Both the position numbers and the translations under genes were made by a program. The notes below the pieces were generated by a model that saw only the letters and a list, made by a program, of their open reading frames with translations, was not told the DNA's origin and did not search any database. This document shows positions 1 to 64,000 of a stretch of 64,000 nucleotides of DNA, in pieces. Origin of the DNA: a virus (taxonomy: Duplodnaviria; Heunggongvirae; Uroviricota; Caudoviricetes); IMG/VR virus record IMGVR_UViG_3300024268_000023; one strand, written 5' to 3'. How positions within the stretch are numbered: position 1 is the stretch's first letter; the number at the start of each line of letters is the position of its first letter.

Positions 1-1165
1 AACGAAGACAAGAAAGCGCGCTTTTTCTGTCTGCTTCTTTTGCGGCTTTCGGCGTGTTACTTTCTTCAATTTCGGCGGCGCGCGCTTCGTCAAGCTGAAT
101 TGTCTGCGCCGCGCCGTCTCCGTTATACTTATATTCCGAAATTGCGTTATTTGCGGCTTTTTTGAAATCTGCGGCGGCTTTTTCCGCTTCGGCTTTTGCT
201 TCTGCTTCTGCTATTTTCTGCGCTTCTTTTGCGGCTTCATACGCGGCGGCGGCTTCTTTTGCTTCGGCGGCTTCTTCTGCGGCGGCTTTTGCGGCTTCTC
301 TTATATATTCCCTATATTTCGCCGCGCGGACACTTTCGGCGGCTTCGGCTTTCTTCTGCGCTTTTATAACGTCCGCGGCGGCTTCTTTTTCAATAAATTT
401 CAAAAAAGCGTCACCATAAAACGGAAACGAAGGAAGGCAAAAACGGCTATTTTCGTTCAACGCTTCCGCAAAATATCTATCCCAAATAGGCGCATGTTCA
501 ACGTCAAAATTTTTCCGTTGACCGTTCAACGCATACTGAACGGCGGGGAAAATTGCGTCTGCTATTGCGTTATTGTATGACTTATAAGAGAAAGCGGCGC
601 GCGCTTTTTCAATATTTGCGGCTCTTTCGGCTTCATACGCGGCGGCGGCTTCTCTGCGGCTTTTTTCGCGTTCAAGCGTTGCGGCTTTGATACTTTCGCG
701 CTCTTCTTCCGTAAGCGTTACGGCTTTCGCGGCTTCGGCTTTTGCGGCTCTTCCGGCGGCTTTCGCTCTTATATTCAGCGCGAAAACAAAGTTATCAGCA
801 CTTGCCGCAATATCTGCGGCGGCTTCGGCGGCTTCTTTTGCGGCTTCAATTTCGGCGGCTTCCAAATTTTCATAAAAAGCATAGAGAACGGCGGCGGCGG
901 CTCTTATTGCTTCGGCTTTCGCGGCGGCTTTCTTTGTCTTTGCTTCTTTTGCGGCTTTTTCGCCGAAAGAACGAAGAACGGCGGCGGCGGCTTTCTCTTC
1001 TTTGCAGATTTCGGAAACGGCGGCGGCGGCGGCTTTGTACTCTTTCGCAATATCGGCGGCGGCGGCTCTTTGCTGAACGGCGGCGGCTCTTGCTGTTGAG
1101 ATTTCGGCGGCTTCAATTTTAGCGGCGGCGGCTTCGGCTTCGGTGGTGGTGGTGTAGAGTTTCAT
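1..1165 (-). CDS. Ala/Glu/Lys-rich low-complexity helical protein, >388 aa, runs off the window edge (missing from ORF track)
   Basis: Translated by hand from ATG at 1165: MKLYTTTTEAEAAAAKIEAAEISTARAAAVQQRAAAADIAKEY..., no stop before base 1; RBS-like AAGAAGG upstream and a sigmaA-like promoter upstream. Confidence 0.8.
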   Translation of the reverse strand, partial: MKLYTTTTEAEAAAAKIEAAEISTARAAAVQQRAAAADIAKEYKAAAAAVSEICKEEKAAAAVLRSFGEKAAKEAKTKKAAAKAEAIRAAAAVLYAFYENLEAAEIEAAKEAAEAAADIAASADNFVFALNIRAKAAGRAAKAEAAKAVTLTEEERESIKAATLEREKSRREAAAAYEAERAANIEKARAAFSYKSYNNAIADAIFPAVQYALNGQRKNFDVEHAPIWDRYFAEALNENSRFCLPSFPFYGDAFLKFIEKEAAADVIKAQKKAEAAESVRAAKYREYIREAAKAAAEEAAEAKEAAAAYEAAKEAQKIAEAEAKAEAEKAAADFKKAANNAISEYKYNGDGAAQTIQLDEARAAEIEESNTPKAAKEADRKSALSCLR

Positions 1166-1209
1166 TTTTTGACCTTCTTTCTTTTGTTTTACAAGTGTAT
1201 AATTAACTT

Positions 1210-1227
1210 TGCGGAATAATATCCGCA
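1210..1227. promoter_or_regulatory. Operator-like inverted repeat just downstream of the leftward promoter
   Basis: TGCGGA-ataata-TCCGCA; a third ATCCGC half-site lies inside the promoter spacer. Confidence 0.45.
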
Positions 1228-1232
1228 GTATT

Positions 1233-1260
1233 ATTATATCACTTTATCCGCGAAAGTCAA
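1233..1260 (-). promoter_or_regulatory. sigmaA-type promoter driving the leftward gene
   Basis: Minus strand TTGACT (1260-1255), 16-nt spacer, extended TG-A-TATAAT (1238-1233). Confidence 0.75.
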
Positions 1261-1385
1261 CCATAAAATTTACGGAAGGTAAAACTAAATAAGAGAAAAC
1301 GCGCGACACTTTCGGCGGCTTCGGCTTTTGTTTTATCTGCTATTTTACAAAAGTAAAACGGAAGAAGCGAAAAATTTTTTAATTA

Positions 1386-1407
1386 AATAATGTTATATAA
1401 CATTATT
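1386..1407. repeat. Perfect 22-bp palindrome
   Basis: AATAATGTTATATAACATTATT equals its own reverse complement. Confidence 0.85.
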
Positions 1408-1866
1408 ATAATGTGCAAAGTCCGAAAGTATCAAAAAACGACTTTCGGAAAAACGGCGAAGCGGGTATATTTACAAAGATAAAAAGCCCATTTTCGGAAA
1501 ATTCTACGTAGTTGTCACCTCAAACTCACACCACTACCACACCGCTTTAATCCCACCACTAAGCCATTTTTAACGCTTTTACAACATCGGTTATACCATC
1601 ACAAATAAGCCTTTACACAGCCTCTCAGAGTCTCTCAAAAGCACTCTTAAAAAGGTTATTTGTATGTCTTATTTTTCTGAGATCCTCACTTTTCCACACC
1701 CCTCTTATTAAATTCCAGTACAAAAAATGTAAAATTATTAGTATAAAATAACCGGAAATTACGATAAATAAGCGAAATATTGAACCTTTTAAAGAGTTTT
1801 AATAAATTATTATTCATTTATACCTATATATAAATGTAAATAAATTGTAAATGGTTAAAGAACCTA

Positions 1867-1895
1867 TTAACATTTTTGATTACATATAGTATAAT
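1867..1895 (+). promoter_or_regulatory. sigmaA-type promoter for the recombinase gene
   Basis: TTAACA-17 nt-TATAAT; inverted repeat TAGTATAA...TTATACTA overlaps the -10 box. Confidence 0.6.
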
Positions 1896-1947
1896 TAAAC
1901 CATCGAAACAAGTTATACTATTTGTTATTAGAAGGAGATAAAAAATC

Positions 1948-2778
1948 ATGAAGAAAAGCTTCGCCGAAAGGCAAAAAGAATACATCGACCAGGGGTATAT
2001 TTGCAATGTAATACCAGTACAAGGGGATATGGTTACCGTACTGGCCGAGTCCGAAGGATACAAAACCCCAATCAAAAACTCCCATGCTGCAGACGCTATT
2101 AAAGATAAAAAATACATTACCATGATCGTAGATTACCTTACTGAAAACGAAAGATACAGAGATCTTCTTCTTTTTGTAATGGGCATAAACTTCGGCCTCC
2201 GCTGCGGAGACCTTACTTCACTTCGTATCGGAGATGTTATTACCCCGGAAGGAAAAATTGTGAACACCTTCGAAATTATCGAAGAAAAAACAAAAAAGAG
2301 AAGACCTATGGCAATGAATGAGAGTGTTCTAAAGGCTCTTACGCTGTACTTGAAGAGTGAATATGGAGATAACCCCGTTGATCGTCGAGATTACCTCTTC
2401 ACCTCCAACTCCAACCGCAAAGGCAAGGATGGAGCTCCGCTCACAGTTCGCTCCATCGAGCGTCTTCTCAAATCCATCGTGAATGATGAACTTCACATCC
2501 CCGTTCACGCTTCAACCCATATGCTCCGTAAAACCTTCGCCTATCACTTCCTGATGGCAGCACCAGATAGAAATAGAGCACTAGAGTTACTCTCAATGCA
2601 ACTTAATCATAGTAGTATAGCCTATACTCTTAGATACATTGGTATAACCCAAGATGAAATTTTAGATACTTGTTTCCGTCTTGACCTTGGGTTTGAGGAT
2701 GGCCCTGTAAAGAATGATAATGTTGTAAATCTCTCTGATGCCAGAGAAAAACTTAAAGATAAAATTGTACAAGCCTGA
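1948..2778 (+). CDS. Tyrosine recombinase/integrase
   Basis: Catalytic set GLRCGDL (R), HMLRKTF (HxxR), LNHSS (H), TLRY (Y); RBS AAGGAG. Confidence 0.92.
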   Translation: MKKSFAERQKEYIDQGYICNVIPVQGDMVTVLAESEGYKTPIKNSHAADAIKDKKYITMIVDYLTENERYRDLLLFVMGINFGLRCGDLTSLRIGDVITPEGKIVNTFEIIEEKTKKRRPMAMNESVLKALTLYLKSEYGDNPVDRRDYLFTSNSNRKGKDGAPLTVRSIERLLKSIVNDELHIPVHASTHMLRKTFAYHFLMAAPDRNRALELLSMQLNHSSIAYTLRYIGITQDEILDTCFRLDLGFEDGPVKNDNVVNLSDAREKLKDKIVQA

Positions 2779-2888
2779 TAAGGCTTGGGAAAGCGAGCGA
2801 ATGCAAAGCATGAGCAATAGTCCAAGCCTAAATTTCAGACAAAAAGTTAGGGTATTTTTGGCTAAAATGGATATTTTGTATTAAATTT

Positions 2889-2904
2889 TGGCTTACTTAA
2901 GCCA
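2889..2904. promoter_or_regulatory. Inverted repeat of the TAAGCCA motif family
   Basis: TGGCTTA-CT-TAAGCCA; same architecture as 8389-8410. Confidence 0.6.
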
Positions 2905-3029
2905 TTTTTTAGACCTCTCCCTTAAAGATATAATATATATAATATAACTATTCATAAACTTATCTGTACTGGCGTTAAAGAAATAGGACAGTAATTCCAA
3001 TGAGACGAAGATTGCCTCGAATCGTGGCT

Positions 3030-3060
3030 AACCCGCATAACTAAGCCATTTTTTGGACTT
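3030..3060 (+). repeat. 31-bp direct repeat, copy 1
   Basis: AACCCGCATAACTAAGCCATTTTTTGGACTT, 30/31 identical to 8334-8364. Confidence 0.9.
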
Positions 3061-3104
3061 CGTCAAAAAAATTTTTCTTCAAAAAATAAGAATTTTCGAA
3101 AGAA

Positions 3105-4529
3105 GTGATGCATATTCCAAAATTTATTGAGCCAGATCCCCAACTTGCAATGGCTAAAATGGATGAAACGAAGTTTCATGTAGTTGAACCGCAGGCAACA
3201 AGTGAAACAAAGTTTCACGTAGTTGATAGCATTATGGGTAGTGGCAAAACGCAAGGAGCTATTAGCTATATCAATGCTCACCCTTTCAATAAATTTATAG
3301 TAATTACTCCATATTTAACTGAAATAAAAAGATTCGTTGAAGGATGCCCGGTTCATAAGTTCCGAGAGCCCGAACGTTGTGAAGAATTGAACCAAAATAA
3401 ATCAGATTCTTTTGAATCACTTTTAGATAAGAAGGAAAATATCGTCACTACGCATGTTTTGTTTTTTATGCAGTCGGATAACATTTACGAAAAATATAGG
3501 GGGTATAAACTTATCATCGATGAAACTCCAGAGCAAGCTTTTCGTAATGTTGATAATCTTACAGAAGCAGAAACAAGGTTTTTATTCAACGAATTTATCT
3601 CTCTCGATGAAAATAAATATGCAATATGGAAAGAGACTGCTCCTCCAGTTGGAAGATTTGGAGATATTAAGGAACTGGCCGATGCTGGGAGGCTTCGGGG
3701 GTATATAGCTGAAGATACCGACAAAATATCTAAGTGTCTTTTTGAGGTTTTTCCATCTGCCGTATTTGAAGAATTTGAAGAAGTAGTCTTACTGACATAT
3801 TTATTGCATGGGCAAATTTTTAGTGCTTACTTGGAAACAGAAAAAATCAACTACGATTACTGGTATGTAAAAAGCCAAGATGGAAAATATGAGTTTACAG
3901 AAGATTTTCAGCCAGACTCTGTGTATTTGTATAAAGATTTAATTAATATATACGGAGTAACAGAAAAAGGAAACGATAAACTTAATCGTATCGGCGATGG
4001 GCGATATGCTTTGAGCAAGTCTTGGTACAACGAAGCAAAGGAAGAAACATTTAATATTCTTTCGAACAACCTCATTAATTATTTCAAAAACATAACGTTT
4101 TCCAAAAGCGAAGACAGACTCTGGACAACCTTTCTGTCTTATGAGGGGGTAGCGGCAAAGAATAGGTTTCGAAAAAACTTTATTACCTGCAATCAGCGTG
4201 CAACTAACAACTATCGGAAGTGTAGCAACCTTGCGTACTTAACAAACAGATTTATGTCTCCATCTTATTCTATTATGTTTTCAAGATATGGTGTGTCAGT
4301 GGATAATGAGGCTTTTGCACTGGCGGAAATGTTACAGTGGATTTGGAGATCGGCAATTCGCGATGACAAAAGTATAAACATATATATTCCAAGCGAAAGA
4401 ATGAGAAATCTACTTATTGGTTGGCTTGCATTTGTGGCTCGAGATGAATGCCCAGAAAATGCTACATCAGCAAATATTTATGAGTGGCTAAAAACAATGG
4501 AAGCAAAAAGGCTTCCATTGAAAAAATAA
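3105..4529 (+). CDS. SF2 (DEAD/DEAH-like) helicase-family protein; true start may be slightly downstream
   Basis: Walker A DSIMGSGKT, Walker B LIIDE, C-terminal MLQWIWRSAIR; short internal duplication ETKFHVV x2. Confidence 0.75.
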   Translation: MMHIPKFIEPDPQLAMAKMDETKFHVVEPQATSETKFHVVDSIMGSGKTQGAISYINAHPFNKFIVITPYLTEIKRFVEGCPVHKFREPERCEELNQNKSDSFESLLDKKENIVTTHVLFFMQSDNIYEKYRGYKLIIDETPEQAFRNVDNLTEAETRFLFNEFISLDENKYAIWKETAPPVGRFGDIKELADAGRLRGYIAEDTDKISKCLFEVFPSAVFEEFEEVVLLTYLLHGQIFSAYLETEKINYDYWYVKSQDGKYEFTEDFQPDSVYLYKDLINIYGVTEKGNDKLNRIGDGRYALSKSWYNEAKEETFNILSNNLINYFKNITFSKSEDRLWTTFLSYEGVAAKNRFRKNFITCNQRATNNYRKCSNLAYLTNRFMSPSYSIMFSRYGVSVDNEAFALAEMLQWIWRSAIRDDKSINIYIPSERMRNLLIGWLAFVARDECPENATSANIYEWLKTMEAKRLPLKK

Positions 4530-4562
4530 AAGAACATATGTTCTGATTAAAGGAGAAATTTT

Positions 4563-4976
4563 ATGAAAACAAAAAAACAATACGAAACTTTGTGGAACCA
4601 TGAAGGATATGCAAGGGTTATAAATCTTTATCATAACGGCGAACTCGTTTCAACGTATAATTTTTCTAGTGGAAAGGATGCTGAATCTTTCGAAGAAGAA
4701 CTTATTCAAAAAGGCTATACTTGGGGGTTTACAAGAGAACACGCTGAATTGGCTCATGCTTGGGCCGAATATGGCATTAAAAATAATGTGTCAAATAAAA
4801 AATTAAAATGGTGTCCCAACTGTGGCGAAGAGAAAAGGTTTGATATTAGAGACTGGGGTATCGGAGAGCATTTATTTTATATTAGGTGCGATTGTTGCGA
4901 TTTTGAAATGGGCCCGATTACAGGTTCAAAAGAAAGAGCAATTATGGCATGGAATAGCTTGGAAAGTGATGTTTGA
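4563..4976 (+). CDS. Protein with C-terminal Lar-family (restriction alleviation) zinc-ribbon domain
   Basis: LKWCPNCG...YIRCDCC...AIMAWN pattern typical of Lar. Confidence 0.65.
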   Translation: MKTKKQYETLWNHEGYARVINLYHNGELVSTYNFSSGKDAESFEEELIQKGYTWGFTREHAELAHAWAEYGIKNNVSNKKLKWCPNCGEEKRFDIRDWGIGEHLFYIRCDCCDFEMGPITGSKERAIMAWNSLESDV

Positions 4977-4989
4977 GGAGGATTCTAAA

Positions 4990-5187
4990 ATGACTAAAGA
5001 TTATCAAGAAACAATTTGTTGGCTATGCAAACATTCAGTTCCAAATACGGAAGACAGAGGTTGCTCCTGGAGTATGTTCGGTGAACCTGTAGAAGGCTGG
5101 GAAGCAACGCCAACCGAAATTATCGGAAGCGTTTACAACGAACGCAGTTACTGTGTTCATAAATGTCCTCGTTTCGAAAGGGGGTAA
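4990..5187 (+). CDS. Small Cys-rich phage protein
   Basis: ATG 4990 after GAGGA; CWLC...CSWS...C..CP motif. Confidence 0.6.
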   Translation: MTKDYQETICWLCKHSVPNTEDRGCSWSMFGEPVEGWEATPTEIIGSVYNERSYCVHKCPRFERG

Positions 5188-5188
5188 A

Positions 5189-5341
5189 TTGGAAACAGTG
5201 GATAATTTGGATCTTCGCACTTGGGATGAAGTTTGGGAAGAACTGGCTCCGCAAGTTGAGTATCTTGTTGATTTAGAAGAACGAGAAGATGAGTACGACG
5301 AAATTATTGCGGAATATTCCGATAGTGATGAAGAAATTTAA
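5189..5341 (+). CDS. Very acidic 50-aa protein
   Basis: TTG start after AAGGGGG; 21 of 50 residues are D/E. Confidence 0.55.
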   Translation: METVDNLDLRTWDEVWEELAPQVEYLVDLEEREDEYDEIIAEYSDSDEEI

Positions 5342-5362
5342 TACGGTTTGAGGTGAGGAATC

Positions 5363-8322
5363 ACGCCACTTTCGGTTCAATACTCGCTCTACGCCCTTGA
5401 CACGTCAGCGTTTTTTACGGACGAAGAGCTTGTTATGGAAAGAAAGTTGCAACGGGTAAGAAACATTTTGGGGAAAAGGAAGGGCAGTTACGCTCAGCCT
5501 GATAACAAAACATCCCCTGCAATTAGAATGAAACATATTCATAAGCTCAACGAACTTGCGGTTATGTATAAGTCGGAGCTTAAAAGAATAATTGAGGAAA
5601 ATACACATCTTGTTCGCACGGTGCGACAAGAAAAGTTGACCAGAAGTAACGTGGTCGCCGTTTTTGATTCAACCCTAACGAGAGCATTGGAGATGCAGTC
5701 CGATGTGGTAAATGAGCAATTGGTCATTGTAAAGGTTTATTACTTCGGTGTGGCTGAATCAATGGTTAAAAACGGATTTATGATGAATGGTCAAAGATAT
5801 AAATTTTTCTCGGCAAGCGCCGGGCAAATAAGAACAAAGAAATTTGTAGCTATTAGGGAGGAAGACTACGAGAGAATATATATGAAGCTCTCCTGCGGGC
5901 TTGACATCCCGACTATAAATGAGGCCGGAGGTGTTAACACGAATAAGTACCTTGCGTACCAGGCGCTGTGCTCAAGTGCTACGGACGTCTGGGAAGACTT
6001 TGATATAGATAAGAGTATTGTTGTTGATGATTTTGAAACGACTGTAAGAGGGCTTGTAGACTTTATAGATGAAAAGGATTATTCCATTCAAAGAAAAGAA
6101 ATGGATGTTCCTATTCCGCATACAGATGGCTGCGGAATGATTCTCCCTAAGTTAAGTAAAAAGAATTTCATGGTACGAGCACCATGGATAAAAGGACTTT
6201 TAGCAGTTTTCCCGTTTGATAAATTCATCAGAGAAGAACGAAGAAACGGCAATAAAGACTGCGGATTTATCAGAGATATATATGGGCAGATACATGATGT
6301 GCTCGGCGAAGATATCCAGGTTATTTTTACAAAATCCCAAATAAAGCTATGGAAATATTATGAGAACTGGGATCAATACAAAGAATATTTTAAAAAGTAT
6401 GACTGCGAAGCCTGTAAATGCAATGAAGAGGAAGACTTTATAGAAGACGCTCGATTTAACTACCAGATGCTTCAAACTCTTACAAGCATTACCGATGAAG
6501 AACTTACAAAAATTGCAGAAAGAACCAATAAAACTTTGAGAGATGTTTCTTCCGATAGAGAAACAATGCTCAGAGTTTTCGGAGCAACGAAAACCAATTG
6601 TCATAAAACCTATTTCCAAAAAGCCTTACTTATGTACCCAGAGCTTTTGCAAGACCCTTATTGCAGAGAAACACTCAGAGATTTGAAAAACAGCCTTGAA
6701 AAATTTGGGAAGGCCGGGAGACTTGAAATTGATGGGAAATATCTTTTCTTGATACCAGATTTGTATGCAGCCTGTGAATATTGGTTTAAAGGAATTGAGA
6801 AGCCAGAGGGGCTTCTTAAAAATGGAGAAGTGTATTGCTCCGCTTATAAAAATAAAAAAGAACTTAACTGTTTAAGATCGCCGCACCTTTATCGTGAACA
6901 CTGTGTAAGAACCAATGTTGCTGATGAACACGTTGAAGCGAAGCGGTGGTTCTTGACGAACGGTATTTATACAAGCACTCACGATATGATATCCAAGGTG
7001 CTCCAATTCGATGAACAACATCGTCGCGCTCAGTGGAAACGCTGAGATGAAAACTTCGTGAACCTGGAAATCCAGGGTGTCGGTTATGGCCGGCTAACGG
7101 GGAACCGAGAGGAATCCCGTGCTAAGCGTAAAATAAAAATATCGCCTTTTGGAGGCGATAAAAATTGGACAATAATTAGAGAAAAATAACGATATTTTTA
7201 TTTTACGAAAGTATAACGACTATCGAAAGGGTAGCGGTAAAACCACGAGCTTTGCCGCGAGTAACTGAGTAGAGTAGCTTTTCGGTGAAACTCCGAAAGG
7301 CGAAGCGCGAAGCACCTAAACCTGCAAGGGCATGGTGATGATATAGTCTGCCCCGCGATAGCGGGACGGTTGACGGAGATAAAAGCTTAGTTGTCGCTGA
7401 TCCTACCTTGATAGAAGTAGCAAAGCGTGACTGCGAAGGAATAGTGCCTCTTTATTACAATATGGCAAAAGCTCCTGCCAGAGAAATAACTCCAGATGCT
7501 TTATATGAAGGAATGATAACAGCTTACACTTCCGGAAATATAGGGGCGGTAAGCAACAAAATAACAAAAATTTGGAATCTGCCGGAACCAGATTTAGATG
7601 CTATCAAACAACTTTGCTGTTTAAACAACTTTACTATAGATGCTGCAAAAACTCTTTATAAACCTTTGCCTCCAGACGACATTGCGGATCGCCTGAACGA
7701 GCTTACCAAAAATAAGCTTCCACATTTCTTTATATATGCAAAGGGCAAAAGAGAGTCGCAGGTAATGCCTGTGGGCAACGGATGCGTTGACAGGCTTGAA
7801 CATATCATTGAACACCGAAAATTTAACTTTCACCAAAAGCAACTTGGATATTTCGATTATCGTATGTTGATGGATAACGGGGATCTTGAATTAACCCCAG
7901 AGGACAACGTTCTGATAAAAGCTTATTATGATTTATCTTCTACGATAAATGGTCGAATCGTAGTAGATGAAAACGGCGGGGCCAATTACGATAGAGTATT
8001 CGGGGAATTCAGACAGGCCCTACTTGATATAGACCCGGACATCAACCATCTTGTTGATGTACTGGTAAAACAGACTTTTTGTGTAAAACGAAGCAAACAC
8101 AAGACTGCATTATGGCAGTGCTTCGGAGAAGAAATCTATCAAAATCTTTGCCGTAACATTCCAGAGAATACTATCATGTGTGAATGTTGCGGAAAGAGAA
8201 TTATTAAGACTGCTCGAAATCAAGTTAGATGCGAAGAGTGCGCTAAAGGTTTTAACAAAAAATGGTGTGCAGAGTATAGAGAAAGAAAAAGAGCAAATGA
8301 AGGTTCCGCGACAGTTTCTTAA
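5363..8322 (+). CDS. yonO: YonO-like single-subunit (two-barrel) RNA polymerase; exons 5363-7012 and 7369-8322, about 867 aa after splicing
   Basis: SAGQIRTKK, DGCGM, RSPHL motifs; splicing rebuilds QFDVDGDKSLV (DxDGD); frame is open from 5357 and includes DTSAFFTDEE upstream of the first ATG (5435). Confidence 0.9.
7013..7368 (+). ncRNA. Group I self-splicing intron (IA-like, no ORF), 356 nt
   Basis: Exon ends in U and intron ends in G; P1 CGAU|GA with UCGUCG gives a U.G pair at the splice site; P10 CAAC/GUUG; P2 CUCAGUG-GAAA-CGCUGAG; P4 ACGGG/UCCCGU; P7 GACUA (7218-22)/UAGUC (7344-48); P9 CCCGC-GAUA-GCGGG. Confidence 0.92.
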
Positions 8323-8333
8323 AAAACCTTGCA

Positions 8334-8364
8334 AACCCGCATAATTAAGCCATTTTTTGGACTT
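8334..8364 (+). repeat. 31-bp direct repeat, copy 2
   Basis: AACCCGCATAATTAAGCCATTTTTTGGACTT, one mismatch to 3030-3060. Confidence 0.9.
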
Positions 8365-8388
8365 GCAGTGAATAAGGCAAAATTCAGA

Positions 8389-8410
8389 AAATGGCTTAGT
8401 TAAGCCATTT
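8389..8410. promoter_or_regulatory. Inverted repeat upstream of the late gene cluster
   Basis: AAATGGCTTA-GT-TAAGCCATTT. Confidence 0.65.
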
Positions 8411-8461
8411 GTTCAAAAATAGCTGGACGCTAAAGGGAAGAAAAATATTATTTTCCCAAAT

Positions 8462-8653
8462 ATGAAAAGGATAGAAGGTAAAAATTTGGTACAAGTAAGT
8501 AAAGAAGAATCCATGGAAATTAGGAAAAGATTTCCGGAAACGCATATTCACATTACCAGCAAACAGACAAATCATAAACGTTACTGGGTTGAAGAAAATG
8601 GCGCAGTAAAAAGATATCTCCGCGAAAAGAGGGGAGTGACCACCCGTGGTTGA
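8462..8653 (+). CDS. Small basic hypothetical protein
   Basis: 63-aa ORF overlapping the next start. Confidence 0.6.
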   Translation: MKRIEGKNLVQVSKEESMEIRKRFPETHIHITSKQTNHKRYWVEENGAVKRYLREKRGVTTRG

Positions 8654-9860
8654 TACAAAAAGACGGGATGGTGAGAACGAACGTCAGTATATCTGGCGCA
8701 TTGGGCAGATGGTTGATAAAGGGGAAATATCTTCTTGGAAAGATGTAGCTCCCATTATTAACGCAGAATGGCGTGAAGATGAATCCGAATACAGAGATGA
8801 GAGCGCCTATCGTAAACCATATCAATACGCCAAAGGATTCTACGAAGATGTGTTCAGCGGTTTTGCAGATCGGGAATATATGAAAGAGCTCGAAGAAAAG
8901 CTAATCGCTATCAAAAAAGAAGGCATGAGAACTGCCGATCAGCGCAGAGAGTTCAATAAGCTTATTCGAAAGGAAGCCCGAACTGAACATCTCTATGATG
9001 TTATTCGTGAGGTAGCTAAGAACATCAATGAGGAAAAACCGATGGATTTTGATTGTTTTTCAGAGGTTTTTGATTCTGACAAAGAGGCCGTCCTTTGTTT
9101 TGCTGATTGGCATTATGGAATGGTAACGGACAACATTTGGCAAAAGTATAACCCTAAGATTTGTCGGGAGAGAGTAGAAGAACTGGTTTGGAGAACGAAA
9201 AATTATTTAAGATCCCATAAAGTTCGGAAGTTGCATATAGTTTGTCTCGGAGACGTCGCGCATGGCGCAATTCACTCTACTTGCAGAGTAGCTTCTGAAG
9301 AAAATACAGTAGATCAGCTTATACACGTAGCAGAACTGATGGCTGAAGCAATAAATGAACTTTCTTCTTGCGTGGAAGACGTATATGTTTATTCTACTTA
9401 TGGCAATCACATGAGAACAATTCAAAATAAAGCTGATAGTATTCATTCTGACAACATGGAAAAAATTCTCCCGTGGTGGTTGGCAGAAAGATTCGCAGAC
9501 AGAATTGATGTGCATATTGTAGAAGCTGATTATAAAGAATTTATTTGGTTTAAAGTTGCAGGATATAACGTTTGTTGTACTCATGGGGATTTGGATAACT
9601 TCAAAGATCTTGGTGTTACGCTGAATACTCTTTTTACAAAAAAGTTTGGTGAAACGATAGATTATACTTTTTCGGCAGACAAGCATCACTTAGAAGAGCT
9701 TGAGCGCTACGACATTGAAAGCGTGCTCATTCGTTCTCTCTGTGGAACGGATGATTATGCAAATGAGCACCGGCTTTATTCCAGTGCAGGTCAATCGCTA
9801 TTTATTTTTGACCCCCAGTATGGGAGAGAAGCTACATATAATATAAAATTCAAAAATTGA
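8646..9860 (+). CDS. Calcineurin-like metallophosphoesterase (positionally like SPbeta YonJ)
   Basis: DWH, GD, GNH, HGD, DKHH metal-binding motifs. Confidence 0.85.
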   Translation: MVDTKRRDGENERQYIWRIGQMVDKGEISSWKDVAPIINAEWREDESEYRDESAYRKPYQYAKGFYEDVFSGFADREYMKELEEKLIAIKKEGMRTADQRREFNKLIRKEARTEHLYDVIREVAKNINEEKPMDFDCFSEVFDSDKEAVLCFADWHYGMVTDNIWQKYNPKICRERVEELVWRTKNYLRSHKVRKLHIVCLGDVAHGAIHSTCRVASEENTVDQLIHVAELMAEAINELSSCVEDVYVYSTYGNHMRTIQNKADSIHSDNMEKILPWWLAERFADRIDVHIVEADYKEFIWFKVAGYNVCCTHGDLDNFKDLGVTLNTLFTKKFGETIDYTFSADKHHLEELERYDIESVLIRSLCGTDDYANEHRLYSSAGQSLFIFDPQYGREATYNIKFKN

Positions 9861-9880
9861 AAGGTTAAACTGGATTTTTA

Positions 9881-10501
9881 ATGGCAGATGTTGGTGAACC
9901 CATTGTAATTGTTAATGAAGTACCTTCTGTTACGAAGGATGAAATGTTTATGGATGACCTTGAAAAAAGAAAACTTTTTCTCGAGGGCGAAATTAACGAA
10001 GATACCTTTAGACAGGTAGGTTATCATATTCTGAAAATTAATGAGGAGGATAAAAATCTTCCCGCAGATAAAAGAAAACCTATTAAGCTTTATGTTGCCT
10101 GTTACGGAGGAAGTGTTATTCAAGGACTTACTCTTATCAATATTATTAAATCTAGTATTACGCCAATTTATACAATAGTAGTTGGTCAAGCTTACTCTAT
10201 GGCTTTCTATATTGGAATTAGCGGTAAAAAGAGATTTGCATTCCCCGAGTCCACCTATCTAATTCACGATGGAGGCATTGGTATCCAGACTTCTACCAGC
10301 AAGGTAAAAGACTATGTTGCTTTTGACGATCAGATTAACAAAAAGCTGCAAGCAATTGTTGTCGAACATACAAAATTGACTTCAGAGGAACTTGGAGAAA
10401 AAGAAAGAATAGAATGGTACCTCTTTGCAGATGAAGCAAAAGAAAAAGGTATTGTTGATTATATTATTGGTGAAGATTGCACGCTTGAGGAGGTCTTTTG
10501 A
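9881..10501 (+). CDS. clpP: ClpP-family protease
   Basis: GGSV, AYSMA (Ser), LIHD (His); Glu appears at the usual catalytic Asp position (IEWY). Confidence 0.85.
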   Translation: MADVGEPIVIVNEVPSVTKDEMFMDDLEKRKLFLEGEINEDTFRQVGYHILKINEEDKNLPADKRKPIKLYVACYGGSVIQGLTLINIIKSSITPIYTIVVGQAYSMAFYIGISGKKRFAFPESTYLIHDGGIGIQTSTSKVKDYVAFDDQINKKLQAIVVEHTKLTSEELGEKERIEWYLFADEAKEKGIVDYIIGEDCTLEEVF

Positions 10502-10503
10502 GC

Positions 10504-11217
10504 ATGAGCAAAAAACGTCCGAAATCTTTTGAGCACGAGCACGAAGATGCTCCAGAAACCCTTAAGGGCCATTATTTTTATGGTTTAAAATTAGACCCCG
10601 AACAGGAAGCGTTTAGAGATGCTATTTATAATGATGACAACGATATTATATTCTGTAATGCTGTAGCTGGATGCGGAAAAACTCTTATTGCTATTGCAAC
10701 AGCTAATCTTATGGTTGAATATGGTAAATACGATGGTATTGTATATATCGTGTCACCGGTGCAAGAAGAAAGAATTGGATTTTTGCCTGGAAGTGCTGAC
10801 GAGAAAATAGGGCCATACGGCGCGCCGCTTTATGATGCCCTGATGAAAATTAATGTTGATCCGATGCATGCAATTAATCAGAGTTCTATCTGGACACAAA
10901 AAGAAGGTACTGGATATATTGATTGCATAGGACATGTTTATCTCAGAGGATGCAATCTCGAAAATAAAATAATTGTTGTGGAAGAATCACAGAACTACTA
11001 TAAAGATGAGCTTAAAAAGACGCTCACCAGAGTTTGCGAAAATTCAAAAACAATTGTAATCGGACATACTGGACAATGCGATCTTTATCATTGCCCTGAG
11101 CACAGTGGATTTGCGGCATACATTGAACATTTTAAAGATAAAGAGCGTTGTGCTGTATGCGAACTAACCACAAACCACAGAGGTTGGGTCAGTTCATGGG
11201 CAGATGAACTTGAATGA
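10504..11217 (+). CDS. phoH: PhoH-family ATPase
   Basis: AVAGCGKT Walker A, RGCNL...EESQN, GHTGQCD. Confidence 0.88.
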   Translation: MSKKRPKSFEHEHEDAPETLKGHYFYGLKLDPEQEAFRDAIYNDDNDIIFCNAVAGCGKTLIAIATANLMVEYGKYDGIVYIVSPVQEERIGFLPGSADEKIGPYGAPLYDALMKINVDPMHAINQSSIWTQKEGTGYIDCIGHVYLRGCNLENKIIVVEESQNYYKDELKKTLTRVCENSKTIVIGHTGQCDLYHCPEHSGFAAYIEHFKDKERCAVCELTTNHRGWVSSWADELE

Positions 11218-11233
11218 ATATGAAATCACTTAT

Positions 11234-11265
11234 GAAGGCGGGGATATATCCTCGTCTTCTTTTTC
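11234..11265 (+). terminator. Intrinsic terminator
   Basis: GAAGGCGGGGA-TATA-TCCTCGTCTTC then T run. Confidence 0.75.
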
Positions 11266-11295
11266 TTTATTACAAATTAAAAAGGAGGGCTGGCA

Positions 11296-12279
11296 GTGGC
11301 CGTTGAAAAACTGAAACAAATCACGGAAGAGGAATGGGCTGAAGTCAACCCTATTAACCGTGATTTACTTGAAGAGTTTATATCTAACTCTGTGGAGTTA
11401 TCTCCTCAAACTTTAAAGGCTTATACGAGCAATCTTCGTATTTGGTTTGTTTGGGTAAAAGATAATTTAAATAATAAACCCGAAATTGAAATTAAGCCAC
11501 TGGAGTATAAACGATTCCAGAATTGGCTTATGAATAGAGGCTGCTCATCATCCGATACGGTAAACAAAAGAGCGGCGATTTCAAGTCTTAATAATTTCAT
11601 TGAGATTTATATGAACGACGAATATCCGATGTTCAGAAACTTTATCAACAAAAGTATTAAACGACCGACAAAAGAATTCGTCAATGAAAAAGAATATCTA
11701 AACCATGAAGAGCTTGAGCATCTTATTTCTGTACTCGAAGAAAGAGAGGAATGGCAAAAAGTTGCTTACGTTCGTTTTACTTTTGAAACTGGTTGCAGGC
11801 GTGCTGAAAGCAGACAACTTCTTAAAGATATTGTAAATGCTCAGCCCATTGTAAAAGAAAAGGACGGTAAGACCGTTACTTATTATCTTACTCCTAACAT
11901 TAGATGCAAGGGAGCGGGCAAAACCGGCAAAGTCAGAAAGCTAATGTTTGGTGAGGAAGCCATGACTGCACTCAAAAAGTGGTTGGAAGTCCGAGGAGAA
12001 GATGATTGCCCGTATATGTTCGTTGCGAAGATTGATGGTAAATACGAGCAGATTTCCATGACCAGCTTTAATAAGTGGGCTCAGCAGGTATTTACTCCCA
12101 TCTGCGGTAAAAGAGTTACTCCTCACAGCTTTAGAAGAAGTAGAGCGTCTCAAGCGGTTGTAGAGGATGGTATAGATATTGAAAGTGTTCGTGTCCTTCT
12201 TGGGCATGAAAGCTCCGATACTACTCGTATTTACGTTATGAAAGACGAAAGTGACGAGATAGACGACTTGTTCGTGTAA
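11296..12279 (+). CDS. Second tyrosine recombinase
   Basis: TGCRRAE, PHSFRRS, LGHES, TRIY; N-terminal SAM-like core-binding region. Confidence 0.9.
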   Translation: MAVEKLKQITEEEWAEVNPINRDLLEEFISNSVELSPQTLKAYTSNLRIWFVWVKDNLNNKPEIEIKPLEYKRFQNWLMNRGCSSSDTVNKRAAISSLNNFIEIYMNDEYPMFRNFINKSIKRPTKEFVNEKEYLNHEELEHLISVLEEREEWQKVAYVRFTFETGCRRAESRQLLKDIVNAQPIVKEKDGKTVTYYLTPNIRCKGAGKTGKVRKLMFGEEAMTALKKWLEVRGEDDCPYMFVAKIDGKYEQISMTSFNKWAQQVFTPICGKRVTPHSFRRSRASQAVVEDGIDIESVRVLLGHESSDTTRIYVMKDESDEIDDLFV

Positions 12280-12291
12280 AGGGGGCCTTAT

Positions 12292-13407
12292 ATGCCAAGA
12301 GGTAAAAAAGCGTACACGCCGTCGGATTCCAAAGTGGATGTTAACTCCCGCGACTTATGTACGCAGCTCAATAATTATCAAAAAGAAATAGGCGGAGAAC
12401 CGTACTTTGGTATCTACCGATGTTCACATTGTGGACATTGGTATATAAGCCAAGCAAATTTTTACAAAACTCCGTCTCCTTTATACGAGAAAAACAATGG
12501 TTACCTTACTGTTTGCAAGAGCTGTGCTCAAAATCTTTTCGATGAGCACTGTAAACAAACAGATAATGATTTACATAAAGCTATGCGACTCACTTGTCAT
12601 GAGTTGGATTGGCCTTATGATGAAGAGAACTTTGATATTGTTGCAGAAAAGACAAGAATCAGAGGACATCTCGTAGAAAGTTATGCTGCCATTATTGGCA
12701 ATGCAAAATACACAATTGGTCTTTCTTATTCTGATACGATGAAAAAGGAAATGGAAGAAACCGAAGCCGTTCCGTTCTTCGTTGATGTTCCGTCTGTTTC
12801 TCCTGAGGTGTTATGTGAGAACTCAGAAGATGCAGAACAGGTAGCAAAACGGAAAAAGGCGGCAAGGTTCTTTGGCAGAAGATTCACTGAAGATCAACTT
12901 GATTATCTTATTGACGAGTATGCTGAATGGGAAGAAGAATATAAACCGAAAAAGAAAGCAGACAAAGACCTTTATAAAAATATATGCCTTATGGATTTGA
13001 AAATTTATGAAGGTACTGCCACCGAGAAGGATTTTAAGGTTTATCAGGATTTAATGGAAAGCGCTGGTGCGAAACCTAAACAGCAGGCTGAAAATGCACT
13101 TGCTGAGCAAAACACTCTTGGTACTCTTATTAAATTTTGGGAAGACAATGATCCAATTCCAGAACCGGCTCCCGAATGGAAAGACGTTGATGGAATTTGG
13201 AAGTATTTTACAACATGGATTTTAGGACACCTTTGTGAAATGTTTGGGTTCGACAATGAATATGCAGAACTTTATCGAGAGGAAAAGGCAAAGTATTCAG
13301 TTGAACCTCCGGAAAATGATGAAGAGGACATGGGTTCTGAAATTGCAAGTGTAATATTTAAAGCGAAGAACTCCTCCGATGATGAGGAGGTGGTGCCGGA
13401 TGACTGA
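12292..13407 (+). CDS. Zn-ribbon protein immediately upstream of TerL (possible small terminase/packaging factor)
   Basis: CSHC and CKSC motifs; its stop overlaps the TerL start region; position only. Confidence 0.5.
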   Translation: MPRGKKAYTPSDSKVDVNSRDLCTQLNNYQKEIGGEPYFGIYRCSHCGHWYISQANFYKTPSPLYEKNNGYLTVCKSCAQNLFDEHCKQTDNDLHKAMRLTCHELDWPYDEENFDIVAEKTRIRGHLVESYAAIIGNAKYTIGLSYSDTMKKEMEETEAVPFFVDVPSVSPEVLCENSEDAEQVAKRKKAARFFGRRFTEDQLDYLIDEYAEWEEEYKPKKKADKDLYKNICLMDLKIYEGTATEKDFKVYQDLMESAGAKPKQQAENALAEQNTLGTLIKFWEDNDPIPEPAPEWKDVDGIWKYFTTWILGHLCEMFGFDNEYAELYREEKAKYSVEPPENDEEDMGSEIASVIFKAKNSSDDEEVVPDD

Positions 13408-15136
13408 TTCAGCGCAGATTAATTTTACTATGTCGAGGGTTGCTCTCTGGGTCTCTTTCTACAGAGCAAATCCTCATCGTTTTGCGAAAGATTATCTTGG
13501 TCTGGACTTGAAGATGTTTCAGCAGATAATTCTTTATCTTTTCTTTCATGTAGAAAATGCGATGTATTTGGCATCCCGATAGCGAGGGCAAGGAAAATCC
13601 TGGTTGCTTGCAGTATTCTGTTGTGTAAAAGCTATATTGTGGCCCGGGACTGAAATAATTATTGCGTCTAAAACAAGAAAACAGGCAAATGAAATTCTTG
13701 AAAAAATAATGACAACCATAGGAACAAAGTCTCCAAACTTGATGCTTGAAATCGACATGAAACACACAAAGGTCGGAGGGCAAGATAGCTATATTATGTT
13801 CCGCAACGGTTCAAAGATCACCGTTGCTACAGCAAACGAGAATGCTCGACATTTCAGGGCTCACGTTTTAATTATCGATGAGTATAGAATGACTCCTCTT
13901 GATATTATCAATGATGTTCTTAAAAGATTCTTGACTGCTTCTCGTCAGCCAGGTTTTCTTACTAAGCCTAAGTATAAGGGCAGAAAAGATTTACTCGAAC
14001 CGATGCAGCAGCTTTATGCCAGCTCGTGTTGGTATACATCTCATTGGTCTTATAACTTGGCAAGAGACTATATGGCAAACATGCTTGATCCAAAGAGAAA
14101 CTATTTTATTTGTAGCTTGCCATATCAGATTGCTATTAAGGAAGATTTGCTCAAAGAGTCCACCGTTAGAAATGATATGAGTGAGAGCACGTTTAACATG
14201 CTGACGTTCCAAATGGAGATGGAAGCTCTTTGGTGGAACGAAGGAGAGCTTGGACTTTATCATTTTGACGAGATTGATGCTACTAGAAAAATTCTTTATC
14301 CATGGCATAGGGATTCTTTGGCTACAAAGCTTGGGCCAGCAGGCAAACATCTTTCAATTCCTGCTAAATTAAAAGGCGAAAAAAGATTGCTTAGTGCTGA
14401 CTTAGCTGTTGCTCCAGGTCAACGAAATGACGCAACATCTATTTTTATAACACAATTGCAACCGGGAACTGCGGGGAAATACGCAAGGAATGTGGTTTAT
14501 ACAGAGGCATGGGAAGGATGGCATACATCTGACCAAGCACTGACAATTAGAAAACTCTTTGCAGAATATGACTGCGATTATATTGTCATCGACTGCAAAG
14601 GTGTCGGCTACGGTATTGTCGACCTTTTAATGCGTGATCAGTACGACCCCCAAACAGGGCTTACATACCCGGCTCTTGCAAGTTGTAATGACTTGATGGC
14701 TGACCGTAATCAACCTGGAGCTGCAAAAGTTTTGTGGCCGGTTGCTGGTTCACCTAATTTTAACTCTGAGTGCGCATTAGCACTTAGAGAAAGTTTCCGC
14801 AATGGCAGTATGAGATTACTGATATCGGATTATGATTGTGACGATGAATTGGTTAAGCTTCAAGGTTTTTCTAAACTTGATCCGGATATTCAAACGCAGA
14901 TAAGGTTGCCATATTTACAAACATCCTTACTCATAAATGAGCTTGTTAAACTCGAGTATGAAGCAAAGGGGAATGTTGTAAAAATAAAAGAACGTTCAGG
15001 TATGAGAAAGGATAGATATTCAAGTTTATCCTATAACAATTATGTTGCGAATCAACTTGAGCGTAAACTATCTAAAAAATCTACTTTTGCGGGCTATGCC
15101 CCAATGTTTAATTTTAGAAAACCCACTTTAGGGTAA
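13400..15136 (+). CDS. Terminase large subunit with an in-frame TAG at 13580-13582 inside Walker A
   Basis: ATG 13400 after GAGGAGG; ...MYLASR*RGQGKS...; both ORF-track pieces are in one frame; Walker B LIIDE; nuclease LSADLA and KDRYSS. Confidence 0.9.
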
Positions 15137-15156
15137 GAAGGAAGGTGTAGTGAACT

Positions 15157-16719
15157 ATGAATGAGCCTGTAAAGGCATTTGACTTGTCGGAAGAAAAGAA
15201 GAAGAATGAGCTTGCTCAAGAGCGTGCGATTAGAACTTTTGCACGAACAGCACAAGCACGTGGAACTCGACAGATAATTTCAAAACCCAATGATAACGTA
15301 AACGCTGAATTTTCTGCTTTTTCAAGATATACAAAAGAGCAGATCATGGGATTTATGCAAAATCCTTCTGCCAACGCAAAGCAGCTTAGAGATGCAAGTA
15401 ATTATATGGCGGATGTTTCAACTCAGTACAATAGACTTCTTGAACATTACGCAAATCTTTATACTTGGGCCTACACAGTATCTCCTGTGGCTTATTCTGG
15501 AGCTTCTCAGAAAACTGCCCAGAAATCATATTGGGATAGTTTGGCCTTCCTTGAAAAAATGAATCTCGCCCACACTGCACCGTCGGTTATTAAAACCGCG
15601 CTGCGTGAGGGTGTTTTTTTTGGAGTTGTTTGGATCGGTTCAAATGTTGTTTATGTACAGAAAATCAATCCGGATTATTGCAGATTGACACACATCGTGG
15701 ATGGCACATGGCAGTATAGTGTGGATATGAGCAAGATTAAAGAGAATAGGCTTGAATTATATCCTCCGGAATTTACAGCTATGTGGAATGAGTATAATCG
15801 CAGTGGTCTTAAATGGCAGGAAGTCCCTTCGCAAGTAAGTTTCTGTGTAAAAGCAGATGAAACTGTTGTTGCTTATGCTCTTCCTCCTTTTGCAGCTACT
15901 CTTGGGCTTCTTTATGATATTGAACAGTATAAAGCGTTGCAAGAAACAAGCACGGTTATTAATAACTACAAGTTGCTCAACATGAAGATTCCGTTAAATG
16001 AGGATGGAACTCCTCAAGTTGATTGGACACTTGCAAACCAATATTATACTCAGCTATGCAACAATGTAGATGCTCACATTGGTGTGACCATTTCTCCGAT
16101 GGAACTTGAAGACTTTGACTTTGAGCACAGCGGAGCGACTGACCAAGTTGACATTGTTGCTCGAGCAGAAGATGGTTATTGGGCCGCTAACGGTACGTCA
16201 GCGTTGCTCCATGGGTCGGCCTCTAATAATAGCGCTGGTGCTCTTAAGTTAAGTATCCGTTCAGATGAAGCTTTTATCAAGCCTATGGTAAGACAGATAG
16301 AGCTTATTGCTAACAGACTCTTGAGAGACCAAGGGTCTGCGACACAAAAATATAAGATCAACATTTTGCCAGTTACTATTTTTAACTTTGATGAAATGTT
16401 GAAATTGTACAAAGAAGCCGCAACTTTAGGAATTCCAGGTGCAAAATCGGCTTACGCCGCCATTCTTGGTACCGGCGCATTTGATGTTCTTGGACTTAAC
16501 ATGACCGAGCTTGAATATCTTCAGTTTGATGAACTTGTTCCACTGCAAAGTGGTTATACAATGGGAGGCAATACTGATGAAGATGAGGATGAAAAGACTC
16601 CAAAAGAAGCAAAAAAAGATGCTCCGGAAGGAGAGGCGGGACGTCCGGAAATCGACGAAAAGGATTTAAGTGAATCTGGCGAGGAAACCAGGGCTACCAG
16701 CGCAAATGACAACCGATGA
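15157..16719 (+). CDS. Portal protein
   Basis: Follows TerL; 520 aa; acidic C-terminal tail ending GRP...ETRA; SPbeta-like synteny. Confidence 0.8.
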   Translation: MNEPVKAFDLSEEKKKNELAQERAIRTFARTAQARGTRQIISKPNDNVNAEFSAFSRYTKEQIMGFMQNPSANAKQLRDASNYMADVSTQYNRLLEHYANLYTWAYTVSPVAYSGASQKTAQKSYWDSLAFLEKMNLAHTAPSVIKTALREGVFFGVVWIGSNVVYVQKINPDYCRLTHIVDGTWQYSVDMSKIKENRLELYPPEFTAMWNEYNRSGLKWQEVPSQVSFCVKADETVVAYALPPFAATLGLLYDIEQYKALQETSTVINNYKLLNMKIPLNEDGTPQVDWTLANQYYTQLCNNVDAHIGVTISPMELEDFDFEHSGATDQVDIVARAEDGYWAANGTSALLHGSASNNSAGALKLSIRSDEAFIKPMVRQIELIANRLLRDQGSATQKYKINILPVTIFNFDEMLKLYKEAATLGIPGAKSAYAAILGTGAFDVLGLNMTELEYLQFDELVPLQSGYTMGGNTDEDEDEKTPKEAKKDAPEGEAGRPEIDEKDLSESGEETRATSANDNR

Positions 16720-16731
16720 AGGGGGTAAAAT

Positions 16732-16926
16732 ATGCAAATTTTTATTTTAGATCCTGATACGGCTGCAGAAATTAAAGAAGCGGGATATACGCTCGAATTT
16801 TTTAATGATATCAATGGGGCTCCTATATGGGAATTTTCCTATGATGGAGACAGCCTTGATATAGGGGCTTTAGTTGAAGAAGACAAAATAATTGTTAACA
16901 CTTGTCCCAAAACAATTTATTTGTAA
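16732..16926 (+). CDS. Small hypothetical protein
   Basis: 64-aa ORF with RBS GAAGGGGG. Confidence 0.55.
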   Translation: MQIFILDPDTAAEIKEAGYTLEFFNDINGAPIWEFSYDGDSLDIGALVEEDKIIVNTCPKTIYL

Positions 16927-16940
16927 GGGAGGTGAGAATC

Positions 16941-18599
16941 TTGGAAGTAAAAACCTTAGATTTTGTTTCTCAGCTAAAAGAAGTTGAGGAACTAAACCCT
17001 AGCTTTGCAACAGGCATGATGCGAATATGTTATCACGGCAAGAATCGAAATGGTTGGGTTATTCCGAAGGCAACTTTGGAAGCAGCGATCCCAACCTTTT
17101 TTAATTGTCCGATTGTCGCAAGATACGATAGAAAAAAAGACAAAGTTGGTGCTCATGATATGGAGCTTGTTTCTAAAAAAGGCAAGCTTAAATTAATTCC
17201 TGCGACCCAGCCGGTAGGCGTTATCCCAACGAACAATATGTATTTTTGGGAAACCGTAAAGGAAGATGATGGGAATGAGCACGAATATCTGGTTATGCCT
17301 GTAATTCTTTGGAGAAGGCAAGAAGCTGTAGATCATATCGTAGAGGCTCAGAGTATTGCGCAAAGCATGGAATGTGTTTTTGATGAGGTTCATGTCGATG
17401 AGAACGGCGCAACAATAGTAGATAAACTTACCATGCAAGCCTTCTGTCTACTGGAATCCGCCAAGCCTTGTTTTGAGAGCGCGGCAGTGGATGTGCTGAG
17501 TTCTGCATTGCAAGAACAATTCTCCCTTATGAAAAGTGATTGGAAAGAACTTTGCGGTAGCGAGAACTTTTCGATTAAGAAATTCCAAGTAAAAGAAGGA
17601 GGGTTGGAAGTAATGCAAGAAGATCTCATTAACGAGATGAATCCCACGATGGAAGAAGTAAACGATCCGGTTGAGCCGGTTGTTGAAACCCCTGCAGAAC
17701 AAGGTGTTGAGCATGAATGTGAAGATATTGATGCAGAAGTTGTTGAGCAGGGACATGAGGGCGATCCGGTGACTGAGGAAGTAGCTGAGCACGATGATGA
17801 AATTGAGCATGGAGAGAATCTTGAACAGTTGGAAACTCAAGAAACTGGAGAAGATAGCGATGAGCATGAGCTTGAACAGGACGAACATCTTGAAGAAGTA
17901 GAAGATGCGGAAGTTGCAACAGAAGACGAAAGCGGAACTGCGGCAGAAGCAGAAGTCTCTGAAACTTTTGCAGAAAACGAAGTTTCTGTATTTGCTACAT
18001 ACGAAGCTCGCAGAAGAGCACTTGAAGGCGCTCTTCCTGAAATCAGAAAAACAAATGAAGAAAATCAAGTTGTATATAGCGAATATTATTGGCTAGAAGA
18101 TTTTGATGATTCTTACGCTTATGTTGGCAGACGAATTTATACTGCCGAAAGTGGAGAATCAGACAAAAGAGACAACGGTCGCTTTGCTTATACGATCAAT
18201 GAGAATGGCGAAGCAGACCTTTCTGGCGAGTTTGAACCTATGATTGTTCGTTGGCTCACGGTAGCAGAATCTGCATCTTTGGACAAGGAAAGAGCCGAAG
18301 TGGCTAACTTGAAACAATGGTATGAACAGTATCAGAAAGAAAGAGTTATGTCTCTTTGCAAAGAGTTTGAAAATCTCTCCGAAGTAGAGGGATTTAGTTC
18401 TATTGTTGATGCTATTAATGGCGGAACTCTTGATTACGACGCAGCCCAAGAGAAGTTCTTTGCTCTCAAAGGCAAACACGTATTCTCTTTGGAGCAGCGT
18501 GAAAACAAAGTTGTTAGTGTCCCAATTGCGCCGATAGAAACGTTTACGGTTGCAAATAAAGGACGTAGATATGGCGGAATTATATCCGAACATAATTAA
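16941..18599 (+). CDS. Prohead protease/scaffold protein
   Basis: TTG after GGGAGGTG; N-terminal protease-like part (GKNRNG, CPIV, QSME, FCLL, PCFESA) and acidic coiled C-terminal half. Confidence 0.75.
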   Translation: MEVKTLDFVSQLKEVEELNPSFATGMMRICYHGKNRNGWVIPKATLEAAIPTFFNCPIVARYDRKKDKVGAHDMELVSKKGKLKLIPATQPVGVIPTNNMYFWETVKEDDGNEHEYLVMPVILWRRQEAVDHIVEAQSIAQSMECVFDEVHVDENGATIVDKLTMQAFCLLESAKPCFESAAVDVLSSALQEQFSLMKSDWKELCGSENFSIKKFQVKEGGLEVMQEDLINEMNPTMEEVNDPVEPVVETPAEQGVEHECEDIDAEVVEQGHEGDPVTEEVAEHDDEIEHGENLEQLETQETGEDSDEHELEQDEHLEEVEDAEVATEDESGTAAEAEVSETFAENEVSVFATYEARRRALEGALPEIRKTNEENQVVYSEYYWLEDFDDSYAYVGRRIYTAESGESDKRDNGRFAYTINENGEADLSGEFEPMIVRWLTVAESASLDKERAEVANLKQWYEQYQKERVMSLCKEFENLSEVEGFSSIVDAINGGTLDYDAAQEKFFALKGKHVFSLEQRENKVVSVPIAPIETFTVANKGRRYGGIISEHN

Positions 18600-18617
18600 A
18601 AATTGGAGGTAATTATC

Positions 18618-19106
18618 ATGGCAGTAGTACATGGCGTTGTACGCACCGATAACCTTTCTGGTATTTATGACGGTGCAAGACTTGCTGCCGTTAAATATTT
18701 TGACGGCGCAGAATATGCAGAGATCGACAACGGTATGATCGTATCTCTCGACGAATATCTCGGTGCAGATGTTTACAAAGCAGTAAAACCTGCAGCGGGC
18801 CAGAAACTTGGCAAACTTGCTCTTGTAGCAGCACCCGAACTCTTTAAAGAGGGAGAAAGACCCCTTGATATGTGGGTGAACGAAGCAGGCGAACCCGTTC
18901 GCGTTTATATCTTTAGACAGGGCGATGTTTTCTCTGTAACCGCTCCTGACATCGAAGGAACTCCCGACGCAGAAGCAAACAAATACGTTGCAGTAGGCGA
19001 TACCACTAAATACGTTGTTGCAGCAGACGCAGCAGACGCATTTGCAGAGCTTATCGCTATTGAAACCGTAGGCGCATATGTTTATTACGTCTATCGTGTA
19101 CTTTGA
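18618..19106 (+). CDS. Head decoration/minor capsid protein
   Basis: Lies between scaffold and major capsid; highly-expressed-type codon usage; strong RBS. Confidence 0.6.
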   Translation: MAVVHGVVRTDNLSGIYDGARLAAVKYFDGAEYAEIDNGMIVSLDEYLGADVYKAVKPAAGQKLGKLALVAAPELFKEGERPLDMWVNEAGEPVRVYIFRQGDVFSVTAPDIEGTPDAEANKYVAVGDTTKYVVAADAADAFAELIAIETVGAYVYYVYRVL

Positions 19107-19124
19107 TAAAGGAGGTAAACTGAA

Positions 19125-20147
19125 ATGACTGTAGAAGGAATTATCAATCTTGCTCTCGACCTTAATGCAGGTTACGAGACTTTCTCTGAAGACGACAAAA
19201 CTGTTGAAAGAGCAGAAGCCGTCAATAACCTCCGTGAAGCACTTGTTGCTGCAAACGGTGGTTCCACTGTATTTAACTATCGTACTTTCCGTAGAAACAA
19301 AACTGAACTCTTTGAAATTATTGAACAGCTTGTAGACGTTATCACTGAAGATGCATTTGCTAAAAACAACTTCTTCAACAACTGCGTTGATTGGATCAAT
19401 ATTAAAAAAGGCGACAAAAATGAATTTATCGTTCCCGAAGAATCTGACTTTATCGTTTGTGATACTGCTGATGGTATTAACACTCCTCGTAGACAGAGAC
19501 TCTCCAGCGGTAGAACCAGTCTTTCCACCAGTCTTCACACTATTCGTATGTATGACGAATTCTCTCGTTTTATGGCTGGTCGTATTGACTGGAATGCACT
19601 TTGCGAAAAAGTTGCAGCAGCATTCCTCAAAGATGTATGGTTTTCCATTTATGCAGCTCTTGAAGGTGTAACCGAAGCAACTCGTGGTATGGCTGGCAAT
19701 GGTGCAAAATATGTTTATGCTGGCAACTTTGATGAAGATGAACTTCTTACTCTTTGTGCTCATGTAGAAGCTGCAACTGGCGCTGCTCCTGTAATTGTTG
19801 GTACCACTGCTGCTCTTAAAAATTGCCAGGTTCAGAATATGCCCGAACAGGCTAAACAGGAAATGTACAATGGTGGCTATTATGGCAAATTCTATGGCTA
19901 TGACATGGTTAAAGTTCCGCAGATTCATAAAGGCAAAACTGATGAATTTGCATTTAACGACAAAATTCTCCATATTATTGCTGGCGGCCAGAAATTCATT
20001 AAATTTGTTGATGAAGGCGAAACTTATATCCTTGAAAAAGGCAATGAAGTTAACGCAGACCGCACCGTTGAATATCTCATGGAGAGACAGTATGGTGTTG
20101 GCCTTATTATTGTAAATCATTGCTACGGCAAATACAGCATTGTCTAA
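19125..20147 (+). CDS. Major capsid protein
   Basis: 340 aa, synteny, strong RBS AAGGAGG, strongly biased codons. Confidence 0.8.
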   Translation: MTVEGIINLALDLNAGYETFSEDDKTVERAEAVNNLREALVAANGGSTVFNYRTFRRNKTELFEIIEQLVDVITEDAFAKNNFFNNCVDWINIKKGDKNEFIVPEESDFIVCDTADGINTPRRQRLSSGRTSLSTSLHTIRMYDEFSRFMAGRIDWNALCEKVAAAFLKDVWFSIYAALEGVTEATRGMAGNGAKYVYAGNFDEDELLTLCAHVEAATGAAPVIVGTTAALKNCQVQNMPEQAKQEMYNGGYYGKFYGYDMVKVPQIHKGKTDEFAFNDKILHIIAGGQKFIKFVDEGETYILEKGNEVNADRTVEYLMERQYGVGLIIVNHCYGKYSIV

Positions 20148-20181
20148 TTTGAATTTTTGGAATAAAAGGAGTTAAAGTATA

Positions 20182-20769
20182 ATGGCTGAAACCAAAAAAA
20201 GAACTAAAAGAGTAGCCGAACAGGCTGCAGTAGAAGCCCCGGCTGAAAAAGCCGAGGCTTCTTTCATTGAAGAAGCAAAATCTGTTGCGGATAATATTGT
20301 AGCTAAAGAAGTTCTCCCTCCGATCACTAATGATTACGTGGTTCAGGTGGCGTCTGCATTTCATGGTCAGCTTATTTTTAAATCTAAAAACACTGGGTTT
20401 AAAATGAGATGGAATGAATTCGGTGAAAGAAATTCTTTTACCGTGAGAGATCTTTTTGATATGAGAAATGGAAGCAGAGAGTTTTTTACTCGCAACCTAA
20501 TCACCATTGAGGATCCAAGGGCAGATGAAGTTTATAAGCTTCTCGGTGTTGACAAATTTTATAATCAGATTCGTTCCGTAGAAGACGTCGATGCGATTAT
20601 TCTCGATGTTGAGACTGAGGAGATGAAAGATGTAATTTCTAATCTTTCTTACAATAACAAAGAAGTTGTAGCAAAGAGAGCATATGAACTCAGAAAAGAA
20701 AATATTCTTGACTCTGCAAAAAGAATTGACGCAATAGAGGAAGCTACTCAGATTAAATTAGAAGAATAA
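20182..20769 (+). CDS. Head-associated hypothetical protein
   Basis: Directly after the capsid gene; RBS AAGGAG. Confidence 0.55.
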   Translation: MAETKKRTKRVAEQAAVEAPAEKAEASFIEEAKSVADNIVAKEVLPPITNDYVVQVASAFHGQLIFKSKNTGFKMRWNEFGERNSFTVRDLFDMRNGSREFFTRNLITIEDPRADEVYKLLGVDKFYNQIRSVEDVDAIILDVETEEMKDVISNLSYNNKEVVAKRAYELRKENILDSAKRIDAIEEATQIKLEE

Positions 20770-20782
20770 AGGAGGAACTTTC

Positions 20783-21220
20783 ATGGAAGGGACTTCCTTT
20801 GAAGAAATCTATGACAGAGCAATAACTCGATTTAAAGATTATACTTGGTTAAAATACTCAGACGAAGATAAAGCGTATTTGCTAAGAAATTATTTGAGTT
20901 TTGCTCAAAGTGATTTTGCTCCTATATGTCTGGAAAATCTTGAAGACTATGATGACGAAAAGGGAGCGTTTAACATAACTCTTTCCAATGCTGTCATTAA
21001 TATCCTCGCCGCAGGTGTTTCTTACTATTGGCTTGATGCGAAAATTATGAACAGCGAGAATTTGAGAAACTATATGTCTACAAAAGATTATACATATTTT
21101 TCTCCGGCGAATTTGCTTAGAGAAATGACAGCACTAAAAGAAATGGCGTGGAAAGAGTATAACCGTCGAATGACTATGTATGGCTATTTTAAAGCTAACA
21201 TCTCCGCTCTTGGGAATTAA
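20783..21220 (+). CDS. Probable head-tail adaptor
   Basis: TSFEEIYDRA start, KDYTYFSPANLL motif, neck position. Confidence 0.6.
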   Translation: MEGTSFEEIYDRAITRFKDYTWLKYSDEDKAYLLRNYLSFAQSDFAPICLENLEDYDDEKGAFNITLSNAVINILAAGVSYYWLDAKIMNSENLRNYMSTKDYTYFSPANLLREMTALKEMAWKEYNRRMTMYGYFKANISALGN

Positions 21221-21227
21221 GGCGGTG

Positions 21228-21539
21228 ATGAAGTTGGAAATAGCGAACTATATAAAACATTTGACAAATCAGATTTTCAAAGCTTTGCCAATGAGACAAG
21301 ATGGGGTTGAGATTGACTTTTTGATGCAACATATGAATAGCGTCTATATCGATGCAATGGGGTTCAGGATGTCTAACCCCGTGCTTTGCGAGGATAGAGA
21401 TTTTCAAACAGTGCTCAATATAGTTGCATATCTTGGTAATAATCTTGTCGATGATGCCACGTGGAAAAGAGAAATCTTTAAAGCCACACACGCTCTTAAC
21501 GACGTAGAAGCTCGATATGGCGGTGATGTAAATGGCTAA
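21228..21539 (+). CDS. Neck-region hypothetical protein
   Basis: Y..LTNQIFKALP motif; position. Confidence 0.55.
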   Translation: MKLEIANYIKHLTNQIFKALPMRQDGVEIDFLMQHMNSVYIDAMGFRMSNPVLCEDRDFQTVLNIVAYLGNNLVDDATWKREIFKATHALNDVEARYGGDVNG

Positions 21540-22536
21540 TTGGAGAGGATATGACCATCTTTTAACCGTAGAAGGTAAAAGCGAACAAGAAAGATCTGTC
21601 AATCACTTGAAAGAAGCTTTCATGGATAGTGTTGCAGAAAGCCCCGGATACGAAGCTCACGCGAAGAGAAACGGAATAGAACAGCCGATGTTACTTAGTC
21701 GAAGCGATGTACAATATAAAGTGAATGCTACAATGATGCCTGGAGACGAATTATTTCCTGGAGATATTGTTGAAGTATATGGAGAGCACTGGATATGTAT
21801 AGAGACAAGAGTAATGAATGTCATTCAAAAAACTGGTTTGCTTTGGCTTTGTAACTATGAATTCAAATGGCAGAATTTTTCCCCGGAAATTTGCTCTTCG
21901 TATGGAGTTTTAGACTCTGGTGTTTATTCAACTACTAAAAACGGTGACGAGCAGTTACAGTATTTAGATAAACAGTTTAAAGTTTATCTTCCGTTTAATG
22001 AAGACACTGAAAAGATATTTGTTGATAAACGAATTGCGACTGGATATGCATATGATGCTCACGGTGAAAAGATTATGACTGTATATTCAGTTACCGGCGT
22101 CGATTATACTTCCAGAAGTTATGGCAAAGGCGCTCATTTACTTATTCTCAACCTTAGGAGCAGCGCTTATAACGCTTCTACTGATAATCTTGAGCTTGGG
22201 ATTTGTGATTATATCGAACAAGAACCTATTCTTCCATGTGCTAAAAAACTCGATTGCAGTATTAAAGGTAGAGGATATTTAAGAACGGGTGGAAAATGTA
22301 CTTTGAAACCAGAGTTTTTGGATGAATATGACAATCCGGTAGAAGGAATTGAGCCCGTTTGGACTGTTGTTGGCGATGTTCCCAACGGGGTTGTTTTAGA
22401 AGACGATGGTAACAACATTGTTCTTAAAGCTTCTAAGCAAACTTATGTCGGATCAAGTGTTGTTGTAACACTTACAGATGTTGACAACAAATACAATGTT
22501 GCTTACAAAGAAATCGAGGTGAAAGCTTATGGCTAA
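21532..22536 (+). CDS. Probable head-closure protein with C-terminal Ig-like domain
   Basis: GDIVE...WICIE, LWLCNYEFKWQ; beta-rich C terminus. Confidence 0.55.
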   Translation: MANWRGYDHLLTVEGKSEQERSVNHLKEAFMDSVAESPGYEAHAKRNGIEQPMLLSRSDVQYKVNATMMPGDELFPGDIVEVYGEHWICIETRVMNVIQKTGLLWLCNYEFKWQNFSPEICSSYGVLDSGVYSTTKNGDEQLQYLDKQFKVYLPFNEDTEKIFVDKRIATGYAYDAHGEKIMTVYSVTGVDYTSRSYGKGAHLLILNLRSSAYNASTDNLELGICDYIEQEPILPCAKKLDCSIKGRGYLRTGGKCTLKPEFLDEYDNPVEGIEPVWTVVGDVPNGVVLEDDGNNIVLKASKQTYVGSSVVVTLTDVDNKYNVAYKEIEVKAYG

Positions 22537-23062
22537 TATGGAACCTCCCTACGATACTTACGTTGATCAACTTATTGAGTATAAGGAAAAAGTAATTGAC
22601 TTGTTAGGGAATAGTCCTGAAATTGTTGCCTTAATTTTGGATAACCCCGATATTGATATGGAAAGCGAAGAAGCTTTAGAAGTTTTTAAGTACCTCTGGG
22701 ATTATGAATATGTGGATGAAACGGTTCAAGCGGCAAAAGCTCATATTATGGTTGAAGCTTCCCGTACTGGTGATAATAACAGCACTTTGCAGAATTTTAA
22801 TATATTTGTTGAAGTAGTTGTAAGTAAAGAGTACATAAAACTTGATCATAAAAAGTTTATAGGTATGAATGGGAACAGGCTGGATAATCTGGCAAGATTC
22901 GTTGATAAATGTCTTAATGGGAACAGCGATTTTGGTATAGGGAAACTTAAGCCGAAAGATATTCGTCCTGTTAATACCCCAAAAATGTTCAGAGGTGTAA
23001 TGCTCACATATAGCCCTGTTGATTTTGGTAGAAATACTGGAATGTTTAAAGGCAGGGGGTAA
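22529..23062 (+). CDS. Probable tail terminator/completion protein
   Basis: Position before tail tube; NRLDNLARFVD..LN...GIGKL. Confidence 0.5.
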   Translation: MANMEPPYDTYVDQLIEYKEKVIDLLGNSPEIVALILDNPDIDMESEEALEVFKYLWDYEYVDETVQAAKAHIMVEASRTGDNNSTLQNFNIFVEVVVSKEYIKLDHKKFIGMNGNRLDNLARFVDKCLNGNSDFGIGKLKPKDIRPVNTPKMFRGVMLTYSPVDFGRNTGMFKGRG

Positions 23063-23069
23063 TACTCCT

Positions 23070-23816
23070 TTGAAAGTTATATCCAGCTTTGATTCAATTT
23101 CTGCAAGAGATATTTATTTGGATGGAATAGGGGTTATACATCAGCCAAGGCTCGAGGAGATTAGAGAAATGGGATTCGATAATTATAGAAATTGTCTTGC
23201 TCTTATTTCGGTTGATATGGATTCACTTGTGAAAATTTTTAAGCTTCCAGAGGGAGAAATTCCAGCGGAATTAGTACCTTTTGATATTTTCTCGATTAAT
23301 GCTAAGACTATGGAAATTCTTTTAAACTCGTTAAGACCGTTTTTTGTCAGTAAGCTTGAATTTTCTGAGAAACATAAAACAATAGTCTCTATTTCAACAA
23401 ACTCAGAAAAACAATTTCTTGGAAAAATTGATAGAGAAAACTTTTCATTAGTTCGAAACGCAATAATGGAAATAAGCGGTTTGGAAGTTAAAGATGATTT
23501 GAACACCAAACCAAAAAATGAAAAAACTAAAAAGATTATGGAGCAATTGTCAAAAGGTAGAGCTAAGTTGGCGGCATCAAAGCGGAACAAGAAAGAAGAG
23601 GAGCGAAATTCTCTTTGGAATATTATTGGAGCAGTCGCGGCCTGCTCAAGCACATATAATCTTACAAATATCTGGCAACTGACGGTTCTGCAGTTATATG
23701 ACCAATTTGCTCGTATAAACAATAGTTTTTATCTTGATATTATGGCAACACGTTGGTGCGCATGGGGAGAAGATAAATTCGACCATGACCCATGGTACAG
23801 TGTTCCAGAGAAATAA
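23070..23816 (+). CDS. Tail-region hypothetical protein
   Basis: TTG after AGGGGG; NIWQLTVLQLYDQF motif. Confidence 0.55.
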   Translation: MKVISSFDSISARDIYLDGIGVIHQPRLEEIREMGFDNYRNCLALISVDMDSLVKIFKLPEGEIPAELVPFDIFSINAKTMEILLNSLRPFFVSKLEFSEKHKTIVSISTNSEKQFLGKIDRENFSLVRNAIMEISGLEVKDDLNTKPKNEKTKKIMEQLSKGRAKLAASKRNKKEEERNSLWNIIGAVAACSSTYNLTNIWQLTVLQLYDQFARINNSFYLDIMATRWCAWGEDKFDHDPWYSVPEK

Positions 23817-23844
23817 AAGCCTCGTTTGATGAGGCTTATTTTTA
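23817..23844 (+). terminator. Hairpin/terminator
   Basis: AAGCCTC-GTTTGAT-GAGGCTT-ATTTTT. Confidence 0.6.
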
Positions 23845-23870
23845 TGTGATTTTATAAGGAGGAAACGCAC

Positions 23871-24572
23871 ATGTCTGTTAATATGGCTAACCGCGAAGTT
23901 TGCAATGCAATCTTTAGAGATTATGCAACTAAAAAACCGGTTCTTTATGTAGACTATGCAAACACTACCACCACTGAAATCACCGGCGAAAATACTCCCG
24001 CTTATGGCGGATGGGGCCATCCTAAACGTATTATTTTCAGCGGTGAAAAAGGCGGTACTATTGCTTTTGAATTCCAGGTAGCACCTTTCCAGCTTTATGC
24101 TCTTATGTCTGGTGCAGAAGTCAAGAATGAAGCAAAACTTGTTGTACGTGAAGTAATCACGTGCGTAGAAGCGAGCAAACTTCCGGGCATTACCGACGCT
24201 GACCTTTTCAGCATTTTTGCCGAAGGGGACGATCTTGGTACCGAAGTTCAGCTTGCAACTGTTGAAGCTGACAAAAAATATATTGTCTATCATGAAAAAA
24301 CTGTAACAGGAACTGCCGGCTCTGTTCAATATCTTCATATTGATACCAAAACTTTCCCGAAAGCACTTTCTATTGATGCAGATACGATTTATAAAACTGA
24401 AGATGAAGATGAAGTCGCAATGCATCTTCGTGTTTATAAATGCCAGCCTCAGCCTCAGTTTACTCTTACTCATGCAAACTCTGGCGATCCCGGCACTATC
24501 ACTCTTACCTGCGATCTTATGGCAGACGAGGAAGGTAACTTTATCGATCTCATTGCTATTGATGAAGATTGA
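23871..24572 (+). CDS. Major tail (tube) protein
   Basis: ANREVCN...YANTTTTEITGE...GGWG; C-terminal GDPGTITLTCD; highly-expressed-type codons. Confidence 0.75.
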   Translation: MSVNMANREVCNAIFRDYATKKPVLYVDYANTTTTEITGENTPAYGGWGHPKRIIFSGEKGGTIAFEFQVAPFQLYALMSGAEVKNEAKLVVREVITCVEASKLPGITDADLFSIFAEGDDLGTEVQLATVEADKKYIVYHEKTVTGTAGSVQYLHIDTKTFPKALSIDADTIYKTEDEDEVAMHLRVYKCQPQPQFTLTHANSGDPGTITLTCDLMADEEGNFIDLIAIDED

Positions 24573-24581
24573 TAGCTATTT

Positions 24582-24612
24582 AAAAGGGAGAGCTTTTGCT
24601 CTCCCTTTTGTT
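24582..24612 (+). terminator. Intrinsic terminator (possibly bidirectional)
   Basis: AAAAGGGAGAGC-TTTT-GCTCTCCCTTTT. Confidence 0.85.
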
Positions 24613-24625
24613 TGGAGAAATTGAA

Positions 24626-25105
24626 ATGAAACTATTAAGTTTTGACCAGGCGATGAATTTGACTGGTTATGCAGTTTTTACAAAATCAAAATTGAAAAAG
24701 TTCGGGCTTATAGATTGCCATAACCTATCTGGAGATGAGCGTCTTCAAAAAATGATTTCTGAAATTTATGCGCTTATAGATTTAACTAAACCTGATTTTG
24801 TTGTAGTTGAGAATGTTCAAAGTCAGGCGAATATGCAAGCCGTAATAATGTTGGCACGGTTGCAAGGTGCCATCATTGGATATTGTTTTAAAAAGAATAT
24901 CCCTTGGAAAATGTATTTACCTACACAGTGGCGTAAATTAATCGGAATCAGACAAGGTAAAGGCATTAAAAGAGCAGAACTGAAAGCTCAATCTTTAGAA
25001 TTTGTAAAAACAATTACGAAAGAACCTGTTAACGAGGATGTAGCTGAGGCTATCTCGATAGGGTGTGCATATTTAAAGGAATTAAAGGATTTAGAGGAGA
25101 AGTAA
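24626..25105 (+). CDS. ruvC: RuvC-like Holliday junction resolvase
   Basis: LSFDQ..TGYAV, VVVE, EDVAEAISIG acidic triad pattern. Confidence 0.75.
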   Translation: MKLLSFDQAMNLTGYAVFTKSKLKKFGLIDCHNLSGDERLQKMISEIYALIDLTKPDFVVVENVQSQANMQAVIMLARLQGAIIGYCFKKNIPWKMYLPTQWRKLIGIRQGKGIKRAELKAQSLEFVKTITKEPVNEDVAEAISIGCAYLKELKDLEEK

Positions 25106-25107
25106 TT

Positions 25108-25770
25108 ATGACTAAAAAAGAAATTAAAGCGGCACAGGCAGAATTTCACGCTTTTATTAAATCTCAACAGAAACCAGAAGTAGAAGCAAATATTGCTTTT
25201 ATGGATGGAGACAAAGAACGACTTATTCCGGTAACAATCAAACAGAGACTTTCTGCAGAGGATAAGATTATGTTTGTAAACAGAGCTGTTGGTTTTTGTG
25301 TAGATGAAGATTTCGATGAGATTTATCCAACTAATTTAAACCTTGGATTTAAAATGGCTCTTGTGGAATTTTACACGGATATAAAAACGAGAGCAAAAGA
25401 AGAAGATTTCGTTGAGTTCGTTAATGATTTTGACATTGCGCAATTTTTATGCGATGAAACGGCAGGAGAAGTGCTGGAGGAAATTAAACTTATGCGCGCA
25501 ATGTGTGAAGATGAACTTAAATGGAGACAACGCCAGATGCTTAACAATCATGGGGTTAACGGCGTTTTTATTAAACTTGAGAATCTTCTTGATAAAATTG
25601 ATATGGCAGTGGATTCGGTGGGCGGCTATATGGGAGAAGATAAACTCAACGAGCTTCTTGATGCTGTAAAAACTGTAGCAGAAGCTCCTGAAAAGGTTTC
25701 TGAAAAAATTATTGAAACCGAGCGTGCTCGTGCTGCAGCGGCTGCTGAAAAAGAAAATACAGAAGAATAA
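25108..25770 (+). CDS. Hypothetical protein (possible tail assembly chaperone)
   Basis: Position before tape measure; helical and acidic. Confidence 0.45.
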   Translation: MTKKEIKAAQAEFHAFIKSQQKPEVEANIAFMDGDKERLIPVTIKQRLSAEDKIMFVNRAVGFCVDEDFDEIYPTNLNLGFKMALVEFYTDIKTRAKEEDFVEFVNDFDIAQFLCDETAGEVLEEIKLMRAMCEDELKWRQRQMLNNHGVNGVFIKLENLLDKIDMAVDSVGGYMGEDKLNELLDAVKTVAEAPEKVSEKIIETERARAAAAAEKENTEE

Positions 25771-25777
25771 TTTTTTG

Positions 25778-25808
25778 GGAGGTAACTGGAAACTGTTACC
25801 TCCTTTTA
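25778..25808 (+). terminator. Intrinsic terminator
   Basis: GGAGGTAAC-TGGAAACT-GTTACCTCC-TTTT. Confidence 0.8.
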
Positions 25809-25820
25809 TTCATTTTAGGA

Positions 25821-26381
25821 GTGAAATCAATGGCTTATAGTGCTATGGATTATCAAAGAATGGTTGAAGAATATGTCAATTCTCCGGCGGGTAGAAAATT
25901 TTTAAAAACACAAAAGAATATTATTGTTGGATACACAGAAGCAGAAGCATTGATGATAGCTGAGAATTTAAAGAAAGATATTGTTGCGGCATATTTGAAC
26001 ATAGTCGAAGATCCTAATGCCAACGTACTTTTAAATGAAGATTTAATATATGTTAAAGCTTTTTATTTAAAGAATCAGTTGAGAATGAGGATTCTTTTTC
26101 ATAGTTACGTTTTGTCGAGGCCTTCTTTGTTCGGAAGAGGCGGTAAGCAAGTCGGTACGGGGCTTTATGATATTATCGGCTTTTTTACCCAAGGAAATCC
26201 CGGTAGTAAGCCAGTATATGGTTATTGGGAGGCCTTGGAAGAAGAATATGATAATGGCTGGATTCGAGGCCGAACTTATTTGGCCCCAAATCCCTTTATT
26301 AATGATGTTATTAATTCTTATAAAACAAGATATCCTGATGTGATATTTCAGTGGCCCGTAGAGTGGGGCGGAAATAGTTAA
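25821..26381 (+). CDS. Hypothetical protein preceding the tape measure
   Basis: 186-aa ORF, GTG start. Confidence 0.55.
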   Translation: MKSMAYSAMDYQRMVEEYVNSPAGRKFLKTQKNIIVGYTEAEALMIAENLKKDIVAAYLNIVEDPNANVLLNEDLIYVKAFYLKNQLRMRILFHSYVLSRPSLFGRGGKQVGTGLYDIIGFFTQGNPGSKPVYGYWEALEEEYDNGWIRGRTYLAPNPFINDVINSYKTRYPDVIFQWPVEWGGNS

Positions 26382-26401
26382 AACAAAGGGCAGGTGATTA
26401 A

Positions 26402-29400
26402 ATGGCTGGATCTCAACAGATAGATTTGCTGTTTGGGGTTAAAGGTGGAGGCAATCCAAGCGGAGCCTCTGGTGCAAGAATACAAGGCCAAATAAACAGC
26501 ATAGTAGGCGGTATAAAACCAATTGAGATAAAAGTCAATTATACTGCCTTATTAAGGGTGCATAAACAACTCGAGCAACTTTCAGCGCAAATAGATGCTA
26601 TTAATGCAAAGCCTTTAAAGATAGCTGCTGGTGGAAATGCTATTTTTAATATAAAAAATAGCGGTGGAGTGCTTAGCGAAGCGGAAACACTCTACAAACA
26701 AATACAGAGAATCTCTAGTGGGCTCCCGGCAGCAGAAGCTAGGGTAGCTGGGTTTAATAAACAGCTAGCTCAAACAAAAATAGTTGCTTCAGATTTAACG
26801 CGAGTAAAAAGCCTTATAGGCCCCCTTTTAAATAAACAAGGAACTTTAATCAGTTTCAGCGGTGCAAAGACTCATCTTGATGAAATGCGCAATATAGTAG
26901 GTGCCTATGGGCAGTACATTAAACACGTAAAAGCAGCTGCTACTGCCAATAAGCATCATAATCTTGCAATTAAAAATGCAGATGCGAATTTGAGGGCTAT
27001 GTACAGTAGCTTGAAATCTAATGTAAATAGCCTTGGTAGAAATAAAACAAAGCTGTTAAATATGGATGATACGATTCCAGAGGTTAAACAAGCAAAAACC
27101 TTAATTGCTTCTTTGGAGGCAGAGGTTGTAAAGTTTAAAACAACGGCCGGAACAGTAAAGCCTATAAATTTTTTTGGGAATAATCTTGCTAACAGTAATG
27201 CAATGAAGGCGTTTTTGTCCTCATCTGATTTGCAGAAACTCCCAGCGGCTATGGCTGCAGCAACGAAAGCTAATAAATCATATGGAAAGTCTGTAGTGAG
27301 CTTAGAGACACAAATTAAGAAAGCTCAAAGATTAATCAATAATTTTGGAAGTAAGAAGGCAAAATTATTTAGTTTAGATAAAGAATTAGCGGAAACAAAA
27401 GAGTATAAACGAGTATTAATTGAATTGCAAAACTTAGCAAAAGGTTTTACAATGCGTGGGAAAGTAATTCCTGCTGTTAATATGGGTGCTCAAGAAGTTG
27501 CGAAACTTAAACAATATTTACAACTGTATGATCTTTTGCCCGCAAAAATAAACGCAGCAAATGCGGCAACTCGTAAACTAAAAATAAGCGCAAATGAACA
27601 TCTGTCGGCATCAAAAATGCTTAACCAAGTTTGGGGTTCTTTTAACAAATTTCCGGGGATTGATAGATTCCAAGATATTAAAAAAGATTATGTTAGTCTA
27701 ATAAACGAACTTACCAATAAAACAAGGCTTAATAATAAAGAAGCAGCGCTCTATGCGAGGAGATTAAAGGATATAGAAAATAGAGCCTACGATGCTGGAG
27801 CGGGGATGCGAAGCTTTACGCAAAGCCTTAATGCTAAGCTGCTTGAAGAAGTTAGGCATTTGATTAGTAGTTTTGCAACAATGTTTGTAATACAAGGATT
27901 TAGAACTTTGTATCGTAACGTTCTTGAAATCGATACGGCGATGACAGAATTAAAAAAGGTTACAGAACTAACTTCAAAAGAATACGTAGAATTTCTTGAT
28001 GGAGCCTCTGAGCGCGCTAAAAATTTAGGTGCTTCTTTAAAAGAAGTCATTAATGCTACGGCCGATTACTCGAGAATGGGGTTTAGCTTGGCGGATGCGA
28101 CTAAATTAGCCGATAGCGCAATAGTATATCAAAATGTCGGTGATGGATTGCAAGATATCGATGAGGCAACCTCTCATTTGATTAGCACGATGACGGCTTT
28201 TGGCTATACGGCAAGTGATTCAATGCATATTGTGGATATTTTCAACGAGGTTGCAAATAACTACGCGGTAACGGCTGCGGATATTGGTACTGGCATTAAA
28301 AAATCTGCTGCTTCAATGCAAGCAGCAGGGAATTCATTGGAAGAGACGGTGGCTTTATTTACCACTGCTAACACTATCGCTCGAGATGCAGATGTTGTAG
28401 GTACTGCTTTAAAAACGGTTAGCATGCGCCTTCGTTCTACAAAAATTGAGATGGAGGAAGCCGGAGAAGACACTGAAGGAATGGCAAGTACAGTGTCCAA
28501 CCTAAGAGAACAATTACTTGCTTTAACGGGTGTCGACATCCAGCTTGATGATGGAACTTATAAATCAACTTATCAAATGCTTAAAGAAATTTCAGAGGTT
28601 TGGGATGAATTAAGCGATAAGGATCAAGCTGCTATTACTGAAAAGCTATTTGGGAAAAAGCAGGGAAATATCGGCTTGGCAATACTTGAGAATTTTGAAT
28701 TAGCGGATGAGGTGTTGGCTACTGCTCTAGATAGTTCTGGCTCGGCATTAGAAGAAAACGAAAAATACCTCGAATCTATCCAGGGACATTTGGATCAACT
28801 TTCGGCGTCTTTCCAAACTTTTGCACAAAATTTTCTTGACAGTGAATTTGTTAAAACCGTGATAGATCTTCTTAGAGGAATATTGGATTTCTTTAATGAA
28901 ATTATTGTAACAGGAGAAAAAGTTGCAGGAACGTTTGGTCAAACAACGGGCGCGGTTATTTCGTTAACGATGGCATTAATCACATTAGATACTGTTTTTG
29001 GTTTTAAACATGTACAAGGAGCAATTAAAAGTTTAAAAACGTTAAAAATAGCATTGCAAGCCATCATTGGTAAAAAAGCTTTTGCGAATTTTCAGGTATT
29101 TCAAAAATTTGCAAATTCAAACGGCTTGATTCTCTCTAAGACAGAGTCTAAGGCATTGCTGGGGCGAATTAACGGTGTTAAAAAAGCTTTATCTGGATTG
29201 TTTAAATTTATAAAAGGAAACCCATTAGTTACAGGCGCTATTGGTGCAGTTGCAGCTGTCACTATAGGGGCTGTTGTTGCAGGTACGAAAGCCGTCCAAG
29301 AGATAAGTATTGAAAATCAACTTGAAGATATTAAAGAAGCTAAAGATGCATATGACATAGCAACTCGTGAATTAGAGGAATATAATAGTCAACTTGAAAC

Positions 29401-32400
29401 GAATATATCTCGATTAAAAGAACTTTATGCAATTCCGAGCAACGATAGAACTTTAGTTGAGCAAGAAGAACTAAATAAACTTGAGCGTGAGAACGAGCTT
29501 TTAGAAGCCAATATCGCAATAAAAGAAAGAGAACAAGAACTGGCAAGACAAGAAATTGTAAAAGAAACTAAAGACGCATTTCAGAATACGATGGGCTATT
29601 CTGTAAATTCTTTTACTAGAGACTATGGCCGTAAGGATATATTTAATTGGTTTGGATTAACAAGTTCTATTTCTCAAACATCGGGATATGATAATTATGA
29701 CGCGGATGGAGATGGGAAATCAGATGCCTTAGGGTCATCATATCTAGGAAGTTATATGCATCTTATGCAACAAATAGAATCATATGATGCTAAAATACTC
29801 GAAATTTCGGAAAAGCTTGGAGAAGATTTAACTGATTCTCAACGTAAAAAATACGAACGAGAGCTAGCTAGATATGAGGAATTCAAAAACGATGCAGTAA
29901 CACAAACAACTGAGATGAGAGCAAACTTGCTCCAATGGCGAAATGATTTGGCGGATTTGGCTGATGAAGGCGACACGGAAGCAATTGCTATGGTGGCAGC
30001 TATTGAGAACGCTATATACGGAATCACTTCAAAAGAAGATAAAGTAACTAGATTGCTCGGTGATTCCAGATTTGCTCAATTGTTTGAATACATAAAAAAA
30101 TTTGGAGACAATAAAGATCTTAGCCTTGAAAATCTTGTAAAAAGCGATTTTGTGCTTGGAAATATAGATTTGAAGAATCGTCAAGTTATTGAATGGACAG
30201 AAGAAACGTTAAAGACATATAAAGACGCTATTGAATCATGGGGATTAGACCCAAGTGAACTCGAGGGCACTGTTTCTGATGTATTGGGAACTTCTGGGGA
30301 ATATGAAGGAATAGAAATTGCTTTTTCTCCGATTTTACAAACACAGAATGGGCCTAAGTTATTGTCTCAAGATACAGTCGATCAGTATATGTTTGGTCTT
30401 ATAGATGCTGCAAAAAAAAAGTATGGAGATAAATTTACCATTGAAAACCTCATTGAATTGGATGCTCAAGGCATAGGGTTCAAAACTGAAGACGGAGAAG
30501 AAATAAAAGGGTTACTAGCGTCTGTTGGCGAAGGTGCCAGCAAAGTTGCAGAAGCAATGCACTATTTAAGCACTGAGGTAGGGGCAATAGGCAGAACTAT
30601 AGTTACAGCCTTAGTGGCGATTATGGATGCGTTTAATATTGACACTAGCGAAATTAAAAAAGCTTTAGATGCAACTGAAAATGAAATAGCTGAAGACCCT
30701 CCCGAAGTTCCTATAACTGTATCCACTGAAGATTTGGATAAAGCAAAAGAGGCGATTGAAGGCCTTACTTCATCTTGTAAGTCAATGGCTGATGCGTTTA
30801 AAGAACAAAATGAAAATGGTTCTCTTAGTGTTGATACGATTCTCGATGTTATTGAAGCTGGATATGGAGCAGCTTTGGCAATTGATCAAGCAACAGGGGA
30901 AGTTAAACTTAATGCCGACATGTATGTAGTTTTGGCAAGCGCTGAACTTCTAGAGGCTCAACAAAAATGGGAGAATATTAAAGCTTCATATGAAGCTGCT
31001 TTGGCGCAATACGAAGAAGCTAAGGCAGCAGGAACTTTAGCAGCTGTGTATGGAAGCCTAGAAGAAGCTGAGAAAGCAGCGGCTGCAGCAAAAAAAGGTA
31101 TTACAGATGCAAATGCGATTTTAGCGGCTTTTGCTAAAATAGATCTTTCTAATATTACTGCAGGTCTCTATGGTGTCGCAAATGCTGCAAAAGATGTGAA
31201 GTCTCAGCTGTCAAATCTTCAGTCTGGCATGGAGTCGCTTTTGAGTCAAACAATTTCTTGGCTTAAGCAAGAATATTCCGATGCTCAAGAAGCACAAGAG
31301 AAACTCTATGATTCTCAAATAGATTCTTTAGAAAAAGCTAAAGACGCAGCCAAAGAACGTTGGGATGCAGAAAAAGAAGCGCTTGAAGATGTAAAAGATT
31401 CCTATAATGATATTATAGACGCTCAAATTGAACTTCTTAAACGCCAAAAAGACGCAGACGATTATGCTAAGAGTCGTGCAGAAAAAGAAAAAGCGGTTTC
31501 TGATATTGAGGCACAACTTTTGGCTATTCAGGACGATGATAGCATTGAAGCACAAAAAATGCGTCTTGAACTTGAAGAACAGCTCAAAGAAGCTCAGGAT
31601 GAACTTGACGAACTTCAGTCTGACAGAGAATATGAACTTCGTGAACAAGCTCTGCAAGATGAAAAAGATCGTTATAATGATGAAATCGACGCTAAAATTG
31701 AAGCAATTGAGAAACAATCTGAGGCAGAAGAAAAAGCATATCAAGAACGAATTGATAGACTTCAGGACTATCTTGACGCAGTAAGAGATGCAGAAAAAAC
31801 CGAGGCTCAATGGAGGGCTGAGGCTTATGACTGGATAGAGAATCGTGAAGAAGAGCTTTATCAAAAACTTCTCGAATGGAATCAAATTTACGGTGATGGA
31901 AGAAAATCTACTGTAGATCAATGGTTCGCAGAAGCTGAAGGTTGGGAAGCTTGGGGTAATTCGTTTGAAGAGGCTCGTAACAACCTTGCACAATATCTGT
32001 ATGAGCTTGCAGAGGCGGCGGGTGTGGTGGCTGAAACTACAACTGCACTACTTGAAGACGTGCTTAAACAGCTTGACATTTACAAACAAGGGTTATTGGA
32101 TCAAGGACTAGAAACCGAAGCGACAATGGTAGAAAATCTAATTGAAAATATATCTAATGCCGTTGCAAATGGTATAGAACTTAGTGATGATATGTTGAAG
32201 GCAATGCAGGATGCGATAATCTCAGGGGATATAGAATGTCTAGAGGCTACTAATAAAATGCTTGAGTATTACAATGAGGTGATGAGTACAGGTCGTACTA
32301 ATTTCGCGGAAATGGCATACTACTTTAGACAAGCAATGCTTAACATGGATGAAGACGCCTTTATTATTCTTCAGGGTATAATGGACAATATTTGCGCAGT

Positions 32401-32863
32401 ATCGCAGGAAGCTTATAATCTGATGAATGGGCTTGGCAGTGGCGGAAATCCCGCAGCTGGAGGTGGAAACCCTAATCTTATGGGAGAAAAAGTTCTCTTG
32501 TATTCAGAAGGTGGCATAGTTGATTACACGGGGCCTGCAGTGGTACATGGTTCTGCTTCTCGTCCAGAGATTGTTTTTAATGCCGATCAAGCTGCCAAGC
32601 TTTACGATTACGTTGTTAATACCCCAAACTTGTTAAAATCAGCGTTTGATAGCATTATGGTTGAAAGTCCTAAGCTTAGAGCCGATCCAATAGGTATGAA
32701 TCCTACGGTTGGCGACATTAATATAAATATTTCTGGAAACGCGGATGCGGATACCGTAAACAGTTTCAGAAAGATTGCCGGACAAATCAGAGAAGAAGTG
32801 GTTAGAAGCCTTAACGAGTCGATGAGTCGAAGAGGAATTGCACGTTCTCCGAGAATGGTTTAA
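26402..32863 (+). CDS. Tape measure protein (TP901-type core), 2153 aa
   Basis: LEIDTAMTELKKVT...ATADYSRMGF core, long helical repeats, C-terminal EGGIVDYTGPAVVHG...PEIVFNA. Confidence 0.92.
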   Translation: MAGSQQIDLLFGVKGGGNPSGASGARIQGQINSIVGGIKPIEIKVNYTALLRVHKQLEQLSAQIDAINAKPLKIAAGGNAIFNIKNSGGVLSEAETLYKQIQRISSGLPAAEARVAGFNKQLAQTKIVASDLTRVKSLIGPLLNKQGTLISFSGAKTHLDEMRNIVGAYGQYIKHVKAAATANKHHNLAIKNADANLRAMYSSLKSNVNSLGRNKTKLLNMDDTIPEVKQAKTLIASLEAEVVKFKTTAGTVKPINFFGNNLANSNAMKAFLSSSDLQKLPAAMAAATKANKSYGKSVVSLETQIKKAQRLINNFGSKKAKLFSLDKELAETKEYKRVLIELQNLAKGFTMRGKVIPAVNMGAQEVAKLKQYLQLYDLLPAKINAANAATRKLKISANEHLSASKMLNQVWGSFNKFPGIDRFQDIKKDYVSLINELTNKTRLNNKEAALYARRLKDIENRAYDAGAGMRSFTQSLNAKLLEEVRHLISSFATMFVIQGFRTLYRNVLEIDTAMTELKKVTELTSKEYVEFLDGASERAKNLGASLKEVINATADYSRMGFSLADATKLADSAIVYQNVGDGLQDIDEATSHLISTMTAFGYTASDSMHIVDIFNEVANNYAVTAADIGTGIKKSAASMQAAGNSLEETVALFTTANTIARDADVVGTALKTVSMRLRSTKIEMEEAGEDTEGMASTVSNLREQLLALTGVDIQLDDGTYKSTYQMLKEISEVWDELSDKDQAAITEKLFGKKQGNIGLAILENFELADEVLATALDSSGSALEENEKYLESIQGHLDQLSASFQTFAQNFLDSEFVKTVIDLLRGILDFFNEIIVTGEKVAGTFGQTTGAVISLTMALITLDTVFGFKHVQGAIKSLKTLKIALQAIIGKKAFANFQVFQKFANSNGLILSKTESKALLGRINGVKKALSGLFKFIKGNPLVTGAIGAVAAVTIGAVVAGTKAVQEISIENQLEDIKEAKDAYDIATRELEEYNSQLETNISRLKELYAIPSNDRTLVEQEELNKLERENELLEANIAIKEREQELARQEIVKETKDAFQNTMGYSVNSFTRDYGRKDIFNWFGLTSSISQTSGYDNYDADGDGKSDALGSSYLGSYMHLMQQIESYDAKILEISEKLGEDLTDSQRKKYERELARYEEFKNDAVTQTTEMRANLLQWRNDLADLADEGDTEAIAMVAAIENAIYGITSKEDKVTRLLGDSRFAQLFEYIKKFGDNKDLSLENLVKSDFVLGNIDLKNRQVIEWTEETLKTYKDAIESWGLDPSELEGTVSDVLGTSGEYEGIEIAFSPILQTQNGPKLLSQDTVDQYMFGLIDAAKKKYGDKFTIENLIELDAQGIGFKTEDGEEIKGLLASVGEGASKVAEAMHYLSTEVGAIGRTIVTALVAIMDAFNIDTSEIKKALDATENEIAEDPPEVPITVSTEDLDKAKEAIEGLTSSCKSMADAFKEQNENGSLSVDTILDVIEAGYGAALAIDQATGEVKLNADMYVVLASAELLEAQQKWENIKASYEAALAQYEEAKAAGTLAAVYGSLEEAEKAAAAAKKGITDANAILAAFAKIDLSNITAGLYGVANAAKDVKSQLSNLQSGMESLLSQTISWLKQEYSDAQEAQEKLYDSQIDSLEKAKDAAKERWDAEKEALEDVKDSYNDIIDAQIELLKRQKDADDYAKSRAEKEKAVSDIEAQLLAIQDDDSIEAQKMRLELEEQLKEAQDELDELQSDREYELREQALQDEKDRYNDEIDAKIEAIEKQSEAEEKAYQERIDRLQDYLDAVRDAEKTEAQWRAEAYDWIENREEELYQKLLEWNQIYGDGRKSTVDQWFAEAEGWEAWGNSFEEARNNLAQYLYELAEAAGVVAETTTALLEDVLKQLDIYKQGLLDQGLETEATMVENLIENISNAVANGIELSDDMLKAMQDAIISGDIECLEATNKMLEYYNEVMSTGRTNFAEMAYYFRQAMLNMDEDAFIILQGIMDNICAVSQEAYNLMNGLGSGGNPAAGGGNPNLMGEKVLLYSEGGIVDYTGPAVVHGSASRPEIVFNADQAAKLYDYVVNTPNLLKSAFDSIMVESPKLRADPIGMNPTVGDININISGNADADTVNSFRKIAGQIREEVVRSLNESMSRRGIARSPRMV

Positions 32864-32868
32864 TTATC

Positions 32869-32899
32869 AGAGCCTCCCCAAAAAGGAGGCTCTTCTTTT
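32869..32899 (+). terminator. Intrinsic terminator
   Basis: AGAGCCTCC-CCAAAAA-GGAGGCTCT-TCTTTT. Confidence 0.8.
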
Positions 32900-32928
32900 A
32901 TACATTATTAAATAGGAGGCGAGGTACA

Positions 32929-33252
32929 TTGGCGATTACAAGAGGGACAACTCCTTTAATTGCATTTACTCTCCCGATTGAAATTACAAAAGATCAAATT
33001 AAAGAGGCTTATCTTACAGTATCTCAAGATAGAAGAGAAGTTGTAAATAAGAGACTCACCGCCAATGAACTGGCGGTAGATGATGTTACTGCTACAATTG
33101 CAGGGAAGCTTTCTCAAGTAGATACGCTTTTGCTTGATCCCGATAAGATTGCGGCAGTTCAAATTAGATTTAAAGATATGAACGATGATGCTTATGCAAC
33201 AGACATCATCACTTATAACGTTTATGATGTTTTGCATGTAGAGGTGATTTAA
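32929..33252 (+). CDS. Small baseplate/fibre-anchor-like protein
   Basis: ITRGTTP...LSQVDTL...VQIRF pattern (BppU-like). Confidence 0.5.
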   Translation: MAITRGTTPLIAFTLPIEITKDQIKEAYLTVSQDRREVVNKRLTANELAVDDVTATIAGKLSQVDTLLLDPDKIAAVQIRFKDMNDDAYATDIITYNVYDVLHVEVI

Positions 33253-33253
33253 T

Positions 33254-33550
33254 ATGGCAACTAACAATAAAAAAGCATCAGTTACTCTTTCTAATAATCT
33301 TCTTCATGTAAGTTCCTGTCCGGGGAACCATGTCATCAATCTCACCTTTGGTGGAGCTGAGGCAAAAACTCCGGTAAAGGGTGTTGACTATTTTACTCCG
33401 GAGGAAATTGAAGAAATTACTACAGTTGCCGCAGAGAAAGCGGTAGATATGGTTGAAGAAACCTACGAAGCCGAAGATCCTATCGTAGATTTCGATACGA
33501 TTGTTTCAGAAGAGGATTCTTCGGATGGCAAAGATATTGTTGAATTTTAA
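33254..33550 (+). CDS. Small fibre-associated protein
   Basis: TPVKGVDYFT motif common in fibre proteins. Confidence 0.5.
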   Translation: MATNNKKASVTLSNNLLHVSSCPGNHVINLTFGGAEAKTPVKGVDYFTPEEIEEITTVAAEKAVDMVEETYEAEDPIVDFDTIVSEEDSSDGKDIVEF

Positions 33551-33574
33551 TTATTGAAAGGAGGCTGATTACCG

Positions 33575-36500
33575 ATGAGCATTAATTATGCTAACTCTTT
33601 GAGCGAGGTTGGAGCAGTCACTGGGAATGCAAAAGTAGTTTCTGAAGCTGTGCCTGCGGCAGCAGCCTTTTCAGAAGAAACAGAAATTAATGAGGGCGTT
33701 TGGGAGATTGACGAAACATACGACCAATACGGTGACGAATATTTCGATGAAAACCCCTCTACCGTTGATAAAGAAAAGAATATTGTAATTGGAAATAATG
33801 AACAACTGAACCTTGAGCAGGAAGAGAACTCACAGTATATTCAGTTTACGATGCCTCTTAAATATGATGGCTTTGACTTGTCAAAAACTGCTCTTACGAT
33901 TCATTATGATGCGCCTATTCCTAAAGAGACATTGGAAGATGGTACTATTAAAGAACGTGAGCATTATAGCCATCCTCCCGTAAACGTAATGTACAACAGA
34001 ACTACAAACCAGCTTCGTTTTGGTTGGCTTGTAGAAGGTGACGCAACACAGGCTCCGGGGAATTTAGTTCTTTCTATACATGCAGAGGGCGCAAACTCCA
34101 AGGGTAAAGCTTATCGTTGGAAGACGAAACCTTATGATAAAATAGTTGTAAATAAGGCCCTTTGCCTTGACTGTGACAAGGAAATTGAGTTCGATGACTC
34201 CTGGGTTCAGAATATTGTTGACAAGGTTATTACTCAGGTAGCTGAAGCAAAATTAGAAGCCTATGTCTCTGAGGCAGAAGAACACGCTACGAGTGCAGCG
34301 ACATTCGCTGAGAACGCAGCATCCGCTGCAGAAAATGCTGTAGCAGCTGCTCTTAAGGAAGGCAATTATACCGCAAAAGGTGATAATGTTTCTGTTTTTG
34401 TTAATGATGCAAAATACGCCACTATCGACGGGGTGGCACAAGCAATCGCTGCAGCGGATATCACAAGCAAACTTGGAAATTATTATACTAAAGAGCAAAC
34501 TCATTCTTACGTAGAGGGTAAGGGATATCTTGTTGATACGGATCTTACAAATAGTCTTATAAATTATACTAAGACAGAAGACCTTCAAAAGGAATATGCT
34601 CTAAAAACAGAGATTCCAAGCCTGGATGGGTATGCTACAGAAAAATTTGTAACGGAAAAGCTCGGTGAAATTGTATCTGTTTCTGAAACAACTGACGAAG
34701 AAACAGGAGAAACCACCACGACGAAAACTCCTGTTACTGTAAAAGAGTATGTAGATACTGCTGTAGCAAATATTGATATCTCTGGACGTCTTGGAGATAT
34801 CAAAGACGAAGGAAACAATGATATTACCGTAGAGGCATATGTAGCACAGGAAATCGGGAAAGTTGATGTGTCTGCCCAAATTAATGAAAAGGTTGGCGAG
34901 ATCGGCGAAGATACAGTTAAAACATATGTCGACAATAAAGTGGGCTCTGTTAATGTTTCCGAACAGCTTAAGCCTTACGCAACAACTGAAGCTGTCAAAG
35001 CTATGTTTAATGAAAAGCTCGGTGAAATTGTATCTGTTTCTGAAAAAACAGATGAAGAAACTGGGGAAACAGTTGAAGTCAAAGAGACTATTACTGTAAA
35101 AGAATATGTTGATACTGCGGTAGAAAATGTCAATGTAAAAGAACAGCTTGTAGGGCTCGCCAGTGAAGAATATGTTGAAGGCCGACTTGGAGAACTCGGT
35201 GAAATCACTACGGGCGAGGGCGATGAGGCCGTTACTTCAAAGAAAACAGTTAAGCAATATGTCGATGATAAAATGACAAATTATGCAACCGTAACAGCCC
35301 TGCAAAATATTAATCAAACTGTTTCAGAACATACAGAGAGTATCGGTAATCTGAGCAGGGAGTTTTCCAGTATTAAAACAGAAGTTGATGGTGTAAAAGA
35401 CATTCCCCATTATACTTATGAGGCGAGTTTTGGTGATTTCGAAGCTGAGGATGGAACCACCCAAAAAGATACTTTCGTTCTCTGGCAAAAAAATGCAGCG
35501 GGCGAGCTTGAAGTTGCAAGCCGTTTCCCAATTTCTGGTGGCGGCGGCGGTGGTGCTTCAACCGCTAATAAATTAGAGATTTATTATGATAAAGATCAAG
35601 CGGGAAAAAATATAAATTCTTATGTTTTTACAAATGATAACGTTGCCGAAGAAAAATCTTTTATTAAATTCGAATTCGCCGGTACAGACCCAATGGGTGA
35701 CCCTGTTCCTTCTGCAAATGCGGTATGGGCTATTAAAAAGAAGGGAACTACCGCATGGACAACGGTTTTTGTTGGAGATGTTAATGAGGGAGAAAATACT
35801 TTTAACATCGGCGAATTTTTGTCGGCTGGTAAATACGATGTTAGAATTGCGGTTTCAGATGATAGCGGAGCTTATATTCAGAAATCATGGAGCGTTCAAT
35901 TAGTAGAATTTAAAATTGAATCGGAATTTAACGATAGAACAAGCTATGTTGCTGGAGATGTTTCAATTTCTTATATTCCGCATGGCTCTATCGCAAAAGA
36001 TATTCATATTATTGTTGATGGTTCAGAAAGCATTGTTCCCGACTCAAGTTCTGGCGGTTCTGTTCCGTATGTTGTAAGAGGATTGGGACATGGATCTCAT
36101 TTAGTTGAGATGTATATGACTGCTCAGTTTGAAGGGAATAGCGAACCTACTGAATCTAATCATATTTTTAAAGATATTATTTGCTTGGATGCTTCTAATA
36201 CAACGCCTGTAATTGGTACGGTTTATCAGGAGTTCACCGCAAGACAATATGATACAACGAATATTGAATATACGGTGTATGATCCTCTTAACAGCGAAAA
36301 TCCTGTTGTTGAAATCTTTGTAAATGATCAGATCGTTTCCACTCTTACGTTGGAAAAACCTACAAATATTTATGCGTTTAAATCAGATTCCCTTGAATCT
36401 TGTGTTATTAAAATTAAGTGCAGAGATACAGAAAAAATTTTAAACGCAACTATCATACCTCTTGATATTGATGCATCTCCTGTTTTGACGGGATTAGAAT

Positions 36501-39500
36501 TTGACTTCAATCCAGTAGGGCGTTCTAATGAAGGAGACAACCGCTTGTGGACGGACGCTAATAATCCTGCTGTAACTTTATCTGTTTCCGACAATTTTGA
36601 CTGGATTAATGGTGGTTATCAGAGAGATGAAAATAAAGACCAATATTTCTGTGTTAAAGCAGGAACTCGAGCTACTATAAATTATAAATTGTTTGAAAAT
36701 GACCCCAAAGCAACCGGTAAAGAATTTAAAGTTATTTTCAGAAGCAAAAATGTGCGAAGAAGAAATACTTCTTTTATTCAGTGCCTTAATGATGGCATAG
36801 GCCTTGATATGAAGATTGAAGGCGCTTTTGTTCAGTGCAGCAACGGCACCTTGAAATCTAATTATTGTGAAGATGCTATTATAGAATACGAATTTAATAT
36901 TAATAAAGCTGAAGATATGACAATTGTCATGTCCTACGAAGACGGCACTCCGAGCACTCCGTTTAAATATGACGCAACCACTTCATTTAAGCAGCAGACG
37001 GCTCAGCCAATCACAATTGGAAGTGATGATTGTGATATACATATTTATCGTATGAAAGCTTATTCAAAATCATTGTCTGACAGTGAAATTTTGAAAAACT
37101 TTATTGCCGATGCGAGAAATGCAAGTGAAATGATTAATAGACATGACAGAAACCAAATTTTTGATGAAAACAATGCCTTGATTACTACAACCGCGTCAGG
37201 TGGATTCTCTGTTGATGCGTTAATGAAAGCTGCTCCAGATTTAAGATATATTTTTCTTGAAGCGCCTAAATTTACGGCAGACAAAGGAGAAGACATAGCT
37301 GGAAGCACGGTATATTTTAGATATCCTGCAGGCAAAAGACCGCAAGATAACTGGGTGTGCAGGAATATGGTACATCATGGGCAGGGCACGTCAAGCAATG
37401 AGTATGGCGATGCTGGCAGAAATATGGATCTTGTTATGGATGGGGATGACTGTGAATTTGAGTGGATTAATGAAGCAGGTGAGACTGTTACATCTTCCAC
37501 CATTACATTAAGTGATAATTCAGTCCCGACAGATTATTTGAATATAAAAGTTAACATTGCTTCTTCTGAAAATGCTAATAATGCAGGCATGGCAAAGAGG
37601 TTTAATGAGTACCAGCCTTTTGTCCGTTATGCAAAACTCAAAAATGACAAAGTTAAAGATACTATGGAATTCTATAACTGTGTTGTTTTTATTCGTGAAA
37701 CAGACGAGGATATTACTTCACATAGAGAATTTAATGATACGAAATGGCACTTTTATGCAATTGGTAATGTTGGAGATTCCAAGAAGACGGATGACACTCG
37801 TGTTAATGATAAAAACGATGTTAAAGAACATGTCGTTGAAATCATGGATGCTGATGTAGCTTTAGCGGAATTCCCTACGGGCTTGTCCGGAAATGAAATT
37901 TGCCCTGAGACAAACTGGAAAGCTGGCAATGAAGCTTTTGATGTCTTGTACTCTGAATATAAACTCAAAGAAGATAAGATTAAATCTTTTGGTAATGGTT
38001 CATATGAATTTAGATATGAGAAAAAAGGAATTACTAAAGAAGAACAAGAAGCAAACGTTAATGCTTGGAGAAAGTTTTACAAATTTGTTGTAACCTCTTC
38101 GGATGAAGACTTCCATCAAAACCTTAAACATTATTTTGTTGTAGATTCAGCTTTGTATTTTTATCTATTCACAGAAAGATACACGATGGTTGATAACCGT
38201 GCTAAAAACTCATTCTGGCATTACGGTAAAGCATATTACAGCCATGTGGAAGCAGAGCAATATGGTCTGGATATTACTGATCCAAGAGTAGCTAAATATA
38301 TTGACGACGAAGAAGCCGCTATTGATAACGGTTATAGATATGACCTTACTTTTGGCTATGACTTCGATACTTGTTTGGGTATTGACAATACCGGTAATTT
38401 TGTGTTCCCTTATGGTAAAGAAGATACGGATTATTACGGTGATGAAGAAGGAAATAGCACTCCAGTATTTAGAGTTTATAACAGCGTTTTCTTCTGCAGA
38501 TTGAGAGATTTATTTGCTTCCGAACTAGAAACAATGTTTAAAGATCGTGAGAGTGCAGAAGCCTGGCTTTCTGAATCGCTAATTAAACAATGGGATGATG
38601 CTCAGGCTCAGTTCCCGGAAGAACTTTGGAGACTTGACTATCAAAGAAAATATTATAGAACTTATTCCGGTAAATCCATTGATAACAGTAAACCTAAATC
38701 GGATGAAAAATTTCTTACAGGTAAATTCTTTGGACGTAAGAAATATGCAAGAAGAGCATTTGAGTCAGATAATGAAATTTATTTTGCCAGCAAATATTTT
38801 GGCAATAAAGTAATGCTGGATTCAGGTTATATTAGAGGTTATCTGGGTAACGATAATTTGAACCCAACCCCTAATTATTCAATAACAATTACCCCTTATT
38901 CTGATATGTATCTTTGTATTAAATACGGTAGCGCGGGTTCTGATCCTTTGCATAGCACATATGGTATAGACGACGGGGTTGATATTGATCTAATAGGCAA
39001 GCCTAAACGTATTAAAGCCGGAGAATCATATAAATTTGTTAATAATGCCAAGCAAATGGACTTTGTCTATTTTTATGGTTTGAGTCGAATCCAAGAAATC
39101 AATGATTTGTCTAGATGTTATATTAACGAAGGCGGATTTAACAAGGGTGCTCGTCTGCAAAAACTGATAATAGGTAGCGCTGAAGATGGATATAACAATA
39201 CGTTTTTGAAAAAACTTGATATTAGTAGCAACCCACTTTTAGAGCATTTAGATATGAGAAATGTCTCGGGCTTTGATGGAGCGCTAAACTTAGAAGGTTG
39301 CAATAATTTGAAGGAGTTGTTTGCAGAAGGAACCAAGATTTCTAGCATTAGCTTTTCAAATGGTGGCTTGCTTGAAACTGCACATTTGCCTGAAACTATA
39401 TCTTCGTTGTCAATGAAAAACTTATCTTATTTAAAAGATCTGCAAATTGCTGGATATGACAATATTCGCAGCTTGACGGTTGAATCTTGCCCTGCTGTAA

Positions 39501-41587
39501 ATACTTATGAAATTGTTAGAACCGCACTGAACAATGGCACCTTAAGAAATCTTAGGCTTATAGATATGAATTGGCCTGCAAGTTATGAAATTCCAGACGA
39601 TGCGATCTTTGAAGACATTCTTGCAGACAATAACCAAGATGGCAAACCTGATGTAGGCGGCTTGGACTCTTCTGGCATAGAAACGGATTTAGCGTCATTA
39701 ACGGGTAAAGCATATGTTTCTGTAATAGGAACAAAGGATTGGGATGACTATAAACAAATTTGGCCCAGTTTGGAAATTGAATATGGAGAAGATAAACCTC
39801 AATTTGAGGTCGTTTTCGTGAACTGGGAAGACGAAGTAGTGGATACTCAATATGTTATCGGAGGTGCTTCGGCAGAAGATCCTTCTAAAAAATCAGATGT
39901 GGCTATGCTTTTGGAGAAACCGTCTAGTAAAGCGGAAGACTATCATTTTGTTGGATGGAACGGAAGCTTAGCTAACATTGTAGAACCTAAACGATTTAAG
40001 GCTGTATATGAGTCATCTCCTCGCACTTATACGATTCAATATGTTTCAAACCCTACTGGCAATCATGAAAAAGTGTTACAAGTCATCGAGAAGGTGCCCT
40101 ATGGAACAGTTGCATGTTATGATGAAGAGACATATGGCATTCCAGCATATACGAATGACGAAACCGTAGGTAAATTCTATTTGTTCAGCCACTGGAAAGA
40201 CTCTGGACTTGCAGATGGTGAAAAAGAAAAAATAGAGGCAGTTTTTGACGAATTTAATTTTTACGACAATGTTAATTATTTTTACGAAAATAAAATAGAA
40301 GATCTCTCATATGTCGAACTATACGCTTTATGTCAACTGGTCAAACAGGGTCTTGTAACTTTAGAAGAAAAAGAAGATACCAGCGGGACTGTTGTTGAAA
40401 GAGGGGCTGTTGCTGTCGGAGATCCTTATACCTTAAAATTAGGTTATGACGTAGATTATGAAGACGTTAATTCGGAACTCTTGATTGAACACACCACTGT
40501 TTTTGATGGAACGGCATCTAGTAGTATTAGAGATACGAATATTAAACTTTTCGATGAAGATAAAGATTTTGTTTTGGCGATTGACTATGAGTTCAGTCAA
40601 GGCAACCAAGATGGAGCAGTATTAATGCAGTGTTATAATAGCCATAACTCCAGCGGAGTAAAACTCGGATTTACAAATGAGAACAATGTTTGTTGTCAAT
40701 GGGGGGCTGGTACTCCAGAAACGTTGGCATCTCAAAGCGAAAGAGAAGTGTTGGTTATAAGACATTGTAAAGGAAAAACAGATCTTGAAATTTTTAAATC
40801 TTCTTTAAATGGGGATTTTGTAACAACTAAGTCACTATCCAAAGCGCAAGATACAAAAATTGATGATACTTTAGTTTTTGGATTTGCAAAAATTGGAGAA
40901 CAGGTTTTTGATGGATACGCCAAAGGAAAGATTCATTGGTGTAAGATTTGGTGGGGAGACATTGGTGAAGAAGAATGTAGGAAGCTTGCTCAATGGGTTC
41001 ATGAACCTCTCAATATGGAGATTGGTGGGCTAGATCGATACTTCCTAGATGGAGGCAATGGTTTGAGCTCCATTACGTTGATTTCCAATACATTGCTTTC
41101 CAAGAAAAAAGTCTGGAATGAGGCTGACTCTGATGGCAACGCAACGACGGCTGGAGGTTGGGCAGAGTCTTATCTTAATTCATATTTGAATACTAGAGTG
41201 TATAATGCGCTGCCAACGCAGTTAAAACAAATAGTAAAAGAAGTTTCTTATCCATGCTTAGCAGGAGAAAAGTCCGAAGAAGTTATTACGACTACTTCAA
41301 AAATCCTTATTCCTGCTGTCGTGGATATGTTTGAAAATTGTTCGGATGTTTATAAAAAAGAGCTCAATACTCGCTCTACAAATAAAGGCATGACTGGAAT
41401 GGCTAATGCTTCAGATAGAATTTTCTACTACCCAGATGGAACCACTGGTGAATATTGGCTTAGAACGCCTTTCGTCACTGGCACTTATAAAAATAGAGTA
41501 AACACCGTTACAGATACTGGCAATATGTATACTAGTGGACGGGCTTCGTATAATGCATATGGTGTCTCCATTATTATTAACTTGTAA
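33575..41587 (+). CDS. Giant (2670 aa) multidomain tail fibre/baseplate protein: BppU-like N terminus, TVKEYVD repeats, LamG-like, CotH-kinase-like, LRR, C-terminal DUF6273/lectin-like
   Basis: Motifs QYIQFTMP, QGTSS, MVDNRAKN, YDFDT, LKKLDISSNPLLEHLDMRN, EYWLRTP. Confidence 0.7.
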   Translation: MSINYANSLSEVGAVTGNAKVVSEAVPAAAAFSEETEINEGVWEIDETYDQYGDEYFDENPSTVDKEKNIVIGNNEQLNLEQEENSQYIQFTMPLKYDGFDLSKTALTIHYDAPIPKETLEDGTIKEREHYSHPPVNVMYNRTTNQLRFGWLVEGDATQAPGNLVLSIHAEGANSKGKAYRWKTKPYDKIVVNKALCLDCDKEIEFDDSWVQNIVDKVITQVAEAKLEAYVSEAEEHATSAATFAENAASAAENAVAAALKEGNYTAKGDNVSVFVNDAKYATIDGVAQAIAAADITSKLGNYYTKEQTHSYVEGKGYLVDTDLTNSLINYTKTEDLQKEYALKTEIPSLDGYATEKFVTEKLGEIVSVSETTDEETGETTTTKTPVTVKEYVDTAVANIDISGRLGDIKDEGNNDITVEAYVAQEIGKVDVSAQINEKVGEIGEDTVKTYVDNKVGSVNVSEQLKPYATTEAVKAMFNEKLGEIVSVSEKTDEETGETVEVKETITVKEYVDTAVENVNVKEQLVGLASEEYVEGRLGELGEITTGEGDEAVTSKKTVKQYVDDKMTNYATVTALQNINQTVSEHTESIGNLSREFSSIKTEVDGVKDIPHYTYEASFGDFEAEDGTTQKDTFVLWQKNAAGELEVASRFPISGGGGGGASTANKLEIYYDKDQAGKNINSYVFTNDNVAEEKSFIKFEFAGTDPMGDPVPSANAVWAIKKKGTTAWTTVFVGDVNEGENTFNIGEFLSAGKYDVRIAVSDDSGAYIQKSWSVQLVEFKIESEFNDRTSYVAGDVSISYIPHGSIAKDIHIIVDGSESIVPDSSSGGSVPYVVRGLGHGSHLVEMYMTAQFEGNSEPTESNHIFKDIICLDASNTTPVIGTVYQEFTARQYDTTNIEYTVYDPLNSENPVVEIFVNDQIVSTLTLEKPTNIYAFKSDSLESCVIKIKCRDTEKILNATIIPLDIDASPVLTGLEFDFNPVGRSNEGDNRLWTDANNPAVTLSVSDNFDWINGGYQRDENKDQYFCVKAGTRATINYKLFENDPKATGKEFKVIFRSKNVRRRNTSFIQCLNDGIGLDMKIEGAFVQCSNGTLKSNYCEDAIIEYEFNINKAEDMTIVMSYEDGTPSTPFKYDATTSFKQQTAQPITIGSDDCDIHIYRMKAYSKSLSDSEILKNFIADARNASEMINRHDRNQIFDENNALITTTASGGFSVDALMKAAPDLRYIFLEAPKFTADKGEDIAGSTVYFRYPAGKRPQDNWVCRNMVHHGQGTSSNEYGDAGRNMDLVMDGDDCEFEWINEAGETVTSSTITLSDNSVPTDYLNIKVNIASSENANNAGMAKRFNEYQPFVRYAKLKNDKVKDTMEFYNCVVFIRETDEDITSHREFNDTKWHFYAIGNVGDSKKTDDTRVNDKNDVKEHVVEIMDADVALAEFPTGLSGNEICPETNWKAGNEAFDVLYSEYKLKEDKIKSFGNGSYEFRYEKKGITKEEQEANVNAWRKFYKFVVTSSDEDFHQNLKHYFVVDSALYFYLFTERYTMVDNRAKNSFWHYGKAYYSHVEAEQYGLDITDPRVAKYIDDEEAAIDNGYRYDLTFGYDFDTCLGIDNTGNFVFPYGKEDTDYYGDEEGNSTPVFRVYNSVFFCRLRDLFASELETMFKDRESAEAWLSESLIKQWDDAQAQFPEELWRLDYQRKYYRTYSGKSIDNSKPKSDEKFLTGKFFGRKKYARRAFESDNEIYFASKYFGNKVMLDSGYIRGYLGNDNLNPTPNYSITITPYSDMYLCIKYGSAGSDPLHSTYGIDDGVDIDLIGKPKRIKAGESYKFVNNAKQMDFVYFYGLSRIQEINDLSRCYINEGGFNKGARLQKLIIGSAEDGYNNTFLKKLDISSNPLLEHLDMRNVSGFDGALNLEGCNNLKELFAEGTKISSISFSNGGLLETAHLPETISSLSMKNLSYLKDLQIAGYDNIRSLTVESCPAVNTYEIVRTALNNGTLRNLRLIDMNWPASYEIPDDAIFEDILADNNQDGKPDVGGLDSSGIETDLASLTGKAYVSVIGTKDWDDYKQIWPSLEIEYGEDKPQFEVVFVNWEDEVVDTQYVIGGASAEDPSKKSDVAMLLEKPSSKAEDYHFVGWNGSLANIVEPKRFKAVYESSPRTYTIQYVSNPTGNHEKVLQVIEKVPYGTVACYDEETYGIPAYTNDETVGKFYLFSHWKDSGLADGEKEKIEAVFDEFNFYDNVNYFYENKIEDLSYVELYALCQLVKQGLVTLEEKEDTSGTVVERGAVAVGDPYTLKLGYDVDYEDVNSELLIEHTTVFDGTASSSIRDTNIKLFDEDKDFVLAIDYEFSQGNQDGAVLMQCYNSHNSSGVKLGFTNENNVCCQWGAGTPETLASQSEREVLVIRHCKGKTDLEIFKSSLNGDFVTTKSLSKAQDTKIDDTLVFGFAKIGEQVFDGYAKGKIHWCKIWWGDIGEEECRKLAQWVHEPLNMEIGGLDRYFLDGGNGLSSITLISNTLLSKKKVWNEADSDGNATTAGGWAESYLNSYLNTRVYNALPTQLKQIVKEVSYPCLAGEKSEEVITTTSKILIPAVVDMFENCSDVYKKELNTRSTNKGMTGMANASDRIFYYPDGTTGEYWLRTPFVTGTYKNRVNTVTDTGNMYTSGRASYNAYGVSIIINL

Positions 41588-41605
41588 TATTATGGGGTTG
41601 ATACA

Positions 41606-41920
41606 ATGTTTTATAAAGTTTTATATAATAATCAAATAATAGACGCTCTCGATTGTTTACTTTTTGTAAAGTATCAAGCCAGAAACAATAAGATGGTGTT
41701 ATGTTCGGAAAAAGAGGCTCAAGGTATTCTTTCTTCTGACCAAAACACTATTTGGCATTTGGAAGGATTTTACAAGATTCCTGTGCCTGGATATGATACC
41801 GTTAAAGTAGTTGAAATTGATGAGCACGAGTACAAACAACTCAAAATGCTCAACGGCAAAACTCCCGAAGAAATTATTGATGCATTCGTGCTCACACTGA
41901 TTAATGAGGGGGTAATTTGA
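41606..41920 (+). CDS. Small tail-fibre-associated protein
   Basis: 104-aa ORF coupled to the following XkdX-like gene. Confidence 0.55.
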   Translation: MFYKVLYNNQIIDALDCLLFVKYQARNNKMVLCSEKEAQGILSSDQNTIWHLEGFYKIPVPGYDTVKVVEIDEHEYKQLKMLNGKTPEEIIDAFVLTLINEGVI

Positions 41921-41922
41921 GC

Positions 41923-42054
41923 ATGAGACAATTTGTTGAATCTTTAAAAAGACTTTATGCGTGCCATGCTATCGACCGGGACATGATAGAGTCTTTTAGG
42001 CAGGAAGGGAAGATTTCTGCTGAAGAAAAAAGATATATATTAAATGAAGTTTGA
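41923..42054 (+). CDS. XkdX-like 43-aa protein (below ORF-track cutoff)
   Basis: MRQFVESLKRLY...GKISAEEKRYIL, typical size and motif after fibre genes. Confidence 0.6.
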   Translation: MRQFVESLKRLYACHAIDRDMIESFRQEGKISAEEKRYILNEV

Positions 42055-42058
42055 AGAG

Positions 42059-42080
42059 GGAGCCCAACGGGCTCCTTTTT
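42059..42080 (+). terminator. Intrinsic terminator
   Basis: GGAGCCC-AAC-GGGCTCC-TTTTT; shows the ORF-track start at 42044 is too early. Confidence 0.8.
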
Positions 42081-42109
42081 CTATATTAAAAATGAAGGAG
42101 GTCGATATG

Positions 42110-43096
42110 ATGGCTAATTTGTCCAAAAACGCTTTTGGTACAAGAGGCAATATCGCAGCTGCCCTTGAGGCAGGTGCCATCGACGAGTATGACATTCTCT
42201 ACCTTGGTGATACCCAGGAAATTGGCTGGATCGACAAAAATGGTGATCCCGTAATTTCCACCACCAGAACTCAGGATGAAATTACCGTTAATGGCGTAAC
42301 TGGTCTTGGTATCGAGAATGGTGGTGTAATCCCTTCCGGTAAATCTCTCGACGAGATTGTAAGAATGCTTGTTCAGAAAGCAGTTCCCGCAACCTATACC
42401 AAACCTACTCTTGCTATTGCAAATAATGGCGGACAAGCATCCGGTAATGTTGAAGCGGGTACTTCTGTAACTCCCAAGCTTAAAGCAACCTTCACTCAGA
42501 ATGATGCTGGTGCTCTTACTGCAATTTCTATTCTTAAAAATGGAGTTGCAGTAGAGGAAGGTACGGTTTCTCCTCTTGTTCACACTGGTGATGCTATTGT
42601 AATCGGTGACGAAACTATTACTTTCAAAGCAACTGCAGATTACGGTGCAGCCGCAGTTAAGAATGACAACCTTGGCAACGAATCAAAAGACAACTGGTTC
42701 GATGCAGGTACTGTAAATTCTTCTGAGTATTCCATTACGGGTAAGAGAAACGTTTTCTATGGTGCAGGAGTTGGCGAGCTTCCCGCTGTAACTTCTGCTT
42801 TTGTACGCGGTCTCAACGATAAGAAACTTGCACCAGCAGCTGGCACTTCCATTACCATTGATGTTGAAGTAGGCCAGCAGTATGTTGCTTTTGCATATCC
42901 TGCAACTCTCAGGGATGTAAATAAAGTAACTTACGTTGAAGCAAACGATCCTAATATGGCTGGCAACTTTACCAAACATACTATCAACGTTGCTGATGCT
43001 CGCGGTGGCGAAAATGGTCTTATGTCTTATAAAGTTTACACTTATGAGATGGCTGTTCCCGCTGCTGCAACTATGACTTTCACTGTAGTAATTTAA
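42110..43096 (+). CDS. Virion fibre/spike protein, paralogue A1
   Basis: RBS AAGGAGG; C-terminal ~230 aa closely match 47132-48121. Confidence 0.65.
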   Translation: MANLSKNAFGTRGNIAAALEAGAIDEYDILYLGDTQEIGWIDKNGDPVISTTRTQDEITVNGVTGLGIENGGVIPSGKSLDEIVRMLVQKAVPATYTKPTLAIANNGGQASGNVEAGTSVTPKLKATFTQNDAGALTAISILKNGVAVEEGTVSPLVHTGDAIVIGDETITFKATADYGAAAVKNDNLGNESKDNWFDAGTVNSSEYSITGKRNVFYGAGVGELPAVTSAFVRGLNDKKLAPAAGTSITIDVEVGQQYVAFAYPATLRDVNKVTYVEANDPNMAGNFTKHTINVADARGGENGLMSYKVYTYEMAVPAAATMTFTVVI

Positions 43097-43110
43097 GGAG
43101 GTAACTGACT

Positions 43111-44499
43111 ATGGCTATTGACAGCAAAAACCTTTTGGTTTGGGTAAAAGCGATGTCAAGAGGTCAGGCATTGCCTCTTGACGCATCTGAAATTCATGCT
43201 TCTCTTACAGAAGCAGAAAACTATGCTGGCTCTGCGATTGCCTACGCAGGTCAGACTATTAAAGCTCTTCTTGACGATGGCAAATATCATGAATATATTC
43301 TTCAGCCTTCTGATGCTGGCTATGTTCTTGAAGAAGTTGGCGCAGTAAAATCTGAAGATCTTAAACAGTATGTCCAGGTTGTAGAAGAACTTCCCGAAAC
43401 CGCTCAGGAAGAGGGCATTCTTTATATCAATGCAGAAGAAGCTACTGGTTCTATCTGGGTTGGTGACGCATGGAAAGAAGTATTCCGTGATGTACAGCCT
43501 GTTCTTGAAACAATGCAGCAGGAAATCGAAGACCTTGAAGGAGAAGTAGCTCTTAAAGCTCCCATTGAAAACCCTGTATTTAGCGGTGTTGTAAAAGTAG
43601 GAGAAGAAGAGGTTGCTCTTAAATCTTACGTAGAAGGCCTCTTTGCAAATCTTGAAGAAAGATGTGCAACACCTGGTATTCTTGATGCAGAAAATGATAT
43701 TCCTACTGGATACAAAGCAGGCGACAGCTTCCGCGTTGCAGAAGAGGGAACTTACGTTGGCGTTGAATGCGAAGTTGGCGACCTTATTCTTTGCGTAAAA
43801 GACTATGTTGAAGGTTCTGCTTCCGATGATGACTTTATTGTTCTTCAGACAAACATTGATGGTGCAGTAACTTCCAGAGCTGATACTGCAACCATCGGCG
43901 AAATCGTTGTATTTGACGCTGTAACCGGTAAAGTAATTAAAGGTTCTGGCGTACAGATTGCATCTCTCAATGAAGCTATTGCTATGGCTCATGAGCACGC
44001 AAATATGGCTCAGCTTGAAACTTATGACAAAACCCAGGCTGAACTTCTTGCAGCAGCTAAAGCTGAAGCTCAGGGCCTTGTCAATGCTCACGCAGAAGCA
44101 GTAGAAGAAGCTCTTGATAACAAAGCAGATAAAGCAACTACTCTTGCTGGTTATGGCATTACCGATGCTTATACTCAGACTGTAATTGATGAAAAACTTC
44201 AGCTTATTACTGAAAACCTTAACACTAAAGTAACTGCAACCGAGGTTGACACCAAGATTACTGAAGCAAGAGCAGTAACCCTTGAACAGGCTGCAGAAGC
44301 AGCAGCTGAGGCTCTTGAAGAAAGAATCGGCGGTATCCCTACTGAAACCACTGTTAAAGATTATATTGATAATGCAGTTGGTTCCGGCGGCACCGCTTCT
44401 GCTGAAGCTATCGCAAAAGCAAAACAGGAAGCTATCGAAACTTCCAATGAATACACTAATACTCAGATTGCAAACGCACTTGCTGTTACTGAGTTCTAA
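43111..44499 (+). CDS. Fibre protein, paralogue B1
   Basis: N terminus VWVKAMSRGQALPLDA shared with 48137; KADKATTLAGYGITDAYT fibre motif. Confidence 0.65.
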   Translation: MAIDSKNLLVWVKAMSRGQALPLDASEIHASLTEAENYAGSAIAYAGQTIKALLDDGKYHEYILQPSDAGYVLEEVGAVKSEDLKQYVQVVEELPETAQEEGILYINAEEATGSIWVGDAWKEVFRDVQPVLETMQQEIEDLEGEVALKAPIENPVFSGVVKVGEEEVALKSYVEGLFANLEERCATPGILDAENDIPTGYKAGDSFRVAEEGTYVGVECEVGDLILCVKDYVEGSASDDDFIVLQTNIDGAVTSRADTATIGEIVVFDAVTGKVIKGSGVQIASLNEAIAMAHEHANMAQLETYDKTQAELLAAAKAEAQGLVNAHAEAVEEALDNKADKATTLAGYGITDAYTQTVIDEKLQLITENLNTKVTATEVDTKITEARAVTLEQAAEAAAEALEERIGGIPTETTVKDYIDNAVGSGGTASAEAIAKAKQEAIETSNEYTNTQIANALAVTEF

Positions 44500-44525
44500 T
44501 TAAAGTCTGATTTTGGAGGTATAAA

Positions 44526-44993
44526 ATGGCAGATACAAATGCAAGCGCCATTCTGTCGGTTTATGCCACCGTTGCGAGCAAGTTGCCGGACTTGGCCATC
44601 AAGGACGGCAACTTGATTTTTGTACAAGATAAACACAAAATTGGTTTGGACTTTAACGGCAAAAGGGTATTCTATAAAGATATTGAAGAGCTTGATACCG
44701 AAGGAGTTAGAAGAACACTTTTAGCTCCCATTGTAGGAAAGTTCTATTTTGTAATTGATACAGCTGTTCTTTGGAGATATTCCGCTGATGGCTGGGTACA
44801 GATTACTACACCGCCAGAAGAAATTGTGTTTATCGGCACTGAACTTCCGGAATTGGGCGTGGCTCAAACACTATATGTAAATAAAGCAAAAAAAGAGATT
44901 CTTGTCTGGGATGAACCCAATGACGAATATCTTGTCGTTGCTGACAAAAGCGAAGCTGTGTCAACCGAAGATATAGATGCTCTTTTCGCTTGA
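44526..44993 (+). CDS. Fibre-cluster protein ending in EDIDALF
   Basis: LPELG....LYV module; C-terminal motif shared with neighbours. Confidence 0.6.
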   Translation: MADTNASAILSVYATVASKLPDLAIKDGNLIFVQDKHKIGLDFNGKRVFYKDIEELDTEGVRRTLLAPIVGKFYFVIDTAVLWRYSADGWVQITTPPEEIVFIGTELPELGVAQTLYVNKAKKEILVWDEPNDEYLVVADKSEAVSTEDIDALFA

Positions 44994-45014
44994 AATAGAT
45001 AAGGAGAGATATTT

Positions 45015-45809
45015 ATGGCAGATCAGAAATTCCTTGATTATGAAGGTCTCGGTTATTATGACGAAAAAATCAAAGCTCATGTTGCTGCTGAAATTGAAGC
45101 AGGTATCAATGAGATTGCAGACGACTATGATCCCGTAGGCACTGCTCAGACTAAAATCGACGAACTTAGAAAAGAACTTGTTGAGGGCGAAGGCGAAACT
45201 GCTGGAACTCTTGAAGTTGAAGTAGAAAAAAATGGCGATAACTATGTTATCAAACAGGGCGGTGTTGAAATTCAGACCATTAACATTCCTAAAGATATGG
45301 TCGTTGAAGGCGGTTCTGTTGTAGTTGACCCTGCAGGTCAGCCCGCAGGTACTTATATTGAACTTGTACTTGCAAACTCCGAAGATAAACTCTATATCAA
45401 CGTAAAAGATCTTATTGATGATTATACTGCAGCAGCAGATGCAGCACAGGTTCAGGTTGCTATTAATGCTAACAACGAAGTTTCTGCAACTCTTGTTGCT
45501 GGCGGTGTTGGTGAAACTGAACTTGCAAAAGATGCAGTAACTGCAGATAAAATCAAAGACGGCGCTGTTGGCGCAGCAGAACTTGCTGCAGATGCTGTAA
45601 CTGCTGAGAAAATTGCAGACGGCGCAGTAGGCGAGGATGCTATCGCGGCAGACGCAATTACTGCAGACAAAATCGCTGCTGGTGCAATTACCGCAGAAGC
45701 TATTCAAGACGGAGCAATTACTGCTGACAAACTTTCTGTCGATGCAGTACAGGGTAATATCAACGCAATCGAAGACGCTGATATTGATGCTCTTTTCCCT
45801 ACCACTTGA
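45015..45809 (+). CDS. Fibre protein with DGAVTADKI-type repeats
   Basis: N-terminal KFLDYEGL, tandem AVTADKI/AITAEAI repeats, C-terminal DIDALF. Confidence 0.65.
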   Translation: MADQKFLDYEGLGYYDEKIKAHVAAEIEAGINEIADDYDPVGTAQTKIDELRKELVEGEGETAGTLEVEVEKNGDNYVIKQGGVEIQTINIPKDMVVEGGSVVVDPAGQPAGTYIELVLANSEDKLYINVKDLIDDYTAAADAAQVQVAINANNEVSATLVAGGVGETELAKDAVTADKIKDGAVGAAELAADAVTAEKIADGAVGEDAIAADAITADKIAAGAITAEAIQDGAITADKLSVDAVQGNINAIEDADIDALFPTT

Positions 45810-45821
45810 TGAAAAATAAAT

Positions 45822-45848
45822 GAGGAGCCTTAATGGCTCCTCTATTTA
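45822..45848 (+). terminator. Intrinsic terminator
   Basis: GAGGAGCC-TTAAT-GGCTCCTC-TATTT. Confidence 0.7.
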
Positions 45849-45945
45849 TGATTTAGCTAAATTATGAATATGAAACGAAGGTTTGATGAAGTCGACAAAT
45901 CAAACCAAACTATAATAATTCCTTCGATGAAAGGAGGAACGGTTT

Positions 45946-46305
45946 TTGGCTGAAACCACAACTGAAAAGAAGTTTCTGGATCTCGAAGGTCTGGAATACT
46001 ACGATGGAAAAATTAAGAAAAAAATCGAAGACGGGCATAACCAATCCGTTATCGCCTTATCTGTCGATGGTACTACGGTTACCTATATAACCGGAGATGG
46101 CAAATCTCATACATTTGAAACGCAGGATACAAATACAACTTATTCTCTCGGAACGGATAAAGTTACCGGTTTGACAAAAATCTATGCAACAATTGGTGAT
46201 GCGGACGATGGAACAATGTCGCAGAGAGCAATTACAGAAGCTCTCGGAGAAAAGGTTGGCGTATCTTTTGACTCAAACAACAACACTTTGATTTTTACAA
46301 ACTAA
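45946..46305 (+). CDS. Fibre-cluster protein
   Basis: KFLDLEGL N terminus; GDADDGTMSQRAITEAL fibre motif. Confidence 0.6.
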   Translation: MAETTTEKKFLDLEGLEYYDGKIKKKIEDGHNQSVIALSVDGTTVTYITGDGKSHTFETQDTNTTYSLGTDKVTGLTKIYATIGDADDGTMSQRAITEALGEKVGVSFDSNNNTLIFTN

Positions 46306-46319
46306 AGGAGAAATGAATT

Positions 46320-47072
46320 ATGGCACATGATAATACTGCTTATACTGGTGCAAACGATGGAATAATCAGCGCTATTCAAATTCCTGGTGCTAACGGCACT
46401 AACAAAACCTATGAAATTCATGACGCAAGTGCTATTCACAGCCTCGAAGATCTTGATGTTGCTGCTATTATGCATTTTAAAGGCAAAAAGGACAAGAAAA
46501 CTGATCTTCCAGCTACAGGGAATGAGCTTGGCGACGTTTGGTATGTAGCTGAAGATGATTGTGAATATGTATGGGCTGATAAAAATAATGATAAGGTTGG
46601 AGATGAATGGGAAGCTCTTGGCAATGTTCATGATGCGGCATCCGTTGATCATGTCCATACCGTAACTGTAACAGGCACTAATAGCGCTTCTTCTGTTAGC
46701 GGTACTGTTGCAATTCCAGCTGTTACATCAAATGCTGTAAGCATTCCTAATGTCACTGAGAATGCTGAAATTACCGCTTCTAAAATTAGTGCTAATACTG
46801 AGGTTGCTGCAAGTAAGGTTGACGCAACTTCTATCCTTGCTTCTGCGTCTGTTACAAACGGAGTTCTTTCTTTTGGGGCCGCAGAAGTTGCTGAGGTTAA
46901 GGCTTCTAAAGTTACTGCTTCTGATGTTAAAGCAAGCAAAGTAAGTCTTGGAACTGCTATTGATGCATCTAAAGTAACTGTACAATCTACAGAAGTAGAA
47001 TTCACCGGTACTGCAGAGGCACAGACGTGGAATGCAGGTACCGTAACTGTTGGCGAACCCGTTGAAGAGTAA
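46320..47072 (+). CDS. Fibre-cluster protein with ASKV repeats
   Basis: FKGK...LP..GNELGDVWYV module; repeated ASKV/ASKI. Confidence 0.6.
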   Translation: MAHDNTAYTGANDGIISAIQIPGANGTNKTYEIHDASAIHSLEDLDVAAIMHFKGKKDKKTDLPATGNELGDVWYVAEDDCEYVWADKNNDKVGDEWEALGNVHDAASVDHVHTVTVTGTNSASSVSGTVAIPAVTSNAVSIPNVTENAEITASKISANTEVAASKVDATSILASASVTNGVLSFGAAEVAEVKASKVTASDVKASKVSLGTAIDASKVTVQSTEVEFTGTAEAQTWNAGTVTVGEPVEE

Positions 47073-47086
47073 TAAAATAACTATTT

Positions 47087-47115
47087 GAGGGCGGGAAACC
47101 GTCCTCTATTCTTTT
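47087..47115 (+). terminator. Intrinsic terminator
   Basis: GAGGGCGG-GAAA-CCGTCCTC-TATTCTTTT. Confidence 0.8.
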
Positions 47116-47131
47116 GAAAGGAGGAAGGTAA

Positions 47132-48121
47132 ATGGAAATTGATAAGATTATTTCACAAATACAAGTTCCCGGAGAAGCGGAAGCTTATAGCTTATTATCT
47201 ATTGCAGACAGTGAAATTAGCGCCACATCTACCAACCCCATCCAAAATCAAGCTGTTGCAGCTGCCATCGATGAAGCTACCACTACTGCAAACGCTATTA
47301 AAGTTGAGCTTGGAAGTGGCGGTACTGTCGGTGGATACAAGACTGGCGATACCATTGAGGCAGGCACCAGCATTCAATCTATCTTAAATAAAATTCTTCA
47401 GAAATCCGTTGCGGCCACTTATACTAGGCCAACTGTTTCAATTGCAAATAACGGAGGTCAAGCATCTGGAAATGTAGAAGCTGGCTCCACTATTACTCCG
47501 AAACTTAAAGCTACCTTTACTCAAAACGATGCTGGGGCACTTACCGATATTTCGATTCTTAGAGGTGGCACATCGGTGGCAAGTGGAACCACATCACCGC
47601 TTACTTATACAGGTGAGGCAGTTGTAATTGGCGATGAGACTATATCGTTTACGGCTTCAGCAAGTTATAATGCCGCACCTGCAAAAACCGATAATCTTGG
47701 CAATGAGTCCAAGGAAAACTGGTTTGACGCAGGCTCTGTTACTTCTGGAGCTTACAGCATCGTAGGGAAAAGAAATGCTTTTTACGGTACTGGAACAGGT
47801 GAACTACCGACAGTAACTTCTGATTTGGTTCGTGGACTCAGTGGGAAAAAACTTAATCCTGCAGCGGGGAACACCCTTACGATTAATGTAGCTGTGGGTC
47901 AGCAATATATTGTTTTTGCATATCCGGCAACTCTGAGGGATGTAAATAAAGTAACTTATGTCGAGGCCAACGACCCTGGTATGAAAGATAGTTTTACTAA
48001 AACCACTATTAATGTAGCAGATGCTCGGGGCGGAGAAAATGGGCTTATGTCTTATAAAGTTTATACATATGCACTAGCAAAGCCAGCTGGAGCAGTTATG
48101 ACATTTACAGTAACGATTTAA
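47132..48121 (+). CDS. Virion fibre/spike protein, paralogue A2
   Basis: Near copy of the C-terminal part of 42110-43096 (NNGGQASGNVEAG...RGGENGLMSYKVYTY). Confidence 0.65.
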   Translation: MEIDKIISQIQVPGEAEAYSLLSIADSEISATSTNPIQNQAVAAAIDEATTTANAIKVELGSGGTVGGYKTGDTIEAGTSIQSILNKILQKSVAATYTRPTVSIANNGGQASGNVEAGSTITPKLKATFTQNDAGALTDISILRGGTSVASGTTSPLTYTGEAVVIGDETISFTASASYNAAPAKTDNLGNESKENWFDAGSVTSGAYSIVGKRNAFYGTGTGELPTVTSDLVRGLSGKKLNPAAGNTLTINVAVGQQYIVFAYPATLRDVNKVTYVEANDPGMKDSFTKTTINVADARGGENGLMSYKVYTYALAKPAGAVMTFTVTI

Positions 48122-48136
48122 AAGGAGGGACTGACT

Positions 48137-48424
48137 TTGGCTAATAATTCAAATACAGACAGCAGATTAGTTTGGGTTAAAGCAATGGAAAGAGGTCAGT
48201 GTTTTCCTCTTGATGCTACTGAAATCTGGTATTCTCTCGAAGATGCTCAAAATTATGCAGCAACCGACCCAACCGCTTATGTTGGACAGTCCATTAAAGT
48301 AATCGAAGATGGCACGGTAAAGCTCTATCTAATCAGTAATGAAGATGGAGATTTGATCAGCGCAAGTTCTGATGTTGAACTTGAAGAAATAACTTCTGAA
48401 GAAATTGCGGCTTTATTTGAATAA
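48137..48424 (+). CDS. Short paralogue B2
   Basis: VWVKAMERGQCFPLDA as in 43111; ends EEIAALFE. Confidence 0.6.
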   Translation: MANNSNTDSRLVWVKAMERGQCFPLDATEIWYSLEDAQNYAATDPTAYVGQSIKVIEDGTVKLYLISNEDGDLISASSDVELEEITSEEIAALFE

Positions 48425-48444
48425 ACGATAAGGAGAGGATAAAT

Positions 48445-48624
48445 ATGGCAACGAAAGTCATGACATTTCCACGCCTTAGCGAATTTATTGAGAAATGCAA
48501 AACACTTTTTGCTCCTCATAGTGAGGTAGCAGATAACGATATAAACATAGAAACTTATGTTTTAAATATTGATTACGAAAATAACTTAGCTTTTGATACA
48601 AGCCAAATAATAAACGAGGTGTAA
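48445..48624 (+). CDS. Small paralogue 1 (59 aa, not in ORF track)
   Basis: RBS AAGGAGAGG; MATKVMTFPRLSEFIEKCK...IETYVLNIDYENNLAFDTS. Confidence 0.75.
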   Translation: MATKVMTFPRLSEFIEKCKTLFAPHSEVADNDINIETYVLNIDYENNLAFDTSQIINEV

Positions 48625-48630
48625 AATTTA

Positions 48631-48801
48631 ATGGCATTGAAAATCGCAACACTTGAACGCATCGGTGAGTTCCTTGCCGGATGCAAAAATTTGTTCGCAA
48701 CGCAGTCTGAGGTAACAGAAAATACTACAGACATAGATGAGCATTTGCTCAATGTTGATTATACCAAAATTGAATTTGATACCTCAGAAGTTGTTAGTTG
48801 A
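48631..48801 (+). CDS. Small paralogue 2 (56 aa, not in ORF track)
   Basis: RBS GAGGTG; MALKIATLERIGEFLAGCK...LLNVDYTKIEFDTS. Confidence 0.75.
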   Translation: MALKIATLERIGEFLAGCKNLFATQSEVTENTTDIDEHLLNVDYTKIEFDTSEVVS

Positions 48802-48812
48802 GGTGAATGTTT

Positions 48813-49037
48813 ATGAAACTGAAAGTAACAACACTAAATAATTTAATAGAAATTTTAAGTCTAATGGCGGCAGCGTTCGGCAGTAAAGAACTTGCCGCCA
48901 AGCATAGAAATGCTTTAGAAACTTATGTTTTAAACATTGATTATGAAAATACTTTGGCATTTGACACGAGTTTTATTGTTGGAGACAGCGCTCCCTACGT
49001 TGGCTATGCTAAAGTTGGCTATACCTATGTTGCTTAA
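48813..49037 (+). CDS. Small paralogue 3
   Basis: RBS GAGGTG; LETYVLNIDYENTLAFDTS. Confidence 0.7.
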   Translation: MKLKVTTLNNLIEILSLMAAAFGSKELAAKHRNALETYVLNIDYENTLAFDTSFIVGDSAPYVGYAKVGYTYVA

Positions 49038-49057
49038 AGAAAGGAGGAAGATAATTT

Positions 49058-52000
49058 ATGGCTTATGATAGATTAGATTTAAAAACTGGCGATGAGCTTA
49101 ATGAGGCGGTTTTTAAGAAAATTGACGATAATTTTGAGAAGTCTGTAATTCAAGAAAATAATTATAATCTTACAACTTCTACTGATTTATTAAAAGATTC
49201 CTTTGAATATTGGAAACCTTATTATTCTACAGCAATTCGAGGTTTTGAACAAAATTTTTTAACTAACAAAAATGAAATTTTATTAGAAACTGTTCATAGG
49301 ACTACAATAGCAACTGGTAATTATATTAGTTCACCTGTTATTAAAGTTAATACTGCGCTCGATAATACATTAATAATTGATAATACAAATATTTTTGTAC
49401 GTCATTTCTATATATTTAATGAAAATGGTGAGGTTTTATTCCATATAGGTAACCAGATAGCCACTAATCCAACATATTTTAGTGGTGGCTTATCTAGCTC
49501 TGGGTTGGCAGCCTTTATAGCAGAAGAATCTAATGTTTCTGCGTATCCATTGATATGTTCAGCATTACAAGCAAATAGCATACCGCTCAACTGTGCTATG
49601 TTGAAAGAGCTGAACGCACTGTTTCAGAGTGGTTTATTAGGAACTATTAAAACTTATCATACGATGGGTACCTATGTAGAAAATGAACCAGTATGGATTC
49701 ACTATAGTTTAAAAACTGGTATTGATAGGCCAGATTCTGAAGAAGAGTATAGTAATTGGTTACGATCAACAATATCTGATATTAAATTAAATGAAGTAGT
49801 AACAGAAGAAGTTTATGAAAATCCTAGACTTGCTATCTCTTCTGATGTTGCAGAAAAATTCTATGAGTCACCTCGCTTAAATGATGTGATGAATGAAATA
49901 GGCGAATTCAAAGAGGCACTTGCAATTGAAAATAAAACACTGATTACCAAAAAGAAAGAAGTTATATATAGCGAATTAACAATGGAGAATTTCTTCCCTG
50001 CTCATTATATTGGATACAGATTGTCAAGTACCAGTTGTGCAATCTCTGATTTTTCTACACCAACTTACACAAAGGTAGTGGAAGCAGGTTCTAAAGACTA
50101 TAAAATCACAAAACCAATTCCTTTGGACGTTAACGAAAATAGCACTTATGAAATTACTGGAGCTGCTAGACACTTTGTATTTTTAGATGCAAATGGAAAG
50201 AATTTGTATGGTGGCGAATCAGGTACTAATTTAAAGATTACAGTAGATTATTTCGAAAGTGCTGGAATTGATCCAAAACAAGTTAAATGGTTTGTCTGTT
50301 CAAATAAGATTTCTAACTTTAATGAATCTTGGAAAATTACTAATATAATCACAACTACTTACTATAGTTTTAATATGCCTTCTCTTGCTCTTACAGAAGA
50401 TCAGCTTGGTGGTGTGGACTTAAGCGGTGTTGGTGATGGTTATAAAACAGTAGACTTAACTAATGTTGATAGAATTGTCACTATAGGTGACTCTTATACT
50501 GAATCCTTCTACACAATCAAGGATAAGGCATGGTTAAGTAAAGTATCGCTATTATCTGATTATAACTATGATAACTTCGCAATTAGTGGAGACACTTTCC
50601 GTGGACAATTAAATAAAATTCGTACTGGAGCCTATTCATATGCAAAGACATCTAAGATGACTTGGGAAAAACTGCATCCTACGCATACAATACTGATTAG
50701 TAAAACTAACGACACTAAGTATATGGATGCACAACAGTATATTTATGATATGGTCGCTGCAATAGAGACTACTAAAGGTTTAGGCGCAATACCAATCATT
50801 GCTTCAGAGCATCATGTTAGTAGCCAAGATTATACACAGACTGCTTTTGATTTTTATGCTAAAAAATATGGTGGGTATTATGTTGACCTCACAGAAAAAA
50901 CTTACACGTTAAGAGGCACAGATCATAAACCATTCTGGGGAGGAAGTCATCCTGGTACAAGAACAAATCACCTATATTCAGATGTATTTACAAAATATAT
51001 CAATGAAAATCTTCCTAGACCCTATTCATCTATAAAGATTTTTAGACCAAGAGATAATTCATTGGTTTCTAACTTAGATAACTATTTATTCCACGGTATT
51101 GAAGAAAGAGCAGAAAAATTCAAAGAAATTTCCATTTGTCATTCTGCTTTAAATGATTCTTCTCTATACGATACTTGTACGAACCAAAGCGGCACTAAGT
51201 ACGAATCCGAATACTTTAAATTAATGGCAGGCTTAAGTGTTGAGTTTGATAAAATGTGTTTAATTGATGTTATATTGCCGTCTACTGTGCATGATATCTC
51301 AGAGGTAAAATTAATCACCAATACTCTCTCAGGAGTTAATTGCTATGTAAAAGATGTTATAGCTGAACCATATCCGAGTCCTGCGTTCTGTCGTAGATTT
51401 GATATTGCAGAAGTTTTAGATAGCACTAGAGTAGCAGTAGGTAATAAATATACTTCTGATAAATCAACGGGTGTTACATACACTGTTGTAGAAATCATCT
51501 ATGACCAAGTTGAGTCTGATGATGGTTTTGTTGATGGTACTATTCTTATCTGCTCAGGTAATAAATCGGTTACTCAATATAATGAATCAACTTTAACATT
51601 GACATCTGGTACCGGTGATGCAACATTACACTGTACTTATGAAGCGGTTGGTCTTTCTTCTGATTATCCAGCTGGAAAACAAGATATTGGTCATTATGTT
51701 TTATTGGAAGAATACGGTGTCGTTAAGGATTCAACATTAAAACGTGCTTTAGATTATGATAAAATTACATTCTTACTTGTTGGAGATTCAACCTTTAATC
51801 TTAAAGATGTTCAAGTAAAGTTTAAGGGTAACATTACAAAACAAAGAGATACTCTAGCATATAGAAACAACTTACAATTGACTACAGGAACTAAAACTTC
51901 AAAGTTATCCTATACTAAATTTGATAATGATTCTGTCGCTCATTGGATTAAGAATGATTCTTCTGTATGTGGATTAACTCCAACAACTCCTGTAGATAGT

Positions 52001-52408
52001 GTACTTCCTAAAAATATATCAAAGATTGTAACGCTAACTCCTGATGATGGCACTATTGCTCAATCAATCACTGTTAGTGGAATTACAGATGAGACAACGT
52101 CTTCTAACTATAAGGTTAAAGTATGGGCAAGATACTTCCCTGATATATTTGACCCTACTACTATGACATATCCAGATGATTCGGCAATTACCGATGATTC
52201 ATTTGACTGGGCGAAGCTTGCAGTTAAGCTGTATGACTCCAATGATAGTCTCCAGAAAGACTCAAGCATTAAAATGCAGAAATTGGTTGGGTTACACTGG
52301 ACTGAACTAGAGGTTGATATTACTTTGCCACCAGTTGCTAAAACTTGGTATATCGGATTAGAAGCTATTGATAAGCCAATTCAGCTTGCATATTGCGATG
52401 TAATTTAA
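49058..52408 (+). CDS. Tail-associated SGNH/GDSL hydrolase-domain protein (1116 aa)
   Basis: TIGDSYT, NFAISGDT, TND, SHPG blocks; visibly more AT-rich than neighbours. Confidence 0.7.
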   Translation: MAYDRLDLKTGDELNEAVFKKIDDNFEKSVIQENNYNLTTSTDLLKDSFEYWKPYYSTAIRGFEQNFLTNKNEILLETVHRTTIATGNYISSPVIKVNTALDNTLIIDNTNIFVRHFYIFNENGEVLFHIGNQIATNPTYFSGGLSSSGLAAFIAEESNVSAYPLICSALQANSIPLNCAMLKELNALFQSGLLGTIKTYHTMGTYVENEPVWIHYSLKTGIDRPDSEEEYSNWLRSTISDIKLNEVVTEEVYENPRLAISSDVAEKFYESPRLNDVMNEIGEFKEALAIENKTLITKKKEVIYSELTMENFFPAHYIGYRLSSTSCAISDFSTPTYTKVVEAGSKDYKITKPIPLDVNENSTYEITGAARHFVFLDANGKNLYGGESGTNLKITVDYFESAGIDPKQVKWFVCSNKISNFNESWKITNIITTTYYSFNMPSLALTEDQLGGVDLSGVGDGYKTVDLTNVDRIVTIGDSYTESFYTIKDKAWLSKVSLLSDYNYDNFAISGDTFRGQLNKIRTGAYSYAKTSKMTWEKLHPTHTILISKTNDTKYMDAQQYIYDMVAAIETTKGLGAIPIIASEHHVSSQDYTQTAFDFYAKKYGGYYVDLTEKTYTLRGTDHKPFWGGSHPGTRTNHLYSDVFTKYINENLPRPYSSIKIFRPRDNSLVSNLDNYLFHGIEERAEKFKEISICHSALNDSSLYDTCTNQSGTKYESEYFKLMAGLSVEFDKMCLIDVILPSTVHDISEVKLITNTLSGVNCYVKDVIAEPYPSPAFCRRFDIAEVLDSTRVAVGNKYTSDKSTGVTYTVVEIIYDQVESDDGFVDGTILICSGNKSVTQYNESTLTLTSGTGDATLHCTYEAVGLSSDYPAGKQDIGHYVLLEEYGVVKDSTLKRALDYDKITFLLVGDSTFNLKDVQVKFKGNITKQRDTLAYRNNLQLTTGTKTSKLSYTKFDNDSVAHWIKNDSSVCGLTPTTPVDSVLPKNISKIVTLTPDDGTIAQSITVSGITDETTSSNYKVKVWARYFPDIFDPTTMTYPDDSAITDDSFDWAKLAVKLYDSNDSLQKDSSIKMQKLVGLHWTELEVDITLPPVAKTWYIGLEAIDKPIQLAYCDVI

Positions 52409-52426
52409 GGAGGTGACCCATAAATT

Positions 52427-52921
52427 ATGACAATTATTGAAGCAATGGTACAACTCAGAAATGACCTTAAACTTTGGGTCACTAATAACTTGCGTGTTAA
52501 AGTTGATAAAGAAGAAATAGACCCATATGTTTTTAATGTTGACCTTAATGGAGAAGAAGACGGAGATGGGTCTAATTTTGATGCAAACTATTTTGATGTT
52601 GATGAGACTCTTTCTGTAACAGGCTTAGCTGCAGATGCTAAGAAAACTGGTGATGAGCTTGCTCGCTTAAATGAGATGATTGGAGGTTCTCCGGTTTCTG
52701 ACCAGATCGCAGAAGCAATTGTTGAGGTTTATGTACAAGCAGAGGAACCGGCTGATGCTCAAACAGGAACTTTGTGGGTTGATACTAACGAAGTAGGTCT
52801 GCCCGAAGAGGAAGATAATACTGCCAAGGTTTATCTCATTGATGCTGGTACCAGTGATATTTCCTCAATCGATCTTAGCAACTATAAAGTAGGCGACGTT
52901 TTGATAGTAACTACTTCATAA
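52427..52921 (+). CDS. Fibre-cluster protein
   Basis: VDETLSVTGLAADAKKTG and VQAEEP....GTLWVD fibre motifs; N terminus paralogous to 59838. Confidence 0.6.
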   Translation: MTIIEAMVQLRNDLKLWVTNNLRVKVDKEEIDPYVFNVDLNGEEDGDGSNFDANYFDVDETLSVTGLAADAKKTGDELARLNEMIGGSPVSDQIAEAIVEVYVQAEEPADAQTGTLWVDTNEVGLPEEEDNTAKVYLIDAGTSDISSIDLSNYKVGDVLIVTTS

Positions 52922-52936
52922 AGGAGCTGGTATTAG

Positions 52937-54232
52937 ATGATAACAAATAGAACAGCTACTGTAGTTATCCAAGGATTGAGCGGGGCCAATACATTATTCA
53001 AACGAAGCGAAGAAGAAAAAACATATGGGCGTTTTTATGTCGTAAAAGAAAATTTTGAAGACGGAGAACCAGCAGGTCTCACTGGGATAAGTGGCGATGT
53101 TTTTGTTGTAACCGGTGAAAAGGTTGCGTATTTTATCAAGACTATTACATTGTATGAAAACATTTTCTATGATATTTCTGGGAAAGCTATTCCTGGGGAT
53201 TTGACGGTATTCCTATCTTCTGGGTTTACAAAAGGAGATATAGAAGGGCTTAAAAATAATGTTATAGCAACCACCTATGCGGATAAACAAGGCAACTTTA
53301 AGTTTGAAAGTGTTTTTTGTGAAGGTAACGATGGTGTGGTAGCAATGTGGATTCCTATTTCATTGGAAAATGTTGCCACAGCAAGTCTCGAATATAGTTT
53401 GTCCGTAGCTATCCATGACTCTGCTTTAGGGAATATTCTTACCTATTCTTTCTTAAAAGAAAAAGGTTCATACACGAAACCTTTTTTTACAATAACAGGA
53501 ACATGTACTAAAAATATCGAAAAGATTTTTTTGAGCAAAATTGATAATACTTTTGATTTAGCCCAACTGATGGAAACGCTTTGTACAGCAAAAGACACAG
53601 AAAACGGGAAATGGAAAATCGAGCATAGTGGAGAGTACGATCAAAACTACGTTTTATGGTGTGCTACTGCTAATGAAGGTTCTTTTACCGTAGATGAAAT
53701 TTTACTTACAGAAGATACCACAACTTGTCTTTCGGCGGACACATTAATAACCATGGCAGATGGCAGTAAATGCAGATTGGATAACATCTCAATTGGTGAC
53801 GAGGTTCTGTCTGCCAATGGAGCTATTACTAAAGTTTACAATGTGCGCAGAGGACATTTTAATGACACTCATACATTCTATACGTTTGAAGATGGCACCG
53901 TTATAGACGAAACACATCCTCATCGGTTTTATAATGTAGAGCAAGGGTTTTGGCAGAGACTTCAATCGTGGAAGGTTGGAGAACATGCAATGAAAGAAAA
54001 TGGAGAAAAAGTGGCTCTGAAATCTGTTGAGCACGTACATGAACCGGCGGAAATGTTCGGAATATGGACAGACTCTGGTATGTATTTTGCAAACGGACTT
54101 TTATCGGGAGCCGCTTTTTGTAATAAAGAATTATTAAAAGAAGCTTCAGCGGAACAGGCTGTTGATATGATGTTGTCAGCAGATGAAGACTGGCTTCTTC
54201 AATTAATGGGGATAGAAGGTGAGTTACCATAA
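52937..54232 (+). CDS. Hint (Hedgehog/intein-like) domain protein; Hint about 53726-54108
   Basis: Block A CLSADTLITMADG, block B ETHPHRF (TxxH), terminal YFANGLLSG without His-Asn, then a ~40-aa tail. Confidence 0.85.
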   Translation: MITNRTATVVIQGLSGANTLFKRSEEEKTYGRFYVVKENFEDGEPAGLTGISGDVFVVTGEKVAYFIKTITLYENIFYDISGKAIPGDLTVFLSSGFTKGDIEGLKNNVIATTYADKQGNFKFESVFCEGNDGVVAMWIPISLENVATASLEYSLSVAIHDSALGNILTYSFLKEKGSYTKPFFTITGTCTKNIEKIFLSKIDNTFDLAQLMETLCTAKDTENGKWKIEHSGEYDQNYVLWCATANEGSFTVDEILLTEDTTTCLSADTLITMADGSKCRLDNISIGDEVLSANGAITKVYNVRRGHFNDTHTFYTFEDGTVIDETHPHRFYNVEQGFWQRLQSWKVGEHAMKENGEKVALKSVEHVHEPAEMFGIWTDSGMYFANGLLSGAAFCNKELLKEASAEQAVDMMLSADEDWLLQLMGIEGELP

Positions 54233-55386
54233 AGAAATTAGTTATGCTTTCAGTGGAAAGCGTTTTCTCCGGAAGAGTTTGCAGCGGAATGGCAGAAATG
54301 GTAGATAGTATGGCAAATTCTCTGAGCAGAGATTATGATGTTACGATTGTGTGCCCTGATGGGGATAGTGTGTTTGTAAGAAACGCAGGCGATTTGAGAA
54401 CAATAGATGAAGACGTAAGAGTTTGTCGTTTTTCCGCTGTTAACTATTATTTGGTATCTCAAAGCCATTGGATTGAGAAAGCTGTAAAAATTGTTGAAGA
54501 TTTAAACCCCGATATTTTGCACAATTTTGCAGAGCCAGAAATTATCTCCATGCTTTCTAAAAGACCTTTAAAGGCCGTATGCACTTTTGATCAAGCGGAT
54601 TTCGTTAGGGGCAAAGAGAAATTTTTGCCCCTCTATGACACCGTTACCACAAGTTCCGTTCAATATGCAAAAGATGTTTTAGGAGCAAAAGATGAGCTTT
54701 CTGATACTCTATTGTCCATTGATTTCCAAGGTATCACCGCAGGTATATTAGACACGGTTTTTACTCCCGAAAAAGGTTTGCTGATTCCTGCAAGTTATAC
54801 TGCAGAGAATCAAAATGGTAAACGCATATGTAAAAATAATTTGCTTAAGACTTACGGGGTAGATGGAGACCCTTACATATGTGTCATGATGTGCAGATTG
54901 ATAAAGGAGAAGGGTCTTGAAAAAGTTTTTGACTCTATAGACACCATTAAAAGAACCGGAGGTGTTCTGGTTATTGTCGGTAAAGGTGCGCATGTTTATG
55001 AGCAAAAGCTAAGATCTTATAAACATTCTGATGGAGTTATTTATATTGACAGATGGGCTTCGCCCGTACAAGCGGCTCCTTTAGCGGCTGGGGCAGACTT
55101 TTATTTATGCCCAAGTAATTCAGAGGCATGCGGTTTAATGCCTATGACGGCCAGTCGTTATGGAGCAATTCCTATTGTTGCCATGAATGGCGGATTAGTT
55201 GATAACTTTAATCCCGATAACGCAGTTGTAATTGATGAAAACGGTTTGCCGAATGCTATTGAACGAGCGGCAAAACTGTATGAGGATAAAAAGGAATTAA
55301 AAAACAAAAGAAACACTTGTATGACTGAAGATTTTTCATGGACTACAAGAAAACAAGGATATATAAGTATATATGAAAAGGAGTAA
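54229..55386 (+). CDS. Glycogen-synthase-like (GT5-like, GT-B) glycosyltransferase; first ATG 54244, probable ATA start 54229
   Basis: CRLIKEKG, AGADFYLCPSNSEACGL, RYGAIPIV..NGGLVD match the GlgA C-terminal lobe; KTGGL is replaced by VCSGM. Confidence 0.8.
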   Translation: MKKLVMLSVESVFSGRVCSGMAEMVDSMANSLSRDYDVTIVCPDGDSVFVRNAGDLRTIDEDVRVCRFSAVNYYLVSQSHWIEKAVKIVEDLNPDILHNFAEPEIISMLSKRPLKAVCTFDQADFVRGKEKFLPLYDTVTTSSVQYAKDVLGAKDELSDTLLSIDFQGITAGILDTVFTPEKGLLIPASYTAENQNGKRICKNNLLKTYGVDGDPYICVMMCRLIKEKGLEKVFDSIDTIKRTGGVLVIVGKGAHVYEQKLRSYKHSDGVIYIDRWASPVQAAPLAAGADFYLCPSNSEACGLMPMTASRYGAIPIVAMNGGLVDNFNPDNAVVIDENGLPNAIERAAKLYEDKKELKNKRNTCMTEDFSWTTRKQGYISIYEKE

Positions 55387-55393
55387 CCTTAGA

Positions 55394-56041
55394 ATGAAGC
55401 ATCTTGCTTTAATTGCAGATGGGAATAGACGTTGGGCAAAAGAAAATAATTTGCCATGGGAGACGGGCTATTTGCAAGGTTTGGCTACAATTGAGCGTTG
55501 CTGTGATTGGGCAATAGATAGAAATGTTGAATATTTGACTATATATTGCTTCTCTACTGAAAATTGGGGACGCCCTGAAAATGAAGTTAATCAGCTTATG
55601 GATTTTGCCAGATGGTATTTTTCTGAGAAATTAGATTGGTACATAGCATCTGATATATGCGTAAAGTTCGCTGGACGTAAAGATCGCCTGGCAGAAGATT
55701 TGGTCGATAAGCTTAACAAAGTAGAAAATGCTACTATGAATTGTAAAAAATTAAAATTAACAATTTGTGTGGATTATGGCGGACGAGATGAAATTGTTAG
55801 AGCTATAGAGACCGGAGCAAAAACTGAGCAAGAAATATCTGGAACTTTAGACGTCAAAGCTCCAGACCCAGACATGATTGTTCGCACTGGTGGGGAAATG
55901 AGACTTTCGAATTTTTTGCTTTGGCAAGCGGCTTATGCCGAATTGTATTTTGTTAAGGAGTTTTTCCCGGCATTAGATTATTCTATGTTGGATTCTTTCT
56001 TAAACGAATATATAAATAGGAAACGAAATTTTGGACATTAA
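55394..56041 (+). CDS. uppS: cis-prenyltransferase (undecaprenyl-PP synthase family)
   Basis: IADGNRRWAK, FSTENWGRP, YGGRDEI, RTGGEMRLSNFLLWQ. Confidence 0.93.
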   Translation: MKHLALIADGNRRWAKENNLPWETGYLQGLATIERCCDWAIDRNVEYLTIYCFSTENWGRPENEVNQLMDFARWYFSEKLDWYIASDICVKFAGRKDRLAEDLVDKLNKVENATMNCKKLKLTICVDYGGRDEIVRAIETGAKTEQEISGTLDVKAPDPDMIVRTGGEMRLSNFLLWQAAYAELYFVKEFFPALDYSMLDSFLNEYINRKRNFGH

Positions 56042-56059
56042 TTTTAATATGAAGGGGGT

Positions 56060-59000
56060 ATGTGTATGCCTGGTTTGAAAGTAAAAAGCAGCAATGGCAA
56101 ATGGTTGGATATCGCTTCTGCGGATAGTCATGAGCATACCATAGATGATATTATTGGACTCCCAGGAAACATTGCCAATGAGGTTGCTGACTTAAAAGAA
56201 AAGATTGGAAATCAGTCGGTTGCATATCAAATTAACGCTGCAATAGGGGGAGTTAATCCACGGCATCCTTCAACTCACCCGGCTAGTATGATTACTGGAC
56301 TTTCGGCAGTTGCCACATCAGGTAGTTTCAACGACCTTAAAGATGTTCCCGCTAATTTGGGTGGGGGAGTTGGAGCAGGCCTTCCTGATATTACGGATGA
56401 AGATGAAGGTAAAGTTCTTGGAGTTCTTGATGGAGAATGGACAAAGATAGATGCACCTGGAGCAGGGATAACGTCTAGCAGTACGGACATACTTCCAGCG
56501 ACTGATTTGGTTCTAACACCCGTGGCCGAGGGCCCGACTTCTTACGATGGGAAAAAAATTTATATAAATGAATCTACCGACACTGACATGCTTAGTGCAT
56601 GTGAAAAAATCGCCGCAGGTAAAGAGTATTGCTTTGTTGTTAATGGGGCGGAATATACCTGTACAGCTATGAACTTTAATCAGTTTTCTGAGCTGATTCC
56701 TGAGTATCCTGTAGTTCCTGAAGTTACTATAAATAATTTCGCTTTCTGCGGAAATATTTGTCTTGCAGCGGAAGGGCATGATGATCTTGATAATTCTTTG
56801 CCTTTTGCTTTTGAATTTTTAGATAACGACAGGGTAATAGATGGCGAAACCGTTAAAGAAAAAGCTGTTTATTTTGCTACCGTGTCTGATGAAGATGTAA
56901 GTGAAATTACATGCAATCTGCGAATTTATGAAAAAGTAAATTCTATCAGCTGGAATGAAATTACAAATAAGCCTTTTTATGAAAAGACATATAAAATTGT
57001 AATTGATGAAAGCACGGTAACAGATGTTACGTTTTCAGGATTAGGCTTTGCATGGAAAAAAGTTTCTCCGGATACATTACCTGAAGGAACGGTTGTTGGC
57101 GGAACAATCTCTATGAATGGAATGTCTATAGTGATTAGTAGAGACGATGTCATAGCTGAAAATGAGCATGGAATAGGTTGTCTTCTTCTTGGCCAGTTCC
57201 CGTTCTTAATGGTATATAAACCGGGAGAAACTACTCTTACTGCATTAGGACGTACTGAAACCGTAAATATTCCTGAAACCGGCACATATATGCTTGGTGT
57301 TGGCGAAGGAGGAAGCTATACTTTTGAATCTAAAGAGATTAAAAAACTTAATAATAAGTTTCTTGGCATTCTTGAAGGTGAAGATTCTGAAGAGATGGAT
57401 ATCTTCCCAAAACAAACCGTTACATGGGAAAATGCACAAGATTCTTCATCTTTTGAGATTCAAGAATGTCCTCAGCTCAATAAAAAATATATCGTTGAGT
57501 TTGACGGCACTGAATACGAATGTGTTGCTTGGCTTGGCGAAGGAATATGCCTTGGCAACACAAGGTCTATGGGAGAATCATACCCTGATTCAGGAGAACC
57601 TTTTTTAGCTGCATCAATTCCGGATGATGGAAAAATTGCAATGGTTTTTATTCTTCCAGAATCGGCGACAGAAACCCATGAAATAAGAGTGTATAAACCT
57701 GCTACTAAAGCAATGGTAAAAGGAGAACATATTCCGTTTGTAAAACACACTCCGTATTCCGAAGAAGAAGTTCTTCCAATAAATGAGTATGGCCCGTTAA
57801 CATACAGCGATACATACAAGCTTTACAAGATAGATGTTGAATCTGATTTCGTTCTCAAAGCTGGTGTGGAATATACTGTAACTTGGGATAATGCTGTTTA
57901 TGTATGCGAAGGTCAAGATTGTAGTTCCGTTATGACTGGAGCAGTTGCGATAGGCAACGGTACTGATTTTGGATATAAAGGAAATAATGAACCGTTCATT
58001 ATTTTGACTGCAAATGGTTTTCTTTCTGTTTGTGCTGTAAATGATACTGCTGAAAATTATCATACTGTCAGAGTCAGAATCGTAACCAAAGAAAAAGATG
58101 AAGCAAAACCCGGATTTGTTTCGTGGGATGCTATTGAAGACAGACCTTTTGGAGAAAAACCGGTTGTGATTTTTGAAGGCGAATTCCAAAATACTCTTGT
58201 TGATAACGATGGCGATGGAACGAATGATGCATGGAACGACGAGCCAATGAGCATCGTAGATACATCTGAAGTAACACTTGAAGAAGGCAAACGCTACGTT
58301 GTAACTTGGGAAGGTAAAGAATACGAACTTGAATGTTATTTAGCAGAAGGAATAGTTCCTTATGTAGGTAATACAGCACTTGTTGGACTTGAAGATAATG
58401 GCGTCCCATTTGCTATAGCGAGAGATACTGTTGGACTTACTGGAGGCACGCCTAAATGGATTGCAATGGTTAATCCTGTGCCAACAGATTTAACTATAAG
58501 CGGTCTTTATTCTTGTAAAATAGTCGGAGAAAAAATAGAAAAAATCCCTGAAATATACCAGAATCAAACCGATTGGGACGAAAAAGATGAAAAGAGTGCA
58601 GCATTTCTTAATAATAAACCTTTCGGAGAAATGGTTTCTGCTGGTTCGGTTTTGACGGATACTATGGCTGGATATGATAGCGATGATTTTGGACTTATTC
58701 TAACAGATATTAATACAGGTAAATCTTTATTAAAAGATGAATATTTTCAAATTGGGGGAAAATATATTGTTGAAATCAATGGACATGTCTTAGTTGGTAC
58801 TGGCGTTGATGGAACAACAATTACTAATTTAATAAACTTACCATCAGATGTATTTATTAAGGGCGGAATTGTCACATTAAATGATTTTGATGATAACGGC
58901 AATTATCATACAGTAGTAGTTGTTGGGTTTGCAAATATACTTAATTTCATTGATACCGCATACGACTCTGAATTTACAAATGATGAATCATATCCGGTAA

Positions 59001-59821
59001 AAATTAGCGTTCTAAATTGTATCAAAAAAATCGACCAAAAGTTTTTGCCATATGGTAGCGACCATACTGTAAAAGATAAAATTACATCATTTAATGCTGA
59101 AAAAAATTCTACAGAATCAGATGTAGCATTAGAAGAAGCAGGATTGTATGGTTATGATTATACTATTGAATCAACTGATAATTATTGGACTGAAACAAAG
59201 TTTACAATAGGAGAAAAATATATACTTCAGATTGGTGAACAAAGTTATTGTGCTGAAGCAAAACGTGAAGAAGGAGATTGGGAACTTTATTTTGGAAACC
59301 TTGCGTTTGTGCAAAAGGTAGCTGAAATAGAAGGCATTACGGGAGTTACTGTACCAGACACCGGAGAAGATTTCCTGATTATTGCTTATCAAACAAACGA
59401 TACTCCTAACGGTGGATTCAGCATTTTGGGTTATACTGATTACGGAGATTCTGTTTCTGTAACGATGTATTCCGGTGCTGAAATAGTTACTAAAATTGAT
59501 AAGAAGTATATCCCTGACCCGCCTGAATTTGACCTTACTGCAATGGGACTTCCGAATATTCCTCTTGATGGAACAGCCGTTAATGTTTCCTGCGATACCA
59601 CGGAGCTTCGCAATGCTCTTAGTAAGAGTGTTGTAAAAATACATTTCACAGCTAACGGAGAATCAGTTAGCGGAATTCTTAACGCAATGATTGGCGAAGG
59701 AATATATAATGGCGGTTTTGTAACATTAGATACTTCGACTAATACGCCGATTATGTTTAATCTTTCTGTAGGAGACGGTTTCTTATACGGAATGGTAATT
59801 AGATTTGCTGTCGCAACCTGA
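56060..59821 (+). CDS. Long repeat-module tail fibre (1253 aa)
   Basis: HPASMITGLSAVATSGSFNDL fibre motif; 5-6 beta modules Y.V...G.EY.C...GN...PF linked by W..I..KPF. Confidence 0.7.
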   Translation: MCMPGLKVKSSNGKWLDIASADSHEHTIDDIIGLPGNIANEVADLKEKIGNQSVAYQINAAIGGVNPRHPSTHPASMITGLSAVATSGSFNDLKDVPANLGGGVGAGLPDITDEDEGKVLGVLDGEWTKIDAPGAGITSSSTDILPATDLVLTPVAEGPTSYDGKKIYINESTDTDMLSACEKIAAGKEYCFVVNGAEYTCTAMNFNQFSELIPEYPVVPEVTINNFAFCGNICLAAEGHDDLDNSLPFAFEFLDNDRVIDGETVKEKAVYFATVSDEDVSEITCNLRIYEKVNSISWNEITNKPFYEKTYKIVIDESTVTDVTFSGLGFAWKKVSPDTLPEGTVVGGTISMNGMSIVISRDDVIAENEHGIGCLLLGQFPFLMVYKPGETTLTALGRTETVNIPETGTYMLGVGEGGSYTFESKEIKKLNNKFLGILEGEDSEEMDIFPKQTVTWENAQDSSSFEIQECPQLNKKYIVEFDGTEYECVAWLGEGICLGNTRSMGESYPDSGEPFLAASIPDDGKIAMVFILPESATETHEIRVYKPATKAMVKGEHIPFVKHTPYSEEEVLPINEYGPLTYSDTYKLYKIDVESDFVLKAGVEYTVTWDNAVYVCEGQDCSSVMTGAVAIGNGTDFGYKGNNEPFIILTANGFLSVCAVNDTAENYHTVRVRIVTKEKDEAKPGFVSWDAIEDRPFGEKPVVIFEGEFQNTLVDNDGDGTNDAWNDEPMSIVDTSEVTLEEGKRYVVTWEGKEYELECYLAEGIVPYVGNTALVGLEDNGVPFAIARDTVGLTGGTPKWIAMVNPVPTDLTISGLYSCKIVGEKIEKIPEIYQNQTDWDEKDEKSAAFLNNKPFGEMVSAGSVLTDTMAGYDSDDFGLILTDINTGKSLLKDEYFQIGGKYIVEINGHVLVGTGVDGTTITNLINLPSDVFIKGGIVTLNDFDDNGNYHTVVVVGFANILNFIDTAYDSEFTNDESYPVKISVLNCIKKIDQKFLPYGSDHTVKDKITSFNAEKNSTESDVALEEAGLYGYDYTIESTDNYWTETKFTIGEKYILQIGEQSYCAEAKREEGDWELYFGNLAFVQKVAEIEGITGVTVPDTGEDFLIIAYQTNDTPNGGFSILGYTDYGDSVSVTMYSGAEIVTKIDKKYIPDPPEFDLTAMGLPNIPLDGTAVNVSCDTTELRNALSKSVVKIHFTANGESVSGILNAMIGEGIYNGGFVTLDTSTNTPIMFNLSVGDGFLYGMVIRFAVAT

Positions 59822-59837
59822 AAAGAGGTGAAATCGA

Positions 59838-61316
59838 ATGAATATAGTTGAAGCTTTAATACAAGTAAGACAAGAAATCCAGTCTTGGGTTACAGAAAAT
59901 CTTATAAGTAAGATTGACAAAAATAATCCTGTGGCAACAGGGTCTTTCTCTCTAAATAGAAAAGCAGAAAGTGACGTTGGAAATTATTCCTTTGCGGAAG
60001 GCAAAGACACCGAGGCAAGTGGAGCGGCTTCTCATGCAGAAGGCTGTGAAACCAAAGCTATGGGGATTTATTCTCACACCGAAGGATATCAAACTGAGGC
60101 GTTGGCCTATGGGCACGCTGAGGGAATGAACACTAAAGCATCTGCTCAAGCACATACGGAAGGAGCACTTACAGTTGCCTCCGGCGACGCTTCACACGCG
60201 GAAGGTTCTGCAACCACAGCCGAGGGTACATACTCTCATGCTGAAGGAGAAGGAGCTGTTGCGTCCTCCCGCGCTCAACACGTTCAAGGGACATACAATG
60301 TTTTGGATGCTATGGATGACCCAGCAGCAAAAGGTAAGTATGCGCATATTGTTGGAAACGGTGGCTCAGAAGCAGAACGTTCTAATGCGCACACTGTTGC
60401 GTGGGATGGCACGGGCTGGTTTGCTGGAGATGTTTATGTGGGTGGCACCGGACAAGATGAGGGTGCTGTAAAACTTTTATCTGAAAACAATGTTGACTCA
60501 ACTCCTACGGAAGATTCGGAAAATGCAGTATCCAGCGGAGGAGTATATCAACAGCTCGATTATATGACAACAGCTATTCTCGGAATGAGACCTGCCTACA
60601 TATGGGTTAATGCAGATGGGACGACGAGTAAAACATATGCAGAGCTTAAGGCGGAACTTGAGTCGGAGCGCGGATGCGGAGGCATTGTGGTTAAACGAGT
60701 GGTAGCCGAGAATGAAGAAACTGGGGAACAAGAGATTCGCAGTTATATTCTTAGCAACGGAAATACCATAAACGGCCTTATGTCTGATATGGATTTTCAT
60801 CTTTCTTGTTGCGAAGAAGGAAAGGTATATACTTGTGATATTTCATTCTATGCTACTCTAACTGACTTAAACGTTCCTATAGAGTGCATTTTTGATTCCT
60901 ATGAATATCAACCTGCGAAAATTATTATACGTGTCGTCGATGGAATTGCAGAATACACCTATAGAGAAATAGCTGAATTAAGACAAAGCACGGGCTCCTC
61001 TGACTTCGTTATCAACCAGCAGCTAGAACCTTATGAAATTGGCGGGTTGTCTTTCACTCCAAGCAGAGGGTATTCTTCGGTCGGTATGAGTTTTGATGCT
61101 GATGATGAAGGAAATTTTGCAGGAACAACTTATCATTTTTCATGCGTGGAAGGAAATCGTATTTATACTTGCTCATTCTCAGAACCTTTAACAACTGCAG
61201 ATACTTATGACGATTATGTTGTTATAACTTTTGAGGAAACTGAAATATTGACTCGAGAAGAGGTTAATTCAGCTATTGAAACAGCAGTTGGTTTGGCGAT
61301 TGGAGGTAGTTATTAA
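59838..61316 (+). CDS. Fibre with YadA/Hep-Hag-like head repeats
   Basis: Tandem ASHAEG/YSHTEG repeats; AHIVGNG...RSNAHTVAWDG. Confidence 0.75.
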   Translation: MNIVEALIQVRQEIQSWVTENLISKIDKNNPVATGSFSLNRKAESDVGNYSFAEGKDTEASGAASHAEGCETKAMGIYSHTEGYQTEALAYGHAEGMNTKASAQAHTEGALTVASGDASHAEGSATTAEGTYSHAEGEGAVASSRAQHVQGTYNVLDAMDDPAAKGKYAHIVGNGGSEAERSNAHTVAWDGTGWFAGDVYVGGTGQDEGAVKLLSENNVDSTPTEDSENAVSSGGVYQQLDYMTTAILGMRPAYIWVNADGTTSKTYAELKAELESERGCGGIVVKRVVAENEETGEQEIRSYILSNGNTINGLMSDMDFHLSCCEEGKVYTCDISFYATLTDLNVPIECIFDSYEYQPAKIIIRVVDGIAEYTYREIAELRQSTGSSDFVINQQLEPYEIGGLSFTPSRGYSSVGMSFDADDEGNFAGTTYHFSCVEGNRIYTCSFSEPLTTADTYDDYVVITFEETEILTREEVNSAIETAVGLAIGGSY

Positions 61317-62056
61317 TGGCTAATATGCATGCTACTTTAACATCTTTGTTTGATGATATCGCCGATGCTATTCGTTTGAAAAAAGGTAATGATATAGAGA
61401 TTATTGCAGACGAATTCCCATATGCTATTTCTACAATCAATAACACGAATAAAAATACGTTTGAATTTACAATCCCAAAAGGCAGAATAACCGGAGACAT
61501 GGACGGAGATGGGTTGATAACTGAGGCCGATGCTGATTTGGCTAGAGTTTTGGTATCTTCCATAGATCCTGACGAGATTCAAGTTGCCATTGGAGATTTG
61601 GATGAAGATGGCCAGATTACAGCAATGGATGCAAATATAATTAGAAAACTAGCAGTAGGAACAATTACTAGTTGGAATATGACTGATTATTATGGAAATT
61701 GGGTGCATGTTGCACAAGAAGGCTCGTTAGGCTACTTTTATCATGATGTCTCTGTTCCTGGAGTTAATGCGAGTACACTTGTAACTTTAGTTCCATCAAA
61801 GTACGAAAACTGGTTCATTGGAACAGAATGCTTGGATGGGATTGTTAGAATTAAAGTTACTAATTGCCCTGTAGAGGATTGCAGAGGATGCTTTTTTTGG
61901 GATAAGACCGAAACTGTTACCCCAGAAATGAACTTGCAGAGTAAAACGGTTACTCCATCCGAAGAATTACAAACCATAGTCCCCGACGATGGATATGACG
62001 GTTTAAGTGAGGTTATCGTGAACGCTGTCGAGGTATATGACGGGAGTGTGAGCTGA
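61316..62056 (+). CDS. Dockerin-domain-containing fibre-cluster protein
   Basis: GDMDGDGLITEADA and GDLDEDGQITAMDA duplicated Ca-binding loops (about 61493-61650); C-terminal KTVTPS...PDDGYDGLSEV. Confidence 0.75.
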   Translation: MANMHATLTSLFDDIADAIRLKKGNDIEIIADEFPYAISTINNTNKNTFEFTIPKGRITGDMDGDGLITEADADLARVLVSSIDPDEIQVAIGDLDEDGQITAMDANIIRKLAVGTITSWNMTDYYGNWVHVAQEGSLGYFYHDVSVPGVNASTLVTLVPSKYENWFIGTECLDGIVRIKVTNCPVEDCRGCFFWDKTETVTPEMNLQSKTVTPSEELQTIVPDDGYDGLSEVIVNAVEVYDGSVS

Positions 62057-62598
62057 TGGCAAATAGACTTGAGATTTCTTATAAAAAGCCTGGCTCAAAT
62101 TCAAATGATATAATCGTTGAAGAAAACATTGATGGAGATGCTGCGGTTTCTTATGATGGCGATAATATTGCAACGGTGGGTACAGGAGAGACAAAGACCC
62201 TTCAGTGTTCTGGTAAGCTAATGCGAACAAACGTTGTTGTAGCGGATAAAGTCTTAAATTGTGCTGGCAAAAAGATGAATTCGAATATTGTTATTAAACT
62301 TAAATCTTCATCTAATCAATACGCGCTTACGATAGAAATGGATCCTCCCACGTCAGTAACGGCAAATGATCAAATTGCATCTAACGGAGATGTATTTACA
62401 TTTAGCGAGGGCGAACGTGTTCAGATTTCAGCTACAATGGTATCCGATTTGTATGAATTGGACGGTATAACTGTCACAAAAGAAGCAGATGGAAGCAGCA
62501 TTCATTATGTTGCATCCAATGACTCTTGTACAGCGGTTATTGTTATGGATGGAAATTATACGGCTAAAATTAAAACGATCAGAGCTGGAATGGGTTAA
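62056..62598 (+). CDS. Small beta protein with a B-repeat/Ig-like C-terminal domain
   Basis: YALTI...FSEGERVQISAT...IVMDGNYTAK. Confidence 0.5.
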   Translation: MANRLEISYKKPGSNSNDIIVEENIDGDAAVSYDGDNIATVGTGETKTLQCSGKLMRTNVVVADKVLNCAGKKMNSNIVIKLKSSSNQYALTIEMDPPTSVTANDQIASNGDVFTFSEGERVQISATMVSDLYELDGITVTKEADGSSIHYVASNDSCTAVIVMDGNYTAKIKTIRAGMG

Positions 62599-62617
62599 AA
62601 TTAATAAATAATTATTT

Positions 62618-62648
62618 GAGCCCTGCTTAAAGCGGGGCTCTATTTCTA
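62618..62648 (+). terminator. Intrinsic terminator
   Basis: GAGCCCTGCT-TAA-AGCGGGGCTC-TATTTCT. Confidence 0.75.
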
Positions 62649-62665
62649 TAAAGGAGGTGAGGCCT

Positions 62666-63511
62666 ATGAGTTTTGGAGGTCTTGATTTTATTTTTGATGG
62701 ACAATATTCAGAAAACTACGGGTTGAAAATCATGAGCATCGGTGGTAGCAGTGTAACTTCAAATGCCTCAGCCGGCTGCGGAATTGATATTTTCACTGAT
62801 TGGGTTTACCGAAACCCGTCGGCTTTCCACCAGGGAGTTGCTCAGAATAAGCCGCTTGAATTCGATATTGAATTTGTCAGCGAGGATGAGCTTCCAGGAA
62901 TTATGCGCTCAAAAATCAGTAAGTGGCTTTTTGGCAGAATGAATTTTTGCAAACTTCAAATCGTACAGAGAGACCTGCAGGATATTTACTTCAATTGTCA
63001 TCTTGTAGATCCTCAGCTTACATATATAGGCAACTATTGTCATGGTATCAGCTGTAAAGTACAATGTGATGCTCCATGGGCTTGGCAGAATGAAAAGACA
63101 TATAAGTTTAATTCGAATACGGCAAAACAAGTTACAGATGAGAGCGGAACTTATTTTACCTGGAGACATTATAATGACTCCGATGACACCGATTATACTT
63201 ATCCGATTATCAAGTTCAAAATGAAACGCGGTGGGGATTTTTCAATCATCAACACAAGTGATAATAATCGAGAATTCAAATTTGGAATTACAGAAAACGG
63301 AACTGCAAAAACTTTAGTTGAAAATGAAGAACTTATTATTGACTGCCGGAACCAAACTCTTGAAACCTCATATACAGGTAGAAATACTTTGAGCGAAATT
63401 TTTAATAAAAAATTTTTGCGACTTGTATCAGGTGTGAACGACCTTAGAATTACCGGAGATTTTGAGAGCATTGAGATGAAATATCGTAACGCAAGAAAGG
63501 TCGGTGGTTGA
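62666..63511 (+). CDS. Distal tail protein (Dit-like)
   Basis: FIFDGQYSENYGL, PLEFDIEF, CDAPWAW, FLRLVSGVNDLRITG. Confidence 0.85.
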   Translation: MSFGGLDFIFDGQYSENYGLKIMSIGGSSVTSNASAGCGIDIFTDWVYRNPSAFHQGVAQNKPLEFDIEFVSEDELPGIMRSKISKWLFGRMNFCKLQIVQRDLQDIYFNCHLVDPQLTYIGNYCHGISCKVQCDAPWAWQNEKTYKFNSNTAKQVTDESGTYFTWRHYNDSDDTDYTYPIIKFKMKRGGDFSIINTSDNNREFKFGITENGTAKTLVENEELIIDCRNQTLETSYTGRNTLSEIFNKKFLRLVSGVNDLRITGDFESIEMKYRNARKVGG

Positions 63512-63513
63512 GC

Positions 63514-64000
63514 ATGCTCGTTGAATTTGATAAATTTGACATGGCTGAAAAGCCAGTGCTCACGCTTGCATACCCTCAAAGAACTGAACTGGGGCAGCTT
63601 GGCGCTTATTCTGATTTAAGCTATGATGCAGAGCTTAGAAGTTACTCAACCATTTCTTTTAAGTATTCATATTACTGCAATGATGGGAAAAAGTCTGCTT
63701 TTTATGATGAGCTGTGTGCTCAAATGCTCATAAAGGTTGGCGGAACCGAAAAGGGTATTGGTGAATTCATTGTCACTGCTTGCGAAGAAGAAAGCGATGG
63801 GGCAGAGCGATACAAACAGATTACTGCGAATAGTGCTGAGTATCAGCTTTGTCACAGAAAAATAAATTTATTAAATGGTACTTATAAATTTTATGATACG
63901 GTAAACAAGGAAGAAACTTTGTTAGGCGTGCTCATAGAAAAATATCTTCCGACATGGAGTATCGGAAATGTAAGTACAGACTTAATGGGGAAATCCCGCA
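63514..64000 (+). CDS. Tal/tail-spike-like protein, truncated by the window end
   Basis: ATG 63514, MLVEFDKFDMAEKPVLTLA...KQITANSAEYQL; follows Dit; open to the edge. Confidence 0.7.
   Translation, partial: MLVEFDKFDMAEKPVLTLAYPQRTELGQLGAYSDLSYDAELRSYSTISFKYSYYCNDGKKSAFYDELCAQMLIKVGGTEKGIGEFIVTACEEESDGAERYKQITANSAEYQLCHRKINLLNGTYKFYDTVNKEETLLGVLIEKYLPTWSIGNVSTDLMGKSR

Follow-up and report, generated by a model that had tools for sequence, protein, structure and literature searches.

The window analysed here, a 64 kb stretch of viral DNA, carries a gene for a single-chain RNA polymerase of the YonO family that is interrupted at positions 7013-7368 by an insert of 356 nt, and the locus raises the question of what this insert is and how an active polymerase could arise from a gene divided in this way. 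The genome is 99% complete and holds one copy of the YonO-type gene. We conclude that the insert is very probably an ORF-less phage group I intron of subgroup IA, resembling those of td, Twort and SPO1, which lies in phase 0 in the DxDGD motif of this sole polymerase gene.

The interrupted polymerase gene

The locus is divided as follows.

5357..7012, plus strand: exon 1 of the YonO-type RNA polymerase gene (phrog_8308, PF05183 and YonO homology)
7013..7368, plus strand: predicted group I intron, subgroup IA (td/Twort-like), 356 nt, without an endonuclease gene (RF00028, covariance model R1, helices and same-site homologues)
7369..8322, plus strand: exon 2 of the YonO-type RNA polymerase gene (phrog_8308 profile positions 551-845, E 2e-55)

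Each exon is an intact open frame that retains conserved motifs, and the two are contiguous, with zero gap, on a single PHROG profile, exon 1 matching positions 32-550 of phrog_8308 (E 8e-185) and exon 2 positions 551-845; exon 1 also matches the Pfam RdRP family PF05183 (E 4.8e-11). The joined protein shows 45% identity to SPbeta YonO over residues 60-818 and 51% identity to CLG_B2308 of Clostridium phage D-1873, and a match to yonO is found at the DNA level as well. The YonO-type identity that an earlier note on this DNA had given to the host gene is borne out by this one profile over both halves and by the identity to SPbeta YonO. Exon 1 ends with the residues ..KVLQFD, its final codons TTC GAT closing at 7012 with the first catalytic Asp, and exon 2 opens at 7369 with GTT GAC GGA GAT (VDGD), which supplies the second and third catalytic Asp, and stays in frame through the stop codon at 8320-8322; these are the exon ends and coordinates that the note had claimed. 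Its placement of the insertion inside the DxDGD codons is likewise correct: the insert follows the first Asp codon of the metal-binding loop and precedes the x codon, in phase 0. Joining at GAT|GTT, which corresponds to profile positions 550/551, gives FD-VDGD and restores the frame, as in the intron-less homologues, in which the motif is uninterrupted (FDVDGDKSLV in D-1873 and FDNDGDKALI in SPbeta YonO). The DVDGD catalytic triad is present solely after the exons are joined.

Without splicing, the frame translates as FDEQHRRAQWKR and is closed 12 codons into the intron by TGA 7043-7045, in agreement with the early stop proposed for the unspliced message. The gene was also expected to be split by automated annotation, and ORF calling indeed yields two ORFs, 5435-7045 and 7408-8322; the first ATG, GTG or TTG in the exon-2 frame is TTG 7408, 13 codons after VDGD. 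Annotation of this kind turns the phage's single late-type RNA polymerase gene into two unrelated ORFs, with loss of the catalytic motif. At the other end of the gene, the exon-1 frame is open from 5357 and its earliest ATG, GTG or TTG is at 5435; the N-terminal motif LYALDTSAFF is encoded ahead of this ATG, and the gene has no canonical start codon.

In SPbeta YonO, the Asp triad is catalytic and essential, and the enzyme transcribes late genes (Forrest et al. 2017, PMC5467207). By extrapolation from this homologue, the window enzyme would perform DNA-dependent RNA synthesis and transcribe late genes, and late transcription would then depend on splicing of the intron, a dependence that gains some support from the single gene copy in a 99%-complete genome.

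Fold of the insert and covariation in its family

The helices assigned to the insert are P1, P2, P3, two extra hairpins, P4, P5, P6, P6a, P7, P7.1 (in two segments), P7.2, P8, P8a and P9, and all 16 are fully paired, every position having been checked.

7009..7026, plus strand: P1, exon CGAU plus intron GA (7009-7014) with the internal guide UCGUCG (7021-7026)
7029..7046, plus strand: P2, 7 bp with a GAAA tetraloop (pairing; compensatory variants in the relatives L006, L058 and L061)
7054..7060, plus strand: P3 5' strand, CUUCGUG (partner 7306-7312)
7063..7094, plus strand: two extra J3/4 hairpins, 7063-7067/7072-7076 (loop AAAU) and 7079-7084/7089-7094
7097..7120, plus strand: P4 (7097-7102/7115-7120) and P5 (7105-7106/7111-7112, GAGA loop) (pairing)
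7121..7212, plus strand: P6 (7121-7123/7210-7212) and P6a (7127-7144/7190-7207) (pairing)
7218..7223, plus strand: P7 5' strand, GACUAU, of the guanosine-binding helix (partner 7343-7348)
7229..7301, plus strand: P7.1 (7229-7230/7265-7266 and 7234-7238/7254-7258) and P7.2 (7277-7285/7293-7301) (RNAalifold)
7306..7312, plus strand: P3 3' strand, CGCGAAG (partner 7054-7060)
7313..7337, plus strand: P8 (7313-7316/7334-7337) and inner P8a (7321-7323/7328-7330, GCAA loop) (pairing)
7343..7348, plus strand: P7 3' strand, AUAGUC, within the family-invariant GAUAUAGUC
7352..7368, plus strand: P9 (7352-7356/7361-7365, GAUA loop) and terminal G7368, the predicted 3' splice site

The conserved core of P3-P8 and P4-P6 with the P7/P3 pseudoknot is present, and so are P7.1 and P7.2 between P7 and the P3 3' strand, the extra helices that define subgroup IA. 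A U7012.G7023 wobble in P1 marks the 5' splice site, P2 includes the in-frame stop TGA 7043-7045, such that translation of the unspliced RNA ends ahead of the core, and GNRA loops close P2, P5, P8a and P9. Compared with 100 shuffles, the minimum free energy of the fold lies at a z-score of -5.8. The earlier note had reported all core pairings as visible, which holds for P1 with its U.G pair, P2, P4, P7, P9 and the terminal G but not for P10, which is weak (4 bp, GUUG 7369-7372 with CAAC 7016-7019). A search of the relatives revealed no conserved pairing between the 5' part of the guide and exon 2, a strong P10 being confined to the FD|CDGD lineage (UGCGAC/GUCGCA); since the window has just GUUG/CAAC, separated from P1, we do not count P10 as support.

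The 18-bp P6a surrounds a 45-nt AT-rich loop, the place occupied by an endonuclease gene in relatives. No endonuclease gene was found within the intron, the sole ORF there being a 43-codon frame (7058-7189), and the intron therefore differs from a homing intron equipped with its own endonuclease. As the P3 5' strand, GCCGGC just ahead of P4 was considered by analogy with td and rejected: it has no partner, whereas CUUCGUG/CGCGAAG co-varies family-wide. A terminator-like hairpin on the minus strand (7160-7140) was also set aside as not meaningful, with one site found against 1.1 expected from shuffles; weak sRNA matches to RsaOG and Ref84 fall on the same hairpin. The two J3/4 hairpins lie outside the textbook IA core. 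They are also present in L006, L050, L052, L056, L058, L061, L064, L078 and L142, where the stems differ in a compensatory way and the AAAU loop is invariant, and are missing in L030.

Covariation extends through the intron family. The P7/J7-7.1 motif is common to more than 108 IMG/VR stretches, and RNAalifold applied to 61 3' halves recovered P7, P7.1, P7.2 and P8, with compensatory double changes in 16 of 22 pairs; in P7.1 and P7.2, most pairs are altered on both sides, with pairing kept, in 19-35 of the 61 sequences. The fourth pair of P7 is U-A in 66 of 68 distinct members and a compensating C-G in the other 2, with no mismatch, and P3 occurs in at least 12 compensating sequence variants family-wide in the constant context AAAA-P3-AAC. 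In P4 of L006, a G-C pair is replaced by A-U. The guide tracks the exon (UUUGAU/GUCAAA in L006; UACAGU/GCUGUA in L052 and L061), and P1, P2, P3 and P7 carry compensatory changes in the homologous introns that occupy this site in other viral contigs.

With covariance models, the group I assignment fared differently: Infernal gave 99 bits with a purpose-built model, R1, but 26.3 bits with the general Rfam model RF00028, below its gathering cut-off of 50 bits. The RF00028 match came from a local search (E 1.2e-4, model positions 1-253) and covers 7003-7367 end to end, with E 6e-6 over the genome. A whole-window search at the gathering level reported nothing (26.3 vs 50 bits), and a whole-window Rfam search in E-value mode also missed the intron, which was recovered by the local search only. 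In L030, RF00028 does not report the same-site intron yet passes two other introns of the same gene at 59 and 67 bits, which suggests that the general model is weak for this subfamily. R1 was built from 60 related phage introns with the window left out, and it matches 7211-7350 (E 2.6e-20, model positions 1-134) as the single significant match in 64 kb; under equal scoring, the 99 bits of the window fall within the 95-107 bits of the training members L030 and L006. The training relatives were gathered by a 17-nt pattern taken from the window intron and two relatives, and therefore that part of the R1 match is circular; the E-values of R1 are rough. R1 also matches the interior of the annotated T4 td intron (32 bits), SPO1 gene 31, which is annotated 'contains intron' (41.5 bits), and Twort, with matches of up to 72 bits, including three adjacent places beside an annotated intron-encoded nuclease.

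Distribution, splicing and alternative readings

The earlier note had proposed a survey of YonO homologues for the same insertion site, and introns were found there in 4 of 33 viral-contig homologues (about one in eight), the other 29 having none at this site; about one in four has an intron at a second site. The identical FD|VDGD boundary is seen in the introns of L006/L007/L128, L058 and L078/L108/L130, and the FD|CDGD type in L050, L056, L064 and L142. These IMG/VR FD|xDGD introns share the gene, the codon boundary and the intron family with the window intron, and their guides match the local exon, but most introns at this boundary are about 1 kb long with an ORF in P6a, whereas that of the window is 356 nt long and ORF-less. 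In every relative, an in-frame stop follows the 5' splice site within 0-12 codons. Relatives of the window intron carry an HNH gene in P6a; in L006, a 210-aa HNH_3 ORF is set between the same P6a flanks as in the window. We regard the window intron as most likely the remnant of a mobile intron, its homing endonuclease gene either lost or never present.

If the intron splices, as we infer from its sequence, the pre-mRNA would fold, free guanosine would attack after U7012, held in P1 as the U.G wobble, and G7368 would then enter the guanosine site of P7, with the exons joined to give ..QFD-VDGD... Ribosomes on unspliced RNA would halt at UGA 7043-7045 in P2, ahead of the catalytic core. A search of sequencing runs for this stretch returned no run recorded as RNA; one run of guessed type shared 6% of its words.

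We consider it very unlikely that the intron has decayed and lost splicing, leaving the polymerase gene dead or dying. The lack of an endonuclease gene, and hence of upkeep by homing, would fit such decay, as would the low Rfam score of 26.3 bits and the RNA-run search without any run recorded as RNA; however, all helices pair at every position, R1 scores the insert inside the range of its training members over model positions 1-134, both exons are open with conserved motifs, and the 99%-complete genome has no other copy of the gene. Split large subunits are known in some multisubunit RNA polymerases. This precedent and the two ORFs returned by ORF callers might suggest a naturally split gene here, with two polypeptides forming the enzyme and no RNA splicing. 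We find this extremely improbable, since the break falls within the five residues of the metal loop, no start codon occurs in the exon-2 frame before TTG 7408, 13 codons past VDGD, and the halves are separated by a complete ribozyme fold rather than a spacer.

The intron might, besides being selfish, have been co-opted as a gate or timer, with splicing efficiency (set by GTP level, translation or temperature) tuning the supply of active polymerase and the late programme. Its location in the single RNA polymerase gene, its retention without an ORF and the absence of a canonical start codon from the same gene are compatible with this idea, which is nevertheless unlikely: there is no sign of regulation, 29 of 33 homologues are intron-free at the window site, and a patchy presence with several lineages and insertion points is the signature of homing rather than of a conserved regulatory device. 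In a wider speculation, doubtful but somewhat less so, the roughly 11 nt coding for F-D-x-D of the YonO metal loop would be a recurrent homing hot spot (several lineages, at least three insertion points). Phages infecting the same cell would use copies with an endonuclease against each other, the sole late polymerase gene of the competitor being cut, and ORF-less survivors such as the window intron would be kept for site immunity or as a splicing gate on the late programme. The reading that we prefer, an ORF-less relic of a mobile IA intron, makes the insert a further case of a familiar phage genetic parasite, and its mechanism is not new.

Comparison with known systems

Within the open-access literature on YonO, phi3T and SPbeta together with introns, no paper was found that describes a yonO-type gene with an intron. 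The novelty implied by the earlier note stands in that no paper was found, but not at the level of public sequences, in which such introns are common, phi3T, Goe11 and BUCT083 included. YonO-type polymerases can be added to the essential phage genes in which group I introns have settled at codons of the active site. The practical value lies in a corrected gene model and in a subfamily covariance model that catches introns missed by Rfam.

Self-splicing is proven for the Twort, SPO1 and T4 td introns, whereas that of the window intron is predicted. The introns of Twort orf142/nrdE, SPO1 gene 31 (DNA polymerase) and T4 td share the core of the window intron, in which P7.1 and P7.2 separate a GACUAU/AUAGUC P7 from P3' and P4-P5 is td-like, and they too have a stop soon past the 5' splice site. 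Their hosts are DNA-metabolism or structural genes rather than a YonO-type RNA polymerase, and the window intron differs further in its two extra J3/4 hairpins and the lack of an endonuclease ORF. Its nearest relatives in cultured phages, by blastn and R1, are inserts in nrdD of Enterococcus phage EFP01 (82 bits) and in DNA polymerase I of the Bacillus phage SDFMU_Pbc (Agatevirus; 91 bits). Like the window intron, both lie between the two halves of a split gene; the host genes are different, and the inserts are unannotated as introns in their records.

Among phage transcription enzymes, introns occur in the multisubunit RNA polymerase genes of the jumbo phages AR9 and PhiPA3. In zeta-group crAss-like phages, RNA polymerase ORFs are broken within DxDxD, and the authors left these breaks unexplained (PMC7886860). 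As in the window, the catalytic motif of an enzyme for phage transcription is the site of a mobile element or a break; the enzyme families differ, and, unlike the crAss-like breaks, the interruption in the window can be assigned to a defined ribozyme.

Within the YonO family, SPbeta YonO is homologous to the window polymerase (45% identity) and has the same Asp triad, but its gene is uninterrupted, with no R1 match in the SPbeta sequence (L001). The gene is split in the cultured SPbeta-like phages phi3T, Goe11 and BUCT083 and, judged by an identical span, in SPR, Goe14 and SPbetaL3-L7. In phi3T, Goe11 and BUCT083, as in the window, a group I-like insert (R1 32-33 bits, RF00028 19.7 bits) interrupts a member of this gene family and two genes are called, a mis-splitting that stands in the GenBank records of these model phages as phi3T_60/59 and as yonO_1/yonO_2 of Goe11. 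The site is different (NNFTID|FAKTL, YonO residue 625/626, about 90 residues downstream), as is the intron subfamily, and a GIY-YIG gene is present in Goe11 and BUCT083. Phages phi3T and Goe11 offer cultivable systems in which splicing of a yonO intron can be tested.

The polymerase gene and its two exons

The exon-1 frame of the YonO-type polymerase gene starts no later than ATG 5435 and runs to 7012, where it ends ..ISKVLQFD; past this point, translation continues as EQHRRAQWKR into the intron and meets TGA at 7043-7045. The exon-2 frame opens at 7369 with VDGDKSLVVADPTLIEVAKR.. and closes at the stop codon 8320-8322, and both the boundary letters and the frames are as the earlier note had described them. 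The exons match positions 32-550 (E 8e-185) and 551-845 (E 2e-55) of PHROG profile phrog_8308, respectively; because profile positions 550 and 551 are contiguous across the exons, the junction is fixed with single-residue precision. Both exons also match Pfam RdRP PF05183, the family gathering two-barrel polymerases of the YonO type. The window DNA matches SPbeta yonO and a Clostridium phage D-1873 gene, whose uninterrupted products read ..LLQFDNDGDKALI.. and ..ILMFDVDGDKSLV.., respectively, and the joined window protein is 45% identical to SPbeta YonO and 51% to the D-1873 product over ~760 residues. The Asp triad of YonO is catalytic, and the SPbeta late operon is transcribed by this enzyme (Forrest et al., PMC5467207). 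In the IMG/VR record (127,746 bp, estimated 99% complete), the polymerase gene is single-copy. The ORF listing contains two separate ORFs, 5435-7045 and 7408-8322, so an automatic annotator would divide the gene, as the earlier note had anticipated, and lose the motif.

From 5357 onward the polymerase frame is open, and before its first ATG it encodes the conserved N-terminal motif LYALDTSAFF (IYSIDTSAFY in YonO; window 5348-5437). No ATG, GTG or TTG occurs in this frame between the stop TGA 5354-5356 and 5435, and GAGGTGAGGA (5349-5358) precedes ATC 5360 and ACG 5363; a non-canonical start codon is therefore likely.

Anatomy of the intron

The intron (7013-7368, 356 nt) follows the first Asp codon of the catalytic DxDGD loop. 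When read against the td/Twort pattern, its core is complete, and each helix is paired at all positions.

Elements of the window intron
7009-7014/7021-7026, P1, with U7012.G7023
7029-7035/7040-7046, P2, GAAA loop
7054-7060/7306-7312, P3
7063-7076 and 7079-7094, two extra hairpins inside J3/4, between P3 and P4
7097-7102/7115-7120, P4
7105-7106/7111-7112, P5, GAGA loop
7121-7123/7210-7212, P6
7127-7144/7190-7207, P6a, 18 bp
7218-7223/7343-7348, P7
7229-7230/7265-7266 and 7234-7238/7254-7258, P7.1
7277-7285/7293-7301, P7.2
7313-7316/7334-7337, P8
7321-7323/7328-7330, P8a, GCAA loop
7352-7356/7361-7365, P9, GAUA loop
7368, intron terminal G

Among the pairings that the earlier note had regarded as visible, P1 with its U.G, P2, P4, P7 and P9 stand, as does the terminal G, but P10 is weak (GUUG/CAAC, 4 bp, apart from P1). 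The presence of P7.1 and P7.2 assigns the intron to subgroup IA, the phage td/Twort/SPO1 type. The intron stretch folds far better than its shuffles (z -5.8). The group I model RF00028 of Rfam, a check that the earlier note had named, aligns over its full length to 7003-7367 (E 1.2e-4 local, 6e-6 genome-wide), but at 26.3 bits it falls under the gathering score of 50, and the intron is absent from Rfam output at that level.

The J3/4 hairpins lie outside the textbook IA core; they are kept with compensatory changes in most relatives and are absent in the viral contig L030, and the first carries an invariant AAAU loop followed by GUGU (window 7063-7094 and relatives). On the minus strand, the P6a loop contains a hairpin that resembles a terminator and has a run of T (7140-7160), at the point where relatives carry an endonuclease gene; this single site compares with 1.1 expected from chance alone. 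Elsewhere in the window, Rfam Termite-leu (RF01730) gives a weak palindromic match at 24551-24632 on both strands (28-30 bits versus a cut-off of 51).

A family of introns in YonO-type genes

The joined window protein was compared by tblastn with 34 viral-contig homologues, 33 of which cover the DxDGD site: 29 are continuous across the position after the first Asp codon and four are interrupted exactly there, by 1022 nt in L006/L007 and 245 nt in L030/L032. Motif search added further copies at the site that the earlier note had proposed to survey (L058, L078/L108/L130, L050, L056, L064 and L142). The guide sequence tracks the exon, being UUUGAU/GUCAAA in L006, where the Phe codon is TTT, and UUCGAU/GUCGAA in the other same-site copies; relative to the window copy, compensatory changes occur in P2, the first J3/4 hairpin, P3 and P4. 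In L006, an ORF of 210 residues with an HNH_3 domain lies between the same P6a flanks; the window copy thus belongs to a mobile lineage and has no ORF.

In L030 (2875-2890, ..CAUCUA/UGCGAC) and L117 (about 2395-2420, ..GUGUCAA/GGAGAU), the exons seem to join in frame only if the intron ends in A instead of G; L030 could alternatively use a 5' splice site two bases beyond the U.G wobble. In the close relatives L050, L064 and L142, the terminal G is normal.

Members of this intron family also interrupt homologues between the first and second bases of the Phe codon (Q-F/DVDGD; L052/L067, L052 914-1380; L061 575-1600; L119 about 960-1000) and after the second Asp codon (L114 9700-10700, reading MDND/GDMM), so that the metal-loop codons hold introns at three clean positions and at least three insertion points fall within 11 nt. 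Of 32 viral-contig homologues, 8 are interrupted at a second hot spot ~90 residues downstream (NNFTID/..). The L030 gene contains three group I introns (1344-1590, 2638-2882 and 3165-3380, at joined-protein residues ~172, 526 and ~616; the same in L032/L103); the first and third exceed the Rfam gathering score at 59 and 67 bits, and Rfam gives no hit at all for the middle one, which occupies the DxDGD site.

A 17-nt P7-region pattern common to the window, L006 and L030 introns was run on IMG/VR and occurs in more than 108 stretches among the matches listed. Alignment of 61 distinct 3' halves gave 37 invariant columns, and RNAalifold recovered P7, P7.1, P7.2 and P8, with two-sided changes that keep pairing in 16 of 22 pairs. 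At the fourth pair of P7, 66 distinct members have U-A and two have C-G, with no mismatch. P3, whose strands can lie up to 1 kb apart, shows at least 12 different compensating sequences in a shared AAAA-P3-AAC context. The covariance model R1, trained on 60 family sequences with the window excluded, scores 99 bits (E 2.6e-20) at 7211-7350, its only significant match in the 64 kb; its training set was collected with a motif from the window intron, and its calibration was short. Among sequences absent from the training set, R1 scores the split nrdD of Enterococcus phage EFP01 at 82 bits and an interrupted DNA pol I gene in a Bacillus Agatevirus at 91 bits; it also detects the intron annotated in SPO1 gene 31, at 41.5 bits, and that of T4 td, at 32 bits. 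In Twort, R1 marks three neighbouring sites adjoining an annotated intron-encoded nuclease, plus other sites, at up to 72 bits. The complete core, the exact in-frame restoration, the R1 score and the covariation in relatives together bear out the central claim of the earlier note: the insert inside DxDGD is a group I intron.

We propose that the intron would be removed in the cell by guanosine-initiated self-splicing, that translation of unspliced RNA would end at UGA 7043-7045 and that late transcription would depend on the spliced polymerase product. A search of sequencing runs turned up none recorded as RNA that contains the intron stretch. An in-frame stop lies 0-12 codons from the 5' splice site in all copies examined; such an early stop is usual in phage introns and keeps ribosomes off the core.

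Cultured phages and known systems

In the cultured SPbeta-like phages phi3T, Goe11 and BUCT083, each checked directly, yonO is broken at residue 625/626 (NNFTID/FAKTL), the second hot spot, and the records annotate the halves as two separate genes. The group I-like inserts measure ~400 nt or ~1.29 kb: that of phi3T (L150 2155-2554) is ORF-less, that of Goe11 occupies L149 2155-3444, and that of BUCT083 (L151 2155-3444) contains a GIY-YIG gene. The inserts reach 32-33 bits with R1, and the phi3T insert reaches 19.7 bits with RF00028. From match spans identical to those of these three phages, we infer that yonO is interrupted likewise in SPR, Goe14 and SPbetaL3-L7. In the collection searched, 34 phage records matched, none of them with a break at DxDGD. 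In the split SPbeta-like phages, identity to SPbeta YonO is 98-99% for exon 1 and only ~80% for exon 2, which may reflect recombination beside the intron.

Introns are known in the multisubunit RNAP genes of jumbo phages. For yonO-type genes, no report of an intron was found in the literature searched (YonO, phi3T, SPbeta group I); in an SPbeta review and a preprint on SPbeta relatives, bnrdE and bnrdF are the only genes named as containing introns, or introns go unmentioned. RNAP ORFs broken within the DxDxD motif have been seen in zeta-group crAss-like phages and were left unexplained (Yutin et al., PMC7886860), and the targeting of active sites by homing introns is textbook knowledge (PMC12908238). 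The intron finding is correct and of use for annotation, and the window intron is a further case of a known kind of phage intron.

Follow-up and report, generated by a model that had tools for sequence, protein, structure and literature searches.

The question raised by this locus is how a phage makes its large terminase subunit (TerL) when the only copy of the gene is interrupted by a stop codon in the middle of its ATP-binding loop. The window (the whole stretch of DNA that was analysed, 64,000 nucleotides of IMG/VR virus record IMGVR_UViG_3300024268_000023) is part of a single 127,746-bp contig of an SPbeta-like gut phage (approximately 128 kb) with one copy of TerL. The TerL gene (13400-15136) begins with an ATG (13400) that overlaps the stop codon of the upstream YonG-like gene, and ends with the stop codon at 15134-15136. 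Inside the Walker A loop, 13571-13600 reads GCA TCC CGA TAG CGA GGG CAA GGA AAA TCC. A first-pass annotation, made from the letters alone, had described the TAG (13580-13582) as separating two halves of TerL that share one frame, and this is the case: the TAG is in frame with a 60-codon open reading frame (ORF) before it and 517 codons after it, the frame being continuous. The features of the gene are listed below, where carriers are the nine assemblies, the window included, that have the same 6-nt insert.

13384-13390, plus strand: Shine-Dalgarno sequence GAGGAGG, 9 nt 5' of the TerL start codon (direct reading).
13400-13579, plus strand: TerL segment 1, codons 1-60 (MTDS...MYLASR), of which the last is the proposed take-off codon; 60-aa ORF on approximately 49 contigs, dN/dS 0.007-0.08 between carriers.
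13571-13590, plus strand: 20-nt core GCATCCCGATAGCGAGGGCA, longer than any other stretch of TerL that is invariant in the four full-length carriers.
13577-13579, plus strand: CGA (Arg), proposed take-off codon, which would be in the P site with the stop in the A site; CGA in 9/9 carriers.
13580-13582, plus strand: in-frame stop TAG (TAA in carrier L098), the putative slow-to-decode A-site codon; no sense codon in the nine carriers or in contigs of four sequencing runs.
13583-13585, plus strand: CGA (Arg), proposed landing codon, the same as the take-off codon; CGA in 9/9 carriers.
13586-13600, plus strand: GGG CAA GGA AAA TCC (GQGKS), the remainder of Walker A, with GGG as the would-be resume codon; GGG in 9/9 carriers.
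13583-15136, plus strand: TerL segment 2, the rest of the ATPase domain and the nuclease domain; dN/dS approximately 0.03, with family matches.

Family matches and a structure model indicate that the read-through product is a TerL of the SPbeta YonF type, predicted to consist of an ATPase domain with a textbook P-loop and an RNase H-like nuclease domain. It is 42% identical to SPbeta YonF over 95% of its length, resembles other SPbeta-like terminases as well, and matches Pfam Terminase_6N (24.2 bits, cut-off 22); the terminase ATPase family matches begin at the interrupted motif (residue 68-69 for TerL_ATPase). The carriers have a YonG_N/YonG_C gene upstream of TerL and a 500-520-aa ORF and a yonD-like gene (YonD_N) downstream, in the same order as in the yonF region of SPbeta, where yonG is upstream. 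In a structure model of the nearest uninterrupted relative (P0002, 85% identical), the motif lies in the loop between a strand (53-58) and a helix (64-78), and Foldseek matched this model to T4 gp17 (E 4e-12), to Sf6 gp2, to HK97 and D6E TerL, and to isolated nuclease domains. The Walker B codons (DEYR) are conserved among the four full-length carriers. A PDB sequence search and a nucleotide search of cultured phages gave no match. The split TerL of an SPbeta-like Staphylococcus phage is due to a frame change near residue 233 and is unrelated to this site, and the TerL of Mammaliicoccus phage phi36 is intact.

The motif ASRGQGK(S/T), given in the first-pass annotation as the usual one in this terminase group, was borne out by homologs, which carry ASRG-x-GK[ST]. 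There are exactly two extra codons, as had been claimed: P0002 is 6 nt shorter and reads TCC AGA GGA CAA GGT AAG (ASRGQGKS) without the insert. The 6 nt, as also noted at first reading, are not a tandem duplication. A protein search returned two truncated clusters of approximately 500 aa (94% and 86% identity) along with the full-length P0002 (85%), and the DNA of the truncated clusters shows the same TCC CGA TAG CGA GGG. Altogether the 6-nt insert is present in nine assemblies (the window, L001, L002, L015, L016, L097, L098, L099 and L100), of which eight are distinct in sequence; they fall into approximately four lineages with 79-85% local identity. Approximately 49 contigs, the largest of 170 kb, have a record of the 60-aa N-terminal ORF. 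Two findings had been named beforehand as grounds for giving up the site, namely reads lacking the 6 nt and an allele unique to this genome among intact close relatives. Instead, Logan contigs from four runs of four studies (animal faeces and gut, sheep) contain neither indels nor substitutions in 13571-13593, in a comparison made at the contig level, where minor alleles are not visible, and the allele is common to a whole clade. The carriers form a single clade (ultrafast bootstrap 96, SH-aLRT 94) that is sister to the uninterrupted P0002, and thus the insert arose once and was then kept through the diversification of the clade.

That diversification has been extensive: 54-78% of synonymous sites differ between carriers (dS from 0.8 to saturation), with dN/dS of 0.007-0.08 in each of three parts of the gene, namely the 60 codons 5' of the stop, the 20 codons that follow it, and the C-terminal portion. 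The GQGKS codons vary synonymously only (CAA/CAG, GGA/GGT/GGC and TCC/TCT/TCA). Since these codons change in a purely synonymous manner although they are located 5' of every candidate restart codon, they are evidently translated in frame 0; lying under selection between the stop and every restart codon, they require passage of ribosomes across the stop in frame 0. The insert is genuine and old and has become fixed in the clade, with both halves of the gene and the Walker A codons under strong purifying selection; it is neither an assembly artefact nor a sign of a dead gene. The essential TerL gene contains a conserved recoding site.

Conservation at the stop extends to the nucleotide level. 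Among codons of at least four-fold families at conserved residues, 44 of 227 (19%) are identical in all four full-length carriers, whereas the five codons flanking the stop (GCA TCC CGA before it, CGA GGG after it) are all identical, with a naive p of approximately 3e-4 on the assumption that the site was chosen beforehand. Across the 1737-nt gene, these four genomes share no other invariant run as long as the 20-nt GCATCCCGATAGCGAGGGCA, and only two changes to it are found when all nine carriers are compared: TCC>TCT in L097, a low-coverage contig, and TAG>TAA in L098. CGA-stop-CGA-GGG is fixed in 9/9 carriers, the stop itself being TAG in eight, TAA in one and a sense codon in none. The use of CGA is equally distinctive. 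TerL has 28 conserved arginine columns, and the sole conserved CGA codons among them are the two beside the stop; CGA is kept in 0/4 of the other columns that contain it, and the other invariant arginine codons are all the preferred AGA, except for one CGT. In the genome as a whole, CGA makes up 10.8% of arginine codons and AGA 43.8%, and relatives have AGA, AGG, CGT or other arginine codons at the same position. The function of the stop is therefore itself conserved at this site, along with its flanking codons.

The length of the loop is also constrained. The distance from the YRANP anchor to GxGK[ST] is invariant in 118/118 full-length homologs and in 63/63 measurable IMG/VR loci (181 in total). 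The alignment-based IMG/VR search yielded 80 loci, consisting of these 63 intact and measurable ones, 16 that were not matched by the anchor pattern, and one with an intron-like insertion (L086); a short insert was present in none of the 80. A single-protein query for related loci gave no match. Degenerate scans of viral, metagenome and genome contigs for NNN-stop-NNN gave only chance matches, none of them in TerL, and so no independent variants with other matched codons were found.

The best-supported mechanism, although unproven, is a programmed +6 stop-hop in the sole TerL gene, to which we assign a probability of roughly 55%. Ribosomes would translate codons 1-60, so as to have peptidyl-tRNA-Arg on the CGA at 13577-79 in the P site, and decoding would stall with the stop (13580-82) in the A site. 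In a fraction of the ribosomes, the peptidyl-tRNA would leave the CGA, the mRNA would move by 6 nt, and the same anticodon would re-pair with the identical CGA at 13583-85, after which GGG would be read. The product would have the canonical Walker A sequence ASRGQGKS with no residue inserted, while the other ribosomes would terminate and release the 60-aa N-terminal peptide. Judging from the alignments, only such a hop would give the canonical loop length. Two features expected of bypassing, identical take-off and landing codons and a slow-to-decode stop immediately after the take-off codon, were found in 9/9 carriers. The proposal of a hop by the first-pass annotation is upheld insofar as the conserved matched codons and the loop length make it the best-supported mechanism; it falls short of proof, with readthrough remaining as a competitor, and the accompanying suggestion that the insert meters TerL is not supported. 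The hop itself, its efficiency and the reason for which the insert is kept are what we infer from these patterns.

Several observations weigh against the hop. All carriers derive from a single insertion event, and hence the family has no independent cases in which take-off and landing codons covary; conserved nucleotides beside a stop are likewise expected of a readthrough context; and the synthetic stop-hops of Weiss and colleagues (1987) were reportedly inefficient, at approximately 1% or less. A hairpin that had been drawn around the stop (UCCCG-AUAG-CGAGGG) did not hold up, as its stability (-3.9 kcal/mol, z = -0.27) does not exceed that of shuffled sequence; nor do folds of 46 nt and 101 nt around the site outperform shuffles, and a stimulatory structure of the gene 60 type was not found. 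At the site there is no upstream Shine-Dalgarno-like element, and nothing special to the carriers was found in the nascent peptide.

The main competitor, possible but in our estimation unlikely, is stop-codon readthrough, by which a near-cognate tRNA (for Gln, Tyr, Lys or Trp, for example) would sometimes decode UAG or UAA to make an active ASR-X-RGQGKS protein, with the stop keeping TerL at a low level. Phages are known to use readthrough naturally, as for the A1 protein of Qbeta, and in E. coli termination is weak when C follows the stop, as it does here. A single stop interrupts an otherwise continuous frame, the conserved flanking nucleotides would fit a readthrough context, and the phage carries a tRNA-Gln(UUG) that might serve as the near-cognate reader. 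Because the string RGQGKS is intact after the insertion, the core P-loop residues stay in place, and a loop longer by two residues might work; this tolerance is argued against by the same loop length in 181/181 intact homologs measured, with 0 insertions. An in-frame stop followed by coding sequence under selection, as is found here, is expected under readthrough and equally under the hop. Readthrough, however, gives no reason for CGA on both sides of the stop in 9/9 carriers when other CGA codons of the gene are not conserved, no suppressor tRNA is present, and one lineage (L098) has UAA, which is the least leaky stop in bacteria. Moreover, a single TAG>CAG substitution would suffice to make this protein constitutively, but none is observed, even though synonymous divergence is saturated. 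P0181 was considered as a natural variant of this kind and rejected, its gene having been called with TAG as Gln on DNA that bears TAG. The hop is preferred over readthrough on account of the identical and specifically conserved flanking codons, the invariant loop length, the lack of a sense variant and the UAA lineage.

All explanations other than the hop and readthrough have together a rather small probability. Reassignment or suppression of amber codons, whereby the phage or its host would read UAG through recoding, a suppressor tRNA or pyrrolysine, is very improbable. TAG is the rarest stop, and one public pipeline called the L097 gene with TAG as Gln, but TAG still terminates genes (8/135 of those crudely called), and treating it as sense lengthens only the TerL ORF across the whole window, by which genome-wide recoding is rejected. 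The window has no tRNA gene, and 0/12 tRNAs of the genome have a CUA anticodon; one tRNA-like gene has a 6-nt anticodon loop (AGAGAG) that is unable to pair with UAG or CGA. The TAA of L098 is unreadable by an amber-specific mechanism, and the retention of a stop through this TAG>TAA change rules out amber-specific suppression. It is just as improbable that TerL functions, jointly or separately, as a 60-aa peptide and a product of approximately 500 aa re-initiated at the TTG at 13604 or later. Gene callers do annotate two ORFs, and AAGGA is located 9 nt 5' of this TTG in the window, but there is no start codon between the stop and GKS, leaving the Walker A lysine in neither piece, and GQGKS is under purifying selection all the same. 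The first-pass annotation had observed that a product started at the TTG would lack Walker A, and this is correct; furthermore, neither the TTG nor the Shine-Dalgarno-like AAGGA is conserved (run X12 has CTG, the L002 lineage TTA and L098 CTT, with GGT and GGC among the variants). Slightly less improbable, though still with little in its favour, is an explanation at the DNA level, either rescue by a minority of genomes without the 6 nt that supply TerL, or decay in the form of a recent pseudogene or assembly error. Slippage between the CGA...CGA direct repeats could remove exactly 6 nt, and minor variants are invisible in contig-level data. Against rescue and decay alike, the insert is fixed in lineages separated by dS of at least 0.8, with dN/dS of at most 0.08 in both halves, selection data by which a pseudogene is excluded; it is present without indels in the nine assemblies and in contigs of four independent studies; and the genome has no second TerL. 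A revertant would, in addition, be expected to sweep unless the insert were advantageous.

A possible advantage is suggested by what is found at the same motif in relatives, a matter absent from the first-pass annotation. A search with the 60-aa N-terminal piece identified short TerL N-termini ending in ...ASRG in at least 11 diverse lineages, whose contigs have 310-1150 nt between ASRG and QGK[ST]; two of these elements contain LAGLIDADG ORFs, at 4274-5080 in L009 and at 4298-5101 in L011. Exon 1 ends in ...AGR GGT followed by TAA in four of the lineages, the element ends in G directly before CAA GGN AAR in the two with readable 3' junctions (L009 and L013), and in three lineages the junction is between G61 and Q62 according to tblastn. 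L086 of IMG/VR has a similar intron-like insertion, and L009 has a second insertion at Walker B. In relatives, intron-like elements that bear homing-endonuclease genes have a hotspot of insertion here, and the 6 nt of the window sit 3-6 nt upstream of the insertion point. At neither gathering nor permissive thresholds did Rfam assign the intervening sequences to group I introns (RF00028), and for this reason they are named intron-like from their boundary features and LAGLIDADG ORFs only; the boundaries look group-I-like, which makes group I a candidate class.

The 6 nt are expected to lie inside the stretch that a LAGLIDADG enzyme would recognise. The insert may be kept because it splits the DNA target of the homing endonucleases whose intron-like elements are found, in relatives, between the Gly and Gln codons of this motif, and the hop would be the cost of this; by analogy with the defence of T4 gene 60 against MobA, it may block homing into TerL. 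A cassette of the gene 60/MobA kind was not found, there being no homing-endonuclease gene beside TerL in the carriers, where the flanking genes are a Phage_integrase-family gene, YonG, the 500-520-aa ORF and the YonD-like gene; LAGLIDADG ORFs are confined to the intervening sequences of other lineages. The full proposition, that a natural and minimal 6-nt in-frame stop-hop in an essential gene has long been kept as anti-homing immunity in its smallest possible form, is a speculative one that we consider doubtful.

The site is a clean natural test case: it comprises nine bases of an essential gene present in one copy, a whole clade carries it, and the nearest relative lacks the insert. The question is therefore directly testable. 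Annotation is affected as well. On dozens of contigs, gene callers render this TerL as two hypothetical proteins, of 60 aa and approximately 500 aa, and owing to such split calls and to the one assignment of TAG as Gln, phages of this type may be scored as terminase-lacking or recoded. If the link to homing is true, the idea derived from gene 60 and MobA, of a coding gap set against a selfish nuclease, would gain a second and far simpler system.

Natural bypassing is known mainly from T4 gene 60 and its homologs, from the byps of yeast mitochondria, and from a candidate in the terminase of Streptomyces phage Hau3. The precedents that the first-pass annotation named are on record, both the synthetic stop-hops and T4 gene 60 (PMC5009743) and the Hau3 terminase (PMC10732093). 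In-frame stop-hopping has been shown with synthetic constructs having matched codons on either side of a stop in E. coli (Weiss, Dunn, Atkins and Gesteland 1987; see PMC5009743), and according to the review that Atkins and colleagues published in 2016, natural examples are not known (PMC5009743). The site described here resembles those constructs in that matched codons flank the stop, nine nucleotides would specify one amino acid in a +6 event, and long-range signals would not be needed (PMC5009743). It differs in the codon pair, which here is the arginine codon CGA, may differ in its host, and differs in that the constructs were engineered reporters of low efficiency, whereas CGA-UAG-CGA is natural, is located in an essential gene, and is under purifying selection throughout a clade.

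T4 gene 60 shares with this site the succession of take-off codon, UAG and matched landing codon, as well as the placement of the insert in a conserved essential gene (PMC5009743). Its gap, unlike this one, is 50 nt long, is bypassed efficiently with the help of a take-off stem-loop, a nascent-peptide signal and a Shine-Dalgarno-like element that are all needed, and adjoins mobA (PMC5009743); here the gap is 6 nt, with no significant structure and no adjacent endonuclease gene. The coding gap of gene 60 disrupts a homing-endonuclease target and shields the genome from nicking by MobA (bioRxiv 10.1101/2022.08.31.505936), which is the role proposed above for the 6-nt insert.

The terminase genes of Hau3, StrepC.1 and a S. 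catenulae prophage are alike in having short non-coding inserts (7-10 nt) in the large terminase gene, and bypass of the 10-nt inserts in Hau3 is backed by mass spectrometry (PMC10732093). The argument from protein alignment is also the same, as bypass in Hau3 was deduced from an alignment that allows no extra residues at the junction (PMC10732093). In Hau3, however, the insert is led by the rare sense codon UUA and shifts the frame, a response to the availability of the bldA tRNA is thought likely, and stem-loop and Shine-Dalgarno stimulators have been proposed (PMC10732093); the insert described here is in frame, has a stop as its A-site codon, and occurs in an unrelated terminase family and host group. 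Phage terminase genes are known to harbour group I introns with a stop codon at their start (PMC2504315). These introns, too, target conserved terminase codons (PMC2504315), and the intron-like elements of relatives similarly start with a stop between the Gly and Gln codons; those elements of 310-1150 nt are not recognised by Rfam RF00028, and the 6 nt of the window are far too short to splice. A full-text literature search found no paper on bypassing at a terminase Walker A motif or on this SPbeta-like phage group, in agreement with the initial impression that the case is undescribed. The passage of ribosomes over the stop at this locus is most likely translational bypassing, as an in-frame stop-hop of a form that has so far been shown only with synthetic constructs.

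The stop codon TAG, which lies between two CGA codons in the Walker A motif of the large terminase gene (TerL; window 13580-13582), is rare as a stop across the 127,746-bp contig C1 of the same phage genome: among 135 crudely called genes in the whole genome, 8 end in TAG, 79 in TAA and 48 in TGA. The contig of sequencing run X12, which covers the TerL site, has a T>C substitution at window 13604 that converts TTG to CTG, a synonymous Leu codon, and thus the sole nearby restart codon is gone in that strain. Window position 256 corresponds to C1:1, and the preceding 255 nt (window 1-255), which lie outside the contig and are GC-rich with GCGGC repeats, look like the sequence of a different record.

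The phage genome also encodes tRNAs, in a cluster outside the window:
C1:105183-107857, minus strand, cluster of phage tRNA genes

One of the phage's 12 tRNA genes (C1:106304-106373) is odd: its anticodon loop, AGAGAG, has 6 nt on a 4-bp GC stem, and no anticodon was assignable to it by ARAGORN. This tRNA is unable to pair with UAG or CGA, and therefore no link to the TerL site was seen.

Among the sequences that carry the same 6-nt insert is a 600-nt contig (L097, ENA ERZ2227771; TerL part L097:50-421), for which a public pipeline used TAG=Q, giving a protein with the string ASRQRGQGKS, although the DNA has TAG. Past ...EKIM, its predicted TerL protein departs from all others, possibly because this contig, of low coverage, is a chimera or because TerL has a further insertion there.

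In Staphylococcus phage SPbeta-like (KT429160, a cultured-host phage record; L101:2050-2160), the annotation gives TerL as a CDS of 233 aa and another of 363 aa, with the reading frame changing between them at about residue 233. Frameshifting, an error in the sequencing or a further site of recoding might account for this change. In the relative L009, whose YonG coding sequence is split by a group I intron (Rfam, 77.6 bits; L009:3277-3604), TerL has, on top of the intervening sequence at Walker A, a second one containing a DUF723 ORF at the Walker B codons (L009:5636-6676; between residues 157 and 158 of the uninterrupted relative P0002), so that both ATPase motifs are insertion targets.

Follow-up and report, generated by a model that had tools for sequence, protein, structure and literature searches.

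A Recurrent Phage Cassette of a Hint Protein, a GlgA-Like Glycosyltransferase and a cis-Prenyltransferase as a Candidate Late-Gene Module

Introduction

What might a Hint protein, a glycosyltransferase (GT), and a cis-prenyltransferase (UppS) have to do with one another when their genes follow each other among the putative fibre genes of a tailed phage? The question is raised by a locus in the window, that is, the whole 64,000-nucleotide stretch of DNA of a large gut phage of the Caudoviricetes analyzed here (Table 1). Hint domains that are limited to N-terminal cleavage and do not splice are known from Hedgehog proteins, BIL domains, and polymorphic toxins. We found no description of such a domain with a dedicated set of sugar and lipid-carrier enzymes, and the original prediction that this trio belongs to no described system agrees with a literature search, which returned terminase inteins only and no such cassette. 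The reading that we tentatively prefer, with a probability of about 0.45, is that the three genes make up a single portable module, expressed late, of phages that infect Gram-positive hosts of the Clostridia type, in which protein release by the Hint domain and a polyprenyl-linked glycan would meet on the same target.

Table 1. Positions of the cassette genes, their parts and other landmark genes of the window
Feature	Positions	Strand	Remarks
Tape measure	26402-32863		
Upstream 164-aa fibre-like gene (o164)	52427-52921	+	N-terminus resembles ORF 59838-61316 (o492)
Hint-protein gene	52937-54232	+	Intact ORF, 431 aa
N-terminal cargo, residues 1-263	52937-53725	+	All-beta (AF2 model)
Hint (BIL/Hog-type) autoprocessing domain, Cys264-Gly391	53726-54109	+	Profile and fold matches
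Conserved acidic tail, residues 392-431, and stop codon	54110-54232	+	Alignment, AF2 model
Compact retaining GT-B glycosyltransferase, 380 aa	54244-55386	+	Pfam, NCBIfam, and fold matches
cis-Prenyltransferase (UppS)	55373-56041	+	PF01255, TIGR00055
Dockerin protein	61316-62056		
Dit-like gene	62657-63511		

Results

Genomic Context

The Hint, GT, and UppS genes lie in this order on the same strand, and all three ORFs are intact. The original prediction described them as overlapping and translationally coupled; the tight packing is borne out, but they do not all overlap, the gaps being 15 nt between o164 and the Hint gene and 11 nt between the Hint and GT genes. The true start of UppS is more likely the ATG at 55394, behind the Shine-Dalgarno sequence AAGGAG (55380-55385), which would leave a 7-nt gap after the GT gene instead of a 14-nt overlap; from this ATG the protein has 215 aa, and its relatives have 214-215 aa. 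The start codon of the GT in relatives (MKKLV...) reads ATA in the window.

The location of the cassette among virion fibre genes, also part of the original prediction, is supported only indirectly, by the tape measure, dockerin, and Dit-like genes, while the large ORFs flanking the cassette could be assigned to no family. The last ~30 residues of o164 (from nt 52871) form the motif vYLID.G..D.S.IDLS.Y..GDVLIV, which occurs once in the window and is kept at the end of the gene immediately 5' of the Hint gene in nine of 11 loci, including a divergent TAG-recoded one (L035). Since a scan of positions 49058-62618 revealed neither an excess of promoters nor a terminator, the cassette appears to be read with the tail operon, and late expression within this operon is the best reading. 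A moron with its own promoter was rejected for this window, as the scan shows no autonomous unit. Superinfection exclusion from a prophage, originally proposed as a possible role, likewise fits poorly with a promoter- and terminator-less cassette in a late tail operon. A megablast search of the region against GenBank phages gave zero matches, and by hydropathy all three proteins lack both a signal peptide and a transmembrane segment.

The Hint Protein

The protein has the predicted Hedgehog-like layout, that is, a cargo followed by a cleavage-only Hint domain and a tail. The domain matches the Pfam family Hom_end_hint (PF05203; E 5.4e-7) with 30.3 bits, just below the cut-off of 32.1 bits, which is exceeded in two relatives, L004 (34.6 bits) and L002 (33.8 bits); in PHROGs, a weak family was found for the Hint part and none for the GT or UppS. 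By both sequence (profile E 5.8e-8) and fold, its best matches are BIL domains. The AF2 model (pLDDT 83; Foldseek E 2.5e-9 for the Hint domain) superimposes on BIL2 of Tetrahymena BUBL1 (6tmm) with Z 17.1 and an rmsd of 1.7 over 134 residues, on a C. thermocellum BIL (2lwy) with Z 16.9, and on Hedgehog (1at0) with Z 15.5.

The catalytic residues are in place. Neither Cys1 (Cys264, nt 53726) nor the last residue of the TxxH motif of block B (T326-H327-P328-H329) varies among 46 full-length relatives or among 24 Hint+tail sequences, while Thr326 is only mostly kept. A further residue, H312, is nearly invariant. The terminal His-Asn pair is absent, as originally noted: the domain ends with L389-S390-G391, and in the profile alignment to BIL2, for which a chain carrying N143A was used, Gly391 lines up with the penultimate His and the variable residue 392 with the position of the terminal Asn. 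The domain is followed by the 40-aa tail alone, and its flanks do not make up an interrupted host protein. With neither a penultimate His nor a terminal Asn, the domain is not of the intein or splicing-competent BIL type A kind, and thus neither splicing nor C-terminal cleavage is expected. We infer from these residues that the domain cleaves, and the best reading is that it releases the cargo and perhaps transfers it. An asparagine five residues beyond the end of the domain (N396), invariant in the family, was considered as a displaced cleavage residue and set aside, being in a predicted helix and having no preceding His.

The tail of about 40 aa, noticed originally, is real and conserved. 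It is modeled as three short helices and contains nine D/E and two K/R residues (net charge about -7); the conserved positions are N396, L399-L400, A403, E406, A408, M411, S414, and E417. Every examined Hint gene that precedes a GT gene encodes it, and the tail-less Hint relatives (L017-L025 and L036) have no adjoining GT gene.

The cargo is moderately conserved over its first ~140 residues; beyond these lie a variable middle part and a beta-sandwich (residues 164-261). Its fold matches are weak, with PPC/collagen-binding/GOLD and CBM-like sandwiches at Z 6.5-7.7; as these are under 8, we leave the fold unnamed. The cargos of relatives contain inserts such as DnaJ-type CXXCXGXG zinc fingers or Pro-rich linkers. 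Gene position and the fold matches suggest, as the best reading, that the cargo is a fibre-associated or virion protein.

Glycosyltransferase and Carrier-Lipid Enzymes

The GT belongs to Pfam Glycos_transf_1 (3.3e-12) and matches the NCBIfam glgA model (TIGR02095; 1.5e-43) with 149.2 bits, below the cut-off of 328.45, the profile aligning to residues 132-379 only. Its sequence matches in PDB are glycogen and starch synthases, and the AF2 model (pLDDT 94) finds 2qzs in Foldseek with E 6.4e-23 and TMq 0.85. The C-lobe is GlgA/GT5-like, and the N-lobe is shortened and remodeled. Both the retention of the GlgA C-lobe and the change of KTGGL to V12-C-S-G-M16 were correctly predicted; the position of the Lys is variable across 37 family members. 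In the family alignment, R218, K223, and E294, which from the motifs we take to be the counterparts of R300, K305, and E377 of the E. coli enzyme, are nearly or fully invariant, and G316-G317-L318 do not vary. The GT is a member of a discrete family, which comprises about 45 clusters at 50% identity and stands apart from canonical GlgA. As the GT scores far below every GlgA cut-off, has lost the Lys, and belongs to this separate phage family, glycogen is an unlikely acceptor.

UppS is assigned confidently, by PF01255 (5.6e-67; 225.9 bits, cut-off 27) and TIGR00055 (199.4 bits, cut-off 109.55), and scores below the cut-off in all species-level equivalog models. Its motifs are intact, as stated in the original prediction, with the stretches DGNRRWA, FSTENWGRP, and RTGGEMRLSNFLLWQ all visible. 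In a tblastn search of UppS against phage records, the matches were mostly unannotated fragments and whole-genome-scale records. In relatives, the cassette may further include an FPP synthase, a PgfS/ArnC-like polyprenyl-phosphate sugar synthase, or a DUF1385 membrane protein. For instance, the GT2 in the cassette of L037 has PgfS, ArnC, and PpgS as its best matches. The FPP synthase and PgfS/ArnC-like inserts strengthen the case, drawn from gene content, for a polyprenyl-linked glycan as the theme of the cassette.

Recurrence in Other Phages

The Hint, GT, and UppS genes clearly co-occur elsewhere, in at least 13 loci at 26-73% identity, and thus the fallback of the original prediction, that they are unrelated morons, is unlikely. 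Each tail-bearing Hint gene examined is followed by a GT gene (26-73% identity), either immediately or after one intervening gene, whatever the backbone. Of 15 distinct loci, 13 have UppS; it is missing within the flank in L002/L028 and in L015, which keep the Hint and GT genes, and therefore the lipid synthase is dispensable. In L035, it lies on the opposite strand, still adjoining. The backbones include a P2-like myovirus prophage in a Lachnospiraceae MAG, an integrase-bearing prophage, a 173-kb contig (among phages of 120-175 kb), and two TAG-recoded phages (L035 and L039). At least 199 Hint and at least 159 GT proteins of the family were found in metagenomes.

Mean pairwise identity is 0.54 for Hint+tail, 0.51 for the GT, and 0.59 for UppS, while it is 0.24 for the cargo (13 loci). 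The cargo thus diverges far faster than Hint+tail, which indicates that Hint+tail travels with the enzymes and not with the cargo. The mirror-tree correlations of pairwise identities are similar for all pairs of parts (0.68-0.78); they indicate co-inheritance only and do not single out co-evolution of Hint and GT. None of eight longer Hint homologues has a GT domain among the precomputed Pfam domains, and hence no fusion backs a physical Hint-GT link. A complex prediction for the GT with Hint+tail, based on an alignment of search-derived proteins only, scored 0.02, which counts neither for nor against binding.

Discussion

A Proposed Single Late-Gene Module

On the preferred reading, the module would have a core of three parts: a fibre-associated beta-sandwich protein with a cleavage-only Hint domain and an acidic helical tail; a compact, GlgA-derived retaining glycosyltransferase; and a supply of carrier lipid by UppS, to which some phages would add the FPP synthase, the polyprenyl-phosphate sugar synthase, or the DUF1385 protein. 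Cys264, aided by His329, would carry out an N-to-S acyl shift that places Thr263 on a thioester, and the sole outcome of the Hint reaction would be release of the 263-aa N-terminal fragment. On the cytoplasmic side of the membrane, the enzymes would meanwhile assemble a sugar or glycan on a polyprenyl carrier. Both branches may share a target, either the released fragment or a fibre joined through the C-terminal motif of the upstream gene, which would be glycosylated or otherwise modified, and the tail may link the Hint protein to the enzymes. The lack of signal peptides and transmembrane segments in the trio argues against such a module, as it leaves unexplained how a cytoplasmic protein and a lipid-linked glycan would meet. 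Genes that adjoin in the late operons of phages are commonly inherited together even where they have no effect on one another, and glycosylation of proteins in the cytoplasm needs no carrier lipid.

It is possible, if on balance improbable, that the genes represent two independent functions that travel together. The Hint domain would then be a self-removing domain for maturation or assembly of a fibre accessory, with water as the nucleophile (comparable to chaperone domains that cut themselves off other fibres), and the GT and UppS, with or without the FPP synthase and GT2, would alter or sustain glycopolymers of the host envelope late in infection. Such a role is consistent with the surroundings of the cassette, which are tail, fibre, and lysis genes wherever it occurs, and with the two loci that dispense with UppS; phage-borne glycosyltransferases that modify the envelope are common, and the tail-less Hint relatives, which have other cargos and no GT, suggest that the domain works alone. 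However, independence leaves unexplained the GT gene beside the Hint gene in every backbone, including the one with UppS relocated to the opposite strand, the restriction of the tail to GT-bearing loci, and the enzyme-like conservation of Hint+tail amid swapping of the cargo.

We consider it doubtful that the hydroxyl of a polyprenol or of a polyprenyl-linked sugar produced by UppS and the GT, in place of water, resolves the thioester at residue 263, with the cargo becoming esterified to a lipid or glycolipid in the manner of Hedgehog and the 40-aa tail acting as an adduct-recognition region. In this case, a prokaryotic virus would possess a counterpart of Hedgehog lipidation, with the tail and the GT as the machinery for adduct selection, a proposal to which we give equally little credence. 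It would be the sole explanation that gives the core genes, the FPP synthase, and the polyprenyl-phosphate sugar synthase one purpose; the layout is Hog-like (Z 15.5 with 1at0), the tail tracks the GT, and the free undecaprenol of Gram-positive bacteria could serve as an alcohol nucleophile. Nevertheless, BIL2, which is encoded in a ubiquitin-like protein locus, matches slightly better (Z 17.1 vs 15.5), UppS is missing in two loci, and there is no obvious gain for the phage in anchoring a cytoplasmic protein to a lipid. Furthermore, the negative charge of the tail makes it a poor match for an anionic membrane and for a lipid-binding role alike; the sterol-recognition region of Hedgehog is hydrophobic, and an acidic tail in its place counts against the full Hedgehog-style mechanism.

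Finally, an aid to lysis or host takeover is very improbable. Diversion of carrier lipid into a dead-end glycolipid, or an odd chain length, would in this case perturb the undecaprenyl-phosphate pool and, ahead of lysis, weaken the synthesis of the cell wall or set its timing, and cleavage would free the Hint protein as a regulator. The cassette is indeed found just upstream of holin and endolysin genes in several loci. In the window, however, its neighbors are fibre-like genes and not lysis genes; a synthase increases the amount of carrier lipid and does not reduce it, and nothing ties the beta-sandwich cargo to regulation.

To return to the single late-gene module, the cassette is conserved over phage lineages that otherwise share little. 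If its parts act together, they would represent a means, not described before, by which phages of gut Firmicutes alter either a protein associated with the fibre or the envelope of their host, and perhaps the first bacterial or viral case of lipid or glycan attachment driven by a Hint domain. Were the transfer to a lipid hydroxyl true, the product would be a protein with a C-terminal ester of a bactoprenol-type lipid or glycolipid, a new class of protein lipidation. As a three-gene system that can be cloned, the cassette makes an old question, the role of non-intein bacterial Hint domains, directly testable.

Comparison with Known Systems

Mycobacteriophage virions are reportedly glycosylated, with GT genes among the virion structural genes and late expression, an arrangement that resembles the embedding of the GT gene described here. 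To our knowledge, neither a Hint domain nor a carrier-lipid synthase is part of that system, and its GTs are of different families.

Undecaprenyl-phosphate-linked sugars are used by the serotype-converting phages with GtrA/GtrB/GtrC, where the system is phage-borne, and in streptococcal O-glycosylation of the PgfS type. The PgfS/ArnC-like GT2 in the cassette of one relative resembles these systems, whereas the cassette of the window has no GT2, flippase, or GT-C transferase; the constant enzyme of the phage cassettes is a cytoplasmic GT-B, and the set includes a Hint protein.

GlgA (GT5; 2qzs of E. coli and 1rzu of A. tumefaciens) provides the structures and profiles closest to the GT, and the two share the GT-B fold. 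The GT differs in being about 100 residues shorter, in an N-lobe that aligns poorly, and in the loss of the KTGGL lysine.

The idea of a lipid nucleophile stems from the Hedgehog system, which the Hint protein resembles in having an N-terminal cargo, a terminal Hint domain limited to the N-terminal step, and a short extra region. However, the tail of the phage protein is acidic and has no recognized sequence relation to the sterol-recognition region, and the host is a bacterium without sterols. We know of no dedicated lipid-synthesis genes adjoining those of Hedgehog proteins.

The closest matches are the BIL domains (6tmm/6y75 and 2lwy). Like them, the phage domain has Cys1 and the block B His, is not inserted into a host protein, and contains no homing endonuclease. 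Unlike them, it has neither the penultimate His nor the terminal Asn, and it is distinguished by a conserved 40-aa helical tail and by its tie to GT and lipid-carrier genes.

Recurrence of the Cassette in Phages

The genes for the Hint protein, the GlgA-like glycosyltransferase (GT), and UppS form a cassette that individual members carry in quite different backbones. IMG/VR scans with the UppS and Hint protein queries retrieved nine loci at 38-62% identity; Hint and GT genes are present in 9/9, UppS in 8/9, and an extra FPP-synthase gene (PF00348, 3.2e-41; NCBIfam FPPsyn, 1.1e-51) lies between the GT and UppS genes in 6/9. The original prediction had staked the trio on its co-occurrence elsewhere, and the set does recur. 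The protein search yielded at least 199 members for Hint+tail and at least 159 for the GT; every one of them comes from a metagenome, a phage, or a MAG.

In a P2-like myovirus prophage of a Lachnospiraceae MAG (L011/L016), the cassette follows the baseplate J, gpI, and fibre genes and precedes lysozyme. Locus L012 is a prophage with an integrase, and on the 173-kb contig L013 the cassette is followed by genes for LRR_5, Flg_new, holin, and an endolysin of Gram-positive type. Further inserts are a GT2 gene between GT and UppS in L037, with best matches to the polyprenyl-phosphate sugar synthases PgfS, ArnC, and PpgS, and a hydrophobic DUF1385 protein together with an FPP synthase in L038. In L035 (IMGVR_UViG_3300028048_000053, 172 kb), GT identity falls to 26% and the UppS gene is on the opposite strand, yet all three genes are adjacent. 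Judged by their reading frames, L035 and L039 (Logan SRR34377105, 50 kb) are amber-recoded phages: both are unreadable by table 11 and open with TAG=Q, one L035 ORF containing 17 in-frame TAG codons and another 14.

At two distinct loci, L002/L028 and L015, Hint and GT are present and UppS is absent from the flank. In L002, the gene after the GT duplicates residues 1-199 of the Hint-upstream gene at 49% identity (9878-10579; 5289-6593). In L015 (Lachnospiraceae MAG C.6_6, 5784-7588), the Hint gene is seemingly split into overlapping frames (5784-6971 and 6803-7588), which a frameshift or an assembly error could explain.

Genomic Setting

The window covers the first half of a 127.7-kb virus record from IMG/VR, judged 99% complete, and encodes split terminase, portal, and capsid-type PHROGs. 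The cassette sits in a single unbroken plus-strand block between the tape measure and the dockerin/Dit-like genes. Between 49058 and 62618, promoter-like sites are rarer than in shuffled sequences (39 observed versus 49.5), and the terminator scan of the same interval found none convincing, the first strong terminator being at 62618-62640. The tail-module layout is unusual: about 30 kb separates the tape-measure and Dit-like genes, a stretch occupied by many fibre-like genes and by a 2670-aa ORF that ends in DUF6273. A 545-aa dockerin protein is encoded two genes upstream of the Hint gene in L037.

Cassette and tail-region features of the window
Feature	Coordinates	Strand	Length	Remark
Tape measure	26402-32863		2153 aa	PhageMin_Tail
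Hint protein	52937-54232	+	431 aa	ORF
GT	54244-55386	+	380 aa	ORF
UppS	55373-56041	+	222 aa	ORF
Dockerin-bearing tail-region protein	61316-62056			type I dockerin, Pfam 1.8e-5, above cut-off
Dit-like distal tail protein	62657-63511			DUF6558/SPP1_Dit

The three genes had been described as overlapping and translationally coupled; they are tightly packed, but do not all overlap. The UppS start is probably 55394, which is preceded by a strong Shine-Dalgarno sequence. The start of the relatives' GT (MKKLVML...) reads ATA-AAG-AAA-TTA-GTT-ATG at 54229-54246, the ancestral start codon being ATA here, and from this reading the start has to be either the ATA or the internal ATG 54244, which lacks a clear Shine-Dalgarno sequence.

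The Hint Protein

Sequence matches to Hint families are weak and confined to residues 264-377 (PF05203, E 5.4e-7, 30.3 bits versus a cut-off of 32.1). In the AF2 model, built from 46 relatives (pLDDT 83), the Hint fold from Cys264 on is not in doubt. Superposition scores are Z 17.1 with BIL2 from the Tetrahymena BUBL1 locus (134 residues at rmsd 1.7), 16.9 with the BIL of C. thermocellum, 16.6 with the gp41-1 intein, and 15.5 with Hedgehog 1at0; Foldseek gives a match at E 2.5e-9. The residues that catalyse at the N-terminal junction are, according to a review, Thr B:7, His B:10, and F:4, of which His B:10 is the most conserved (PMC4031507). All aligned relatives have Cys264 (nt 53726) and His329, and most retain the block B Thr. 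The domain terminates in Y383-x-A-N-G-L-L-S390-G391, and in the BIL2 profile alignment Gly391 occupies the place of the penultimate His and the variable residue 392 that of the terminal Asn. Splicing and C-terminal cleavage chemistry are therefore absent, and the one course still possible is an acyl shift at the N-terminal junction, with release. The 40-residue tail after Gly391 is strongly acidic, forms three short helices in the model, and conserves N396, L399, L400, A403, E406, A408, M411, S414, and E417. The catalytic Cys1, the missing His-Asn, and the tail of about 40 residues thus agree with the original prediction.

Mean pairwise identity over 13 loci is 24% for the cargo N-terminal to Cys1, 54% for Hint+tail, 51% for GT, and 59% for UppS, and DnaJ-type zinc fingers or proline-rich linkers are inserted in the relatives' cargo. 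Since the cargo is so much more divergent and accepts such inserts, the conserved unit is Hint+tail plus the enzymes, with differing cargos fused on. A scan of bacterial genomes found Hint-core relatives in MAGs of Bacilli, Tenericutes, Erysipelotrichaceae, and Alphaproteobacteria (L017-L025), which end a few residues past ...ANGLLSGNR (…NYFANGLLSGNRxSKNI, stop). None of these has the tail or a cassette-type GT beside it, and the same holds for viral locus L036; the divergent, GT-bearing L035 has the tail. In these small numbers, the tail tracks the GT. The L017-L025 proteins have Cys1, no His-Asn, and varied N-terminal parts, a wider family sharing the Hint subtype.

The gene directly 5' of the Hint gene differs between loci except for a C-terminal motif of about 30 residues (…ID.G..D.S.IDLS.Y..GDVLLV), which is present in 9/11, including L035, and occurs once in the window, at 52871. 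In the window, this gene (52427-52921) shares its N-terminus, M.I(I/V)EA(M/L)(V/I)Q(L/V)R..(L/I)..WV..NL, with ORF 59838-61316, which points to a fibre-type chain including the Hint-protein cargo; the two look as if attaching at the same site. In L037, the ORF at 6468-6995, which immediately precedes the Hint gene, begins MITNANGSILIDGV..., resembling Hint-protein N-termini, and has the look of a stand-alone version of the first cargo module.

The Glycosyltransferase

The GT is a GT-B enzyme (model pLDDT 94) whose closest folds are E. coli and plant glycogen/starch synthases (2qzs, E 6.4e-23; 6gne, TMq 0.89), followed by GT4 enzymes such as BshA and MshA. Its assignment as a GlgA was rejected, though it is GlgA-derived, because GlgA profiles cover residues 132-379 only and score far under their cut-offs. 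R218, K223, E294, and G316-G317-L318 are retained in the family alignment; the altered KTGGL noticed earlier holds, the lysine position being variable family-wide. When 1.84 billion representatives were searched with a profile, full-length clusters (350-400 aa) numbered about 45, after which the matches dropped sharply to ordinary GlgA of 470-490 aa, aligned in the C-lobe alone; we therefore regard the GT as a discrete GlgA-derived family with a remodelled acceptor lobe.

Proposed Function and Relation to Known Systems

All three cassette proteins lack signal peptides and TM segments, so that their chemistry would be cytoplasmic or at the inner membrane face. The Hint domain would perform an N-to-S acyl shift at Thr263-Cys264 and then release the 263-aa fragment, a course we consider very probable. 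We propose, with a probability of about 0.7, that the cassette is one functional unit for a polyprenyl-linked sugar or glycan. Hedgehog-style transfer, where a lipid or glycan hydroxyl instead of water resolves the thioester, is the sole scheme employing every cassette part; it is nevertheless unlikely, given the acidic tail, the dispensability of UppS at two loci, and a direct link that neither fusion nor predicted contact supports. Superinfection exclusion, also suggested originally, fits poorly as a prophage-expressed function with the operon position indicated by the promoter and terminator scans.

The preferred reading, a polyprenyl-glycan unit, draws its novelty from the gene combination, UppS itself being an ordinary family member above both curated cut-offs; a full-text literature search found no description of Hint + GT + UppS. 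Should Hedgehog-style transfer be shown, there is a real chance that the cassette is categorically new. Within the Hint superfamily, the phage domain belongs to the BIL/Hog type and is not an intein, and the GT derives from GlgA, yet is not a GlgA. Compared with Hog-like autoprocessing and phage glycan modules, the cassette is a variant of both kinds.
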